Of a DNA stretch of 64,000 nucleotides, positions 1-64,000 are shown in pieces. The translations under genes were made by a program, and so were the position numbers. The notes under the pieces are model-generated. The model was not told where the DNA came from, did no database searches, and saw nothing but the letters and a program-made list of their open reading frames with translations. Every line of letters starts with the position of its first letter. Positions within the stretch are counted from its first letter, which is position 1. The DNA is from Psilocybe cubensis (lineage: Eukaryota), in contig CM039001.1 of assembly GCA_017499595.2 (NCBI GenBank), forward strand, positions 3,782,001 to 3,846,000, written 5' to 3'.

Positions 1-755
<755 letters not shown>

Positions 756-2764
756 TCTGCAGTTACAATTGGCTTACGTTATCTCTTCTGTACATTTGGT
801 GAGTTATGCCTTATTTTTTGTCAGCTTTCCCTTGTTTATTCACCAGGTGCTTCTGCAGTGTATCCCCAATGTATCTTGTTCTTAATGTCAAAAGGGACTA
901 GTATGCACCACCTGCGGATGTGACACTATTTGCCGTGTTCCTTTTTGATAGCATTTGCTCATCGACCGGAAAGTAGTTCTTACCGGGCACACCTTGCATT
1001 GTTGCAAATATGTGGCCGAACTTTTGACCTCTTATGGGCTCCGCAGTATATTCTGTATATCATGCCGAAATCTTTTGAATAATTCTCGAACCACGATGTC
1101 AATGCCGCCCTCGGTGTAAAGAAGTCTGTTCGCGAGAGCATCGTATGTGTTCAATGTGTCACCGTTTCTCGATATGTCTTCTTTCTTCCCCAAAATATCA
1201 GGTGACTGCCGACATGATGGAGAAGAGTCACTATCAGGCGATGATGTCGGGCAGCTGGTCGTGGTCACAGGGCAATTCAGTTGGGCTATCTGTTCATGAC
1301 GTACGTCACTTTAAGCTTTCCTCGACTCCGCTGGTTTCACTCACCGATGTCCTTCATATTGACCACGTTGACTCTTTGTGCTTCGCCTACGACAATAAAT
1401 GATCAGCATCCTGCGAGCCTCAGTGCAAGTTATGCTTACCCCTGCCGAGGGTTCCACGATTCATTCAGTGTATCCCCAGACGAAAGAACATGAAGATTGG
1501 TTCGTTTCTCTGGAAGATACATTACCTCTGTCGGCTTGCTTCAAATACCCCATATTACTTTGAGGTGATGCGTCTAAAGTCTTTGTGTCCTTGCTGTTCT
1601 TCGTGAGCTAAATGGCCCTTTCTTTATCATTGAGGTCCGAAAGCCGAAACAAACATGCCTTCTACGAGGTCTGGATCCCGTTCTATTACCCAGGCGCGTT
1701 CTCTAACCATAATTATTGCCGCGCCACTGTCAATGTGAAAATTGTCCTGCAAATAGCCACCTTACCTTGCAATCTGCTTACCTTTATACCATTCATTTTG
1801 ATTCTAACTGTAGGCGCTTGGGGGAGCCCGGAATTATACCTTGGCACCCATCCCCAATCCTAATCCCCATCCAGCTATCTGAACTCGAGACATAGTCTCA
1901 GGTGGACCCATTGCAACCTCATGACTTGTTGATGTGTTTGAATAAGAAATGATATTGTAAAAAATGGCGAACAGATACGTATCTTGAGGACTTTCATCGT
2001 TTGACTGGTGATAATGTCCTATCATTCCTGTCTCTTGAAGGTCGCCTTTGAATATGTCGTAGCTGTACAAGTGACAGTGCTGAGGTTGCGAAGCTCTTTG
2101 AAACAAAACACCTGACCTTATCAAGCAACCAGGGTGAGTGCCTGACTTGATCATTGTAACCTCAATACAGTGGCCTTTTTGATCAAACCTTTCCCCGTTC
2201 AATTCTATCACTGCCTCCGGCCCTAAATCACCTTCTGTGACGAGGATGATTTTCACCCGCGCAAGCATTAAATAAACGTTCTACCCCCTTTCGTGTGGAC
2301 GAGGAGGTGCTGACCAAAGTGGCTTATCTTAAATATATGGTGGCTCTTCTGTGTTTGCCTAATTCCTTCCTTTCTTCCAATTGATTGCGTCACCAAGATG
2401 TCCCGCCAAACTGCTTTACGGCTGACTGCCCTGGATTGTCTCTTTTATTTCGGGTAACAAACATCAGATTCGATCTCGGTCCCAAAGATGGATGTCATAA
2501 CTCTATGGTCGCCTTATTTTGACCTAGTCCCACATTGTGGGATTTCCCCACTTTTCTTCACTCGACTTTTTGACAGAAACGGTCTTCTTTTCCGCACCAC
2601 GAAGACCATTTTCGAACATCTGAAGCGTGGTGCATCCGCTCTGGGCCCCAATAGTTTCTCTTATATAGCGCGACGCAACGCAGCTTCCTTGATCGACCTT
2701 TACCACTGACTTTTACCTGCGACGCGGTCCCTCGAGTCTTCCACACACGAAAACATCACTTGAA

Positions 2765-3517
2765 ATGACTAGGCTGCATCGACCCCTCCCATACACGTTC
2801 GAGGATCGCACTGGTCAGCTATCCAACTCCGATTTTGACGAAATGTATGACCGATTCTTCTTTCATGTGGCTCGGCAGCCTGGTCACACAAGTACCAAGA
2901 TATACGAAATGAACAATCGGGCTTCGCGTTTCCGGAGCACACTACCTCTCACCCGAGACCCTATCATCCACCTTGACTTCCAAGCAGACGAAAACCTGGG
3001 CACAATATCCTTTACGAAGGCCCCACAGCAATCCACTATGCCCATGTCACGCTATTTGAAGAAAACCGCCTTCTTCGGAGCGTAAGTCGGGTCTGCACAG
3101 TTCTATGTTCTCCAGACTGACCCTCTATCTATCACTCAGATCTACGACCAGAAAGTTCATGGCCTCGGATGGAAAGGAGTATAAATGGGGGTTCAATTTG
3201 TATGCCGGTCAGGAGTGGACTGTTCGTACCCTAAGCGCCTTTCTGCCAAAATGATAAATCTGCTAACATGCTTTCATGTGTTCTAGTGCACGACCATGGA
3301 CAATGGACTTGTTGCTCATTATGATCTCAAACCCGCCCACTTTAGGGCGTACGACGTTTCTGGAAACAATCTTATCATCTACGAGCCATACGCGCACATT
3401 ATCCCAGGTCATTGATTTCGCATCTCGTTTTGTCTTGTGCGATGGTTCTGACTATGCTGATCAGAAATCCTGGCATCCTTCATCATAATGCGTCATATTA
3501 AACAATTTAACCTGTGA
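2765..3517 (+). CDS. Basidiomycete hypothetical protein, DUF6593-like, about 4 exons
   Basis: ATG 2765; exons joined over GT-AG introns give ...RKFMASDGKEYKWG...LVAHYDLKP...EILASFIIMRHIKQFNL*; the F.ASDG.EYKW and 'EIL.SFIIM' patterns resemble DUF6593 (recalled, not searched). Confidence 0.7.
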
Positions 3518-6275
3518 TCATTCTTGGTTAGGTCTATCTCGCCAATGACTCCCACGCAATGGAGTGTACTTCGCGGAGCCCCGATCAGAATAATCTTTTA
3601 AGTGTATTCCAGCTAATCCAACTTAATCCTGTGCCATATACCTTCCCACATTTCAGCTTCCTATTTTGCATATCCTTATCTCATCCACACAGTCCCAAGT
3701 ACTCACGTCGCTGTCTTTGTTTTTGATGCTCAATGTATTAGATCTTGTACACAATATATAAACCAACGTTTCTTCGTCCACTCACCAACAATTTGGGACA
3801 TGGGTTCTGAATCGCTCCATTAAAAATGCTGTGGTTCATTTTTTGCGCCCCATAAGCGACTTCTGATTCACTAAGACTAGTATCGTTTCAGTTCTAGTCT
3901 TTGAGCACTTGATGTCGGATTTCTCAAGAGAATGCGTTGGGTCTCCAACGTCTATTAGATAAAGAACCACGCGCTGATTCTCTGGATTTTTTCCATGCGA
4001 AAGCTTCTCGTTTATCGGGACCCAATCAATTAGGACAAATGTAACATCGAAATGACTAACAATGACAAAATAATCACACCGAATCTCACATATCAGTACA
4101 TTTTTCTACATTGAAGTAGATTGTATCACGCGAACAGGTCGTGTTAGCATTGTTCAAAACTGTATGACAGTCCTGGGGACCGGGGTCAAGCAGTGGAATG
4201 TAATCTTTCTACAATGGTCTATGTAAATATGAAAAGAAGCGTTGCCTTTTCACTACATCTACCTCCTGTATGTAGTGTCGTACGATATCATGCTACTTCT
4301 GTCCTCCACGTTGAAGGGTCATTTCCATTGCTATGCGGTCTGTGGAGTCGACAGGACGTACAATAGGCATCGCATTGTACAGGCCGCCCGTGCGACTATT
4401 TTAAGTATCGTTTATTCCCGTTCTCGATTTCCTTCCCAGATTTCCCAAGCCTTGGTCTCCCGACTCCTGGCGGAGAGTACCCCAGATACTCACGTTGGAA
4501 GCTGCTGAGAAAGAACGGGGGCCGACTGAAAAGGATACTCTTCCCTTCGGCACGTACTGCGCACGCTGTATTGGGAAGTGGCCGCCTCTCCATTTTGCCT
4601 CTCCGCCGTTCGTACGACATCACATGGGTTTTCACACCGTCATTTGGCCCTGTCTCTATAATTAATATTCACATCAGGTCGAACAGTCTCGGACACGGAG
4701 TTCATGACGAAGGTTTTTCTGATATGCATCTGGGATGATCATCATAGAGAGAGTGCCTAGAACATTTGTCCTTTTCCATGATTCCCTGGGGAACTGTTTG
4801 TGAGTTTTTGTTTTTGGATATTGTCATTGGCCTAGCGCCGTGAGCTACCCAGAGTAATTCTGTCTGTGTGCGTAAGTATACGAAATGTTAATGCAATGTA
4901 AACATAGCAGAATGATTGTACGAGAAGCTTGAATGGGAGGCAACTAACAGGATAGCTATAATCGCACGAGGCCAACCCCAAAGGTTTGGGCCCGAGAACG
5001 TCAACGCATTTGCACCCTCAAATAACTTCTAACATAATTGGTTCCATTCCTGTAGAGTTGTCCGTGATGCAAATTTGCCTAATACGGGGATCACCGAATG
5101 TCTTCACTTTTTCAGAGAAAGGATACACTGGTCTACGGACAATTACAAATACGTACATGTATAGAATGATCCATTGCACTATCCGTCTTCCGCCAGAAGC
5201 TCACTGAGCATTTTAAGGTCTTCTTACAGTCACACTAATCACACAGCGTAAGCGCATTACACTCAGGCAATGAAGTTGAATGAACCCTAAAACGTGTTAT
5301 AGGATAAAATGTAAGAAAGATCCATATCATGAACCCACAGGCTGTCATGAATACATGAGGTCGGCCTATTGAGCGAATATTTAGTCCATTTATGACCAGT
5401 TCTACACTAAATGGGAGGGGCATAACGTATAACTACTAAAATTGGGAAATGGGACAACTTTTCTGAAATTGACCACAAACTAGTCCCCACTGAGCCCGCA
5501 GGTTTTGCATGATATGACCTTCCGTCCATGATGTACAAGTACGTATGATCCAATTCTGTCCGTTTGATGAACTTTGATCCACTTTATTACCCTTAGTTTA
5601 ACAACAGAAAGTAGCCTACAATTCAAATTTGGGTAAATGCTGGGTAAATGCTATCACTTTCAATTAAAATGTCTACAAAAGAGTTATACCTATACCTTGC
5701 TCCCTCAGGAAAGCTAACCTGACAGAGTTTTATTGTCTTGTATTTGATAAATTAGTTCTTTAGAAAAATTATAAAGCAAAAGACTGAAATTACACATTGG
5801 GAATGCTAGTAGACACGTGCTAGAATTTCATGAAGAAATGTCCGACAATATGGAAATCATAGTATAAGATATGGAGCATATTTGAGGATATGATCTCTGC
5901 ATCTCCAAACAACATGGCAATCTTTACGTTCTTTCGATTTAAGTTCTCACCGTATCACCGCTGGATAAAACTCACCACGGCTACATTAAGAGCTGACAAC
6001 AGAGTACCATCAAATTTGACTGTATGTCAAAACCTCGTTACAAGACAACACCAAGGTTTTCCACCTCGTGTGTAGTTCATGCCAGTTTTCTGAGATCGCC
6101 AAGTTAAACTCGCCGCATTTTGCCGGTCATTTTCATCCGCCGGTTCAAAGCGGCAAAGTCGGCATTAGCAATCGCACACGATCGGTTAGATTTTACATCC
6201 CCATTCAGATCATGCTGACGATCGATTTATTTATTTATCAGTCATTTCGTTCTCAAACTTTTAGACAACGGAAAG

Positions 6276-7382
6276 ATGGTTGAAGAGAAAGGTAAAGAGA
6301 ACAACTTTTCTTAGAAGTAAACTCGAGTTGAACATTATCATAGTTCTCATTGGCGTTATCGGTGGAAGTGGTCTCTACCATCTCGATAATTTGACGTTTG
6401 TGTAAGTGTGATTTCAGCGACGTCTAATCGGACACTGAGCTGTTTGTTCATTTTAGAAAGTCTGTGAACCCAGAGACGGTGAGCAGTGGCTGAGCTATCA
6501 GCTTTTAGTGTTCTAATTATTAGTTTTTAGCCATGGGGATTCCCTAGTTCTCCAATTACCATAGCCAGTCTACCCTCCGGCACAAAGGTCGCTTTCCTGG
6601 CACGACACGGTGTAGGTCATTCAATCAACCCATCTGCGGTTCCAGGACGCGCAAATATCGCTGCACTCAAGCATCTCGGTGTACGTGTCATCCTGGCATT
6701 CTCGGCTGTGGGCTCGTTGCGTGAGGAAATATCCCCTGGGTCTTTCGCGATCCCCACACAGATCATCGATCGCACCAAGGGTGTGCGGCCCGCATCTTTC
6801 TTCCAAGACACGAGCATCGTAGCCCACGCCATGTTCGGCGATCCATTCAGCAACAAGTTTGTGAGCTGGCTCGAGCCACGCGTGCGCAAGGCGTTGGAGG
6901 CGGAAGGCCGTGGTGTGCAGCTCTTCACCGACAAATGCATCGTGTGCATGGAGGGCCCACAGTTCTCCACCAGGGCGGAGAGCAAGATGTATCGCCAATG
7001 GGGTGGAGATCTCATCAACATGAGTGTGTTGCCCGAGGCCAAGTTGGCGAGGGAGGCGGAGCTGAGCTACGCCCTCATCGCCACTGCGACGGATTACGAC
7101 TCGTGGAGACCCCAATCCGAGGCTGTTACTGCTCATGAGGTTTTCAAGACCCTCAAAGCTAATGCGGACACATCCCGTCTGGTCGCTGCTACCATCCTAG
7201 ACGAGTTGCAGGCGGCTATCGAAGGAAACGATGCAGATGTGTTCTTAGAAGAAGTCGGCTCCATGAAGTTCAGCATCATGCCCAGGTCGCACAAGCAAAA
7301 CCCCGCCGACCGCAAGAAGTTGGCGTATGTTCTCCCAGAGTATTTCTCAGGAGACGAAACTGTCGATATCAGCTCAGCTTGA
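6276..7382 (+). CDS. MEU1: S-methyl-5'-thioadenosine phosphorylase (MTAP)
   Basis: [48 protein letters not shown] and ATDYD motifs; three short 5' introns. Confidence 0.95.
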
Positions 7383-8746
7383 GCTTATTTTTACCCTAGA
7401 GTTTAACCTGGAGTATACAATACGGAATTATCTGGAATATCAGTGGATTACCTGCTTCGATGTTGATTTGATATTGATTTATATTTTGCTTTCGGTTGTA
7501 GATCCGGAAATGTCTTATGCTATATCATAGTTGGGTTTAATGGGAGTTACGAAGTCAAGTTCTTTATCAAAACTGTAACAAGAGCAGGCAGACACGAAAA
7601 TGTCTGTACGTGACCACAATGTTGCTACAACGAGGATCACTTCAGTGTGTGCCACGAGATCTTGATTCTTTTTGACTCAGTCCCCTTTCTTTATCGCTTT
7701 AGTATGAGATCGCCGTCAGAATACTCCTATGCTAAAAGCTCAAAGAAGGTCGGTTTTCTAAATTCCTACTAGGAATTTTTGAAGCAGAAGAAGCCTTGTT
7801 TGGTTCCACGAAGATTCACTTCAAGTTCACACTGAACGACACAGACTTTCATTTATTCACTACTTACGGGCGAATCTGCTCAAGCGTCTATTCTCTGAAA
7901 AGCTAGATTATAATAGGCAGGAACGCTCCTTCCGTGATGTTGATATGGATCGCGTAGTGAGTTAATGCCAGCCAAGCCTCAGACCGAGTCAAGGATCAAC
8001 TTCTCATCTGGACATAGCACCACCACCAGTGGTGTAGGACGCGGTTTTCTTTTCCGAATTGTAAGTCCTAGATGTGAACAGCTCTTCCCGCACCGCCCTT
8101 CGTTGAAACACCTCACCGGATAGCTAACCGGCTGACGTTTTGCTTATACAGCTTCCGACTGTAGGCGTGCGTGGAATACATATTCCTTGCATGTTACTCT
8201 ATGTGATGCAGAAAGCTTTCACGATGGCTTTAAGTTCAACCAAAGTGTCATATCTTTGGTATTTTCTCGTTGAAAAGGAATTTCTTGATGTCAAAAAACC
8301 GTCTAAGCCCCACATAGCATTATGATTGAAGACATCACGTTTTCAGGGGTCTTCATTACTCAGAAAAGTTTGTTTTCCAACACAATTTTTTCTCCGGAAC
8401 ATAACAGCCGCTACAGTCGCTCGAATCTCTAAAAACACTCTATCCCACTCGAGCTTACCAATGGCTGAAATGATAGCGTCATGGCTTGTATTCAAGCTAA
8501 TTCTTCAAAACGAGTCATCTCGCCCGCAGCTGCTCACCAAGCTGATTGTAGATCTCACGGGGCTTCTTGTAATGACAACAATCGAATTGGGTATCTCATG
8601 ACGCACGGTACAGATCTATAGAGTTCTTTGCACTAGCAGGAGCCGATATGCCCAGCCACTGATACGCACAGCTCTTTATATAAAGGATGTGACTGGGAAC
8701 TTGAAGACACTATCTCCCAACAACACCATCTCACAACCTTCACGAT

Positions 8747-10526
8747 ATGCCAGCTGCTATTGATCCAACATACTTTCCTATTCCCTCTGTTGCCACGGAA
8801 AAGAATCCATTGGCGCCTCGTATCTGGCCAGGCATCTCCCCCGAATCAACTACTGCTTTGAGGGAAGCTCTGACCGAGAATCAGAAGAAACACCATGTTT
8901 TCTTCAACTTTCGCGGTTTCCACAAGTACGTGATGCGAAAACCATTCGTCCGTACGCCGATCCTTACCGAGTTGTACTAATTGCTTTCGATCAGCCATAT
9001 CCCTCATACTCTTTTGACACTGTGGGCTCTCGGAGCAGATGCCTCCATTATAAGAAAGACGTTTGAAGAGAATAGCAAAGATCAAAGGGATGCGTTTGTC
9101 TCTCCCAATCCCATCACAAAGGAAAATTGGAAGGATTACTTGGGCGATGAAAAGTACGTTCCAATGGATATCCTATCTGACATGTTCTCACCTATATGCA
9201 GTTACTATCAGGCATACCTTGAATTCTTCAAAGCTGAAGTCATTGCGAAGGACGTCAGCGCAATATTAGAAGAGTATATCTTTTCTGCTAGCGCTAATGT
9301 CGGCGCTGGAGATAATCATCCGGCAATGTTGAACCGTCTCTTGGCGGGCCTTTTCCACCCCCTCATTCATGTTGGACTAGGTGTTGAATTCGCTGTACCG
9401 GGTGTTTTGGCTGAAGGTCCGTTTGTCAGATTTCTTTGATTATCTGAATCAATTCAAAACGATGTCATCTTTTCTTGGCTTCTGTTTCGTATAGGCCTTG
9501 CCCAGATCGCAGTGCACAAGGCAGAATCACCCACTTTATTCCCTCCTTCAATCTTTAGTGAAGGTGGTGCAGTGGAGAGCCTTGTGTCCCAATTCGCAAG
9601 TAAAGTGGGATTAGGGGACAAAGGCGTGACTGGAAAGGGGCTACACGCGTTCACAATCCTTGCACGAGTTCTCGCAAATCCCGCACTTGCCCCAGTCGAG
9701 TTAAAGAATCCCATGGGCTTCTACAAGGAAAACCTGGACAATTCAGCTGAAACAATCGTCAAGTACGTCGACGAGTGGATTGGGGGCGGCGACAACTTGC
9801 AAGACAAGGTCAAAGAGCTCATTTGGCTCTCTTCCTTGATATATGGAGTAGGCGGATTCGAGGGGTCTGACAAGCCTTTCAACGCCGACTTTTTCAAGTA
9901 AGTTTTACTAACTGCTTTTGGTGTTTATAATTTTTTGATGTCTGGAACAAAACAGCATGCATTTTGTCACATCTTCCATCTTCCTTTCCAGTGTTACTTC
10001 GTACATCAAGCCGTCCTCTCAAGTCCTTTTATTGAAGGGATACCTGTCCCTGACTTTGGTATGGTATATTGCACGCCATAGGTATCCCATCGACATCGCA
10101 CGCTTTTTCAACGACGAGAGCTTGCTGCACCCCACCCCTCCAGGTGCCCACCCAACTCCTCACGCCGAAGCATACCCATCCGCCAGCTCTCCTCACGCCG
10201 TAACACCCGAACCCTGGCTCGCCATCATCCAATCAACCCTCACGCATCCAGATGATCATATATCCAAGCTTCAGCGCGCTCTTGCTGACTACTCCTCACG
10301 CTTTGGCTCCATACCTAAGGGAGAATTTGCCGGAACGGAGCTCAAGGATGCAGAGTTGATTGATGGGTCTTTGTTCGTGAGGGCTGCTGGGTTATCTACA
10401 GCGAGGCTGGGCTGGGTCAGGGAGGGACAACCTCCCCTAGGAGCAGACTCCCCGGTACCTGTGGTATGGGATCGACGCGGACTGGGTCTACCACCGGTTT
10501 CTGACTTGTATCCAGCTCGAAAGTAA
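8747..10526 (+). CDS. Questin oxidase-like oxidoreductase (HypA/AflY-like)
   Basis: HVFFNFRGFH|NH, GLFHPLIHVGLGVEF, DFF|MHFVTSS and HPDDHISKLQRAL motifs; about 5 exons; TATA-like box at about 8676. Confidence 0.85.
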
Positions 10527-11198
10527 GCGACATGATTTGGACCCCTCCGAGAGCTCCGGAAGTGTTATAAACTTGCCAATTTCTTGACTTGTGAATGTAC
10601 AATTTACAGCAATAAAATCTCTTTTCCGAATCCATTTCATCAATAGCTCTGTCGGTCACATTGGGATGATCAGAATTAGCTTGCCATTTCGAGTGCGAAC
10701 GCGCCTTGAACGCGCCGTAGTCACATGCCACCAACTAGGGGCAACCGCCAGTTTTGACCGTTGATCGCAACTGTACTTATCTGTGAGGACTTTTTGCAGC
10801 CTAGGCGAAGTTTTATCAAGTGAAAAGTGGAACGTAAATGTAATAGGCCAAATATTACGTACAGAACGTAGAAACCAAATTTAAGTAGGTACATACAACC
10901 TGTACGATCAAAAGATACTGGTCACAAACTTGAAATCTGAAGTACAGTGGGTGGTTGAATTTGTATTGATCCAAATGAACATGAAAATAAAAGAGTAATT
11001 GATATCAGAACAAAGAAAGCGAGGGCATTCCTAGCTATCAGGGTACAATGGGTGCAACAACCTCGACCACAGATTGCACGAGAATAGCTGACCATCAAGG
11101 AGAAAGCAAATAAAAGAGGACAAACCACAAACCCCGAACGAAAGAAAGAGGTGGTGTATATCATCGACACCGGAAGAAAACGAGAAACGCAGCAGAGT

Positions 11199-13618
11199 CT
11201 ACGCCAAAGTAATCGAAGGAATATTCTTGACTGGAGTAGCCACATCATGTTCACCACCGCTACCGCCAGCAGCAGCAGCGGGAACAGCAGCCTCCTCATC
11301 CTCATCTTCCCAATCCAATCTCACTGGCTCCAAGTAGCTCTCCGGCACGAGAGCATGTTTTGGCGCAGACGTACTTCCATCTGCTTTCGAACCAGCCTCG
11401 TCTCCCTCTGCATTTTCATCAATGACTACTGCCCAACCCACACCTCCGCCTCGTCCAACCACACGCACAATCTGGTCCTCCACCAATCTCATTTCAGCAG
11501 TACCCTCCGGTTCAAAGGCATATAGTGCACGATACAGCCCAGGATACAATGTCTCTTCGTCCTCTTCATCTTGAGCAGCGTCGTAATATTCATCATCATC
11601 ATCCATATCATCCCCATCCAAGAAATTCCTATCCAAATCCATCCGGCTCGGGAAGTCCTGATTCTGCAGCTGCTGCTGACGCTCGTTCTCCATAACCGTC
11701 GCAGCATTCGCGCCCGAGTGCTGATTGAACCTTCCCAAACCTATCCTGAGCCCATCCCACCCGCCTCTACCGCCGTACCCGCCGATACTCCAACCCTCCA
11801 AATCAACATCATCTTCATCCTCTTCCTCGCCATCACCGTCCGAGCTGCTCACACTGCCCTGGCTGAACGTGCTCAGCGTGCGCGTCCCGCGCAGCCGCCG
11901 GTTCATCCGCCCGATGCGGTTAGGCTTGGGCACCTCAGGGCCGAGTCCGACGTGCCGTTCGTCCGAGGGCGCGAAGCCGAAATCGCGGATCTTAATGTAA
12001 GTTATCGCCGACGCGCGCTTCGACGAGGTCGACACTGCGGTCGCTGGTGTGACTGGGAGGAGTGTGGCCGCGCCCGACGCACTGGGGCTCGCAGGAACAC
12101 CGACAGACGACGACGTTGTGCTAGATGAGCCAGAAGCCGATGGTTGAGGCACGTTCAGCGAGAAAGTGAGGTGTTGTGGGGACGGCAGCGGCGCAAAGCT
12201 CTGGCTCAGCTGGCTGCCTACGGACTGCCGATGTGGGTTGATCACGGGCGAATTGCGCGCGGAGCCGGCGGCGTTCGAGTGTGTCGACTGGGTAGAATGT
12301 CTGAGAGAATTTGTACGAGATACGGAGGTAGATGGGGGTCGCGATGAACGTGAGCGGGTGGAGGATATGGAGGGCGCGCCAGACACGCGACGCGACATTG
12401 CAGGTGAAGGAGGAGCGGGGCGGTTGGAAAACAGTGAAGGGTCAGCGCTGGACATGGGTCGGCTGCTGGGTGTGAATGCAGGACTCGAAAGCCCGCTACC
12501 TGGTATAGACGCGTCGAGAAGATTATCTGGAATGATAATTTTGGAAGGAGAATGGTCTACATCTTGACTATGAGAGGGTGGCAATAACGACGACGATGGA
12601 GGTGGAAACGATGATGCAGTTGCCGTTGCAGGAGATGAGTTTTCACTAGCAAATTTCTCATCTTCTTCGGATGGGAGGGCAGAAATTGGTATTGTCGGCG
12701 TCGTGGATGACGAGTGGGATTGTTCAGCGTGCCCCGGAGTCCGAGGCGGCTCGAGATACTCCTTTGGAATGATCTTCCTCTGGACACTCGATGGTGTAGG
12801 GGTCATAGGAGAGATCAAAGCAGGGGACAACGGCGCTGGAGGCAACGCTTCTTTTGAGGTCGGCGGCAGTTGAGATAGCCCATTTGTGTTTGAAATATGT
12901 GCCTGAACGACGCCCTTTAGCGAGGGCGGCTGTGATGATGGCTCATGGTGCATTTTCAGCTCGGAAGTTAGGTCACTGCTACCAGAATCTGTTTCAGGGA
13001 GTAGCAGAGGTGGGCTCGGCACCTGTGGGTTCAGTGGTTGCGACTGCGATGGTGGGTGAGACGTAGAGTTTGTTGTACTCGTTTTTTTCCCGTTGCGCAC
13101 GGGCGGAACCGGTTTGACGGCAAATTCGTGGGCTCCAGGCGTGGGTGGAGGTATAAAAGAGGACGAGGGCGATGGGAAAGGGGAAGACGACGCTGTTCCC
13201 TCCAGCGATATTGAAAGTCGCGATGCTGTAGATATTGAATTGAATAACAGCATGGTCAGCATAGCGTACTTATTATTTTTAGAACCCATAATGAAATCGG
13301 ACGCAAACACAAAAGATATTGTGGACAATTCTCCGATAATTGGCTAACCAAGTCCAGGAGAAATTGCCAGTATGAATCCAGGTATGTGGATCCATATGAA
13401 CGAACAACATACATCCCGATGCCGTTTTCCGCAACTGAGACGTCCTAAGCGCAGCATCACCGGAACTCGTAAATATAGGAAGAACTGGAGCCTATATGTC
13501 CTGGATCGCGCGTAACATCCTGCTCAACGAGTACCCCAACAGGAACACCCAATCGCCCCGACCATATTGGAAGTAAAGAGTACTCACATGGTGGCTCCGA
13601 ATACACTGCTGATGCCAT
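11199..13618 (-). CDS. Ser/Pro-rich protein with C-terminal SH3 domain (NBP2-like adaptor)
   Basis: Exon 1 MASAVYSEPP (ATG 13618) joins the long ORF through a phase-1 intron; IRDFGF..DERH.G motif; SH3 YRALYAFEPEGTAEMRLVEDQIV...GWAVV...LVPESYLE. Confidence 0.8.
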
Positions 13619-14894
13619 TCTGTCTTTGTGTCCTTCAACTACAAGCACAATCTCCGTACAATTGGTATAAGATGATCTTCCTTTCCGTGGCCAATATATC
13701 GATCCTTGCGATGGTTCAAGGATTGTGCTTCGCGATAGTGAGGCCGAGACAAAAGAGGCCGGTAAATGGTATGGATTGTCTTGCCCACAAATCGAACGCT
13801 TGATGAACTATGGCGATTATATATGGCTTCCGGCAGAGTTGTAGAATAGAACCAGGAACTTCAGAACCGTGAAAAGGATTGGGAGATAAGAGTTAAAGAG
13901 GCAAGCAGGTAACCAAGCAATCCAGATTCTGTAAATCCCCTCCCATTTCTACCGCGTTGTCATGGTAACTGCTTGTTGTTGTTTGTTCGGAGTGGCGTCT
14001 TGACGCAGGTTTAGCGCCTGTGCCCCTGTTCGTGTTCATTGTACACCATCACCTGAAAGCACTGTGAGAACCGCTGTTGGTTCTCTTTCGTTCAGTACCC
14101 TCTCATTTTTGGCATACATCCCGCAAAACTTGCTGCAAACTGCATGCCAGCACTGTGGCAGATGAAACAATAGACGGCCCTAAATAAACCCTCGGAGCTA
14201 CTTGCCTGCAGGATGACGGATCTACCGATGTTCGAAAAACCGCAATCCTCCACGTATGTCGGAATGAATTCATCGGCAGAAACACGTACCGAGTCACGAG
14301 TGAAAAGGGGCACTCGTGTTGTGTCAATAATACCCCACGTTGAGGTAGTATCTTTGTGCACCGTCCATGAACTTTATCCTTTCGATTCGATGCTAGTAAG
14401 AACTTGGAGACGCTCGTGTCGGTGTTTTTTTTTATGTGAAAGTTTGACAGGTCAACAAATATTCAGCATCGCCTTTGCTGGAAATCACCTTTTGCACAGG
14501 CGCTTTGGAGATAGATCGACGCTGCTTGACCCAGTTATGTTTTTATGTGCCTTGCGGATCGCATCGCAGATACCTTCAACATTGCGTTCCTTGGCATTGT
14601 CAATGCTGTCCATCTTGGACGCCACTGATTCCAGGTTCTTTTTGTCTACCAAATCAACCCTTTCTGGTGATTAGATGGGAGCCAGAGCTTATATTTTGAC
14701 ATAGGTGGCGGTAAAGCACCAATCTGGGTATTGGAATTAGCGTTGAGTTGATTTACAGCTCTTTCTCAAGGCGAAAATTTGTTTTTGTTCAACTTGATAT
14801 ACATGTACGATTTTCTATCATCCATCCCTTCTTCAGAAACTTTATCGGAACCATCTAACCTCGCAGAGACAACCATCGAGCGTATACAAGCTTT

Positions 14895-15289
14895 TTAAGC
14901 AGTACAATTAACTCCCATCTCTAGCTCTGTAATCTATTTGTTATATCGCTATTTAGCTTCCAAAAAGCATGATATCCAGTGGAAACATTCACGCACCAAG
15001 GAATGGCAACAAGTGCTAAATCGACGCAGTAACATACCACTGACCACACAATTATCAAGGGCGGGAAGACAATGAACTGAAATATATTCAGTAGCGTCCT
15101 CTGAATGCAACATTTGAGATACTCACAGCCTATGTTCCCCACAGGCCTAATTGATGGAAGAATGGCGCTGCAGCAAGCTTGTGTAGTTCCAATTGGGCAT
15201 TGGCTAGCTGGCAACAATTGAGCAATCCCGATGGCTGCGAAGGGAACTACGGAAGCGACTAGAGACGCCCAAGAGGTGTTAAGTTTCAT
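14895..15289 (-). CDS. Hydrophobin-like secreted 8-Cys protein, 3 exons
   Basis: Spliced: MKLNTSWASLVASVVPFAAIGIAQLLPASQCPIGTTQACCSAILPSIRPVGNIG|FHCLPALDNCVVSGMLLRRFSTCCHSL|ITELEMGVNCTA*; C-CC-C-C-CC-C pattern. Confidence 0.8.
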
Positions 15290-16697
15290 TTGAGCAATGA
15301 GTTGGTGTTAGTGAAGATTGAAGTGGTTTTGAGTGTATAAGCTGAAATTAACCCTTATATACATCCAAGTTCGCGTATAATTAGCTTTGCATTTTCTTCC
15401 AACCGTCTGGCAGATTTACTGGAGACCTGGTCAGGAGCTTTTGGGCCCAGATCGCACTAAACGTAGGACTTCCATTCCATCATTGTTTTGCTAGCCACCT
15501 ATTCAAAATGTAAACAGGAGAATTTTGCCTCAATCAACCAGTTTGATGGACGGTGGACGATTGATGTCACACGCGTTTATTAGAATAATCATAGAATATG
15601 TATACGCCGATTCCAGAAAAACCTCTGTTATAAATTCCGACTTGATCTGGTTGTAAAGAATGATTTACTGTGGTGCGAAAAACACAGGAGTGCATCTTGT
15701 AATGTAACAAAGGCACAGCCAAGTAAAAATTGCTATCGAGATAGTTATTATGTACAACCGATAAGGGGCATGGATTCGTGAGTTTTAGCCTACCATCTGC
15801 GATCACAGAAAGCGATATAATGGCTGTTGACTAGCATTGACATTGCTTCGCCACAGGTAATGATCTTTTCTAAGTGCACTACTAAGGGGAATCCTATGGG
15901 TGAGGAGGTGGCTCAGGTGGCGCACGAGCAGATGCCGCTATTTAAGGCTATTTCCCTAGGCAGATGGATACTATATTGATAGTACTTTCGAAGCTTACTG
16001 CTCACAGTGTATTTACAAGCCACTTGCCTGGAATGCGATGCTAACTAGCATAGTATGGATTACTCGTAACCTCAATTAGTGCGCACATGAACACCACGAA
16101 AATGCTGCTGGTTCATTAACATTTGATTTTACATCATTCTATCACATAACTTTTCTAACAGCCAGCTACAAAGTACGTTATTCGCTAGCCGCCACCACCG
16201 TGGACCCCGACCAAGTAAATTGGCCGATTAAACTTTTCGTCAATAGATACACAACTCCTCCCCTACTACTGGGATGTTATCGCACGCGACTAATAGAGAC
16301 ACAGGCAATTGAATTCAACACATCGTCAGCAAGCTGATTGAATGTAAAAAGGGAAACACCGACGTTCTCCGCGTTTTTCGACAGCTCTAAGCAATGGCAG
16401 ATATCTGAAGATATCTATTCCTCCTGGATGAACTTACATCCAGCCCACATGACACTATCGATGATAGTCACACGTTAACCAGCCTTGTATTAAAAGTGGA
16501 TCACAAATACTCTCTCTCTTCTCTGCGGTGAGTCAGTTAGTCTACCTATGATCCGTCACAAACGCATCTCCTGGCCTACATTAAGGAAATAAATGCTAAA
16601 GGTGCAGATAAGCTGTATGTCAATGGGGTGTACCCTTCCAACAGTTCTCCCCATTTTGGGGCGTGTTTTTTTAATTGAAGGTTTATTCGGTCTTCAC

Positions 16698-17150
16698 TAA
16701 GGCTCCAACCGTTTAGTTTCCGTTTAAATTTTTTTACAAACTAAACGGAAACGGTAATAAACAGTTTACAAACGTTTATAAACGTTTGTAAACAGTAAGC
16801 TCGAGGGTGGCTACAAGGGCAGGCGTTCAACAGCGTTCAACGCATCACTTGTCCTAATGCGGCCCATTTGCCAAGGAATATAATAGTCGGCACCTAATTG
16901 GTACAAAAATGGGACCAAAACAAGAGTGCAAATGAGTTAGTTTGGTGTAAAGAATAAAAGATGAATCATTTGATGTAATACGCACCTAATATTGTCCAAA
17001 AAAGAGATATACTTTAGCACAAAAATCTGTTACCGTTTGAACCGTTTATAAACGTTTGTAAACTGTTTAACAAGGCTCGTAAACTAAACGAAACGGTAAA
17101 TGGTATATACGGTTTACAAATGATAAACAAATGAAACGGTTGGAGCCTTA
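16698..17150. mobile_element. hAT-type MITE (453 bp)
   Basis: TIR TAAGGCTCCAACCGTTT...AAACGGTTGGAGCCTTA; perfect 8-bp TSD GTCTTCAC (16690-16697 and 17151-17158); subterminal AAACGG/AAACGT repeats; no ORF. Confidence 0.92.
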
Positions 17151-18426
17151 GTCTTCACGGATGATGTCCATGAAGATCTGAATATTCACATTCTTGGCCC
17201 GAGTATAATTAGGGGCTCTGCCGAACAGACGCGCATATCACGTGATGGATGACTCCAAATTTTACCTCTCCAACCTTGGATCTCGTTTCTCGTTCCCCTC
17301 GAAGAGATTTGATTTTGTATTCTCTTTTTCTCTCGTGTACAGGAATCTCTCCTCACATCTGTAAAATCTGATCTACCCTGTTCGTACAAGGCAGGCAATA
17401 TCAACCGGCACCGCAGATCAACTTTTCATAGGCATACGCAAGATTTATGCCTCATTGGTTCATTCCGAGAGTCTCAAAACTTTATACCCGCAGCACCTAC
17501 GTGAGGCAATACTCCGTTGATATGAAAAACTGAGGATATTCGAAGGCTTATCGTAACGATTATTGCCTCTGGAAACATGTTCATGGTAGAACTTTTCAGT
17601 GCTTCGGCTTGGTACCATATTCCAGGGAATCACCAGCAGTGGGTACCTACAGGTTTGACGATTATCTACGCCTTTTGGAAAGATTTTTATCTGTATCAAA
17701 ATTGAACGGGCACACCATGGCCGGTCTACCTACCACATACACAAGGACTCCTTGCGATAACATCTGAAGGTTCTGAAGGCTTCGGTATGACCAAATGGTC
17801 GCGGATAAGTTGGAAAAACGTCATGAAGGCGCACAAAGAACCCTCCTCGTGTCCGGCGTCTTTGGGTGCTTTACTCACCCATTGCAGGCGCATCACAACT
17901 TGTAGCCGCTTGACCCGCACGCGCCATTACTTGGGGCCGCACCTCGAGGCTGTGGACACACTGAGGAGTGTTTTTTTGGAGTAAAGATCATTTTTGACTC
18001 GGATTCGGGCCAGATTTTTGCATCATGTATATCGAATTGCCGCCGTATCTATTTAATGGAGGAGTGCAACACGTAAATGAGTCGGAATAGTGCCGATCTT
18101 TTCTGTATGTGTGGATCTTTCACCCCGGCAGATATTGTTATCTCTTTGCTTTGCCTGACATCCTTTGTCTTTCACTTATATCTTTCTTTGTTGTCACATA
18201 AAACACATCACATCTAGTTTTGATGCGCCTTTGTTGCAGTAAGTAATCAGGTTCCTTGATGACTAGACACTTGAAAGAGGGCTTTGTTCTCTTCGGTATC
18301 TTATAGACGTTCAAGGTTGCTTATAATAACAACCGTCCAAAGGGATCATACATATCATTGGGATAGGGGTATCAAAATCCACGCGTTACGAATTGTCAAA
18401 TTGTGTTTGAGGTTTAAAGGACGTTC

Positions 18427-21400
18427 ATGAATCTTTCACCGCCACCACCACCACCACCATTTTCGTCGCAGCCACAGCGAGAGCAGCAGCAAAATGCTGC
18501 CGGGTATCCGCCCTTTAAACGCAATGGACAGGATGCTCAGCACCACCAGTGGGCACAGGCGGGGCCGGGTCCGTCGAGCGTGAGTACTTGCACCACTAAA
18601 TTTGATCTCGCGGTAAAACTGACTGGAGGAATGATAGATTCCGTCATCAGAGCATAATCAAGACAGCGAGCAGAAACGTACTGGACCGTTGCCACGCCTT
18701 GGACCGAGTTTTACTCAAGAATCGAGGTTGCAGCAGCAGCAGCAGCAGCAACATACGCCATCTTATGGTCACCACCAGGTGCGCAGACAATCTTGACGCG
18801 TACTTACAATCTGGTGACTTTTTTGTCTAGGTACCGTTAAATTTTCGATACGATAGGGATGGCAGTGGTTCATTGCACCATGGCAATCATTCTCAGACCC
18901 ATGACTCACATTGCTATCCTCAACCCGAACCATGTATGATGCCATTCATGCACCCGTCTGCCACCCAACATGGTCCTGGGATCTGGAGACCGCTTGAACA
19001 GGAGCTTCAGCTTCAGCAGGGCAAGATAAGCACGTCGAGTGCAAGGGAGGTCGATCATCGGATACCGTCTCAGAGTATGCCCCCGCCCCCACCTCCGCAC
19101 CGCCCAAGCAACCCAGTTAGGAACTCACTACTGTCGATTGCCGTGCCAGGGCCTCGGACACAACCCCAGCAACAAGACGAAACCCAGAATCAACATCAAC
19201 CCGGGCTATCGCTATCAATCCCGCCCCATCAGCAGCGCATGCTTGCACACGCTTTTCAGCAGTTACAATCTACATTTCCTGCGCAGTCTCTGCCCCAGTT
19301 TCACCCGCCGAGCGGCGTTCCTAATCAAGGTAATATTTCTCCAGTGTTTGTACCAGCGACCATGTACTTACCAACTTTTATTCCAGGACCGCCTTCTAGC
19401 TCTAGCCAAATCCCCCCTCCGTCTACCCCTGCCGATCCTCTCTACATCACAATTGCTGCCTTGCTGAAATCGCTTCATAACGGTTTACAGAGCGTCTTGA
19501 ACGAAACCTCTAGTCATATGGTTCAAGCGATGGTCAAAATGCACGACGACTATGTGAAGCTGGCTAGCAAAGAACGTCAGAAAGCGAGGGATTTGGAGAA
19601 TGTGTTGGCTGCGGAAAGGGGCGCATGGGAGAGGTCGAGAATAGATATGCAGTTGGAGATGGATAAGCTAAGGATGAGGGAAGAACGGTTGAGGAGTGAC
19701 TCGGTGGCACATCACGCTGTCGTTCGTGATGGGATTCAGAAGCATCATGCTGCGCAAGATGAGGCGGGGATGCTAAGGAGGGAAAATGAAGAGTTGAAAT
19801 CGAGGCTGGCGAAATTGGGCAAGATTGTGGAAACAATTTGTTACGAGGACAGCTCTGTTGGCAAAGACGTCGCGACTCGAAATCAAGGGCCAACAGAAGA
19901 TGAGGTAGGTCTTCTTTCTATCTTTTTTTATACGTTGACGTCTTTCTTGGCGCCCATTTACCTGCCTTTGTTTTCTTTTTTTGGTGTTTGTTCTTTTGTC
20001 GTCCTGTTATTTTAGTTTTAATTGGTGGCTGACCTCCCCTTTATCTCTCTTTTGCATCTTAGAAATTTGCAGTGGCCTCAGTATCAACGTCCAATCCATC
20101 GACATCATCGTATTCACAGACTAATGGCTACACCAATACTTCCAACCAAAGTGACATTGAAATTCCACCTCCCTCAACATCGTCATCATCAACATACACC
20201 ACCCCTCCCAACAGCCGCAGCGTGTCTTCGACACCGGTACCCGCTTCCGCACCCGCTTCCGCACCCGCAATCCCACATTCTGCCCCACAACTTGCGGCAC
20301 ACCCACAACCACACACTCATCGTCGTCATTCAGCTCCAGTGCCCATTCCTGCACCGGAATCCACGCAAACGATAGCACAGCTTCGACCACAGTCTGATTC
20401 GAGAAGGAGCTATGCAAACTCAATTATGGCGTCGCCTGAATCGAGATCTGTAAGTCCTGCGTTCGTGCATAGGCAAGTTGACGAAGAAGCTAGTGCGGGA
20501 GGGAGTCGTGTGGAAGCCAACATCAGAAATCTCAATATCAGCAAACGCGTCTCTACATCTGTTGCTTCTGAGGTGGAGGTAATTGATTTGTGCAGCAGTC
20601 CGATGTCGATGGCTGTTGATTTGCGCGATGGCGAAGAGGCAGAGGATGTAGAGCATCCCGACGGACAGGGGCGTGTCATGGACGAAGCGCCATCGAGGAG
20701 TCGGTCACCCAGCCCTCCTGAACTGCCCCGTACTGCAGAGGACGAAGCTTCAATTGGAGACCACAATCAAATGGACATAGAGATAGGGGACGACCGCACA
20801 CAACACTCGGAAATGGAAGTAAATGTCAAGCTTGAATCGGAGGTGGAGGTCAAACTTGAACACGACGACGTTCAGATTGATGCGAGCGTTAGCCAGAATG
20901 AGAACACCTCCAGGCGTGGGTACGATAATCATGTATCCTACCATTTCAACGCCCCTACGTACCCTCGAAACCCTAATCGTAGATCTTCACCCTTCCTTCC
21001 ACCTCTGCTTTCTCTACCAACTCCTGCTGCTGGCTCAGTTCCATCTCCATCTCCATCGTCATCCCGTTCTCCTTCCCCAGCACCGGCGTCAACTTTGATG
21101 ACCCGGCCTCGAGATTCCTTGCCGACTGCGAATCCCACTCCGCCTCCTACGCCTACTCTTACACCTTCAATGTCACCTTTCTCGTCGCGGAAAAGGTCTC
21201 GGGCGGACTATGAGCACGGCGAATGTCACGAGGAGAGTCAGGGCCCTTCCACACGCGTCAAAGTTGAGCGCATTGAGGGTGAAGAGATGATGATGGCTGT
21301 CGATGACAGACCAACAATGGCTAACATTGTGACGTCTTCATTAACAAATGCCCCCTCCGCCACTTTGCAGACATCCCAGGCTACCACCGACAACCTCGAT

Positions 21401-23555
21401 GCGCCAAGCTCTGGCTCCACGTCGTCACCTCAAGCTTGTCCAGCTATAGAATCTTCGTCCAAGTTGTCTACTTCACGGGTCTCCACTGGTTCTGTTCACA
21501 GCTTAAATGATGGCCCTTCTTCCCTCGACGTGCAATCTCCACCTACTCAACATGGTAATTCTTCCAACAACAACCCTGTAGCTTCCCGACCGCTATCCGC
21601 CTCTTCCAATACAACTTCAGGCTCAGGACAAACCCAAGCATCTTCTTCGGCTAATGTATTCCCTAGTCCTCCCCGCGAAACACCTGTACCCCCAACTGCA
21701 TCAATTTCAGCACTGAAACTGCGATGCAAGGAAGAAGGTGAAATCACGCCTACAACGACGCCGACAGCAACGCCTACCCCTGCACCTTTGTTGATTTCCC
21801 AGCCTATTCATATATCACCGTCGAAGGAAGAGGGCGAGGTGTCACCTACGCCTAGCCCGGCACCTGCACCTACACCCGCCACACCTGCAACTGTACCCCC
21901 AAGAATGGTTAAAGATCGACGAGTGACAAGCGCTTCTTCCGCTGTTCCCATTCCTGTTGCTTTTGCCAGTCCTAGGAGACACACAATACCGGCGTCCGTA
22001 CACTCCAGTGCGAATATGGGTGGCATGGACGAGGCTTGGGATGTCAGACCTGCGCACACCCCTGTCTTATTGAATGCTTTGTCTAGCAGAGGAGCTACTG
22101 TACATGGCGATGCGCAAAAGGGTAAAGAGGGTGTTGTAATTGAGTCTGTTCCAACCAAAAGTCAGCCAAGTATTTCTAATGGCACCGACATACAGAATGG
22201 TCGAGAAAGCTCTACAGCAGCTTCAGTGGCAACAAGTCGACCGATTGCCGCTCTGACACCGGGGCTTATTCCTGTGGGGACAAATGTCGGAGAGGAGAGG
22301 GAGGTTACAAACGCATCAAGCCATCAGAACATATCCGTTCAATCGCAGACTCCTCAGGCCCGCGCAGAGAATTCGCAAATGATACTGGCACCGTCCTCGT
22401 CGAAGTCGGCCGCTGCAGATGCTCGAAATCATCACAATGCGCTTGCCACTACAGACGCCAACAAAAAAGTCGACCCCAAAGCGGCAGCTGTCGCCATCGG
22501 GGTTGCGATCGCCGACGCTATCAGACATCCGGACGCGAAGCCTAATCCTGTCTTAAATACCATCTTGAATGCGCTCCCTTTGAGGCCACCAGTTGCAGTC
22601 TCGAATTCACAGACCGTTCACGTAACCCCTTCAACGCGATCGAACACGGATTCGACACCGGCTGGCACTGCTGTTCCTATAAGACCGCCACCCCTTCCAA
22701 CACAATCGAAGCAATTCCAACCGTCGCCTCAGGCGTCGTCGGCACCGCCACACCCTGCGCCATCAGCGAGGAATTCTGCACCTAATCCTAGAACTACAGC
22801 ATGTCCACCCCTTGTGCCGAATTCGACTTCTCATGCTAGACCGGGTCAGAAAGCCCCATCTTCGGCCGCTTTTCACACCATGTTCCGCTCCAAACCTCAC
22901 CCTCAGCCAACTCGTCCAACGGCGAATCTGCATCCGAACGCGAACTTGCCTCCGAGGCCTCAAATGCAGTCACAGCCAAACAGAAGTCAAGTCCAGAATA
23001 TGCATCCTCCTCCTCCTCCGAAGGCCGATGCACGAACTGGTAATCCTTCTCAAGTTGATGGGCACAGTCATAATCGTCAGCACCCACAGCAACGTGTTCA
23101 GTCACAACCTCATCTGAATACTCAGTCTCAGCCTCAGCAGCAGAATAATTCTCAACGCCCGCCACAACAACATAAAATGGGCATCAATCATATGGAGCTG
23201 TTGTACAATCGCACGGATAAGTGTTGGACTTGTCGGATATGTTTGTGAGTATCTCTTCTGGCTTGGTTGACGATGTCCGACCCTGATCCCATTGTGTATT
23301 TGCTGTTTTTCTAGGGCTGGAAGGCAGAAAGAATTGACCTCACCTTCTGATTCGTCATCAACGCCCAAGCCAGTTGTCAAGTTCAGCATAGATGCGCCTT
23401 GGGCAGAGTTGGTTGGACATTGTTACAATGAACACCCGGTTGAATCTCAAAAGTTAGAAAGGCTGACGCCTGCACAGGTTGCGGAAATGAAGCAAAGAAT
23501 GCATCTTCCACAGTCTAACCCGGGTCCCAGCCACAAAGGAAATGGGGCGCGTTGA
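18427..23555 (+). CDS. Very large Pro/Gln/Ser-rich disordered protein with coiled coil and C-terminal split CxxC...HxxxxH Zn-finger-like domain
   Basis: ORFs at 18427, 18873, 20072 and 23292 are linked by GT-AG introns; C-terminus HMELLY...CWTCRIC|...APWAELVGHCYNEHP. Confidence 0.75.
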
Positions 23556-24259
23556 TTTTTCCTCCAAATCTCTATCCACATCCTCTTCTATTCTAATTTG
23601 TTTTGCGTTTTCTGTTGACTTTCATTTTTTGTGTGACCTTGTTTTACTAGAGCTTCCCTCTTTGCCAGTTTTTAATCACTTCCCTAATTTTCTTTTCCTA
23701 CTTCGTACTGTACTATCATTATGATATGTATTCGCATCACAACCATTCTTCAATCCTGTCAATCCTTTGCCGTTACCTGCTCTTTTCATTAATTTTACCG
23801 TCGATTCATCACTTCTGCTTGATGTACGTCTGACTTGCCTAATCAACTATCAAAAAGCATCCCGCTGATTTGTGTCAGTATTAATCGATGTAGGTCAGTC
23901 GATCGAGTTGTTACCCAACGTCTATCTAAAGATGACTGACAAGTCGAAGCAGTGCACCTTCACACCCAACCTCGATTATAAAATGGTTTCCCCAATCATC
24001 CAACAAGTCAAGCGGAAACTCATCCGTTAATTTATCGGGTCGTCTTCCAGACTGTCCCGTGCGCGTGAAAATTTTGACTAAGAGGTGCTATTTTTCGTTC
24101 GGCCTACATCAATTTCAAGACGTCAAAGAAGTCGAAGGCATAAATTTATATTCGACTCGTTAATTGTAAGCCTGCTTTGCTACGCTATAAAAGGGAGGCG
24201 AGCACAGTCGGCAGCAGGTGTGATCGCACATCATATTAACCTGCCCGTGTGGATTTGCC

Positions 24260-25428
24260 ATGACCTTTTGCGATAATTGCTTCAAAGGTTCGTTGGTTTG
24301 TGTTTGTGGATGTTGTTTAACTTGCCCAATCGTGACATTGTGTTATCGTAGGTGTTACCCACGAGGGAACCCCTACAGGTGGGTTTTTCGATATCAGACA
24401 GGTGTTTGGTGAAAGACAGCGTTGCTTGTGCTTATTCTCACACGTGCAGGGAAATGGGAGAAAATCGGTGGAGTAGATGTATATGTCGCAACTCCCAGCA
24501 AAGAATACGACAAGACAAAGGCCATCCTTTTCTTGTCAGATGTCTTTGGCCCACAGTTTATCAACAATCAGGTGAGCTTATGGTGATTCCTATTAGTGAG
24601 AACTTCAAGCTCAAAGATATGATTTGAAACGTCAGCTGCTTGCTGACGACTTTGCAGCGAACGGGTTCCGTGTACGTACTCACCCTTATTCCTGCTATGT
24701 GATTATACATGCATCCCTGACAAATATTGTGAAATAGACATTTATCCCAGACTACTTCAACGGTGATCCTATTCCCGCCGACGCCGTCGTTGACGGCGCA
24801 CTCAAATTCGACATCGCGAGCTGGCGCCTAAACCACGGACCGGACAAGACGCGACCTCCACTAGACAAGGTCATCAGTGCGCTGAAGGAGCAGCACGGTG
24901 TGACAACATTTGGGGCGACTGGGTTCTGCTTTGGCGGTATGCACCCCTTGCCGCTGCACATCTGATTCTAATGAATCAAGTCGTTGAATTTTATGTGATC
25001 TATAGGACGTTATGTGTTTGATCTCGCGTTTGAGAACATTATCAAGGTTGCTGTTGTATCACACCCATCGATGCTGCAGATACCCGCAGATCTAGAGGTA
25101 CGGACTAGTAATTAATTCTAATCTTCTATACATCTTGTTAATATGTAATTCTGACTTTCCTCATTCCTGCCAGAAATATGCCACCGTCGCAACCGCACCC
25201 CTCCTCATCAACTCGTGCGAAACAGACGCTGCATTCCCTCAGGAAGCCTGCGCGCAAGCTGACGCGCTCCTTGCAGAGGCAAAGTTCGCGCCGGGGTACA
25301 AGAGGGAGCACTTCCCCGGCTGTGCACATGGGTTTGCGGTGAGAGGGGACATGACAGATGAAAGGGTCCGTGCGGGGAAAGAGGGAGCGTTCCGTGCGTC
25401 GGTAGTGTGGTTTGCAGAGCGTTTGTGA
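24260..25428 (+). CDS. Dienelactone hydrolase family alpha/beta hydrolase (AIM2-like)
   Basis: MTFCDNCFKG|VTHEGTPT|GK...SDVFG...LLADDFAANG...GFCFGG (nucleophile motif)...HGFAVRGD; multiple short introns. Confidence 0.92.
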
Positions 25429-25996
25429 TGTTAAAGCGGATGTGTTGGATTTTTTGTGCTGAGTTGCTGAATGGGTCTGGGCATTATAGGGGAAGATATG
25501 ACTATATCGTCTATCGCGCGTGAATCGCTGTATGGTCAGAACATAACCAGCACAATGTACCACATGGAACTACCGTTCAACCTCACTTCCATTCAGAGGA
25601 AGATATAATTACAAAAATTACCTTATAGAGCTGGACCTCACTCAATGGGGTCGACCGTCTTGACGTTCTGAGAGACTATCCCTCATTTTTTTTGTTTTCT
25701 GTCATTTCCTCTGAGGGAAGAGATGCTCCTTTGGAATTTTACTAGCTATCTACCCAATAATTACCCCAATTGATAAGGGTGTACTGGGAGTTTCTTGAGC
25801 AGTGATTTTCCATGACTTTCGTTACATGTAAATTTCATCGCATATATAAGTAGGTATTGAATTGTAAAAAGACGTTTATTACTCCTTTATCAAATGTACA
25901 CCAGATTATCAAAGTCATATTTTCCTGTTCTAATCATTGTATACAGATAAGTGTACATGTAAACAGAGGGAAGAAAGAAAACACACATGTCTTTTA

Positions 25997-26208
25997 TCAG
26001 GGGTCCGTGCATACGATACCCTCTGGAGTATGCTCGCAATGCTCACTGAATCATCGGAAACGCAACAATTTGGGGTGTCCAATGTCAGTGCGCGAACGAT
26101 ATGAAGATTTTAGATGCCCTACGGTGGAAGGATTGGTGTCCCAAGTGCGGTCGTAGTAGCGAGAGCGACGAGAGTCAAGGCGAGCAAGGTCTTGATGTAG
26201 TAAAGCAT
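25997..26208 (-). CDS. Secreted 2-Cys micro-peptide precursor, copy A (44 aa): MLYYIKTLLALTLVALATTTALGTPILPP|EHCEHTPEGIVCTDP
   Basis: Exons 26208-26123 and 26045-25997; 77-nt phase-2 GT-AG intron with CTGAC branch site; TATAAAA upstream; paralogous to copies B-F. Confidence 0.85.
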
Positions 26209-28036
26209 GTTGGATCCTGATGTACACGATGTGTATTGTAAATGTGGTTGTGCTGTGAAACTGGCTAGCTTCGCGGCCGCTATTCTGAGTGCTTGTTGAT
26301 TCGACTAGCATGATTTTATACTCCCAGCTGCACCCATATTTTTGGAAATTTGTTGATAAAAATCTACCCTGATGTAGCTCTTATTCAGGCTCAGATAAGA
26401 AGTTGTTAATATACAACCCGTCAAGTGGTTCACCCCTGAGTAAGTTGGGGCTAAATTTGTACATGGATTGGCCAAATGCGGAAATGTGGCGCCAGGATCA
26501 CTACTTTTAAGGTAAATCATCATCCATCGTCCTATTATTGAGGCTCGGTTGGTGGCAGTCCCACTTGGATACGTTTGATATGATGATACGGGAGAAAATT
26601 TAAATGGAAGCCCAACACAATAGTTTGTACATGTTCACTTTTTGGGCAAGACTTGGAAAAACTTTGGAGAAACACTGGGGAAACAAATTAGTTTACTTGA
26701 TGCCAGTAGTTAGAATAGTAATAACAAGGTTAAACAACTCGAAATGAACTAGATTTTGGATATCTTACACATGTACCTTGCGGTATCTGGATAGAAGGAA
26801 ACACTTCAGTGCATCATCTCAACCAAAAGCAATGACGGAAAGAACTTGTGTAAAAAAAGAGAAAGATGAAAGGCTAGGTTACCAAGGGTATCATGATCAA
26901 TAGATATGGAGTTATATCGTATGCTTCAAAACAACCAAAATAGCCCGCCTTGATTTAGATAACTCGAATGCGATTGTTAAGTACACACTTATATGTATGC
27001 AGCAAATTGCAGCGTTATAAGAGCCTCCTGACTCCTGGTTTAAAACAGAGTTTTGTCTCACGCGCAGCAAGTGAGCCAAACATCGGTTGACGGGTTTCAG
27101 AAAATCAATAACTTGTGAATACTTGTGAATATCATTCAGACAAATTGTAACGACGGCATCCAAATAGTAATAGAGTATGCCGAGGGGATCCGGCATGTGT
27201 CACATTGTGAGTAATTGAAGCTCCGACGCATGCCGAGCAGAGGAGTTGGTCACAAGTATCTTGTGACATGCACTGTGCCGCAATGCCTTTCTCTTTGCCA
27301 GGGTGATAGGCAACTACCAACTACAGGAACAAGAACGCAATTCAGCAAAATTTATATTTTTTTGCACTTTGACTCCCATTCAAATTTATTAACGAGTATA
27401 GATGAAACTGAATTCAACGGTACATACCAAGTAACTGTTTATAAAATGTCCAAAGGTATACAATACTACGATGTCAAATGTGAGAAATGTTGTCAGAGTC
27501 GTCTTTGGTTTTAGGCACTGCCAATTGAAAGGAGCAATAGTCCAATTTTTCAAGGAGCATGATTCTATTTTCCAGCCAGGTTAAAGAGACCATAAGTTGA
27601 TGTGTGATGTGCAGCACTTGTATTAAAGATATCTGGATGTCCTGTGTTAAAATTAGACGCCCAGTATTGCTACTGTTGCATCAATATTCACACCGTCAAA
27701 GTCTACAAATCAGTAGCTGCCAGCAATAATGGACCAGCCACCTGGGAGGTCCTGGTCCTGACTTTGTTACTTTCTCTTCCATGATATTACAAAACATGAC
27801 GTCCATCTCATCATTCCGGAAACAACCAAACCACTGAAGGCAGAAATTCCAAAATTTAGTTTGCTTAAACTAGGATGTGAAACTGTTTATTTGTCCAAAG
27901 GTACGTTTCACTCCGTTATCAAATGTGAGCCAAATCATCGGACCAGTCTTCGGCTCTAAACACACTATTCAACTATATAGACAGCGCCAATGGTTCATAT
28001 AAATTTTACCACAGGGGAAGGAGCAACACTTGCCGT

Positions 28037-28276
28037 TTAAAATGCGCTAGGTGGACCGCACATATCTATGTTAGGGGAGCAGTTGACGGGTGGTTTCCTA
28101 ATAATCCGGAACGGATAGAGCAATACAGGATTGTTCATTCAACGTCAGTCCCGATTAATATGAAGAGTTTAGGTGAGGTACTTTGGTGATATGTCAGACG
28201 TTGGTGCAGCAAGTGCAGTCGTAGCAAGCGCAATTAAAGTCAGAGCGAGCAATGTCTTGACGTAGTTGTAAACCAT
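28037..28276 (-). CDS. Secreted 2-Cys micro-peptide precursor, copy B (51 aa): MVYNYVKTLLALTLIALATTALAAPTSDISPK|KPPVNCSPNIDMCGPPSAF
   Basis: Exons 28276-28182 and 28097-28037; 84-nt phase-2 intron; TATAAAA upstream. Confidence 0.85.
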
Positions 28277-29979
28277 GTTGAAGCGTGTTGATACGATGTG
28301 TGGATGGTGGTAATTGGCTTGGGGGCAGATATCCTGAAGTCCTGATCAGCTAACTATGATAGCTTTTATACTGTCAGCTGCGCTTTTGAATCGCGTAATC
28401 CTTATATCCAACCCTAGTCGGTCTGGTTCTTTTCAAAGTGCAGATGAGATGTTATTGATAAACAATTTGTCAAGTGATCCTGTCCGACAGGTTGGGATGC
28501 TATGCCTGTGCACACTGTGACTAAATACGGAAATGCTGGTTTGATTAATACTTCCTGAAATGACTCAGAGGGAAGATGGAAATGGTAAATAGACGCCCCA
28601 AAATAGTTCGTGAACGTCAACAAGTTGACGGGTGGGAACCGGGCGAACTTTTAAAACAAGTTGGTAAACAAGTTTTATTTTTCTTTTCTCTTTGAAGTCA
28701 GTTGAAAAGATCAGTAGTTTACGCTATGGACATTTTGTGCAGTGTGCACCATAATGTAGACCTAAAGATTTTGTGTGAAAACAAACAGGAAGATATTAAG
28801 GCTTAAATTACCGATACCATGATCGACAGACGTCAAAAACATCAGCGCAGCGTCGGGTAGAAAAAACCGGAGAGCGACAGTTTGATCTACCCAATTAAAG
28901 TCATGTATTCCCCTGAGCGAAAAGACACGAGGGTAAATGTTTGGATTCTTTGAAATGAAAGTCCTCTTTACAGTGGAAGTATACACAACTCTACACGGTC
29001 TGGTCCCCTTCAGGCTTCGAGACTGAAGTACTCACTAGTGGAAGTGAAATGATATTGACAATCAACCCATCAAGTGATCCAGAGCGTGCTAACACTCTAC
29101 CACAAGGGAAAAGAAATTAGACGCCCAAAAATACATATGCACTCGATCTGGAAGATCAAAATCACTAGACCAGAACCAGAACCAGAACCAGCAAAATAGA
29201 ATAAAAAAGGACACAAACTGAAATCGTAAAGCTCAAGTGTAAAAGTAAGAAAACATAACAAAATCAAAAAAAAAAAAATCAAAGCAGAAAGATAAAAAAC
29301 CAATAACGATAATAGTATAAATGTCATACTTCACCACCACCACTCTCACACCTCACCCACATCCCACATCTCATCGCTTACCCACTCCGTCCATATTTGC
29401 ATCCCCATCCACCTCTTCATTCCCTCTCCGAGCCACCCTCGCATACGCGCGCTGCCACCATCAATCACACTTAATGTATGAGGTCCATAAAGTCGTAGCG
29501 TAGTCGTTATCCATATCCAAATTCATAAATTTTGATTGTAAGTTTCTTTCAGCTCCAAGGCTGGCGAGATCGCACAACGCACACCACACGCAAGTTGGTC
29601 TTAGCACCGACGCCTAGGAGACTGAGGAGGGACAATGAGGAGGAGTGAGGGATGAGGGCCAACAAGCAATTTGGAATGTAAAAGGAATAGGTGTGCGCAT
29701 GGATCGTATCATTCGAGTGGTCGTTCTTTTTCTTCGCGGACTTCGTGGATGGGGTGGGATCATGGGTGAACAAACGGGACGAATAGATGGATGGGATAGA
29801 TCACGACAGCGATCCCCGCGACCCACTACCAGCGCCATTACTCCCCAGCAACGATTCCAGCTGAATTCCCCAAAATACACCGAGATAACGCAACACAATG
29901 CAGGGATTATAAATAGACACATCAGCCATCCATTCATGCATTCAAGCAGCACAACAAGCGGTATTGCGCAAACGCACCT

Positions 29980-31341
29980 GGTCTAGAACCTCTTTGCTCG
30001 ATCCAGGCCTACCACTCCCTCCTCCGCCGGTCCCAGTACCGCTGTCGTCCACATCCGCTTGCGCGTGAGCGTGGGTATGGGCGTCGTCGCCGTTCTGTGT
30101 AATGCCGTTACGTTATGCCACGTTAGTTGAAAGGTACGTAGTGTAACGTTATGTATGATAAGCATGAGGAAGCACGAGGAGAAGCAGAAGCAAGGGAAGA
30201 AGCGAAAGAAGGGGATTAGGGAGGCTGGGAGTTGATCGTCGATGTGCAGGGTCGATGAACGACGTTTATTTATCGTCGAGCGAGAGACAGAGAAAGCGAA
30301 GAAAAAGCAGAAAAGTACAAAGCAAATCATTGAATCCAACAGAGATTCAAGAATATATGCGCGTTTGCTTAATCCAATAGAACCCAAAAATGAAAATAAT
30401 AATAAAAAACAACACCGTACCTGGGCCTGGTCCTGTTTCCCCTGTCCCTGTCCCTGCCCCTTCTTCCCCGCCCCCGTACCTGCAGCTCCCCCAGCCGCTC
30501 CAGCTCCAGCTCCAGCCGCACCCCCCGACGCGCCTGTCCCGCTGCCATTGAGCGGCACAGGAAAGTTGGCCTCTTCCCTGGGCACGATGTCGATCAAAAA
30601 GTCAAACTGGTCCGATTTCGAGAGCGCCTTGGCGATGTCGGCGCGCGAGAGCGTCCGTCGCTTGTTAGAATCTGCGACGATGAATGCGCGTGCAGTGATT
30701 TCGGCTATGAATACTGTGTATGCGGGTCAATAGGGATAAATGAATGTTGTCGATGGGTGGTGGAAAGTGGGGAACGTGTTATAGTCAGCGAGCTGAGATG
30801 ACAATAGGATAGGATATACATGACGAAGGAATCCACAGCGGACAATCCCCCCTTATTTTCCCCCACAAATGCCAACGAAACTGAAATAAAGAAAACGAGT
30901 ACTCACTTTCGCATGCCTTGCAAAACAATATCGGTGCTATCGCAATCCCAAAATTCCAAATCCTTCAGCTCGCACATCGGTACATACATGAAAAGCACAC
31001 ACACCATCCGCGGCGATCATCTAAAATAAAAACCCCAACCGCGTACGCGCACAAAAAATAAAGTCAACATCCCAAATAAAAAACACAAAAAAACACAAAA
31101 AATCATCAAGGAAAAGATACAAAACAAAACCCCGCACCTTCACATCTGGATCACTCTTCATAACCTTCTTAATCCGTGCAAGCGGGAGCGGAGGGTGCCG
31201 ATAATCAGGCGTCTCCTCCTCCGCCGTCGTGATCTGCCGCTGCCAAAACGAGCGCAAGAACTCGTTCAGCGGTTCCCCTGGCTGCACAAAGGGCTGCTGC
31301 TGAGAGTGGTGGGTGTTTTGTGAATTAGATGAGGATGCCAT
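29980..31341 (-). CDS. HAP5: CCAAT-binding factor subunit C (NF-YC, histone fold); 3' end uncertain
   Basis: [43 protein letters not shown]...[30 protein letters not shown]; the last exon(s) beyond about 29980 were not resolved. Confidence 0.9.
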
Positions 31342-33138
31342 GGGTGTGTATAAACACAAAATCCTAGTTCAGAATTTGGGAAGTGATGTTGTATTGTTGG
31401 CCCTGAGATCTGGGGCGCGTGTGGGTCTGTGTTGCCCGTGTTCGGGTAGACTTTGCAGATCAGAGTACAAAGCCACAACCTTCGGGCGCGTACGCTGTGT
31501 CTTGACGATAAATGAGAAAAAAAGACGCTTGCGCAGGACGAGCAAGCGAGGATGAGGAAAGGATAATGGGAGGATGAGAGAAAGGAAGCGAAGACAAACG
31601 ACTTCCGCGGTTCAGGTCCCCTCAGAGTCTAGATCTGGCCAATTGATGATCATTGATCGCACCCTGGCCAATGCCGTTGTTTGTTTTTTTTTGCCGAAAT
31701 ACTGCCATTTATGGATAATGACACGTGAAATAGTGGCACATGGCAGATATCTAATCTGATATGGTGTTAGCGATGGGAATGGTCTTGGTCTTGACACCAG
31801 GAAACAGGATCGCATCCTTTTCTCCTCTCTCCTAACTGGTTTTGACATTATCTGTGCTATGCGAGCTTGGGTGCGGTGCAGATACGACAATTACTCCATA
31901 CATAGACACATAGGACTCGAGTATCATATGCTTGACAACCTTTGCAAGTGAGCGGGTCGGGAATGGAATGTGGTGGCATCAATGGGAAAGGGAGAGGTAG
32001 TGGGGTGGAGGCAAGTGGTCAGTGGGAAGGGAAAATAGTAGTGGTATATTTCACGTTCCCGGTAGCCACAGTATATGCCAGTGACATATTTTCAGATGAT
32101 CACATCTGATACCGTCGGTTTTGTAGTATGATCCAGGTGGGTATAGTGCGTTTCTTTCCAGTGGGTCATGCCAGAAATGGGGAGCCGGTAGGCTGACTAA
32201 CACTGGGCGTCTAATTTTGACACATGAGACGCGAGACGCCCTGTTTTGCGATGTGGAATTCATTATCCAAGAACCGTAACTAGGGTAGACACTCGACATT
32301 CAAGGTATGTTATCCTGAATTTTGTGATGTTCTTTTCTACCTTTCTGACGCTCCAAAAACTGTTTAGGAAGCTCCCAGCAAAACAATGAGGAAGAATATC
32401 CCGAAATATTGCCATTTGCGGCTCTTTCGTCCCGCCCGAGGAGACGTATTTTTACCTGTACATATCATTCTCTCACTGTCGAGTTTTTTAAGCCAAAGCT
32501 GTGGTTATGTTTTGTGTATCCATATCCGTTTGATCATGACTTCTGTAGTCTGAGCTTTTCTTATGTTTTCGCTCATATTGCATATGAACTCCATGCACCC
32601 ACACATTCCAGGAGCAGGAAGATGTCAGACACAACCCAATCCCATTGAAAGCCATGCTTGTTTTCAAATGAAATTGTAACCCATTCCCACCCATCAAGCT
32701 GTCGACGCTCATGAACTATTTTTGGGCGTCTATTTACCGACCCCATTCTCTTCATGTCGGGATATATCAAAGGGCTCCTGTCATTGACCGAGAGCGCAGA
32801 TGGTTTCTGACGAATCCAATAATAAGACAAATGAACGCCGATGACCCCTCCATCGGTTGAAGCAACTCCAGCCCAGCTTGTCCAATTTGGCTAAAGTGTG
32901 CACAGGCATTGGATCTCCGCTTACTCGGACTGAATCCATTGACAACTTTTTTATCAATAAAATCTCATCTGCGTCTTAAAAAATAACCATACCGAGCAGC
33001 TTAGTTTTAAATTAATCTCGCAAATAAAATGCGCAGCTGCCACAGTATAAAAGCCAGATCAGTTGAGGCATCGAGACCTCAGGATACCTGCCCCAAATCA
33101 GAAACCTCTATCCACACAGCATCTCAGCAAGCTTCAGC

Positions 33139-33385
33139 ATGGTTTACAACTACGTCAAGACCTTGCTTTCCCTGACTCTCGTTGCGCTTGCCACAACGAC
33201 CGTACTTGCAGCACCAGCTTCTGACCTATTCGGGTATCTAATTTATATTCTCTATAATTAATCGGGACTGATGTCGAATGAATCATCCTAAATTTCCCTA
33301 TCCGTTCCGGATTGATAGGAGACCCATCGGATGCCCTCCTGATTTTAAAAATCCGGCATTGTGCGAAGCACCTGGAGTAAATTGA
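33139..33385 (+). CDS. Secreted 2-Cys micro-peptide precursor, copy C (53 aa): MVYNYVKTLLSLTLVALATTTVLAAPASDLFG|RPIGCPPDFKNPALCEAPGVN
   Basis: Exons 33139-33233 and 33319-33385; 85-nt phase-2 intron; TATAAAAG at about 33046. Confidence 0.85.
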
Positions 33386-33533
33386 ACAAGGTAAGTTTCT
33401 CGCCTCTTCCCTGTTAAAATTTTATAAACCACTGACAGCAGCATACAGTGTTTACAGCCAACGACTACTCCGATAATCCAGCTCACATGTGAATAACGGA
33501 GTGTTACATACCTTTGGACAAATAAACAGTTGT

Positions 33534-36331
33534 GGGCACCAGGAAATCAGCGTGGTTAGCCCGCGTGCGACCTATTTTTGCGTGCCACGCATAAATGCGA
33601 ATCAGCAAATTTGCGTGTCTTTCACATGACTTTGCGTGCGAAATGCTACATGTTGCGTGTGCATGGAACGTAAACGCGTGCAGTGTTATTGTGGTAGCGT
33701 GCTAGTTGCGTGCAAAATTCCGTATAAAACTCACATGAAGAGTAGTGTATAGTAAGCTATTTTCTGCAAGAATTGTAGTATGCTACGCATCCAGTTGGAC
33801 TAAGTAATTAATGGTCATCCTACTTTGTATGACATAATTATGACACGATTTTCCGTTGAAAATGCGAACATTGAGAAATAGAATTCTGCTCACTAGTCTC
33901 CGGCCTTTTCTTATTATAGTACTTACATTTTGCGTGTGCAAACATCTAAGTGCTTAGTGTCCAGATAAAATTAGTACAGAGCGTGGTAAATTTTACCTTG
34001 TGTCGTGGTCGGGTCATGGTCAAGTCGTGGTTTTCATCAAAACCAATGCCGTACATATTGATATTATTGTAGGATGGTCCCTCTGGCAATGGTTTCTCTA
34101 AAACCACGATTTTAATAGATGATTAAGAGTATAATTACCCCAGATAATCTAATTTTTTTCTGAGTTTATATTGGGTTGTCCACGGCAAAGCATAATGCTG
34201 CAGGATATATCTTGTTGTGGCTGTTTCCGGCACAATTACATTGATTAATTTGAAGCCGAAAATGCCGAGAGACTTTAGAAATGACGAACTCTGACAAATA
34301 ATAATCAAGGTTGTGAGAGAGGGAACTGAATTTGGAATATGTCCATGCAAACCTCGTAGTACTGTGTTATTGATAAGAAAATCATTAGATACACCAGCAT
34401 AAACCAAAGCCACAGCACAACCACACCAAAGTATGCTGTTCATACTGGGGTGTACGCACTAACAACTAAGTACCTAGTTACGAAACCTAACACTAATGTA
34501 CGTACTAAGGTTCTGGACTTGCTATTTTTGTACTGACCAAAATCTGAAGCCAGACACTTCGCATTTTCAACGGAAAATCGTGTCATACCTATGACACGAT
34601 TTTCCGTTGAAAAAGCGAACATTGAGAAACAGAGTTGTACTCACTAGTTTTGGGCCTTTCTTTACATTGTAGTACTTACATTTTGAGTGTGCGAACAGCC
34701 CATTGCATGGTATTCTGATAAAATTAGCACAGACCGTGGTAATTTTAAACTCGTGTCGTGGTAAAGCTGTGGTCAAGTCGTGGTTTTGTCAAAACCAATG
34801 GTGTACGTGTTGGTATTATCCTAGGGTGGTCTCTTTGAAGATGGGCTTCCCTAATACAGTTATTTTAACAGATATTTAAGGGCACAATTATTCCAGATAA
34901 TCTGGAATTTAACTGAGTTTATATCGGCCTATCACGGCAAAGTATAATGATATAGTATTTGTCTTGCTGTGGGTGTTTCCGGCACATTTACATCGATTAT
35001 TTTAATGCTGAAGGAGCCGGGATATGTTGGAAACAAAAAAATCTGAGAAATAATTACAAATGTTGTGTGGAAGTAACCAGGACTTTGTATAGTTCATGTA
35101 AACAGGGTATTAACTGTATCATTAATAAGAAAACCATTTTATACAGCAATGTACGACCACACCAAAGTACGTTGTTCAACTAAGGGTGTATGCACTAACT
35201 ACTAAGTACTTCATGACGAAACCTGACACAAATGTACGTATCAAGGTTCTAGGCTTGCTATTTTTGTAGCTACCAAATCCTGAAGCCGGACACTTCGCAT
35301 TTTCAACGGAAAATCGTGTCATATAGATCCCAAACAGGAACACAAATGCATACCACAAGATACTCATTTAACGAATTCATTGAGTTTCACCTTTTAATTT
35401 ATTTGAGATCTTTCAAACATTCAACATTAATGCCAAAATGAAAGTTCAATCTATCTAATGGTACATCCGGACGTATTTTTGCATTAAACTACCCCAAAAC
35501 GCATTATTTCGTACTAGCGTGCAAGACTAAACTGCTTGCGGGGCCATCGCGTGCAGATTACAATTGTTTGCGTGCCAATTGCACGCACTTAATTGGGTCG
35601 CGTGCTATCGCGTGCCGTCGCGTGCCATCGCGTTCACGTGGGAAAGTGGATCGCGTGCTGCCTGCGTGGTAAATGCGTGCAATTGAGTGCACCTAGCGTG
35701 CTGTGGTGTCACGCTGGTGGTCGTTCAACAACATGAATTGCATGCCAAATTGACAAAATTGTTGTTTTTCTCCAAGTTCACCGTTTGATCGGATATTACC
35801 GATCATAAACCGTTGCCGATTTTATTGCCGAATCTTGGTTGCGGAGTCGGAGATTATTGCGAGGCCACGCCGAGGGACACGGCATACCAAGCCGTCCCAC
35901 AAGCTCATTGTTTGTATGGCCCCTCTAAACACCAAATTGTTTCATTGAAGTTCTACTGGTTCCGAGAGCCAAACACCTACACTTACCATGTATTGTAGAC
36001 TGTTAAAGACATATATGTTGATCAATTCAAATACAGTATAGACATGTAATAATCTCTACATCCTAACTGCTTGATATCCGTGGTGGTGGCTGCACATGAA
36101 GTTAGTATAATACAAGGGCATACTGACAATACATTATTACACACCAAATAAATATAAATGAACGCTAACGACCACTGTTACGTTACAATCCTACGTGTGA
36201 CACAGCTGTGACATTGCGTGCAGAACATATCAATATGCGTGCAGAACACAGTTGTTGCGCAAAAATGCGTGTCACGCAGGCACACGCAAAAACGCACGCA
36301 CGCGAGCAGCCACGCTGATTTCTGTATGCCC
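33534..36331. mobile_element. Non-autonomous TIR element with 9-bp TSD (Mutator/MULE-like), about 2.8 kb
   Basis: Imperfect TIR GGGCA..GAAATCAGCGTGG..CGCGTGCG / CGCACGCG..CCACGCTGATTTC..TGCCC; exact TSD AACAGTTGT (33525-33533 and 36332-36340); many subterminal GCGTGC repeats; no transposase ORF. Confidence 0.85.
33839..35323. mobile_element. Two tandem ~740-bp MITE copies nested in the MULE-like element
   Basis: Each copy is bounded by TATGACACGATTTTCCGTTGAAAA(T/A)GCGAA...TTCGCATTTTCAACGGAAAATCGTGTCATA (33839-34587 and 34590-35323); internal sequences are homologous but diverged; terminal TA may be a Tc1/mariner-type TSD. Confidence 0.8.
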
Positions 36332-37246
36332 AACAGTTGTTATTATGAGATATAAAATGCAGTTTGACATAAATTGCGACCTTGAGAACCTACCAATCAT
36401 AGTTCAAATAAACTCAATTTCTGGTGTTTGCAGTTTGTGCATCCATCGTATTGTGGAAGAGAACCTAAGGGTTCCAGGACGGACCAAGGACCTCCGAGGT
36501 GGTCGGCCCATCATTGCTAGTACCTACAGGTTTGTGGACTTTGACGGTGTGAACATTGATACAACAATAGCATTGAGCAATACTGGGCGTCTAATTTTAA
36601 CACAGGACATCCGAGACGTCCCGTGGGTCCATATGCCGTCCAGCGTTAAGAATAGGTTGAACAATGAGTGCGATGGAAAAGCATCATTTAAGTATTATTT
36701 CTTATCGATTTCTCCATATCTTTGCTCGATTACTTTACCCCTCCTTAAAACGTCATAAATCAACTGAGAAGCTGCCTCGTTGAAATCACCATTTACGGCT
36801 TTTGGTTTGCGCTCGGGTTGGCTCGTATTTATAATTGTGTATATCAAGTATCATAGAGCGCTGTTGCTTTTGATATTCGTTGATCATGATATCTTTAATC
36901 GAAGCTTTGATTATCTTCTCGTTTTCGCACACCGGCTCATTGTCGCATTATTTTGGCGGGAAGAAAGGTCCAATACAAACCCAAATCAAGCTATTTCTTC
37001 TTCCTACTGGCTTTACTAAAAAACGAAATATAACACATTCTTTGCTTTCCAAGATAAGGCAAATATAACCCATTGACTTGTCGACAAGCACACGGTTAGT
37101 GGGACCGAATAGCTTGGCGGGTTGTTTAATAATACCATATCGTTTGCCTGTGAGTCTTGAGAAACGACCGCATGAAGTATGTATACAAATCCCACATGGG
37201 CCAGATGTAGCCTCGAGTATAAAACCAGGCAAGCCAGGTACTTAAC

Positions 37247-37409
37247 ATGGTCTACGTTCAATAGTATTCCTCAAAACCTTGCTCACCATGACTCTTGTCG
37301 CCCTTGCGGCTACAACCGCACATGTGATACACTGTTTCTTATCATAGTATGGAACATATCCAGGTGCGACTGCCATCAACCGAGCGTCGAGATCGGTCGA
37401 GAGCAATAA
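37247..37409 (+). pseudogene. Decayed copy D of the secreted micro-peptide family
   Basis: TATAAAACCAG, then ATG GTC TAC followed by a stop and frameshift, then FLKTLLTMTLVALAATTA; most of the intron is deleted. Confidence 0.7.
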
Positions 37410-37738
37410 TAGGATCATGGATGATGGATATCGATGACCATTTACCCCCCTAGCGCCACATATCCGCATTTAGTCAACGCATACACAAATTTAACCCCAA
37501 CTTACTCAGGGTGAATCACTTGACGGGTTTTATATCAATAACTTCTCATTTGCGCCTAAATATAAACTACATCAAGTATATTTCTGTCAACGAATTTCTC
37601 TCAAGATGGGGGAAGCCTGGAGTATAAAACCAAGTTAGTAGAATCGTTAAACACTCAGGATAGCAGTCGCAAAGCCGGCCATTTTCACAGTACAACCTCA
37701 CATACATACAGTAAAACTCGCGTATATCACGATCCAAC

Positions 37739-37955
37739 ATGGTTTACTACATCAAGACCTTACTTGCATTGACTCTCGTCGCTCTCGCGACTACTACTGC
37801 ACTTGGGGAACCAGCCCTAATTCCACCGTAGGACATCTAAAATCTTCATGTTGTTCACGCACTGACGTTGAACACGTCAATTTCCGCGTTCTTGATAATT
37901 TAGTATTCGTTGCAGAGAATTTCCAGACGGTCGCGTCGAATGCCAGGACCCATGA
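37739..37955 (+). CDS. Secreted 2-Cys micro-peptide precursor, copy E (46 aa): MVYYIKTLLALTLVALATTTALGEPALIPP|IRCREFPDGRVECQDP
   Basis: Exons 37739-37827 and 37904-37955; 76-nt phase-2 intron; TATAAAA at about 37623. Confidence 0.85.
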
Positions 37956-39175
37956 GGGAAGACATGTGTGTTTTCCTTCTTTCCTCTGTTTACATGTACA
38001 CTTATCTGTATAAAGTGGTTAGACCCGAAAAAGCGAGTTATATAATTTGGTGCACATTTGACAAGGAGGATTACATACATTTCGACAACAAATAGTTACT
38101 TATGTGATGAAATTGAACGGAATTCAAAGAAAACCTCAGCGTCCAAGAGACTTGCAATACACGGAGATCATCTCTCAGAACGCTGATGTATCCCTTTGGA
38201 CAATACTAGCTTATTTTGTCGACGCTGTTTGGCAAGTTTGTGCAATTCTCATCCGTCAATATATGTCTACGCGTACGGGCGCAGTCCTTTATCCTAAGGT
38301 GTTTAAAAACCACCATACACTAATTGCGCTGATATCTTACTAGTACCAAGTAAAATAATAGGACGGTTAACGCATATGGTACCCCACTTAAAAGGAGCAA
38401 TCCAAGGCCCCTATCATATACCCTTATGTCTTCAAAGTACACAGATTTAGCAAATTTGCTTACTCACCCTTAAGGCTGAGTCACTCGACAGGGTGTTTAT
38501 CAATAGCTGCAACAGCCAACCACCTGAACTGCAATCGAGACACCAACCCCTGAAATTTACTACATCTGAAATGCACCATTGTTCCAACGTAACTGCCTTC
38601 GAATAACTACCCATTTTATTTCACTTATTTCCAAAGTTTGCAACTGTCAACCGACCTGTCAACGGTACAGACTATTTTTGGGCGTCTATTTTGACAACAA
38701 CATATTTACTCGTATCAGGTGTATCGAGGGGCTCCCTAAAGTTATCTTCCATTGCCAACTAGGCATGGTGACTCTTATGAGTTTGTTTGAAATCGAATCC
38801 TTAGTTTTCGAAGAGTAATAATAGGGCACTAAACGTTGACGACGCCTCTTCTCTTGGATGAAGTAATCCGCAGACCCGTATGTCTGCATAACTTATTAGA
38901 AGGTACACAGATTCAACACCCCGTTTGTTGTCACTGAATTACTGAATTATTTGACAGATTGTTAATTAGCAACATGCATCTGAGTTTGAGTCTTGGAAAA
39001 TAACCACACCGAGTAGCTCTGGGTGTGAGAAACTCCTGTCGAAGAGATAGGCTTTCAATATAAAAGCCAGACCAACTGATTCATGAATACCTCAGGACAC
39101 CTACCAAGAAACCAGCCAATTCTATCCACGCGCTCACAATTATACATTAACATAACACTCATCAAGATATCCAAC

Positions 39176-39394
39176 ATGATTTACTACGTCAAGACATTGC
39201 TCGCATTGACTCTCGTCGCTCTTGCCACCAAATCTGCGCTTGGGGCACCAACCCCTCAAAGGTAATACACATGAATTCTTCTTCGTATTCAGCTACTGAC
39301 GCTTGAGTAACATCAATTTTCGTGTCCGTGACGATTTAGTGTAGATGACTGCTTGAATGATCCGGCGGTATGCGTCCCAAGGCGAATCGAATAA
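39176..39394 (+). CDS. Secreted 2-Cys micro-peptide precursor, copy F (46 aa): MIYYVKTLLALTLVALATKSALGAPTPQS|VDDCLNDPAVCVPRRIE
   Basis: Exons 39176-39261 and 39340-39394; 78-nt phase-2 intron; TATAAAAG at about 39059. Confidence 0.85.
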
Positions 39395-40274
39395 GTGGCA
39401 TGTATTGCTTTTCATTACTCTGTTATAACCATATAACTAATTGGTTCCGTCTCTGTAGCCTACATACCGCAAGGCAGTTATACCGTGCGCAATTAAACAG
39501 TTTCTTAGCATAAGCTATAGAATACAGTTTGTTCCAGTATTGGCGATAAAAATGGATGTGAATTTTGTGAAAGCCGCTGAACAAGAAACCACTAAAGTCA
39601 GTCGTGTTAACGTGTACTCGCATCTAGGAATTGAATAATGAGACCTTGAGGGTTAAACGATAAATTGTTGAATGGAGTCTGAAGAAAACTCAGAATTTTA
39701 TTGTTATCAGATTCGATTACCTATTAGTACCACTTGATGGGGTCTACTGGTGTGCTATACACATCGATTATCTGAATTGTTTTTCTGGAAGTACAAATTC
39801 AGGGGTAGGCAAGACACTCAACATCATGAAATCAGCGCGTTTCTCGACGCAGCATGGATACAGCGCAAACCAGCTCTCAGCTGCGGGGCACTAATTATAC
39901 CTGTATACTGAGAAATTGGAAGTCGAAGGGTGAAAATCAACCTAAGTGCTCATTCCAAGTTTTTGCTACTCAACCGAAAGAAAGAGTACGCATCAAACTT
40001 ACAACCAATTCACGAAACTGATGCTACATTCAATTAAAAGTATTACAACCTAGCCATGTACGATAAATTACACAAGAGTTAACAGTGATGACGACTGAGT
40101 GATGATGTTGGTGAAATACCAAAATGAACCCAATAAAAAGCGACCACAAGGGGAAGAGAGAGTTGAATAAATTTTGTTGGGGTTGAGGTAGTCTGTGATG
40201 AAATAAAGGCGAATCACATTTGTGTTTCAAGATCCATCGATGAAGTGTGTTGTCCATATCCCCATCCCATATAA

Positions 40275-42353
40275 TTATCCGCCCAACATAAGGCGCTCAG
40301 CCTTCTTCACAGCTTGTTCCACCCTCTCCTCTCCAGCCATTCCATCCATCATTGCCTTTCCCTTCGCTTCGCCAATCCCATCGACAGCCCAAATCGCGCG
40401 CAAAAGCAGCCTCTCCAAGGGCACGAGCTCGTATTTGAAGTCCAAAGGCTGCGGGCGTTGCACATGCTCCATCATGTGCATCGTCGGCACTTTGCACAAT
40501 GGGCCCGATTCTGCTGGATCCGGTTTTGGGGGCGAGGTTCCGTCAACAATTTCATTCTTGTGCGTGTCCTTCCCAGCCTCTGGCCCTAAAGAAGATGCTG
40601 ACTCGTGTTTCGACACTCCCTCCTCGTCCTCCTTCACATCCCTCCACACCTCACTCTTGCCCCGATCCGGATACACACTTCGACCCACCTCCCACTCCCT
40701 CCTCGAGATAAGGAACAGCAAATGATTCACAAGCCTCATCCCGAGAATCGGCTTCACATGAGCAGAAGGCAACCCGAGGAATCTAGACGTCCACGTCGCC
40801 GCATTTCTCAACCTGGGTTTCGGCTTCGTCATTAACTCGAGGCCAGGCCGCCACCCCAGCCCGTACTGCCCCTTCATGCCTGCCACTAACTCTGCGGCGT
40901 CCGGCCTGCCGCTCCCTGCCTCATACCACACCCGCCCCACGATCGCTTTGACAATGATATAGTATGTCTGATGTGTAAGTATGTTTGCACCGCCGTTCGC
41001 GGCGAAGATGCGGAGCGCGACGAGCGCGCCGGCGTAGTCCACCTGCGCCATGAATGCGCGCAGGATGACGTGCAGTAGCGGCGTGGATGTGTACACGCGG
41101 GAAGAGGAACTCGAAGACGCGGTTGTCGTTGATGTTTTCGAGGTAGGAAACACCCTGATAAAATCGTGAAACAGCTCTCTCGGCGACATAATCCCCATTC
41201 CCTTGTACCTCGGTGTCGAATTTGCCGCATCAAGTCCAAACGCCCGATTGCGCCCCATGTCAGTGTACATCTTGAACAGGGTCGCGAAGGTGCTCGTGCT
41301 GATGCGCATGAGCTTCTGTTCGTCCGACACAGACGCCTCGAGCTTGCTCACTCCCCGCAGCGCCCCATATGCCCTGAATGCCGCGTCCCAATCTCGCAGC
41401 GCCGCCTCGTGCTTGACTACCTGCTCGAACAGCCGGCCGTTCACCTGTACCTGGTGCGCGCTCATCTGCTCAAGCACCTTGTTATACGTCTCAGCGTATT
41501 TGGGGTCGGAGGAGAAAGTTTCACGCAACGCCTTGAGCAGGGAGAGATACGCAGAAAAGATCTGGGTGCGGGCGGGGCGTTCGACGTGTGGCTGGGAGGA
41601 TGAGGAGGGGGAGTGGTACGCCGCAAGCATGTTGTGTGCGTCTTGGAATTTTCCAGCGCGAACTGCGGCGCCTACGAATGTGGGGAGCATCTTCAACGAG
41701 GGGATATACCCTTCCCGCACCTCGCGGAACGCCTCGACGAACATTGTCTGTGCCTGCCGCTCGTTGTCAATTCCATAGCTTTTAATCGTCACCAACAAAT
41801 CCCTCAACATCTCTTCCGTATACTCGGGCTCTTTCACAATTTCCGCTATCATCCTTGCGCAATCGTCTGGAGGGTACTCTGCAGAGGCAGCGACCAAGAC
41901 CAAAAGCTTAGCCACGGACTGGTTGAGCAGGGTGTAGCCCAAAGCCTCCATGCGCTGCATCACAAACAGTGCGGGTGTTGTGCGACATGTGCGGATGAAA
42001 AAGTTGAGGAAACCGTCGTAGATGATATGTGGAGCATGAGTGAGAGCAGCGTAGTGCTTGAGCACCTTTTTGATGGCGTTGATGTCCTTTAACCGATGCG
42101 GAGGCAAATTTTCGAGGGCTTGGAGCGCGTCCATGAGGATGGCATTGGGGTCGCCGTCGACATCGATGTTGTCCTCATTTTTAGTTTTAGTTTTAGTTTT
42201 AGTTTCTGTTTCTGTTTTTGCTTCGCGTGTTGATTTGGAATTGTCCCGACCGCTGGTAGTGTTGATGAATCGACGGTAGTATAGATTAGAATTATAACGA
42301 TATATAGAGATATAAGCAGCCTTTGGACAAAGCAACCTTATGCGATGCAGCAT
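40275..42353 (-). CDS. Intronless, probably mitochondrial helical-repeat (PPR-like) protein, 692 aa
   Basis: Arg-rich, acid-poor N-terminus; PPR-like repeats (IYDGFLNFFIRTCRTTPALFVMQRMEALGY; LLHVILRAFMAQVDYAGALVALRIF). Confidence 0.65.
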   Translation of the reverse strand: MLHRIRLLCPKAAYISIYRYNSNLYYRRFINTTSGRDNSKSTREAKTETETKTKTKTKNEDNIDVDGDPNAILMDALQALENLPPHRLKDINAIKKVLKHYAALTHAPHIIYDGFLNFFIRTCRTTPALFVMQRMEALGYTLLNQSVAKLLVLVAASAEYPPDDCARMIAEIVKEPEYTEEMLRDLLVTIKSYGIDNERQAQTMFVEAFREVREGYIPSLKMLPTFVGAAVRAGKFQDAHNMLAAYHSPSSSSQPHVERPARTQIFSAYLSLLKALRETFSSDPKYAETYNKVLEQMSAHQVQVNGRLFEQVVKHEAALRDWDAAFRAYGALRGVSKLEASVSDEQKLMRISTSTFATLFKMYTDMGRNRAFGLDAANSTPRYKGMGIMSPRELFHDFIRVFPTSKTSTTTASSSSSSRVYTSTPLLHVILRAFMAQVDYAGALVALRIFAANGGANILTHQTYYIIVKAIVGRVWYEAGSGRPDAAELVAGMKGQYGLGWRPGLELMTKPKPRLRNAATWTSRFLGLPSAHVKPILGMRLVNHLLFLISRREWEVGRSVYPDRGKSEVWRDVKEDEEGVSKHESASSLGPEAGKDTHKNEIVDGTSPPKPDPAESGPLCKVPTMHMMEHVQRPQPLDFKYELVPLERLLLRAIWAVDGIGEAKGKAMMDGMAGEERVEQAVKKAERLMLGG

Positions 42354-42748
42354 AAGAGCTCGAGCATGGGGGTCGTCGACATCGACGTTGAGGGAAAAGA
42401 TGAATTCAGACTCCGATGAAATTTTGACTTGCGTGGTGCTCGCGTGGTAATATTTCCGTCAGTGTCTGCATCATAATGCAGGCCCGGGATTATTGTAGAA
42501 ATCTTACATTGAGATTGGCCACTGACTATTTGTAGCTTCACCGGTGAGAATGTAGACTAATTCAAAAGGAAAAGACATCCAGAGCCAATATGTCAGGAAA
42601 TGCCAAATTTTAACGAAGCAAGAAGGTACAAAAGCGAAAATATGCTCATTCTATGTTCTAATAGAGGGAGCAGGCACTGGCGCCGTATAATCTTGGTCAT
42701 TTCATATTAACAAAGCATGTAAGGCGATGCAGATAGCCCCAAGCTTTA

Positions 42749-43925
42749 TCATAACTCAGCTCGAAGCAGATTGTCCATCTTTTTTTCTGCGCTCCCAGCG
42801 TAATGTCCCTAAACAGTGTATCAGTCAAAACCACTCTGTCATGTCTATGATTAAGTACACACGCACTCTAAAAATTAATGTGTGATTGAGGTAATGGAAC
42901 AACTCGTATAAATCCATGCGCAGGTCGTACTGATGTACGGGTTCTGACTTTGGCCGGTATTGATGGTACGTGTCATAAAATTCGGAAGGAAATCCTCCGA
43001 ATATTTTGGCGATGGAAAGGCTACCAGTGAAGAAAGGGATCAGTTGGGACGAATAGAACGCAAGCGAAAGCACTGGGCTCACTCGGCTTCGTTGTGACCG
43101 TAATACGAGGCGGGGTCAAAGATGACTGGTTCTCCTGTTTTCCTATCGACACCCGCATTCCCACTCTGGATGTAGATAGAACAGGTTGATTTAAATGCAA
43201 ATTTATACAAGAGCAAGTTCTTACCCAGAGGTCACCGTGCAAAATTACTGGCTTAATAACAAGGGGGCCTTGGCTTCAGATTAGCACTATTGAAAGATCA
43301 ATCTTTTGGTCGAAAAGTGAACCTAGAAGCTTAGGTATGACTCTTCACCAAAGTAAACGGTCTTGAGATATCGAAGTAGTATCAGATATCTCGAAACTTA
43401 CTCTGCCTGCACCCGACGTCCTTTCTGGCACAGATGCTGGTATCTCCCTTTACTCTCGAGTTGAGACAAAAGGTCACCAACCATAGAAGCATAACATTTA
43501 TCCCAGGTATCAAACCATCCATTAGAAAGCTTTGTCACACCGCAGTAAGTCGGAATGGAAAAGCCAAACCCCTCCAGCGAAGCATGCTCCTCAGAGTGCA
43601 GCTCAGTCGCCATCCGTTTCGCAAGAGTTTGCGCCGCCTTGGAAGAAAGCGAGCCGATGTCTTTGTATTCAGATATGAAATACGGCTTCGAGATTTCTAG
43701 AGTACCCGAGGATATAACTCGAGGAGCTATCCCTGGCGCTGCTGCGTTCATCAACTTCAGAGATAGGGCTTCGCCGCTGTACTGCGCTGCTTCTGCAGGT
43801 GATCCAATTTTAACAAAGTAAGTAGAGCCTGAAGATGCGGTAACACGTGGTAGTGATCCGGAAAATGTAGAAACCGAATCTTGTTCCTTTAGCTTTTCAA
43901 GAATGGCTTCAGGAATATTGGACAT
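42749..43925 (-). CDS. Fructosamine/ketosamine-3-kinase family protein
   Basis: YFVK, FGFSIPTYCG, LHGDLW|SGN, FDPASYYGHNEA|DL and LYELFHYLNH motifs; several introns. Confidence 0.92.
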
Positions 43926-44066
43926 GGTGGTGATGGTATTGGGGAAAGGGGTATCATCAGTGACATAATCTTAGGTCACGATTGTGACTACTGTGACAAA
44001 CTCCTACACGATCAGTTGTGGCAGAAAAAGAACTTTTTGAACGACAACATCTTCGGCGCTTAACTT

Positions 44067-45543
44067 ATGCTACGCTGCTATCGCCCATGGACGACGCTAT
44101 GTAGAACCTACCCCTTTCAGATGCAATCTATACAACGCAAATTTTCAACCCTCACGACATTCAACCATGACCTGATCGAATTCACCAACCAACCAATTCT
44201 CAACCTCTCAGCGCAAACCTATGCGCATCTACGTGTCTACTTCACGCCGACAACCATCAAGGGAACCAAGTTTTTCTATGTAGAAAAAAGAAATATTCCT
44301 TTCCCCGATGGAACCCGGGGCTTCTTTTACTACCGCCAGGACCCACGGTTCCCACTCATCGACGGCGCGGTACGCTTCCGCGTGGTCCCACCCGACGCCG
44401 ACACATTCGACGCACCAGGAGCCGAAGACCTACGCACACCGGACGGTAAAACATGGCAGCGCAAACTCTTCTTCATCTACCTCCGCCGCGACAAGACAGT
44501 GCTCGACAAGCTCGAGGCGGAGAAGCTCGTTCACCGGGACGCACGGTCTCTGCACCTCACCTTCGTCAAGCGGTTTAACAGACAAAAAAGTGTGAAGAGG
44601 CTGTTGGCAGACGAGACGTTGTCGGACAAGGAGAGGGAGTGGGCAGAGCTGCGGGCTCAGATGGTGAGGGAACGGAGGGACTCCGAGCCATTGCCACGTC
44701 GTCCGAGGGCGCCATCGACGCGCGGGCGGGGCCGTCCACCTCGTCCACACCGGAAAGTCAAGGTTAGACCCGACCCAGCAACGACCGTCATCCCCGCTGG
44801 ACTAAAACGCAGGAGAACGGACGAACGCGTCGCACTTGAGTATTGCAGATTGTACACACCCAACGACACATTCACCATCGACCTTTCGCGCGTTTGTCTT
44901 TATCTTCATGTTGGTAAGCCCAACACCCCTATCGACACACGCCTCGATATATACTACATATTCCGCGATAAGCGCGATATGTACACACAGGAGAGCAGTC
45001 ATGGCGTGGCGCCGTATTCTGGTGCGTTTGTTTCTTCCTTTTCCGTTCTACTTCATTTCCTACTTCCTAAAATTAGTAATCGATTTTTTTATGGATTTCA
45101 TAGTAGTACAATTTGTGCAGTATGGAGCTGACTCATATCCCTCCCCAGGCAAAATAACCGCCCGCTTCGAACTCAAAACTATGCCCGACTCCAAAAACCA
45201 GCCGCGGACATACTTCTTCATCCGCGTAGTCGACATCCTCGAACCCATCATCCCACTCGTGGAAGGATACGATGGATTCATTGACAAACCTGTCATAGGG
45301 CGTTTACTAGGGCGACAGTCGCAACGGAGCGGGAAGGGTAAACGAGGGGCGGATGCAAGTGTAAGCGCGAGCGGCAGTCCAAATACAAGTGTAAGTGTAT
45401 CAGGACGCAAGAAAAAGAAGGCAGACGTAACGGAGGGAGAGTATAGAGAGGACAAGGCGACGGCGTTCTGGAGGATGCCTGTCGAGTCCCCACGGGGCCA
45501 GAAGCTGCTGGCGCTATTTGAGGAGGCGGGTGCGAATTCTTGA
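44067..45543 (+). CDS. Uncharacterised Agaricomycete-type protein, 2 exons, possible mitochondrial presequence
   Basis: Long ORF with FPDGTRGFFYY...GAVRFRV...EDLRTPDGKTW, intron at about 45022-45149, then GKITARFE...IRVVDILEP. Confidence 0.65.
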
Positions 45544-46031
45544 ATACTATCGTAACTGCTTATCTTACTACACCTGTAATATTTGTATATGTAGTTTTTT
45601 GTATAATACATTGAACAGCTCAGCTTATCCGAATGTCTGAGAGCGTTAGGGTTCGATATTTGTTAATCATCATTTTATTGGCATAGTAAATAGCAACGGC
45701 ATACTTGTAAGAGCATATGAGCATGGATTGACGAGTAAGTAATGTTTGTACTCGATATGAAATAAATGCAAAAGTGGGAGATGAAGGATGCTGGTGTAAA
45801 TGGGATTGTGATCATGATGTCGTTACAGTGAAATGATGTCGTTGGTAAGATTGTGTGTGGAAAAACAGATAAAAAGATGAATGATGCGATGAATCGAACC
45901 CAAATGCAAAGATGGCGATGATGATGTTGTACAAATGAGAAAAAAAAATGCAAACGTGTATGAAACTGGATTGAAGATACTCCCGGAGCCGATTAAAGAT
46001 ATGTTGATAAAAAGATTTTGAAGAACAACCA

Positions 46032-47450
46032 TCACATGCGTAACCTCCGCCTCAACTCGAAGATCTCCGCGGGATGCAGCCTCTGCACATCCGCGCATTC
46101 ATTAGGGTGCGCAAACACACAGTGATCGCGGAGCGTGTCCCAAGAAGCAGTAGCCGGAAAGGTGGTCGCTGCGTGCTTCGCATTAAGATTGGGACTGCCA
46201 CCAGGGGATGGGGAGGCAGATGCAGTACCTTTTGATTGCGGTGAGCGTGTGCCCAATGTTGTCGTCCCCTTGGACTTTGACGCGTCCAGCAAACATGCTC
46301 TGCATACCAGCCCGCCGTCGACGGGGAGATACATGATGTCGACGTGTGGGAATGTCCCTTTCAACACATGTGGCGCGGTGTTTGAGTTTAGACTCCGTGG
46401 CATGGCGCCTTCGTTATAATTGTGTGGTGAGGCATCGCTCTGCATGAGCAACGACTGGACAGGAGGGAGGAGTGTCTCAGTATGGACGTGGATAGCGCCG
46501 TCGCACGACTTGCGCCGCTTCACAGAAGCATACGGATACATCGCCGACGCGGATGCGGATGAGGATGAGGAGGTCGACGAGAGGTCGTCGTACGAATTCG
46601 ACCGCGAACGCGACTGCGAAGAAAAACCGCTCGAGCTCGCAGACGACGAATCGTCGCTGAGAGCTGAGTTAGGCGGCGCCGTGCCTGTGCCGCTACCGTT
46701 TGAGACTGAGCTCAGGGGAGGGGGAGGAGATGCGAAATGCTGCAGTTCGGGGCTCTGGATCCCCTGGAGAGGCGAGAGAGGTGGGGAAGATTTGCGCAGT
46801 GGGCGGACTGTACGGGGGCTCCTGCTAATAGAACCAGGAGACCGGTTTTCCATACCAGTTGAACTGCCTGAGGGAGTGATATCGGCGTCCCTAGTCCTCT
46901 TTCCGCCTCGTACAGCACTGACATCCGCATCCACATTGGCGTTCGGAGACGAAGGAGATCCATCCCTCGACATGGAACTTATATTTGACACCCCACTGTG
47001 GCTAAAATTCACTTGCCCGGTCTGCTGCCCCCGCATTAGCTCGCCGACCTTTGCCCTAGCAACGTCGCGCTCCCGCATAACGCGTACGCACACCTCGTGC
47101 AGCCGCCTCTTCTCCTCCTGCTCGTGCATAAATAGCGCCATACACACCGCGCGGATTTCGGAGAGGTCCGCTCGCATGCGCGAGGCATGGACGGAGAATG
47201 CTTTGTCCAAGGGACCAGCAGTTGCGGATGTGGAAGTGGAAGTGGGGGCGTTGGTCGTTGAAGAGGTATTTTGTAGGGGGGTGGTGGGTGAATATGTATG
47301 CGGTTGAGGCGCTGCACTGTTGGGAATCTGGGTCCTCAGAATGGGATGATGATGGCGTTGACGCCGTGTCGGCCCTGGTCCAGGCGCAGCGTTGGTCGGT
47401 AGACAAACTTTCCTGGGTGGTGTATGTGGAGGAGAATGAATAATCCTCAA
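46032..47450 (-). CDS. Ser/Pro-rich protein with coiled coil and C-terminal split Zn-finger-like domain (5' end unresolved)
   Basis: 472-aa open frame; C-terminus HVDIMY...LVCRAC...ASWDTLRDHCVFAHP. Confidence 0.7.
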   Translation of the reverse strand: MRIIHSPPHTPPRKVCLPTNAAPGPGPTRRQRHHHPILRTQIPNSAAPQPHTYSPTTPLQNTSSTTNAPTSTSTSATAGPLDKAFSVHASRMRADLSEIRAVCMALFMHEQEEKRRLHEVCVRVMRERDVARAKVGELMRGQQTGQVNFSHSGVSNISSMSRDGSPSSPNANVDADVSAVRGGKRTRDADITPSGSSTGMENRSPGSISRSPRTVRPLRKSSPPLSPLQGIQSPELQHFASPPPPLSSVSNGSGTGTAPPNSALSDDSSSASSSGFSSQSRSRSNSYDDLSSTSSSSSASASAMYPYASVKRRKSCDGAIHVHTETLLPPVQSLLMQSDASPHNYNEGAMPRSLNSNTAPHVLKGTFPHVDIMYLPVDGGLVCRACLLDASKSKGTTTLGTRSPQSKGTASASPSPGGSPNLNAKHAATTFPATASWDTLRDHCVFAHPNECADVQRLHPAEIFELRRRLRM

Positions 47451-48624
47451 CGTTGGATTTCGGGTGTCTCCCTCTGATAAAAGGGAGTTCTATTCGGGCC
47501 AGAAGGGGGGCGTGTTAGAATTCCTGTTGAAGAGAGTGCGACACGGCTAGCGACGACACGCTTACCGGTATTGGAGGTGATATTGTGCCGTTGTGGGCCA
47601 TGGTCATCGTCCGATTATACTCGGATTGGAGTTTCCTTGGTGTCATAACCGCAGTTGTGGATGTGGATGTAGACGAAGTAGGGCTCATTTGCTTCGTGGG
47701 CAACAATAACAAATGCACGGAGGTAGAGGCAATTGGGTCGTGACGATCGGTCGTTTATTGTCCTGTATTGATGTAAAACTGTTTTCCTGAGAGTATCCAA
47801 CCAGTCCCAGCCCAGAAGTGATAATCTTTAAAGGAAAAGGGGCGAATGAAGATGTGAATGGACAAGTTGGTTGCAGACAGACGTCTTGTGGGCGTAGTAT
47901 GTGGATCAAAGACACTGCACATACGACGGACTATGGCTTTAGTATTCCACTGTAACAATATCCAGCAGCCGAGCTGTCATCCTCGCCCCTGGTGAGGCTC
48001 AGCGAAGCCAGACCTGGACAATAAAGACAATAAGCTGACCGTGCCAATCGCGGCCGTAAGCCTTCCACGCGTTCCAACGAAAACAAAAAAGGAGTCGCCT
48101 GTTGTACGTACTAGTTTGTGCTATACATAGCTAATCTGGAAGGTGATATAACAGAATTGGGATCCCCGTCTAAGTTCACGAGAACAGCAATTGTCCTGAG
48201 AAGTATTGGAGAAGACAATAATACAGGCGAAGTTCCCACGTATTGATTGATTATTGAGGTTCGGAACTGGATGGTACATGGTCAAATAAGTTCTATGACA
48301 GTATTATCTCATCTGCGATGTCACCAAAATGTATCTGTGTGAAGTGTACTGCTGTGGAGAGCAAAGCCCGACAGTCGTTGAAAATTGGGACAATGGGCAT
48401 GATGAGTGTCAGAGTCAAGGCGCAACTTCGGGAGTAGCCAGCCAATAACCGGGCATAGTTACTCACGTGATATCCGTGACTCACGCGACTTCACTGTGAC
48501 GTCATTTACGGTGCAAGAAACATAAAATTGTGTTATCATAGTCTTCAACGACCGATGAGCACCACAAATACTATCATTGATTCATAGAAGTCAAAAGTAC
48601 ATCTAAGCTGGTGGTAGAAGGCTC

Positions 48625-51360
48625 TCACGACCTTGCCGTTACTCCCATAATACCCAGTTCATCCGCGATTATGACAGCTGCTTTCTCCCCAATAGCGATG
48701 GCAGCGCTATATGTGTTGGCGGAAACATTTGCGGGGGTAATACTACAGTCTTTTCAAACATGATCACTCAAGGTATGATCCCAGCAAATAAAGAACCGAA
48801 ACATACCGGCAACCTTCAGGTTTTGAGTACCGTATACGTTTAGTTTGGAGTCAACTACACCGTTTTGCTCCCGCGGCTTCATCCCGCACGTTCCAATCTA
48901 AGATTATTCCCTTAACTCGAAGGGGAGAATAAAATAATAGAATGTAGCTCACTGAGTGCCAACATGTTGCGACTATTCATTTAATCATATCAAGCTTTTG
49001 AAGATAAGATAAATAAAAGCTAACATACCTGTTAATTTGAGGTACTCGTCAATAGCCATATCGTCCTCTTCAGTGTACACAATTTGTGGAGCGTCAATAG
49101 GTACAGGCATGGTCTCCTTGCCGATAGCGGCTGCGCTTCCGGCAGGGAATTTTGGATGTCCGACAGCAAGCTCCCCTCGGAAATACTTCATTCGTCGAGC
49201 AACCTCACAGGCTCTCTTGTACCCCCACGCCAAAACAGCCAGGTCAGCACGCCTAAGAATAAAGTGATAGATTGTGAGTATATAAAGAGCTATAATAATT
49301 TTCTTACTCCTCTAGAAAGCCTGGGAAGAAGTCCAGTGGCGCATAAAGATCAGTTCCCGAGGTGGTATGAACATGTCCAGTGGCGAGAGGATGTGTCTAC
49401 GTAGATGTAAGTAAAACTGTATCACAGTCTCTGATTAATCACGGAACAGACTTACTGAGAAATAGGCCACGTTGAAATATTTGCCTCGTGGTACTTCTGG
49501 ATCAAATCCGACGTATCTGTGTACAAACAGTAAGACAAATGCTGTGATATGCATACGACTAAAAGACAAACGCCGCTAGTGTTGCCATCATTAAAATCGG
49601 TTTGTCAGGCTTATCCGCGTAGTAGGATTTCCATCTTTCTTAAAAACCAGCAGGTATTTCTTTGAGTTCAGTTTCATTGGGCCTGAGTCTGATGCCGCTA
49701 TCTATGCCACTATGAGGAAAAGTGATAAACTCGGCAATGAAGTAAGAGGCTAATCTTGGATACCATCTACGTCCTTGTTGGCGAATAGTCCTTTCCCTTC
49801 TTTTGTCCACTGATCTGCTAAGGCTAGAACTTTGTCAAAGACGAGATGTAACATTGCCCTTTATAAAGATGTATACATACTCTGCACTTCATTTTCGTTA
49901 CCACGAAATACTAAATCCATTGTGGTCGCATTTTCACTGGCAAGGTAAGAAGTGAAAATTGCATTATGGTCTAAAAGGAATATCAGTAGGTCCTATAGCT
50001 TTTTTGTAAATATCCTTTACCCATATAATTCTTTCCTACACCGGGCAAATTTACAAGCTGCTCGACTCCATTTTTCTCCAGAATTTCAGGAGATCCCACA
50101 CCCGAGCGTTCTAGAATGGCAGGAGATCCGAATGCTCCTGAAGAAAGAACCACAAGGCGAGCTGCTCTGACAGAGATCGGCTCTACAGCTCCTCTAGCTC
50201 TGCCTATTGTGTCATCCACATATTCCACTCCGACAGCTCGAGTACCACTGTCGCTTGCAGGATTAGTGACTATGCTTTCGAGTATTTCAACCATCATTCA
50301 CTAACTCGAATATGACACGCAGCACCTTGGAGTTTGTCTGCACAACCAAGTTTGGGTGCTCCTTATTGTAGATGTACCCATGAGCTGCATCGGATCGTCT
50401 GCCGGTGATAGAGTCAATATATCTAATAAGCATCTCATCAGATTGTCCATATGAAAATCTAGTGGAATTTTACCTTTGTAGAGGCTATCATCGAATGTAC
50501 TTGATTGTCAAACAAGGCCCTTCAGGATATCCATAATTACTCACGCTCCAGGAATTTAGAGACTTGGAACTGAAGTCGTTGATATCATCAGTTGAGCCAC
50601 GATCATCCTTGAGAGCTTGACCGACAGATATCATTTCTTCACCCACGTTGTTCCCTGCAGAGGCGAATGATATTTTAATTGGTCCTGATGATCCATGCGC
50701 CGGATGAGTGGGATTAGGCTGATAAGTTTCTGCCTGAGGTTCATTAAGTGGCAATGGATCAAAAGGAGCTCTTTAAACTTTTTTCTAGTCGATTACCTTG
50801 TTCAGAAGGGGAATTATTTCCTTGGATCCCCACCCTGTATTACCATGAACACTCTCCCAATCGTCAAAGTCGGAAGCAGCTGGTCGCGTGTACATGAGGA
50901 CTACGACAAGTTGTATATTAGCATCAGAACAACACATAATAAAGAAACCTACAATTTATGCTTGATCCCCCGCCTACAGCGCGCCCAGATGCGACGATGT
51001 GTGACCGTTCACCAGTACCTTTGCCACCTTGTCCAACATGAAAGGATAGTATAGGTTTTTGAGCCAGAATGTTGCTGAAAAATCGGCCTGGTTGTACATG
51101 ATAGTATAGGTCCTTGGAATGGGAGCCTGCTTCCAAAACCTGTTTATCATGAAGATATTGTGACACCCCGCAGCTCGATCAATAGGACAACCATACTAAT
51201 ATTTTCAAAGTTGGGTCAGCATCTGCGAGCCGACCTGCAGTAACACAAGCACTGGCACCGCCTAGAGAAGAAAGTGCAAACTGTAAGCTTCTCCGATAAG
51301 CAGGTCTTGAGAAAGCACTGTACCACCAGCAAAAATGACGTCGTAGTAGGTAGAAGACAT
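48625..51360 (-). pseudogene. GMC oxidoreductase (alcohol oxidase-like, AA3) with an in-frame premature stop
   Basis: YDVIFAG|GGASACV..GRL, GRAVGGGSSIN, SPAILERSGVG, LPGVGKNYM|DH, TCWH|S, GTCGMKP, GVVDSKLNVYG and ANTYSAAIAIGEKAA motifs; TAA at 49640-49642 inside a coding exon. Confidence 0.8.
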
Positions 51361-52019
51361 GAGATTGCGATATTGAATGCGTTTGGTGTGGGATAGACTG
51401 TAGCCCCGTAGTATTTATCTGAATGGTTCTGTCAAAAATAACGCTTGTGCTCAGGCTGCTGCAGTTAGGATTTCATTTTAATGTTGTGACGTCGCAAAAA
51501 ACGTCCAACAGCACTATCAAACCGTGTATCGTGCCTTCAGCGGATAGTTTGGTTGGGTAGTGTTCTCCAATGGACATTTCGGACAGGCATGGTATCCTTA
51601 GGTGACTTATCGACTGGCTACTGTGCCTTAAGTGGATATTTTGATGTGTACTTAGTAACCTGTGAAGCTGGATATGGTGGTAAGATGGTAGCATATCGCT
51701 CAATCAGAAGACAGGACACTGGCCACAAGGCCAGTATCTTGTCCAATAGAATTCCTTTAATGATGTGGAACTCGCCTGGGGTTTCCGGGCTTCCACTGTC
51801 CGGTTCAGTTGGAAATGTTGGCCTGTATCACTGCAACATCTTCTCCAAATCGTTGACCCATCAGATGCTACCTATGACCGATTTTAATCATGGAAGACTT
51901 TATTAGCTTTCAATCTATCTCGAACAAGTCATTTTGTCAATGTACATCTGTCCAAGCGCCACACATAAGGTTAATTTGGCACCAACGTTAGCTGCTTGCA
52001 ATAATTTCTTTAGGTGTAA

Positions 52020-52472
52020 ATGAAGTGTGGTTTTAAGTACGTAATACCGTTGCAAAAAAACAAGATTCTAGCCAGCTACTTCTACATTTAAGTAGTACTC
52101 AATCAGCGACAGCCTTCTCTTTTGGCCTCGCAGTCATTCCCTTCATTACGCCGGGGGTTTTTCAGCTTCCATTTGACCCCTGCTCCTCAAGTATCAGTGC
52201 TTGCTGCACCGCTATTGTTCAAGGCGTCCACGCCCTTGATAGCATCGGCGGCGAGTAAATTTCAAGAAGTTGACGTGCGTGTTGCTGACTGACTGATCCA
52301 ACTTCTACGCAATTGGAAACTCATTATTTTTCCCAGAGGGGCGATAGATAATTGGGGCATGTTGTTTTACTATGGTATATGTGTTCTCTGCCTCATTATT
52401 AGTTTGGTTCAGTAAAAATTGAAAAACAACTAGGATGAGCTCTTTGGCATCACAAACAGTTGCACTTCTTGA
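52020..52472 (+). pseudogene. Decayed hydrophobin-like paralog of the 14.9-15.3 kb gene
   Basis: MKCGF|NSTQSATAFSFGLAVIPFITPGVFQLPFDPCSSSISACCTAIVQGVHALDSIG|...GACCFTM|DELFGITNSCTS*; equivalent intron positions; the middle exon lacks Cys4/Cys5 and has a stop. Confidence 0.6.
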
Positions 52473-53147
52473 TCAAAACCTACTTCTTAATCAGGTATAA
52501 ATTAAGATAGAAGTCAACCTGAGAACGGTAATTTGTTAACTGTAGAGCAGTTTAACGCCAGAAATGGACACTAAATAAAGTCTAAGAATTAACGTGTATC
52601 GCCGTATCATTCGACTTGCAGAACGATGCCGTTATTGCCGCGCGTAGTATTTGGAAATGCAACATATTGAAGCTTTGCAATTAAGCTACAATGGATAGTT
52701 GACTCGGCAATTTAGTATATACGGTCACCTTGAAGAAATTTTCCTTGCCGTCAATGTTGTGTGGGAAACCCATACATATGCGTGGACCAGATCGAATCAC
52801 CGAGTGTTCAATCGCCTATAAAAGGTAGATTTATTTCCTCGATAAGACCAAGTCCTCATAAGAGACATTAGGCTATTGAAAGAACCTCCCAACTCAGACA
52901 TGTACACGAATCGCAGCACCGACAGTCGTCTCGTTGAATTCCAGAGCACAGGTCGAGCTTTTCATTGTTGTAGGTTTATTCATAGGAATATTTTTGTGTA
53001 CCATGTCAATGCTTTAGGCACCTTCAAGCCAAGTAATAAGAAAATGTCAGTCCGTAACACAAAGCAAATAGGGTCCTAGAAATGGTATCTAGATGCGGAT
53101 AGTCTACCTTCCGTTCCCTTCTTCTCATTTCGGTTTTTCAGTCCTAT

Positions 53148-54558
53148 CTAAAAAGGCATTGGTGGGGTGATCGAATCCCCAGCGCTAGCAGCTAAAGTAG
53201 GAGAGGGAAATGGAGGATCTTCCGACAGACTGCCAAAAGCCCCGTTCCCCGTTGGCCCCGTCCTGACGTTGGTGCTAGGACCGAAGCCGAAATTGCCAGT
53301 GTCAGCGGAGGCTGTTGCAGCGGCTCCGTTGGAATCTTCCGAACTTTTAGTTGAAAACGCCACAGCGAAAGGAGGGAGGCTAAAGTCCCCCACTAGCGGC
53401 ATGGTTGGCGTCGGGTTTGGAGTTCGATTAAAGTTGCTACTGTCACTGCCGATACCAGAATCCGGGCTTGGAAATGGAATATTGTCAGTGAGGTTAGAGG
53501 ATGTGATTGGACTATTACGTGTATGGTTGAAAGGAGGAAGCGGCATCGAAGGGAGGGTGAGCGTGTCGTTCGGTGAGCCCGATAGTGAATTGGGTGACGA
53601 CAAGTTTGTCGGGTTCAGTGAGGGGAACGTGGAGTTCAGGAAGGATGATACCGATGATGCGTTAAATGCATGGTGTGTGATGTTCCGCAGATGAGCAATG
53701 GAATCTGTGAGATTTATTGCTGGTGTTCCGAAGGGACCGTTATCAGTCCGGTGGCCGCTTGGTTGGGTCAGATTGAACGAGGGAGGTTCAAATGGGATGC
53801 TATTTGTGCTCGAGTTACTGGACGAGTTATGGGATGGGAGGTGAGGGACTCCTTTAATTCCACTGTCATGCGCGGTTGAGTTCACCGTTCCAGCAATGCA
53901 AAGAACCTGAGAGGAGGTCGTATTGAGTCGTCAGAGATAGCGGAGGGAATGTCGATGAGTAGCAAGAGAAATAACTCGCCTCTCCTGGGTATATGTTTGT
54001 ACAACCCATGTTTATATTCGGATTATTCTTGTAGAGAATATCCAAGGGAATTCCGGCTAGCTTCGCGATAGAGAAACAGATATCTGTTTCCTTGACGATA
54101 TGCACTTTGGTGCAGTCCTGTCCTTTTAGCCCAAGGCACAACGTCTACATGATTGTGGCAAAATCATGAGTTCGCAATTATACTTTCCTCTTGAAAAACT
54201 GGTTTATGCTTACATCGCCAATGACCAAGTTAGTACAACCACTGTTTATCTTCTTGTTTGCATTTGCAAGCTGGTGTCTGTAGGGATTGATGAATTGAGT
54301 ACTTGCATAGAGAGGAAACATGTACGCACGTTGAAACTCCTTTGAGTGCAGAGATTTTGTCACAGGTATCCCCTTCAATGACTTTGTATGTACGAGTGCA
54401 ATCCGATGCGGATTCAAGTATTTTTTTGTGCGCTTTGTGAGCGCCTTCCTCAGTGTTAGCGAGGGCGGTGGCTGAGACGAGTGTTGGAAAAAAATTTATG
54501 ATCAGGACTACGGAGACCTACCGAACAGCGCTGCAAGATAGAGTGACCGGATGATCAT
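53148..54558 (-). CDS. Secreted 2xLysM (CBM50) protein with long Ser/Pro/Asn-rich tail
   Basis: MIIRSLYLAALF|ATALA...CTRTYKVIEGDTCDKISA...CTNLVIGD|TLCLG...HIVKETDICFSIA...NNPNINMGCTNIYPGE|VLCIA, followed by a tail of about 245 aa. Confidence 0.88.
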
Positions 54559-55454
54559 ATTAAAGGTATCTGGAAAGGAAAAGTAAGCAACCCACTTCTC
54601 ATTGCCCCGAAGCTTTATGACGAATCTTAGTGGCCTACGTGTTGAACAGTGATAGGTTCACTTGTCCCATACACAAAAGTATGTAGCCCAAAATTCTACC
54701 TATAGTGTCTCCCTGTCTTGCTAAATCTCCGTCAATGAGACCTAGAGTGGGTCAATAGCGCGTAGATTTTAACTTCCCAGGCTAAGTGTGCACCAATCTT
54801 GAATCCGACTGCGTACCAAGATCCACCGGATGACTCAAATTCCGAATCATTATTCGGTAAGTGTGCGCAGTCTGGAGTATCCTCGATTATAGGTGATATT
54901 AGCGTGCTGGCCATTCCTGCTAGAACAACACCCGATAGTTGACGCCGGAACCACTGTCATCTTGTCTCGCTTTCTGTGACGTGGCTAGCCAGTTTGAATA
55001 CTTGCTTCATTCGGAGACATGCAATATTTCGTGATTGGTTTAGATCGTGGTTGATTTGGTATACCTCTCGGTATAGAAAGGGATCTCAGGAGTAGAAAGT
55101 TTGGCCATAGTTTACATTGCTTAAAGTTAAAAAGGCGGCAAGGTCTACGTGATGTATTTTGACAAAATTCGGAGTCTGAATACCACAGTGCCGCAGTCGG
55201 GATATCACGTGGAACAGTTATGACGCATTTGGCATTTCGCGGTTCCGGTGAGAGACTCTACTTCCTCAACGCTTTGTGTTGCCTCAAATTTCTTGAAGGT
55301 GGAATCGTTGTCGGAAGGAAGGGACCAACTTGAACTACAAAGTAATCTATATTTGGGTGGCTGAATCATAAGCAGTGAGTTGTGGCTCTTTCAAATTTCC
55401 CCTGTGTCACTTGTAGTTCGGCTTTTATTCTGGAAGATTCACGGCGCTACGTAG

Positions 55455-58400
55455 ATGCCACCCAGACTGAACAAGAGGCAACAACGAGAGCTAGAGGAGC
55501 TTGAAGCATTGAAGTCTGTGAAGCCCTCAGATGTACAAGAATCAAGCGATGAGGATCTTCCTGGTCCTTCTCAGGGACGCAGTGGTGGTGCATTTATGAA
55601 TGTGAAGGCCCTTATCTTATCTCATTACCGATATATCTCGACTAATGATAGGTGGATACAGCTCCTTGCACCGGAAGATAGTGAAGAGGAAGAAGAAGAA
55701 AAAACAACGAAATCGAAAAAGGTACGCGTTGATTGTTCTGCTATAGAATCACTGCCGATGTAATACCAGTCAAAGAAAAAGAAGAAAAAGGCCATTGCGA
55801 CATCTACATCTGATGCGACCCCTCCTACCCCTACTCCGCCTCCTCCTGCAGCAAAAACACCTAGAACAAGTACACCCGTTCCCGCCCTCAAAAATGAAAA
55901 GAAAGCCCAGAAGAAGGCTCGAGCAAAGGAAAAGAAAGCTGCGAATGACGAGCTAGATCAGGTGCTCGCCGAGCTCTCGATACAGTCCGTGGTTCTTTAC
56001 ATTCTCTCATCAGTTGAATGACCATCTCTAGGTATCCACCGTCCCAAAAGATATCACAATCTGCAGCTGGAAAACAATCGCTCGCTGATCTTCTCTCGGT
56101 TTCACTGCAGCATCTAGATGGAGAGGCCGAAATGAGACGGTTCTTCGGATCCAGGGTAGTACAGGCTAGCAGAGAGGAAGGGCAGTCAGCAGGGCGGAAG
56201 AAACCTCCCCCCGTTAAATCCAACCTGACCCGACCTCAGCCCAGTTGGTGGGCGGCGAAAGGCCGTGAGGGTCTTTCCCTCCATGCTTATACGGACGATG
56301 AGACTAATGCCAAGCTCATACGACAAAATTGGACACCCATGCAGGAGAAGTGGTGGACTGTGGAGTATAGTAAAAAGTACAAGAGTATGACCAAGGCTTT
56401 TATGGATACTGTTCTTTCCGGAGGTGAGTACGTCATTTTTGCAGGTCTTCACTTAATTCAAATCATCACTTTCCATCACTCTGTAGACCCTCAAGGATTT
56501 TGGGACCTTCTTGGAACACTGCCGTGGCATGCAGATACACTTCTCCAAGTGTCTGAAGTTTATAGACATCGAGACGGTGAGATCGAATGTCATTTTTTAT
56601 TAACGATGTACTGATGTACATCAAGAGCACGCTCAGGCTGTTGATTTTGTGGATAGAGCGCTATTTACGTATGAGCGCGCTTTCATCGGCGCGTTCACCT
56701 TTACGACGGGTCTTAACCGACTCGACTTCGATAGAGTTGAAAACAGACCATTTTACCTTGCCCTACATCGTCAAATTACGTACGAATTCTATTTCTCTCT
56801 TTCGCTGATGTTCTGACCTACAACTTTTGTTACTGGAAGCGACCTTCAACGTCGTGGATGCGTGCGTACTGCGTTTGAGTTCTCGCGTCTGATGTACTCC
56901 CTCGATCCTTGGAATGATCCTCACGGAGCGTTGTTGCACCTGGACTTCCTCGCGACCAAGGCGGGAATGCACCAGTGGCTTCTTGATATGTTTGACGTTT
57001 TCGTCGAGAGGCAAAAGCAGAATGCAGAAACGGAAAACATGCGGGCGAATCCTTCACTATTACCTGGATGGGTATACAATAGAGCGTTGGCTTTGAAAAT
57101 CGCAGAAGATGCAGCCAAAAATCCTGTAAGGTTATCTTATCAAATGATCTGCGTTGTGCTCACTTGTGCTGTTATATATATAGGACCATACTGAAAGCAC
57201 ACTGGCGCTTAGAGAGGCGGCACGGGATTTTCCGTCCGTCGTCCCACTCCTCGCTGATAAGTTGGATATTTCCCTTCCCGGGGAAATTCGTGGACATCGT
57301 GATTTCAAGATCTTGACGGATTCATCGTAAGTACATACGTGCGCTCTTCATACCACCCAGGCCTCATTGTGAATTTTTTTCGCCTAACAAATAGCTCTTT
57401 GCCGCCTGCCGAAGGAATTTTACATCTGCTATCTCATCTCTATGTCCAACGCTCTTCGCCAATATGGAAAGATCACGCTGGGTGGTTCGAATCTACCATA
57501 GCAGAAGAGTTCACTCATCTCTCCTCTGGAGCACTGCCATCAACCGAAAGACGAAAGGCTTTCCTTGGACAGTACACTAACCGCAATCTCCAATTCGCCG
57601 TTTACCGGCACATTATGGTTCTTGAAACGTCGTATCGCCGCTTGTTCTCGTTTATCCCACGACAGGTGCTTGAGGCCAAGTCACTGGCGTGTGACCCACT
57701 TCCCCCGCCTACGGCTGTGAGTCAGTACGATGAGGCGTTCTTTGGCGGTGTGGATGATTTGTATTCGCCACGGCTGAGGACGAGGAGGCAGCGTCAGCTG
57801 GAGGAACGGAGGTTGGCGCAGCTCATGCCGGATGCAGCCTTCCGTCAACAATTACAGGTCAGCATCCTCTCTTCAGAATCTTGTTTCTCATTTTTTTATT
57901 CATCCATTATGCGTGATCTTAGGGGTTCTTCGATGCCAATCCCCACTTCGCGGAGAGGTTCCCAGGGGGCATTCTCCAGTTCGCACAAATGGTGGGTCAG
58001 CTGCCGGCTGACGTCCTTGAAGATATGATGCTCGTTGAAGCTGCCGCTGGAAACGGAAATAATAATGCAATGCCCGGAGGATTCGACGAAGAGGAAGGAA
58101 TGGAAGATGATCGTGCTGGATTTGCGTTTGCTGAAGTCAACTTCAACCCTGCACCACCTGTTCCGGGTAATGTTGCTCATCACATGCCTGCAAATATAGA
58201 CCAGGAAAGGCATGAAGACTTGAATGAGGAGCAAGGTGAAGAAGCCGCAGAGGATGAGGATGAGGATGAAGATGAAGAAGAGTACTCGGTGAGCTCTATT
58301 TTTGCGTGTGATGCTTGTTCCTGCGGTTCTGATGGATCGTTTATTTTACCTTTGTGTCTTTCAGCCCATGCCTAGAGTCATACGCAACATCTTGGGAAGA

Positions 58401-58475
58401 TTGTGGGGAAGGAATCAACCCGAGGAGTCATCATCTGAAGACGAGGCACCATTAGATGATACAGGCGTGGATTAG
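55455..58475 (+). CDS. RQC1: Ribosome quality control protein Rqc1 / TCF25 family
   Basis: LDGEAEMRRFFG, PWHADTLLQ, FDRVENRPFYLAL, RRGCVRTAFEF..L.SLDP..DPHG and DPLPP motifs. Confidence 0.9.
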
Positions 58476-58997
58476 CTTTGTGTTTCAATTTTTGGTTCAA
58501 TGACAATTGTTTGTTTAATCTAGGCATTTTTGCGGTGTGATTTGTATCCGTGACTCGGGTGAATAGAATTCAAACCGGATGCCCGCTTTTGTTTCTCAAG
58601 GTGATCACCTAGCTATCGAACAAGAAATAGACCGCTCCTTTAATTCTTCAACATACGACAATTAATACTCATCAGGTACCGGATTGTCTGCGTTCCGCCC
58701 TCAATGGGATGTTTTGTTCAGATTTTTTCTGTAAAAATAACTTTATCCCGTTGACCAATGCTAAACATACCTTTTCCATCTGTGCAGAACAACGTAAAGT
58801 TTACAAATTTCACAAAATCAGCTTTTTACAAGGCATGTGAATCCGCTGGCGATTGGAAGACTTGGTATTGTCCAGAAATGAACTTCAGGCTTCAATTATA
58901 CTTCAATTTTGAATTCAAAAGGTATATAACCGTGGTCGTCTCGACGTTGACAGTCTTCAATAGCTTTCCGATATACATCATCTGAAGAATCAGCATT

Positions 58998-59680
58998 ATG
59001 GCCAGCATCTTTCTTCGCTCAGTTGCTGTTGCGGCTATTTCCTGCGGCAAGTGAAGAATATTTCAAATTTTATAGACTAAGTGATGCTGATTCTGTGCTT
59101 ATCGACCAGCTGTCACATTCGTCAACGCTGCAGCCTCACCCGTCTGCGCAAGACATTACACTGTTCAACCTGGAGACATCTGTAGCACGATCTCTATCAA
59201 ACAACATGTTTCTACGTACGTCTATTTCGCCGATGTTGTCTGTATTGTTTTGCTAAACAGCAGGTTGAAACAGGTTCCAGCTGCAGAGCGTCAACGCAGG
59301 AGTCATCGACTCCCAATGCCTTAATTTAATTCCTGGAGAAGTACATATTCCTCTGAAAATCTGTTTCAAAAGTTAGTGACACTTTCTCCTGCTTAACCAG
59401 TCGCTCTGCCTTGGGCTCGTTGGCCAGGACTGCACGGACCTCGTCGTCGTCGCGGACGGTGACAACTGCTTCGATATCGGTCTTAAGCTGGGCATTCCGG
59501 TCTCCACTATTCTTGCCAACAACCCCAACGTCAACGCGCAATGCACCAACCTCTTCATAAATGAGGTAAGTGACTGCTTTAGTTTCAAAATATCAAATAA
59601 GTTTACCGAAATCTTGGACTTCCCCACAGTCGCTTTGTGTCGATTCAAACATTATCAAGTATACCACTCCCACATTTTGA
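58998..59680 (+). CDS. Small secreted 2xLysM (CBM50) protein
   Basis: Signal peptide; CARHYTVQPGDICSTIS, CLNLIPGE|SLCLG, VADGDNCFDI...NNPNVNAQCTNLFINE|SLCV; first intron is GC-AG. Confidence 0.88.
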
Positions 59681-60463
59681 TGGGATGTCGAAATGATACT
59701 GGCGTCTTTGGACGAGACGTTAATTCCCTAGTCCACCATGTAATCAAGTCAAGAGAATTACTCGTGTATGCAATAAATGTGTTCCTATCTTGTTACTGGT
59801 TATCTTCCAGATAAGTTTTAAATGATCTGCCTTTTAAACAACGTGATAATCATTACTTTGCTGTGAAAATGAGCTGCCACTACATTTGTAGACCGTGATT
59901 CAGACTCACTTGGAGTCATTTTCTTGTTGGGTTACTCTACCAACTAGATTTATAACAAGGCCGACACAGACCGGATCTTTTTCGCGAATAATTTCCTTCC
60001 GGGGACATTGGTGACTCTATGCTTTGCCTCTGCGTGCTTGTGGCTGGTGATAATCATTGAATCGACAGCGGTTAATACATAATGCCTTATAGGCACAAAC
60101 CTGCTTAAATAAATGTAGGTTTTCATAGTTTCTTCTCACAGAGCTGCTGTTTTTAGACTTTACTTGCTCCTACGGCCTTAAAATCGCCGTCAAATGCAGT
60201 TATTTCAAATTAAGACACCATGTGTGAGTTTTTTTTGTATCACCCTTTACTGTAAACGCTAGCTCTATCTCTGTAAAACGAGTCAGTTGTGTATCTTGCT
60301 GTCGATCCATCAGAGTTTCCTCGTGGTACTCGGAGCTCTGGTCAAAGATTATCCTTCAAAAACAGTCGTAGAGTCTATGCTGAAAAAAAGACGAGAAAAT
60401 GTATATAACTTGCTGGTTAAACAGATTCAAAGTTATCAATTTGCTCAAGGACGAGAATCAAAC

Positions 60464-61140
60464 ATGTCTAGTGTTTTCCTTCGCTTACTCGCTGTGTCTG
60501 CCATTGCCTATGGTATGAAGCAACATTTTTTGTCAGGCAAAATCTATGTTGACGCTGTCTGTCATGCTCTAGGTGCTATTCTCTCGAATGTTCAGGGTTC
60601 TATCCCTGACTGTGCTAGGACCTACACTGTCCAGCTGGGCGATTTCTGCGACAAGATTTCGGCTCAGCAAAACGTTTCTACGTACGTCCTGCCGTACAAT
60701 TTCTGGTGACTAAAAATTTACAATAATATGAATCAGATTCCAACTGGCAAGCGTAAACAATGGAATAATCGATGCCGGATGCGACAATTTGGTCGTTGGA
60801 GAGGTATTTATTTCCCCCATGAAATTTGATTAGAATTTTGACAATTTTCACCTCTCTCTGCTATCAGGTACTCTGCCTGGGGCTCATTGGGCATGACTGC
60901 ACAGACGTTCACGTAGTTGTCGAGGGAGACACGTGTGAATCCATTGCTCTTGAGTCCGGTAGCAGTATATCCGCCATTCTATCCAACAATCCCAATGTTA
61001 ATTCTGAATGCACTAATATTGGCATTGGCGAGGTAACCGTTGGTTTTTTATCTACAAATAAACCCAAAGCTCAAGGACACATTTTACCCAAGGTTCTCTG
61101 TGTTGCGCCTACTGTGATCAACTCTACAAACACAGATTAA
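60464..61140 (+). CDS. Small secreted 2xLysM (CBM50) protein
   Basis: Signal peptide; CARTYTVQLGDFCDKISA, CDNLVVGE|VLCLG, VVEGDTCESIA...NNPNVNSECTNIGIGE|VLCVA. Confidence 0.9.
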
Positions 61141-61780
61141 CTTGATGATATCAAGCGGTCTTTGGACAGGACCTTAATATCAGTCCATCATTTCTGAATA
61201 TAATGCTAGTAGATGGTGTTTTTTCAAAGTATTGTGTTAAAAAATATATCCTTGTTTCCGTGAAATCAAGTAAAAGAAGATTTTGCTATAAACCTTGAGA
61301 AACTTGGAGCTATCCTAATTCATCCTAATCTCGGCTCCAGATGTTCGGGAGAGTTCTGGCGGAGAACGAAATCGAAGGGTCACGTCACCGTGTATATGTA
61401 GCGTCAACCTAGTCAGCAACAGTATGTGACGACATGTCAAGCCGATTGTCCTTCAAGCTTCAAGTTCTAATTTCAGGCTAGTGAATGGTATTGGTGCATC
61501 CCTAGGGTGCCGTAAAGCCACTCCCTTGACCTCAAGGGAGGGGTTGTCTGGTCGGTAAGTTCCGGTGAACGCCCCTTGGCTTATCCCAAACACCAGTGCA
61601 CACAATCCCATCGAGCTTTCTTCGGTCTTTTGCTGTCAGAGCTTCCGGCTTTCTGACAAGCGTCATATCACCGGACGCAGGCAATGTAAAGTGTCACCGA
61701 ATACCGTAGACGTAACGACCTACGGCCCTGACAGGAAAGCACATATAAATTGGTACGATAACAATTACTTTCCCAACATC

Positions 61781-64000
61781 ATGAACCCCCTGAAATCATT
61801 AAGATTTCAGGACTTCAGCGACATTCTCCCTCTCACCTTTGCGGGACTTGTCTTGCTCACTCTAATTCTGTTCAAGTCACGAAGAAGTGTGAAGACGACA
61901 AAGTTACGAGGTCCAAAGAATCAGAGCTACTTGTTCGGCTTATACCAGTTCTTGAATGAAACTGAAGATGCGGGTCTCGTGTATGAAGCTTGGGCAAGAG
62001 AATATGGGCCTACATATACTGTTCCGGGAGGCTTTGGGTCTAGTCGGATCGTTATTTGCGATCCGCGAGCAAACGCGCATTTCTATTCAAAGGAGACATT
62101 TGGCTATGTACAGACCAAGTTATCTCGAACATTCATTAAGAATCTGGTAAGTAGCAACCTCGAGTCCTTCGTTTCTGTCTGACCCACGTCGCCTTGCCTA
62201 GTTTGGTCGGGGACTGCTTTGGGCCGAGGGAGATAGTCATCGCAGGTATATATCTCTAGCGTTCCAACGCTCATTGTATTGATAACATGGTCCATTGTTA
62301 GGCAACGCAAAGCCTTATCTCCAGCATTCAGCAATGCCGCTATCAGGAAACTGACTCCAGTGTTTTATGACGCTGCCTACAAGGTCTGATTGCGCATTCT
62401 ACAATACCAGGTGGTACTAACCCTGTTAGTAGATGAAAGCAATATGGGATTCCGCATTAGATGCCGGTTCGGGGGAAGCGTTGATAGATGTTCAAGTATG
62501 GTGCGCATCATTTTCCTACTGTCTCGAGTAGCCCGTGAAAGATCAATAGGATGAATAACATTGCGTGGGTTGCATTTATTCCGAGCTTTGCTGGTAAATT
62601 CCAACTCTGCAACTAGTCTCGATTCAGTCGGTATCGCAGGTTTTGGCCATGATTTCCATGCGCTAGAAGGAAAGAACTCTCCCGTAGTGGACGTTTTCGA
62701 ATCCTTTTCCGATGAAGACACAAGCTGGCTCTCACGATTTGTGTTCCTGATGGGGCCCGTTCTTCCCGTCCTACAAAACTTACCCACAGCTCAAAACAGG
62801 ACACTCAAGCGCCTACGAGAAACAATGGGCGACATAGCCGATGAGCTCTTGGTCAGGAATAGGAAAGCGAAAGAAGGGAAATCGGTGTCGGAGGAAAAAT
62901 CGATTATAGGTCTTCTTAGTAAGTGTCCTATCACTATATTTAGGACCCCTGGTAAAATTGTTCTCAAATTTATCAATGCTTGACTCGCAGTCAAAGCAGA
63001 ATCGAGCAACTCCTCTTTGGGAATGTCCCAGGAAGAAATTTTAGCCCAGGTGAACATCCTTCTATTTCCAATTTTACGCAGGAGATTCTAATTCACGTTT
63101 AAACAAGATGGTATGCTGAATTTACGACTTTTTTGAAACTGATGAAATCTTACATGCATCTTTGTTTCACCAAGAATGTATTATTGCTTGCTGGTACGAA
63201 CATCGTTTCATCGTATCATGTAGACTTATAGGAAACTTAAATCCAGGATACGAAACAACTTCCAGTATGTATCATTTTATTGTCTATTCTGTCCTCGCAG
63301 CTGACAGTGTTAACAGTCAGCCTTACGGTAAACATTCTTAACGTTGTGATCAGCCATTACATATCTAATTCCAGAACAGTGGGCCCTTATTGAGCTGTCC
63401 AGGCAACCTCAGAAACAAGAAATGCTAAGGGAGGAACTTTCACAGTACATCAACGAAGATCCTACTTTTGATCAACTGTCGACGGGCCTCCCGTATTTAG
63501 ACGCAGTCGTCCAGGAGATTTTGCGCCTCCATCCCCCTGTTAGCGAGACAACGCGAATAGTACGTATACACATACATCACTCATCAGCGACACTGCGCCG
63601 ACGCCCCTGTTAAATCGTTGTTAGGCCGCCGAGGACGACATCATGCCGTTCTCTTCTCCAATTTCGACCTCGACGGGGGATCAAGTATCCTCTCTTGTTA
63701 TCAAAAAGGGAACTGTCGTTACTTCGCCAATTCGGTACATGAATCGAGCGGAGGCCTTTTGGGGACCCAATGCACGGCAATTCGAGCCCGAGCGATGGCT
63801 TTCCGCGGATGGGTGCCTTCAGGCGAAAGACAATCCAGGACAGCGACATATACTCACTTTCTCTGACGGACCACGGACGTGTTTGGGACGCAGCTTTGCA
63901 TTAACAGAGTTCAAGGTACGTCACTCTTACCTGCTGCCAATCTTATTTGAAACTTTTTCTTTTTAAGGCTGTTCTTGCTGTCCTTGTTAGGAACTACACG
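61781..64000 (+). CDS. Cytochrome P450 (3' end outside window)
   Basis: N-terminal TM helix; I-helix LLAG|YETTS; EILR (ExxR); FEPERW; heme motif FSDGPRTCLG. Confidence 0.95.

Follow-up and report, generated by a model that had tools for sequence, protein, structure and literature searches.

The locus described here raises the question of what a cluster of very small genes encodes in Psilocybe cubensis, and if selection maintains them. Five tiny two-exon genes, none of them annotated, and one dead copy are found in a 13-kb stretch of the window, which is the whole 64-kb stretch of DNA that was analysed. When one exon-1 peptide was compared with the window by tblastn, five strong copies were identified (E 6e-15 to 2e-6). 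A weak sixth match (37267-37326, E 0.001) is the relic, and there was no further match with E <0.4 in the 64 kb. These are probably five real, selectively maintained micro-genes for secreted single-disulfide peptides, a lineage-specific family with the mechanism proposed below.

The genes, g1 to g5, have 44, 51, 53, 46, and 46 codons, respectively, and each gives a spliced open frame, as had been predicted for five genes of 44-53 codons (Table 1). The outer gene ends, 25997 and 39394, coincide exactly with those of the preliminary description, and the phase-2 intron of 76-85 nt that it reported was found in all five models. Exon 1 has a length of 2 mod 3 in every gene; therefore, each intron is in phase 2. 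In all five introns the donor is GTA, the branch is the invariant ACTGA, and the acceptor is YAG. The five core promoters are located 86-115 nt upstream of the ATGs. TATAAAA alone occurs 18 times in the window. Counting both strands of the 64 kb, there are five occurrences of TATAAAA-N(15-45)-YCAGRAYA, solely at these genes.

Table 1. Positions in the window of the genes, the pseudogene relic, and the left arms of the inverted duplication.
Feature	Position	Strand	Details
Left outer arm, inverted duplication	25779-26588		pairs with 37340-38162; 74% over 840 nt; carries g1
g1 core promoter and 5' leader	26320-26209	-	TATAAAA 26320-26314; YCAGRAYA ~26 nt downstream; CAAC before ATG
g1 exon 1	26208-26123	-	signal-like peptide, 23 residues; A-x-G before predicted cut, then X-Pro
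g1 intron	26122-26046	-	77 nt, phase 2; donor GTAGGG, branch ACTGAC, acceptor CAG
g1 exon 2	26045-25997	-	16 codons and split codon; stop TGA; 8 residues between two TGC Cys
Left inner arm, inverted duplication	27881-28539		pairs with 32873-33531; 71% over 684 nt; carries g2
g2 core promoter and leader	28370-28277	-	TATAAAA 28370-28364; YCAGRAYA
g2 exon 1	28276-28182	-	signal-like peptide; predicted cut site A-x-A, then Ala-Pro
g2 intron	28181-28098	-	84 nt, phase 2; donor GTACCT, branch ACTGAC, acceptor TAG
g2 exon 2	28097-28037	-	stop TAA; 6 residues between two Cys
g3 core promoter and leader	33046-33138	+	TATAAAA at 33046; YCAGRAYA
g3 exon 1	33139-33233	+	signal-like peptide; predicted cut site V-x-A, then Ala-Pro
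g3 intron	33234-33318	+	85 nt, phase 2; donor GTATCT, branch ACTGAT, acceptor TAG
g3 exon 2	33319-33385	+	stop TGA; 9 residues between two Cys
Pseudogene relic	37218-37330	+	TATAAAA 37218-37224; ATG 37247; in-frame TAG 37262-37264; frame-shifted signal-peptide remnant
g4 core promoter and leader	37623-37738	+	TATAAAA at 37623; YCAGRAYA
g4 exon 1	37739-37827	+	signal-like peptide; A-x-G, then Glu-Pro
g4 intron	37828-37903	+	76 nt, phase 2; donor GTAGGA, branch ACTGAC, acceptor TAG
g4 exon 2	37904-37955	+	stop TGA; 9 residues between two Cys
g5 core promoter and leader	39059-39175	+	TATAAAA at 39059; YCAGRAYA
g5 exon 1	39176-39261	+	signal-like peptide; A-x-G, then Ala-Pro
g5 intron	39262-39339	+	78 nt, phase 2; donor GTAATA, branch ACTGAC, acceptor TAG
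g5 exon 2	39340-39394	+	stop TAA; 6 residues between two Cys

The putative signal peptide was assessed by simple rules (hydropathy, small residues at the cut site, Pro at +2). The best 11-residue Kyte-Doolittle mean of the exon-1 peptides is 2.2-2.5. All five have Ala or Val at -3, Gly or Ala at -1, and Pro at +2. To call exon 1 near-invariant was an overstatement, with 16 of 33 alignment columns invariant and a mean column identity of 78%. In the part encoded by exon 2, every alignment column varies among the five products save the two Cys. Each product has exactly two Cys, six to nine residues apart with at least one Pro in the loop, as first reported, and all 10 Cys codons of exon 2 are TGC. 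The predicted mature peptides have 21-29 residues, a net charge of -4 to 0, and 17-25% Pro. Some copies have basic sites on one side of the loop or the other (KK in g2, RR in g5, and a single R in g3 and g4). Judged by sequence, the peptides are best read as secreted, acidic to neutral, and Pro-rich, with a mature region that diversifies and a single disulfide loop.

Transcription, splicing at the predicted sites, signal cleavage, disulfide formation, secretion, and a target are proposed for these genes. A transcript of probably ~0.3-0.4 kb would be made from the TATA-box promoter, and splicing would remove the single phase-2 intron. The product of 44-53 residues could enter the ER by means of a predicted signal peptide of 23-24 residues. 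Its n-region contains a single Lys, its hydrophobic core spans 11 residues, and positions -3 and -1 are occupied by small amino acids. Signal peptidase would then release the mature peptide, its N-terminus always X-Pro. The two invariant Cys could be oxidised to one intramolecular disulfide that closes the Pro-containing loop, and secretion of the looped peptide would be the final step.

No homologue outside the window, Pfam family, PDB relative, or published description was found in database and literature searches, and the Pfam search returned merely sub-threshold noise. This agrees with the suggestion that the family is possibly undescribed, and it is best read as lineage-specific and previously unannotated. 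It is possible, although on the unlikely side, that the peptides are functional and secreted but are the fungus's own signals, such as a developmental, quorum-type, or self/non-self cue with a fungal receptor. Diversification would then represent specificity between paralogues or alleles. A small, non-cationic, Pro-rich, constrained loop is more ligand-like than lytic, and the X-Pro at all predicted mature N-termini is the motif that STE13, a dipeptidyl aminopeptidase of the secretory pathway, trims in fungal peptide precursors (PMC9769878). There may also be an allele of g3 that is divergent or absent. In another DNA run (X3), positions 33225-33466, which make up the 3' half of g3, are skipped by one contig, and thus at least one copy is possibly dispensable or replaced in some haplotypes. 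However, none of the 20 long ORFs scanned in the window was recognised as a receptor, mating-type, or incompatibility gene. Signalling peptides usually keep an active core, whereas just two Cys are conserved here. Basidiomycete mating pheromones, moreover, are presented in PMC9769878 as cytoplasmic CaaX lipopeptides, and the products here do not have a CaaX end.

It is unlikely that the genes encode secretory-pathway RiPP precursors, with a variable core that is cut or modified in the ER/Golgi and a final product well below 21-29 residues. Trimming, hydroxyproline, pyroglutamate, or a Cys-involving cross-link would be the candidate modifications. The pairing of a conserved leader and a hypervariable core is the logic of the MSDIN (cycloamanide) precursors of Amanita, Galerina, and Lepiota, which are encoded by micro-genes of 34-50 codons with conserved flanks. 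MSDIN genes form multigene families and are often missed by annotation. The genes g1-g5 are likewise Agaricales micro-genes with a hypervariable core that occur as a multigene family and escape annotation. However, the MSDIN core is bracketed by invariant Pro and the core here by Cys, and no MSDIN motif was found in the exon-1 alignment and translations of the five products. Dikaritin precursors share the leader and core logic (PMC9769878). KEX2-processed repeat proteins (KEPs), alpha-factor-like precursors, and dikaritin precursors resemble g1-g5 in that each is a small, signal-peptide-bearing precursor of fungal peptides in the secretory pathway, with STE13-type X-Pro and X-Ala dipeptides adjoining the peptide, according to the same source. 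The X-Pro N-terminus in all five products and the basic or dibasic sites by the loop in some of them are also in favour of such processing. Against it, KEPs and dikaritins are described as requiring several repeated cores between dibasic sites (PMC9769878), whereas g1-g5 each have one core, no repeats, and no dibasic or KEX2 site that is consistent across the five. The earlier view that the products do not fit MSDIN, CaaX, or KEX2-repeat precursors can be upheld. The word 'disulfide' is absent from the main text of PMC9769878. The N-terminus resembles an ordinary signal peptide. No prolyl oligopeptidase, UstYa/DUF3328, methyltransferase, or tyrosinase was identified among the 20 scanned ORFs, and the sole oxidase-type match, a questin-oxidase-like gene, is ~16 kb away.

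The history of the copies can be seen in the DNA around them. The genes are located within an old inverted segmental duplication, as found by BLAST comparison of the window with itself. Homology between subfamilies spans the promoter, exon 1, and the intron, and between g4 and g5 (37732-37904 and 39169-39340) it stops exactly at the first exon-2 base. The copies probably arose by tandem duplication and by inverted segmental duplication. DNA depth is that of single-copy sequence at all five genes (~82-88, DNA run X2), in contrast to 400-1500 at the adjoining repeat; therefore, they are not part of a transposon. The claim of at least one pseudogene proved to be right. The relic retains its TATA and ATG, but the in-frame TAG arises from an 11-nt insertion, the signal-peptide remnant continues in another frame, and the 3' half is lost, with intron and exon 2 absent.

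Conservation was analysed between paralogues, with two informative pairs, g1/g4 and g2/g3. All six indels in coding sequence are multiples of three, compared with one of the 20 that lie in introns and flanks (Fisher p=3e-5, two pairs), which supports that selection kept both exons in frame. With the promoter motif unique to the five genes and the invariant Cys, this bears out the claim that the architecture is beyond chance. In exon 1, dN and dS were 0.088 and 0.38 for g1/g4 and 0.125 and 0.616 for g2/g3. Thus, it is under purifying selection in both pairs (dN/dS ~0.2). In exon 2 the values were 0.562 and 0.386 for g1/g4 and 0.683 and 0.77 for g2/g3, so that dN (0.56-0.68) is about equal to dS and exceeds intron and flank divergence. 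Pooled identity was 149/178 in exon 1, 868/1149 in intron and flanks, and 68/107 in exon 2. The test set beforehand, that exon 2 diverges faster than introns, was borne out by identity (exon 2 against non-coding, p=0.010) and by the nonsynonymous p-distance of exon 2 (0.42 against 0.245 for non-coding sequence, p=0.0009). Introns and flanks may be constrained or partly homogenised, as their K of ~0.25-0.35 is lower than that of synonymous sites (0.38-0.77), and exon 2 would then stand out from them more than it should. Because dS is similar in both exons, a mutation hot spot does not by itself explain exon 2. The exon-2 dN/dS of 1.46 on 16 codons (g1/g4) and 0.89 on 19 codons (g2/g3) is indistinguishable from 1 and is compatible equally well with diversifying selection and with near-neutral drift of all but the frame and the two Cys.

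The genes could also be silent or decaying duplicates, or give untranslated transcripts, with an exon 2 that drifts and a Cys pair and open frame inherited from a functional ancestor. This is improbable. It would agree with the exon-2 dN/dS near 1, with the copy that is already a pseudogene, with the many repeats and rearrangements at the locus, and with the lack of an annotated protein and of relatives in the database searches. However, the frame was kept by every coding indel despite ~25% neutral divergence, and exon 1 has a low dN/dS. The 10 Cys codons, five stops, five donors, five branch sites, five acceptors, and five TATA/initiator motifs are all intact, and the true pseudogene shows a different picture. 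It is very improbable that the N-terminus stays uncleaved and that the products are tiny single-pass membrane proteins of the signal-anchor type, whose short Cys-loop tail would lie in the lumen or outside the cell, since, although the hydrophobic stretch is the best conserved protein part, it is uncharged for a mere ~16-18 residues and is followed in all five by a canonical small-x-small site, a better fit to a cleaved signal than to a transmembrane helix.

As maintained genes for secreted peptides, the copies would have conserved the promoter, signal exon, intron, and 3' flank after duplication, and the mature-peptide exon would have undergone nonsynonymous replacement at a rate similar to or above that of neutral sequence. 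Peptides evolve in this way when their loop engages an outside partner that itself keeps changing. In what is probably the best candidate role, the peptides would act outside the cell as inhibitors or ligands that bind molecules of other organisms, for example those that compete with or graze on a dung saprotroph; lysis of membranes would be less probable. Toxin, antimicrobial, inhibitor, and signal had all been proposed; of these, classical cationic antimicrobial action is disfavoured because of the charge and Pro content of the predicted mature peptides.

The comparison with conotoxins stands for gene architecture and evolutionary mode but not for homology. Conotoxin precursors have a conserved signal and a hypervariable mature peptide with an invariant Cys frame, and they grow in number by local gene duplication. 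Contryphans are single-disulfide conotoxins with Pro inside the loop. All of these features would have their likeness in g1-g5. However, there is no sequence similarity or shared ancestry between the fungal and animal genes, the fungal genes have no long propeptide, one ~80-nt phase-2 intron splits the signal and mature parts, and venom function is not implied. Fungal SSPs, MiSSPs, and effectors are also orphan, fast-evolving, clustered genes with a signal peptide, like g1-g5. Typical SSPs have 60-300 residues and several disulfides, whereas g1-g5 are shorter with one putative disulfide. The Cryptococcus peptide Qsp1 comes from a tiny precursor and is extracellular in a basidiomycete but, unlike these products, has no Cys. 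The lifestyle is apparently saprotrophic; thus, a host-effector role would have no obvious host. Anuran skin-peptide, mussel MgCRP-I, and myticalin families have a conserved pre(pro) region, a hypervariable mature peptide, and multigene clusters, and diversifying evolution has been proposed for them in the accounts cited (PMC7106915, PMC4558851, PMC5577615). The likeness to frog-skin peptides would be one of evolutionary mode only. The anuran and mussel families, as these accounts portray them, are mostly cationic antimicrobial or 6-Cys, whereas the g1-g5 peptides are predicted to be neutral to acidic and Pro-rich with two Cys.

When one exon-1 peptide was compared with the window by tblastn, five copies matched strongly and a relic matched weakly, and everything else had E >= 0.4. 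Introns of the form GT..AG were enumerated 3' of each ATG, and a single model of the same architecture was obtained for each copy. The five intact two-exon micro-genes, g1 to g5, agree in model numbers and outer limits with the preliminary description, and the phase-2 intron that it reported is present in 5/5 models. The sixth copy had been called a pseudogene, and its in-frame stop and missing parts identify it as a true one. ORFs that begin at intron-internal ATGs and run over exon 2 of g2 and g3 were rejected as separate genes, since the ATG frame is closed in g1.

Gene models of the micro-gene family and its sixth copy
Feature	Position	Strand	Intron	Length	Remarks
g1	exon 1 26208-26123; exon 2 with stop 26045-25997	-	77 nt	44 codons	
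g2	exon 1 28276-28182; exon 2 with stop 28097-28037	-	84 nt	51 codons	
g3	exon 1 33139-33233; exon 2 with stop 33319-33385	+	85 nt	53 codons	
g4	exon 1 37739-37827; exon 2 with stop 37904-37955	+	76 nt	46 codons	
g5	exon 1 39176-39261; exon 2 with stop 39340-39394	+	78 nt	46 codons	
Sixth copy, pseudogene	37218-37330				TATA box and ATG-GTC-TAC kept; 11-nt insertion leading to in-frame TAG; intron and exon 2 missing

The signals around the exons are shared. Upstream of every gene there is a TATAAAA sequence, followed 25-26 nt on by YCAGRAYA, which is likely to be an initiator, and the ATG is preceded by an A-rich CAAC/CAGC context. TATAAAA by itself occurs 18 times in the 64-kb window. The composite of TATAAAA and YCAGRAYA occurs five times on the two strands of the 64 kb, at g1-g5 only. 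All five introns open with a GTA donor and close with a YAG acceptor, and the ACTGA branch site between them is invariant.

Evidence that the exons are coding comes from the paralogue pairs g1/g4 and g2/g3. In the two block alignments, every indel within a predicted exon has a length divisible by three (6/6; 3, 3, 3, 9, 3, and 3), compared with 1/20 in flanks and introns (Fisher p = 3e-5). The preliminary description had proposed that dN/dS be compared between the exons. Exon 1 is under purifying selection, with dN 0.088 and dS 0.38 for g1/g4 and dN 0.125 and dS 0.616 for g2/g3 (Nei-Gojobori). For exon 2, dN 0.562 and dS 0.386 were obtained for g1/g4 (16 codons), and dN 0.683 and dS 0.77 for g2/g3 (19 codons). 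The synonymous rate is about equal in exons 1 and 2, and nonsynonymous changes accumulate in exon 2 at five to six times the exon-1 rate. Over the 35 codons of these two informative pairs, which carry the estimate of exon-2 divergence, dN/dS is 1.46 (g1/g4) and 0.89 (g2/g3), values statistically inseparable from 1.

The idea that the introns diverge at least as fast as exon 2 can be set aside, because exon-2 divergence exceeds that of non-coding sequence. Pooled nucleotide identity is 149/178 for exon 1, 868/1149 for introns plus flanks, and 68/107 for exon 2 (exon 2 vs. non-coding, p=0.010). The p-distance for exon-2 nonsynonymous sites is 0.42, against 0.245 for non-coding sequence (p=0.0009). 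The introns differ at 16/76 and 18/84 positions, or, with Jukes-Cantor correction, at about 0.25 substitutions per site. Synonymous sites have diverged more than introns and flanks; therefore, the non-coding parts may themselves be constrained or homogenised. Between subfamilies, BLAST homology is detectable in the promoter, exon 1, and the intron, and for g4/g5 its limit falls precisely on the first exon-2 base. In a five-way protein alignment, the two Cys are the sole invariant columns of the part encoded by exon 2, and their codons are TGC in 10/10 cases. The split of conserved and fast-evolving parts at the exon level is unusually clean. It is very likely that g1-g5 are real, selectively maintained genes.

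At the N-terminus of the predicted products, M-x-Y-(N)-Y-[VI]-K leads into a hydrophobic core of 11 residues. The signal part was called with simple rules and delimited by a cut placed before the invariant X-Pro. So defined, it has 23-24 residues, one Lys, and an 11-residue window with a mean hydropathy of 2.2-2.5; in 5/5 products, position -3 relative to the predicted cut is A or V, and position -1 is G or A. The predicted mature peptides have 21-29 residues, a net charge of -4 to 0, and 4-7 Pro; Trp and Tyr are absent. Exactly two Cys are present in 5/5 with 6-9 residues between them, as had been described, and the tails have 8-14 residues at the N-terminus and 3-6 at the C-terminus. As predicted, the products resemble a Pro-containing loop held under constraint, with tails that are short and flexible, and do not resemble a cationic membrane-active antimicrobial peptide. 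Secretion with one disulfide is the best-supported inference for them, the disulfide because the Cys pair is invariant and lies in a secretory context. Bowman-Birk-type inhibitor loops carry the motif T-[KR]-S-x-P-P; this candidate was rejected because the loops of g1-g5 lack the motif.

The family had been said not to fit MSDIN, CaaX, or Kex2-repeat precursors, and the defining features of all three fail in g1-g5. The MSDIN/cycloamanide precursors have a leader without a hydrophobic signal, a core between invariant Pro, and a conserved follower, whereas g1-g5 have a hydrophobic core, carry the variable part between Cys, and end 3-6 residues past the second Cys without a follower. A scan of 20 long ORFs of the window showed no S9 peptidase (the POPB-type prolyl oligopeptidase of MSDIN macrocyclisation). 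Among other features, PMC9769878 describes for KEX2-processed repeat proteins and dikaritins a signal peptide with several repeated cores between KR/RR/KK sites, as well as STE13 X-Pro/X-Ala motifs. In contrast, g1-g5 have a single core per gene and no internal repeats, and dibasic pairs are found in g2 (KK) and g5 (RR) only, at differing positions. The a-type CaaX pheromones of basidiomycetes lack a signal peptide and have a C-terminal CaaX box, whereas g1-g5 have a hydrophobic signal-like N-terminus and a last Cys 3-6 residues before the stop, with polar residues or Pro after it. Hydrophobins have 8 Cys and CS-alpha-beta defensins (copsin, plectasin) have 6-12 in a defined pattern, compared with 2 in g1-g5.

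The likeness to conotoxins that had been proposed holds for architecture only. Cone snail, frog, and mussel families combine a conserved signal with a hypervariable mature part, as do g1-g5, but sequence and ancestry are not shared. Membership in conotoxin superfamilies or contryphans is defined by signal homology to a named superfamily, whereas the exon ORFs of g1-g5 have no Pfam family. Conotoxins also originate in an animal venom duct, whereas the product of a gene neighbouring g1-g5 matches a Psilocybe cubensis protein at 100% identity. The operational definition of fungal small secreted proteins (a predicted N-terminal signal, <300 residues, no transmembrane or other domain) does apply to g1-g5, with the signal called by rules, and at 44-53 residues they lie at the very lowest size limit of that class.

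Homologs were sought in several collections. A word-indexed protein search with the 40-residue g3 exon-1 ORF gave no candidate of 22-70 residues and 75 candidates of 71-2000 residues, with none at E<=10. A five-sequence exon-1 profile, which at 29 positions has little power, gave no match at E<=0.001 in 1.84 billion representatives. In a metagenome scan, this profile gave 40 pattern matches, of which 0 were confirmed, and a degenerate exon-1 DNA pattern gave 0 matches. A significant Pfam family was found for 0/7 exon-1 and exon-2 ORFs, and the best sub-threshold matches, DUF3270 (E 0.047) and GUB_WAK_bind (E 0.16), are far short of the cut-off. The 21-residue g3 exon-2 peptide had 0 matches among PDB sequences. 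Full-text literature searches likewise returned no paper on such a family. Thus, within the low power of short queries, g1-g5 are neither among the predicted proteins of the collection nor in a described family, and the novelty proposed for them stands to that extent. They form a new family, so far without annotation, whose general kind is known.

For the function of the products, we favour extracellular binding to molecules of other organisms over self-signalling, RiPP-type processing, decay, and a membrane anchor. A bolder reading, in our opinion rather doubtful, would be a conotoxin-style gene-encoded arsenal, so far unseen, of tiny secreted single-disulfide loops, in which the mature exon is under focal diversifying selection and the promoter, signal exon, intron, and UTR are fixed. 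If true, this would be the first fungal example of such an evolutionary mode. Psilocybe cubensis is a dung saprotroph of the Agaricales, and the arsenal would provide a new, easily synthesised peptide scaffold, possibly active on animals or microbes of the dung habitat. The family may then also have many more members across the genome and occur in related Agaricales, where present annotation would not show it. The ribosomal peptides known from mushrooms form a short list, MSDIN, borosins, and KEP-derived peptides, to which g1-g5, if expressed, would add a non-repeat disulfide-loop type. Expression would also mean that standard fungal annotation overlooks a class of two-exon micro-genes; the same blind spot is among the matters reported for plant peptide genes in PMC3924332. 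With its sharp boundary between conserved and hypervariable parts at the intron, the locus offers a compact setting in which to test focal diversification in fungi, and products of 21-29 residues are easy to synthesise and screen.

Two contig sets that are probably RNA, X1 and X5, behave as such at neighbouring genes. Both contain the spliced joints 30713>30907 and 30937>31138, neither of which is seen in the DNA runs X2 and X3. They have spliced contigs at the neighbours and no contig on g1-g5, which, for two small sets from one study, is neutral on expression. A 15-nt micro-exon of an NF-Y-type gene, 31006-31020 (-), is used in X1 and X5; the contigs joining 30937 to 31138 carry exactly those 15 letters, which occur once in the window.

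Shared elements also follow the stop codons. The roughly 55 nt past the stops of g1 and g4, 25940-25996 (-) and 37956-38010 (+), have only 2 differences and are therefore far better conserved than exon 2. A coding role for the overlapping ORFs in this flank was rejected, since both differences are nonsynonymous and without a codon pattern. A related pyrimidine-rich ...CTGTT.A.A... element is found after the stop in 5/5 genes, and g1-g4 have a second motif in common, CACATTTGATAA.GGAG, at a distance of about 110 nt downstream. A role of such elements in 3'-end formation or mRNA stability is possible. Directly past the g3 stop, at 33390-33470 (+), there is a perfect GTAAGT donor, followed by a CACTGAC branch-like site and CAG, and the g2 paralogue has GCAAGT at the equivalent place. 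The g2/g3 subfamily may contain a 3'-UTR intron.

The inverted segmental duplication that holds the micro-genes is old. Its blocks 25779-26588 and 38162-37340 form one pair (74% over 840 nt), and 27881-28539 and 33531-32873 form another (71% over 684 nt); thus, g1 mirrors g4 and g2 mirrors g3 across a unique centre. The duplication spans 25779-28640 and 32684-38162 in four blocks of 71-87% identity. Within its unique centre of about 4 kb, the NF-Y-type histone-fold gene lies together with a neighbour that is highly expressed. DNA depth over g1-g5 is single-copy, and membership of a transposon was ruled out for this reason. A high-copy repeat adjoins g3 at 33244-36631 (33.2-36.6 kb), where depth in run X2 is 400-1500 vs. 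about 83 for single-copy sequence. It contains direct and inverted repeats (33830-34587 vs. 34581-35323). One X3 contig links 33524 directly to 36332, so this 2.8-kb repeat block is probably an insertion polymorphism. In one X3 contig, 33225-33466 (240 nt) is absent, which removes g3 from the end of exon 1 through the intron and exon 2 into the beginning of the 3' flank; over g3, a second X3 contig is an exact match to the window. Deletion or replacement of the 3' half of g3 in a second haplotype is suggested by this.

The neighbourhood of the family was explored through Pfam. The 20 long ORFs of the window include a PNP_UDP_1 phosphorylase, questin-oxidase-like, NF-Y-type histone-fold, fructosamine kinase, and Tcf25 genes. 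The phosphorylase is an intron-less methylthioadenosine-phosphorylase ORF (6531-7379), 100% identical to a Psilocybe cubensis protein and 94% to one of P. cyanescens, which places the window in P. cubensis or a species very close to it. Genes for a peptidase, UstYa/DUF3328, a methyltransferase, a receptor, or mating type were not found among these 20 ORFs, and there is no sign in the window of a RiPP cluster or recognition locus. The questin-oxidase-like gene, 8981-10523 (+), consists of three ORFs parted by short introns (PF14027, E 2e-39 to 1e-14); it is about 16 kb from the closest micro-gene and has no evident link to the family. Four long open frames, 11202-13343 (-), 20063-23245 (+), 46035-47489 (-), and 53151-53930 (-), have 260-1061 codons, 15-18% Ser, 10-14% Pro, and 0 Pfam matches. 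Disordered regions in ordinary genes of the fungus would probably account for them.
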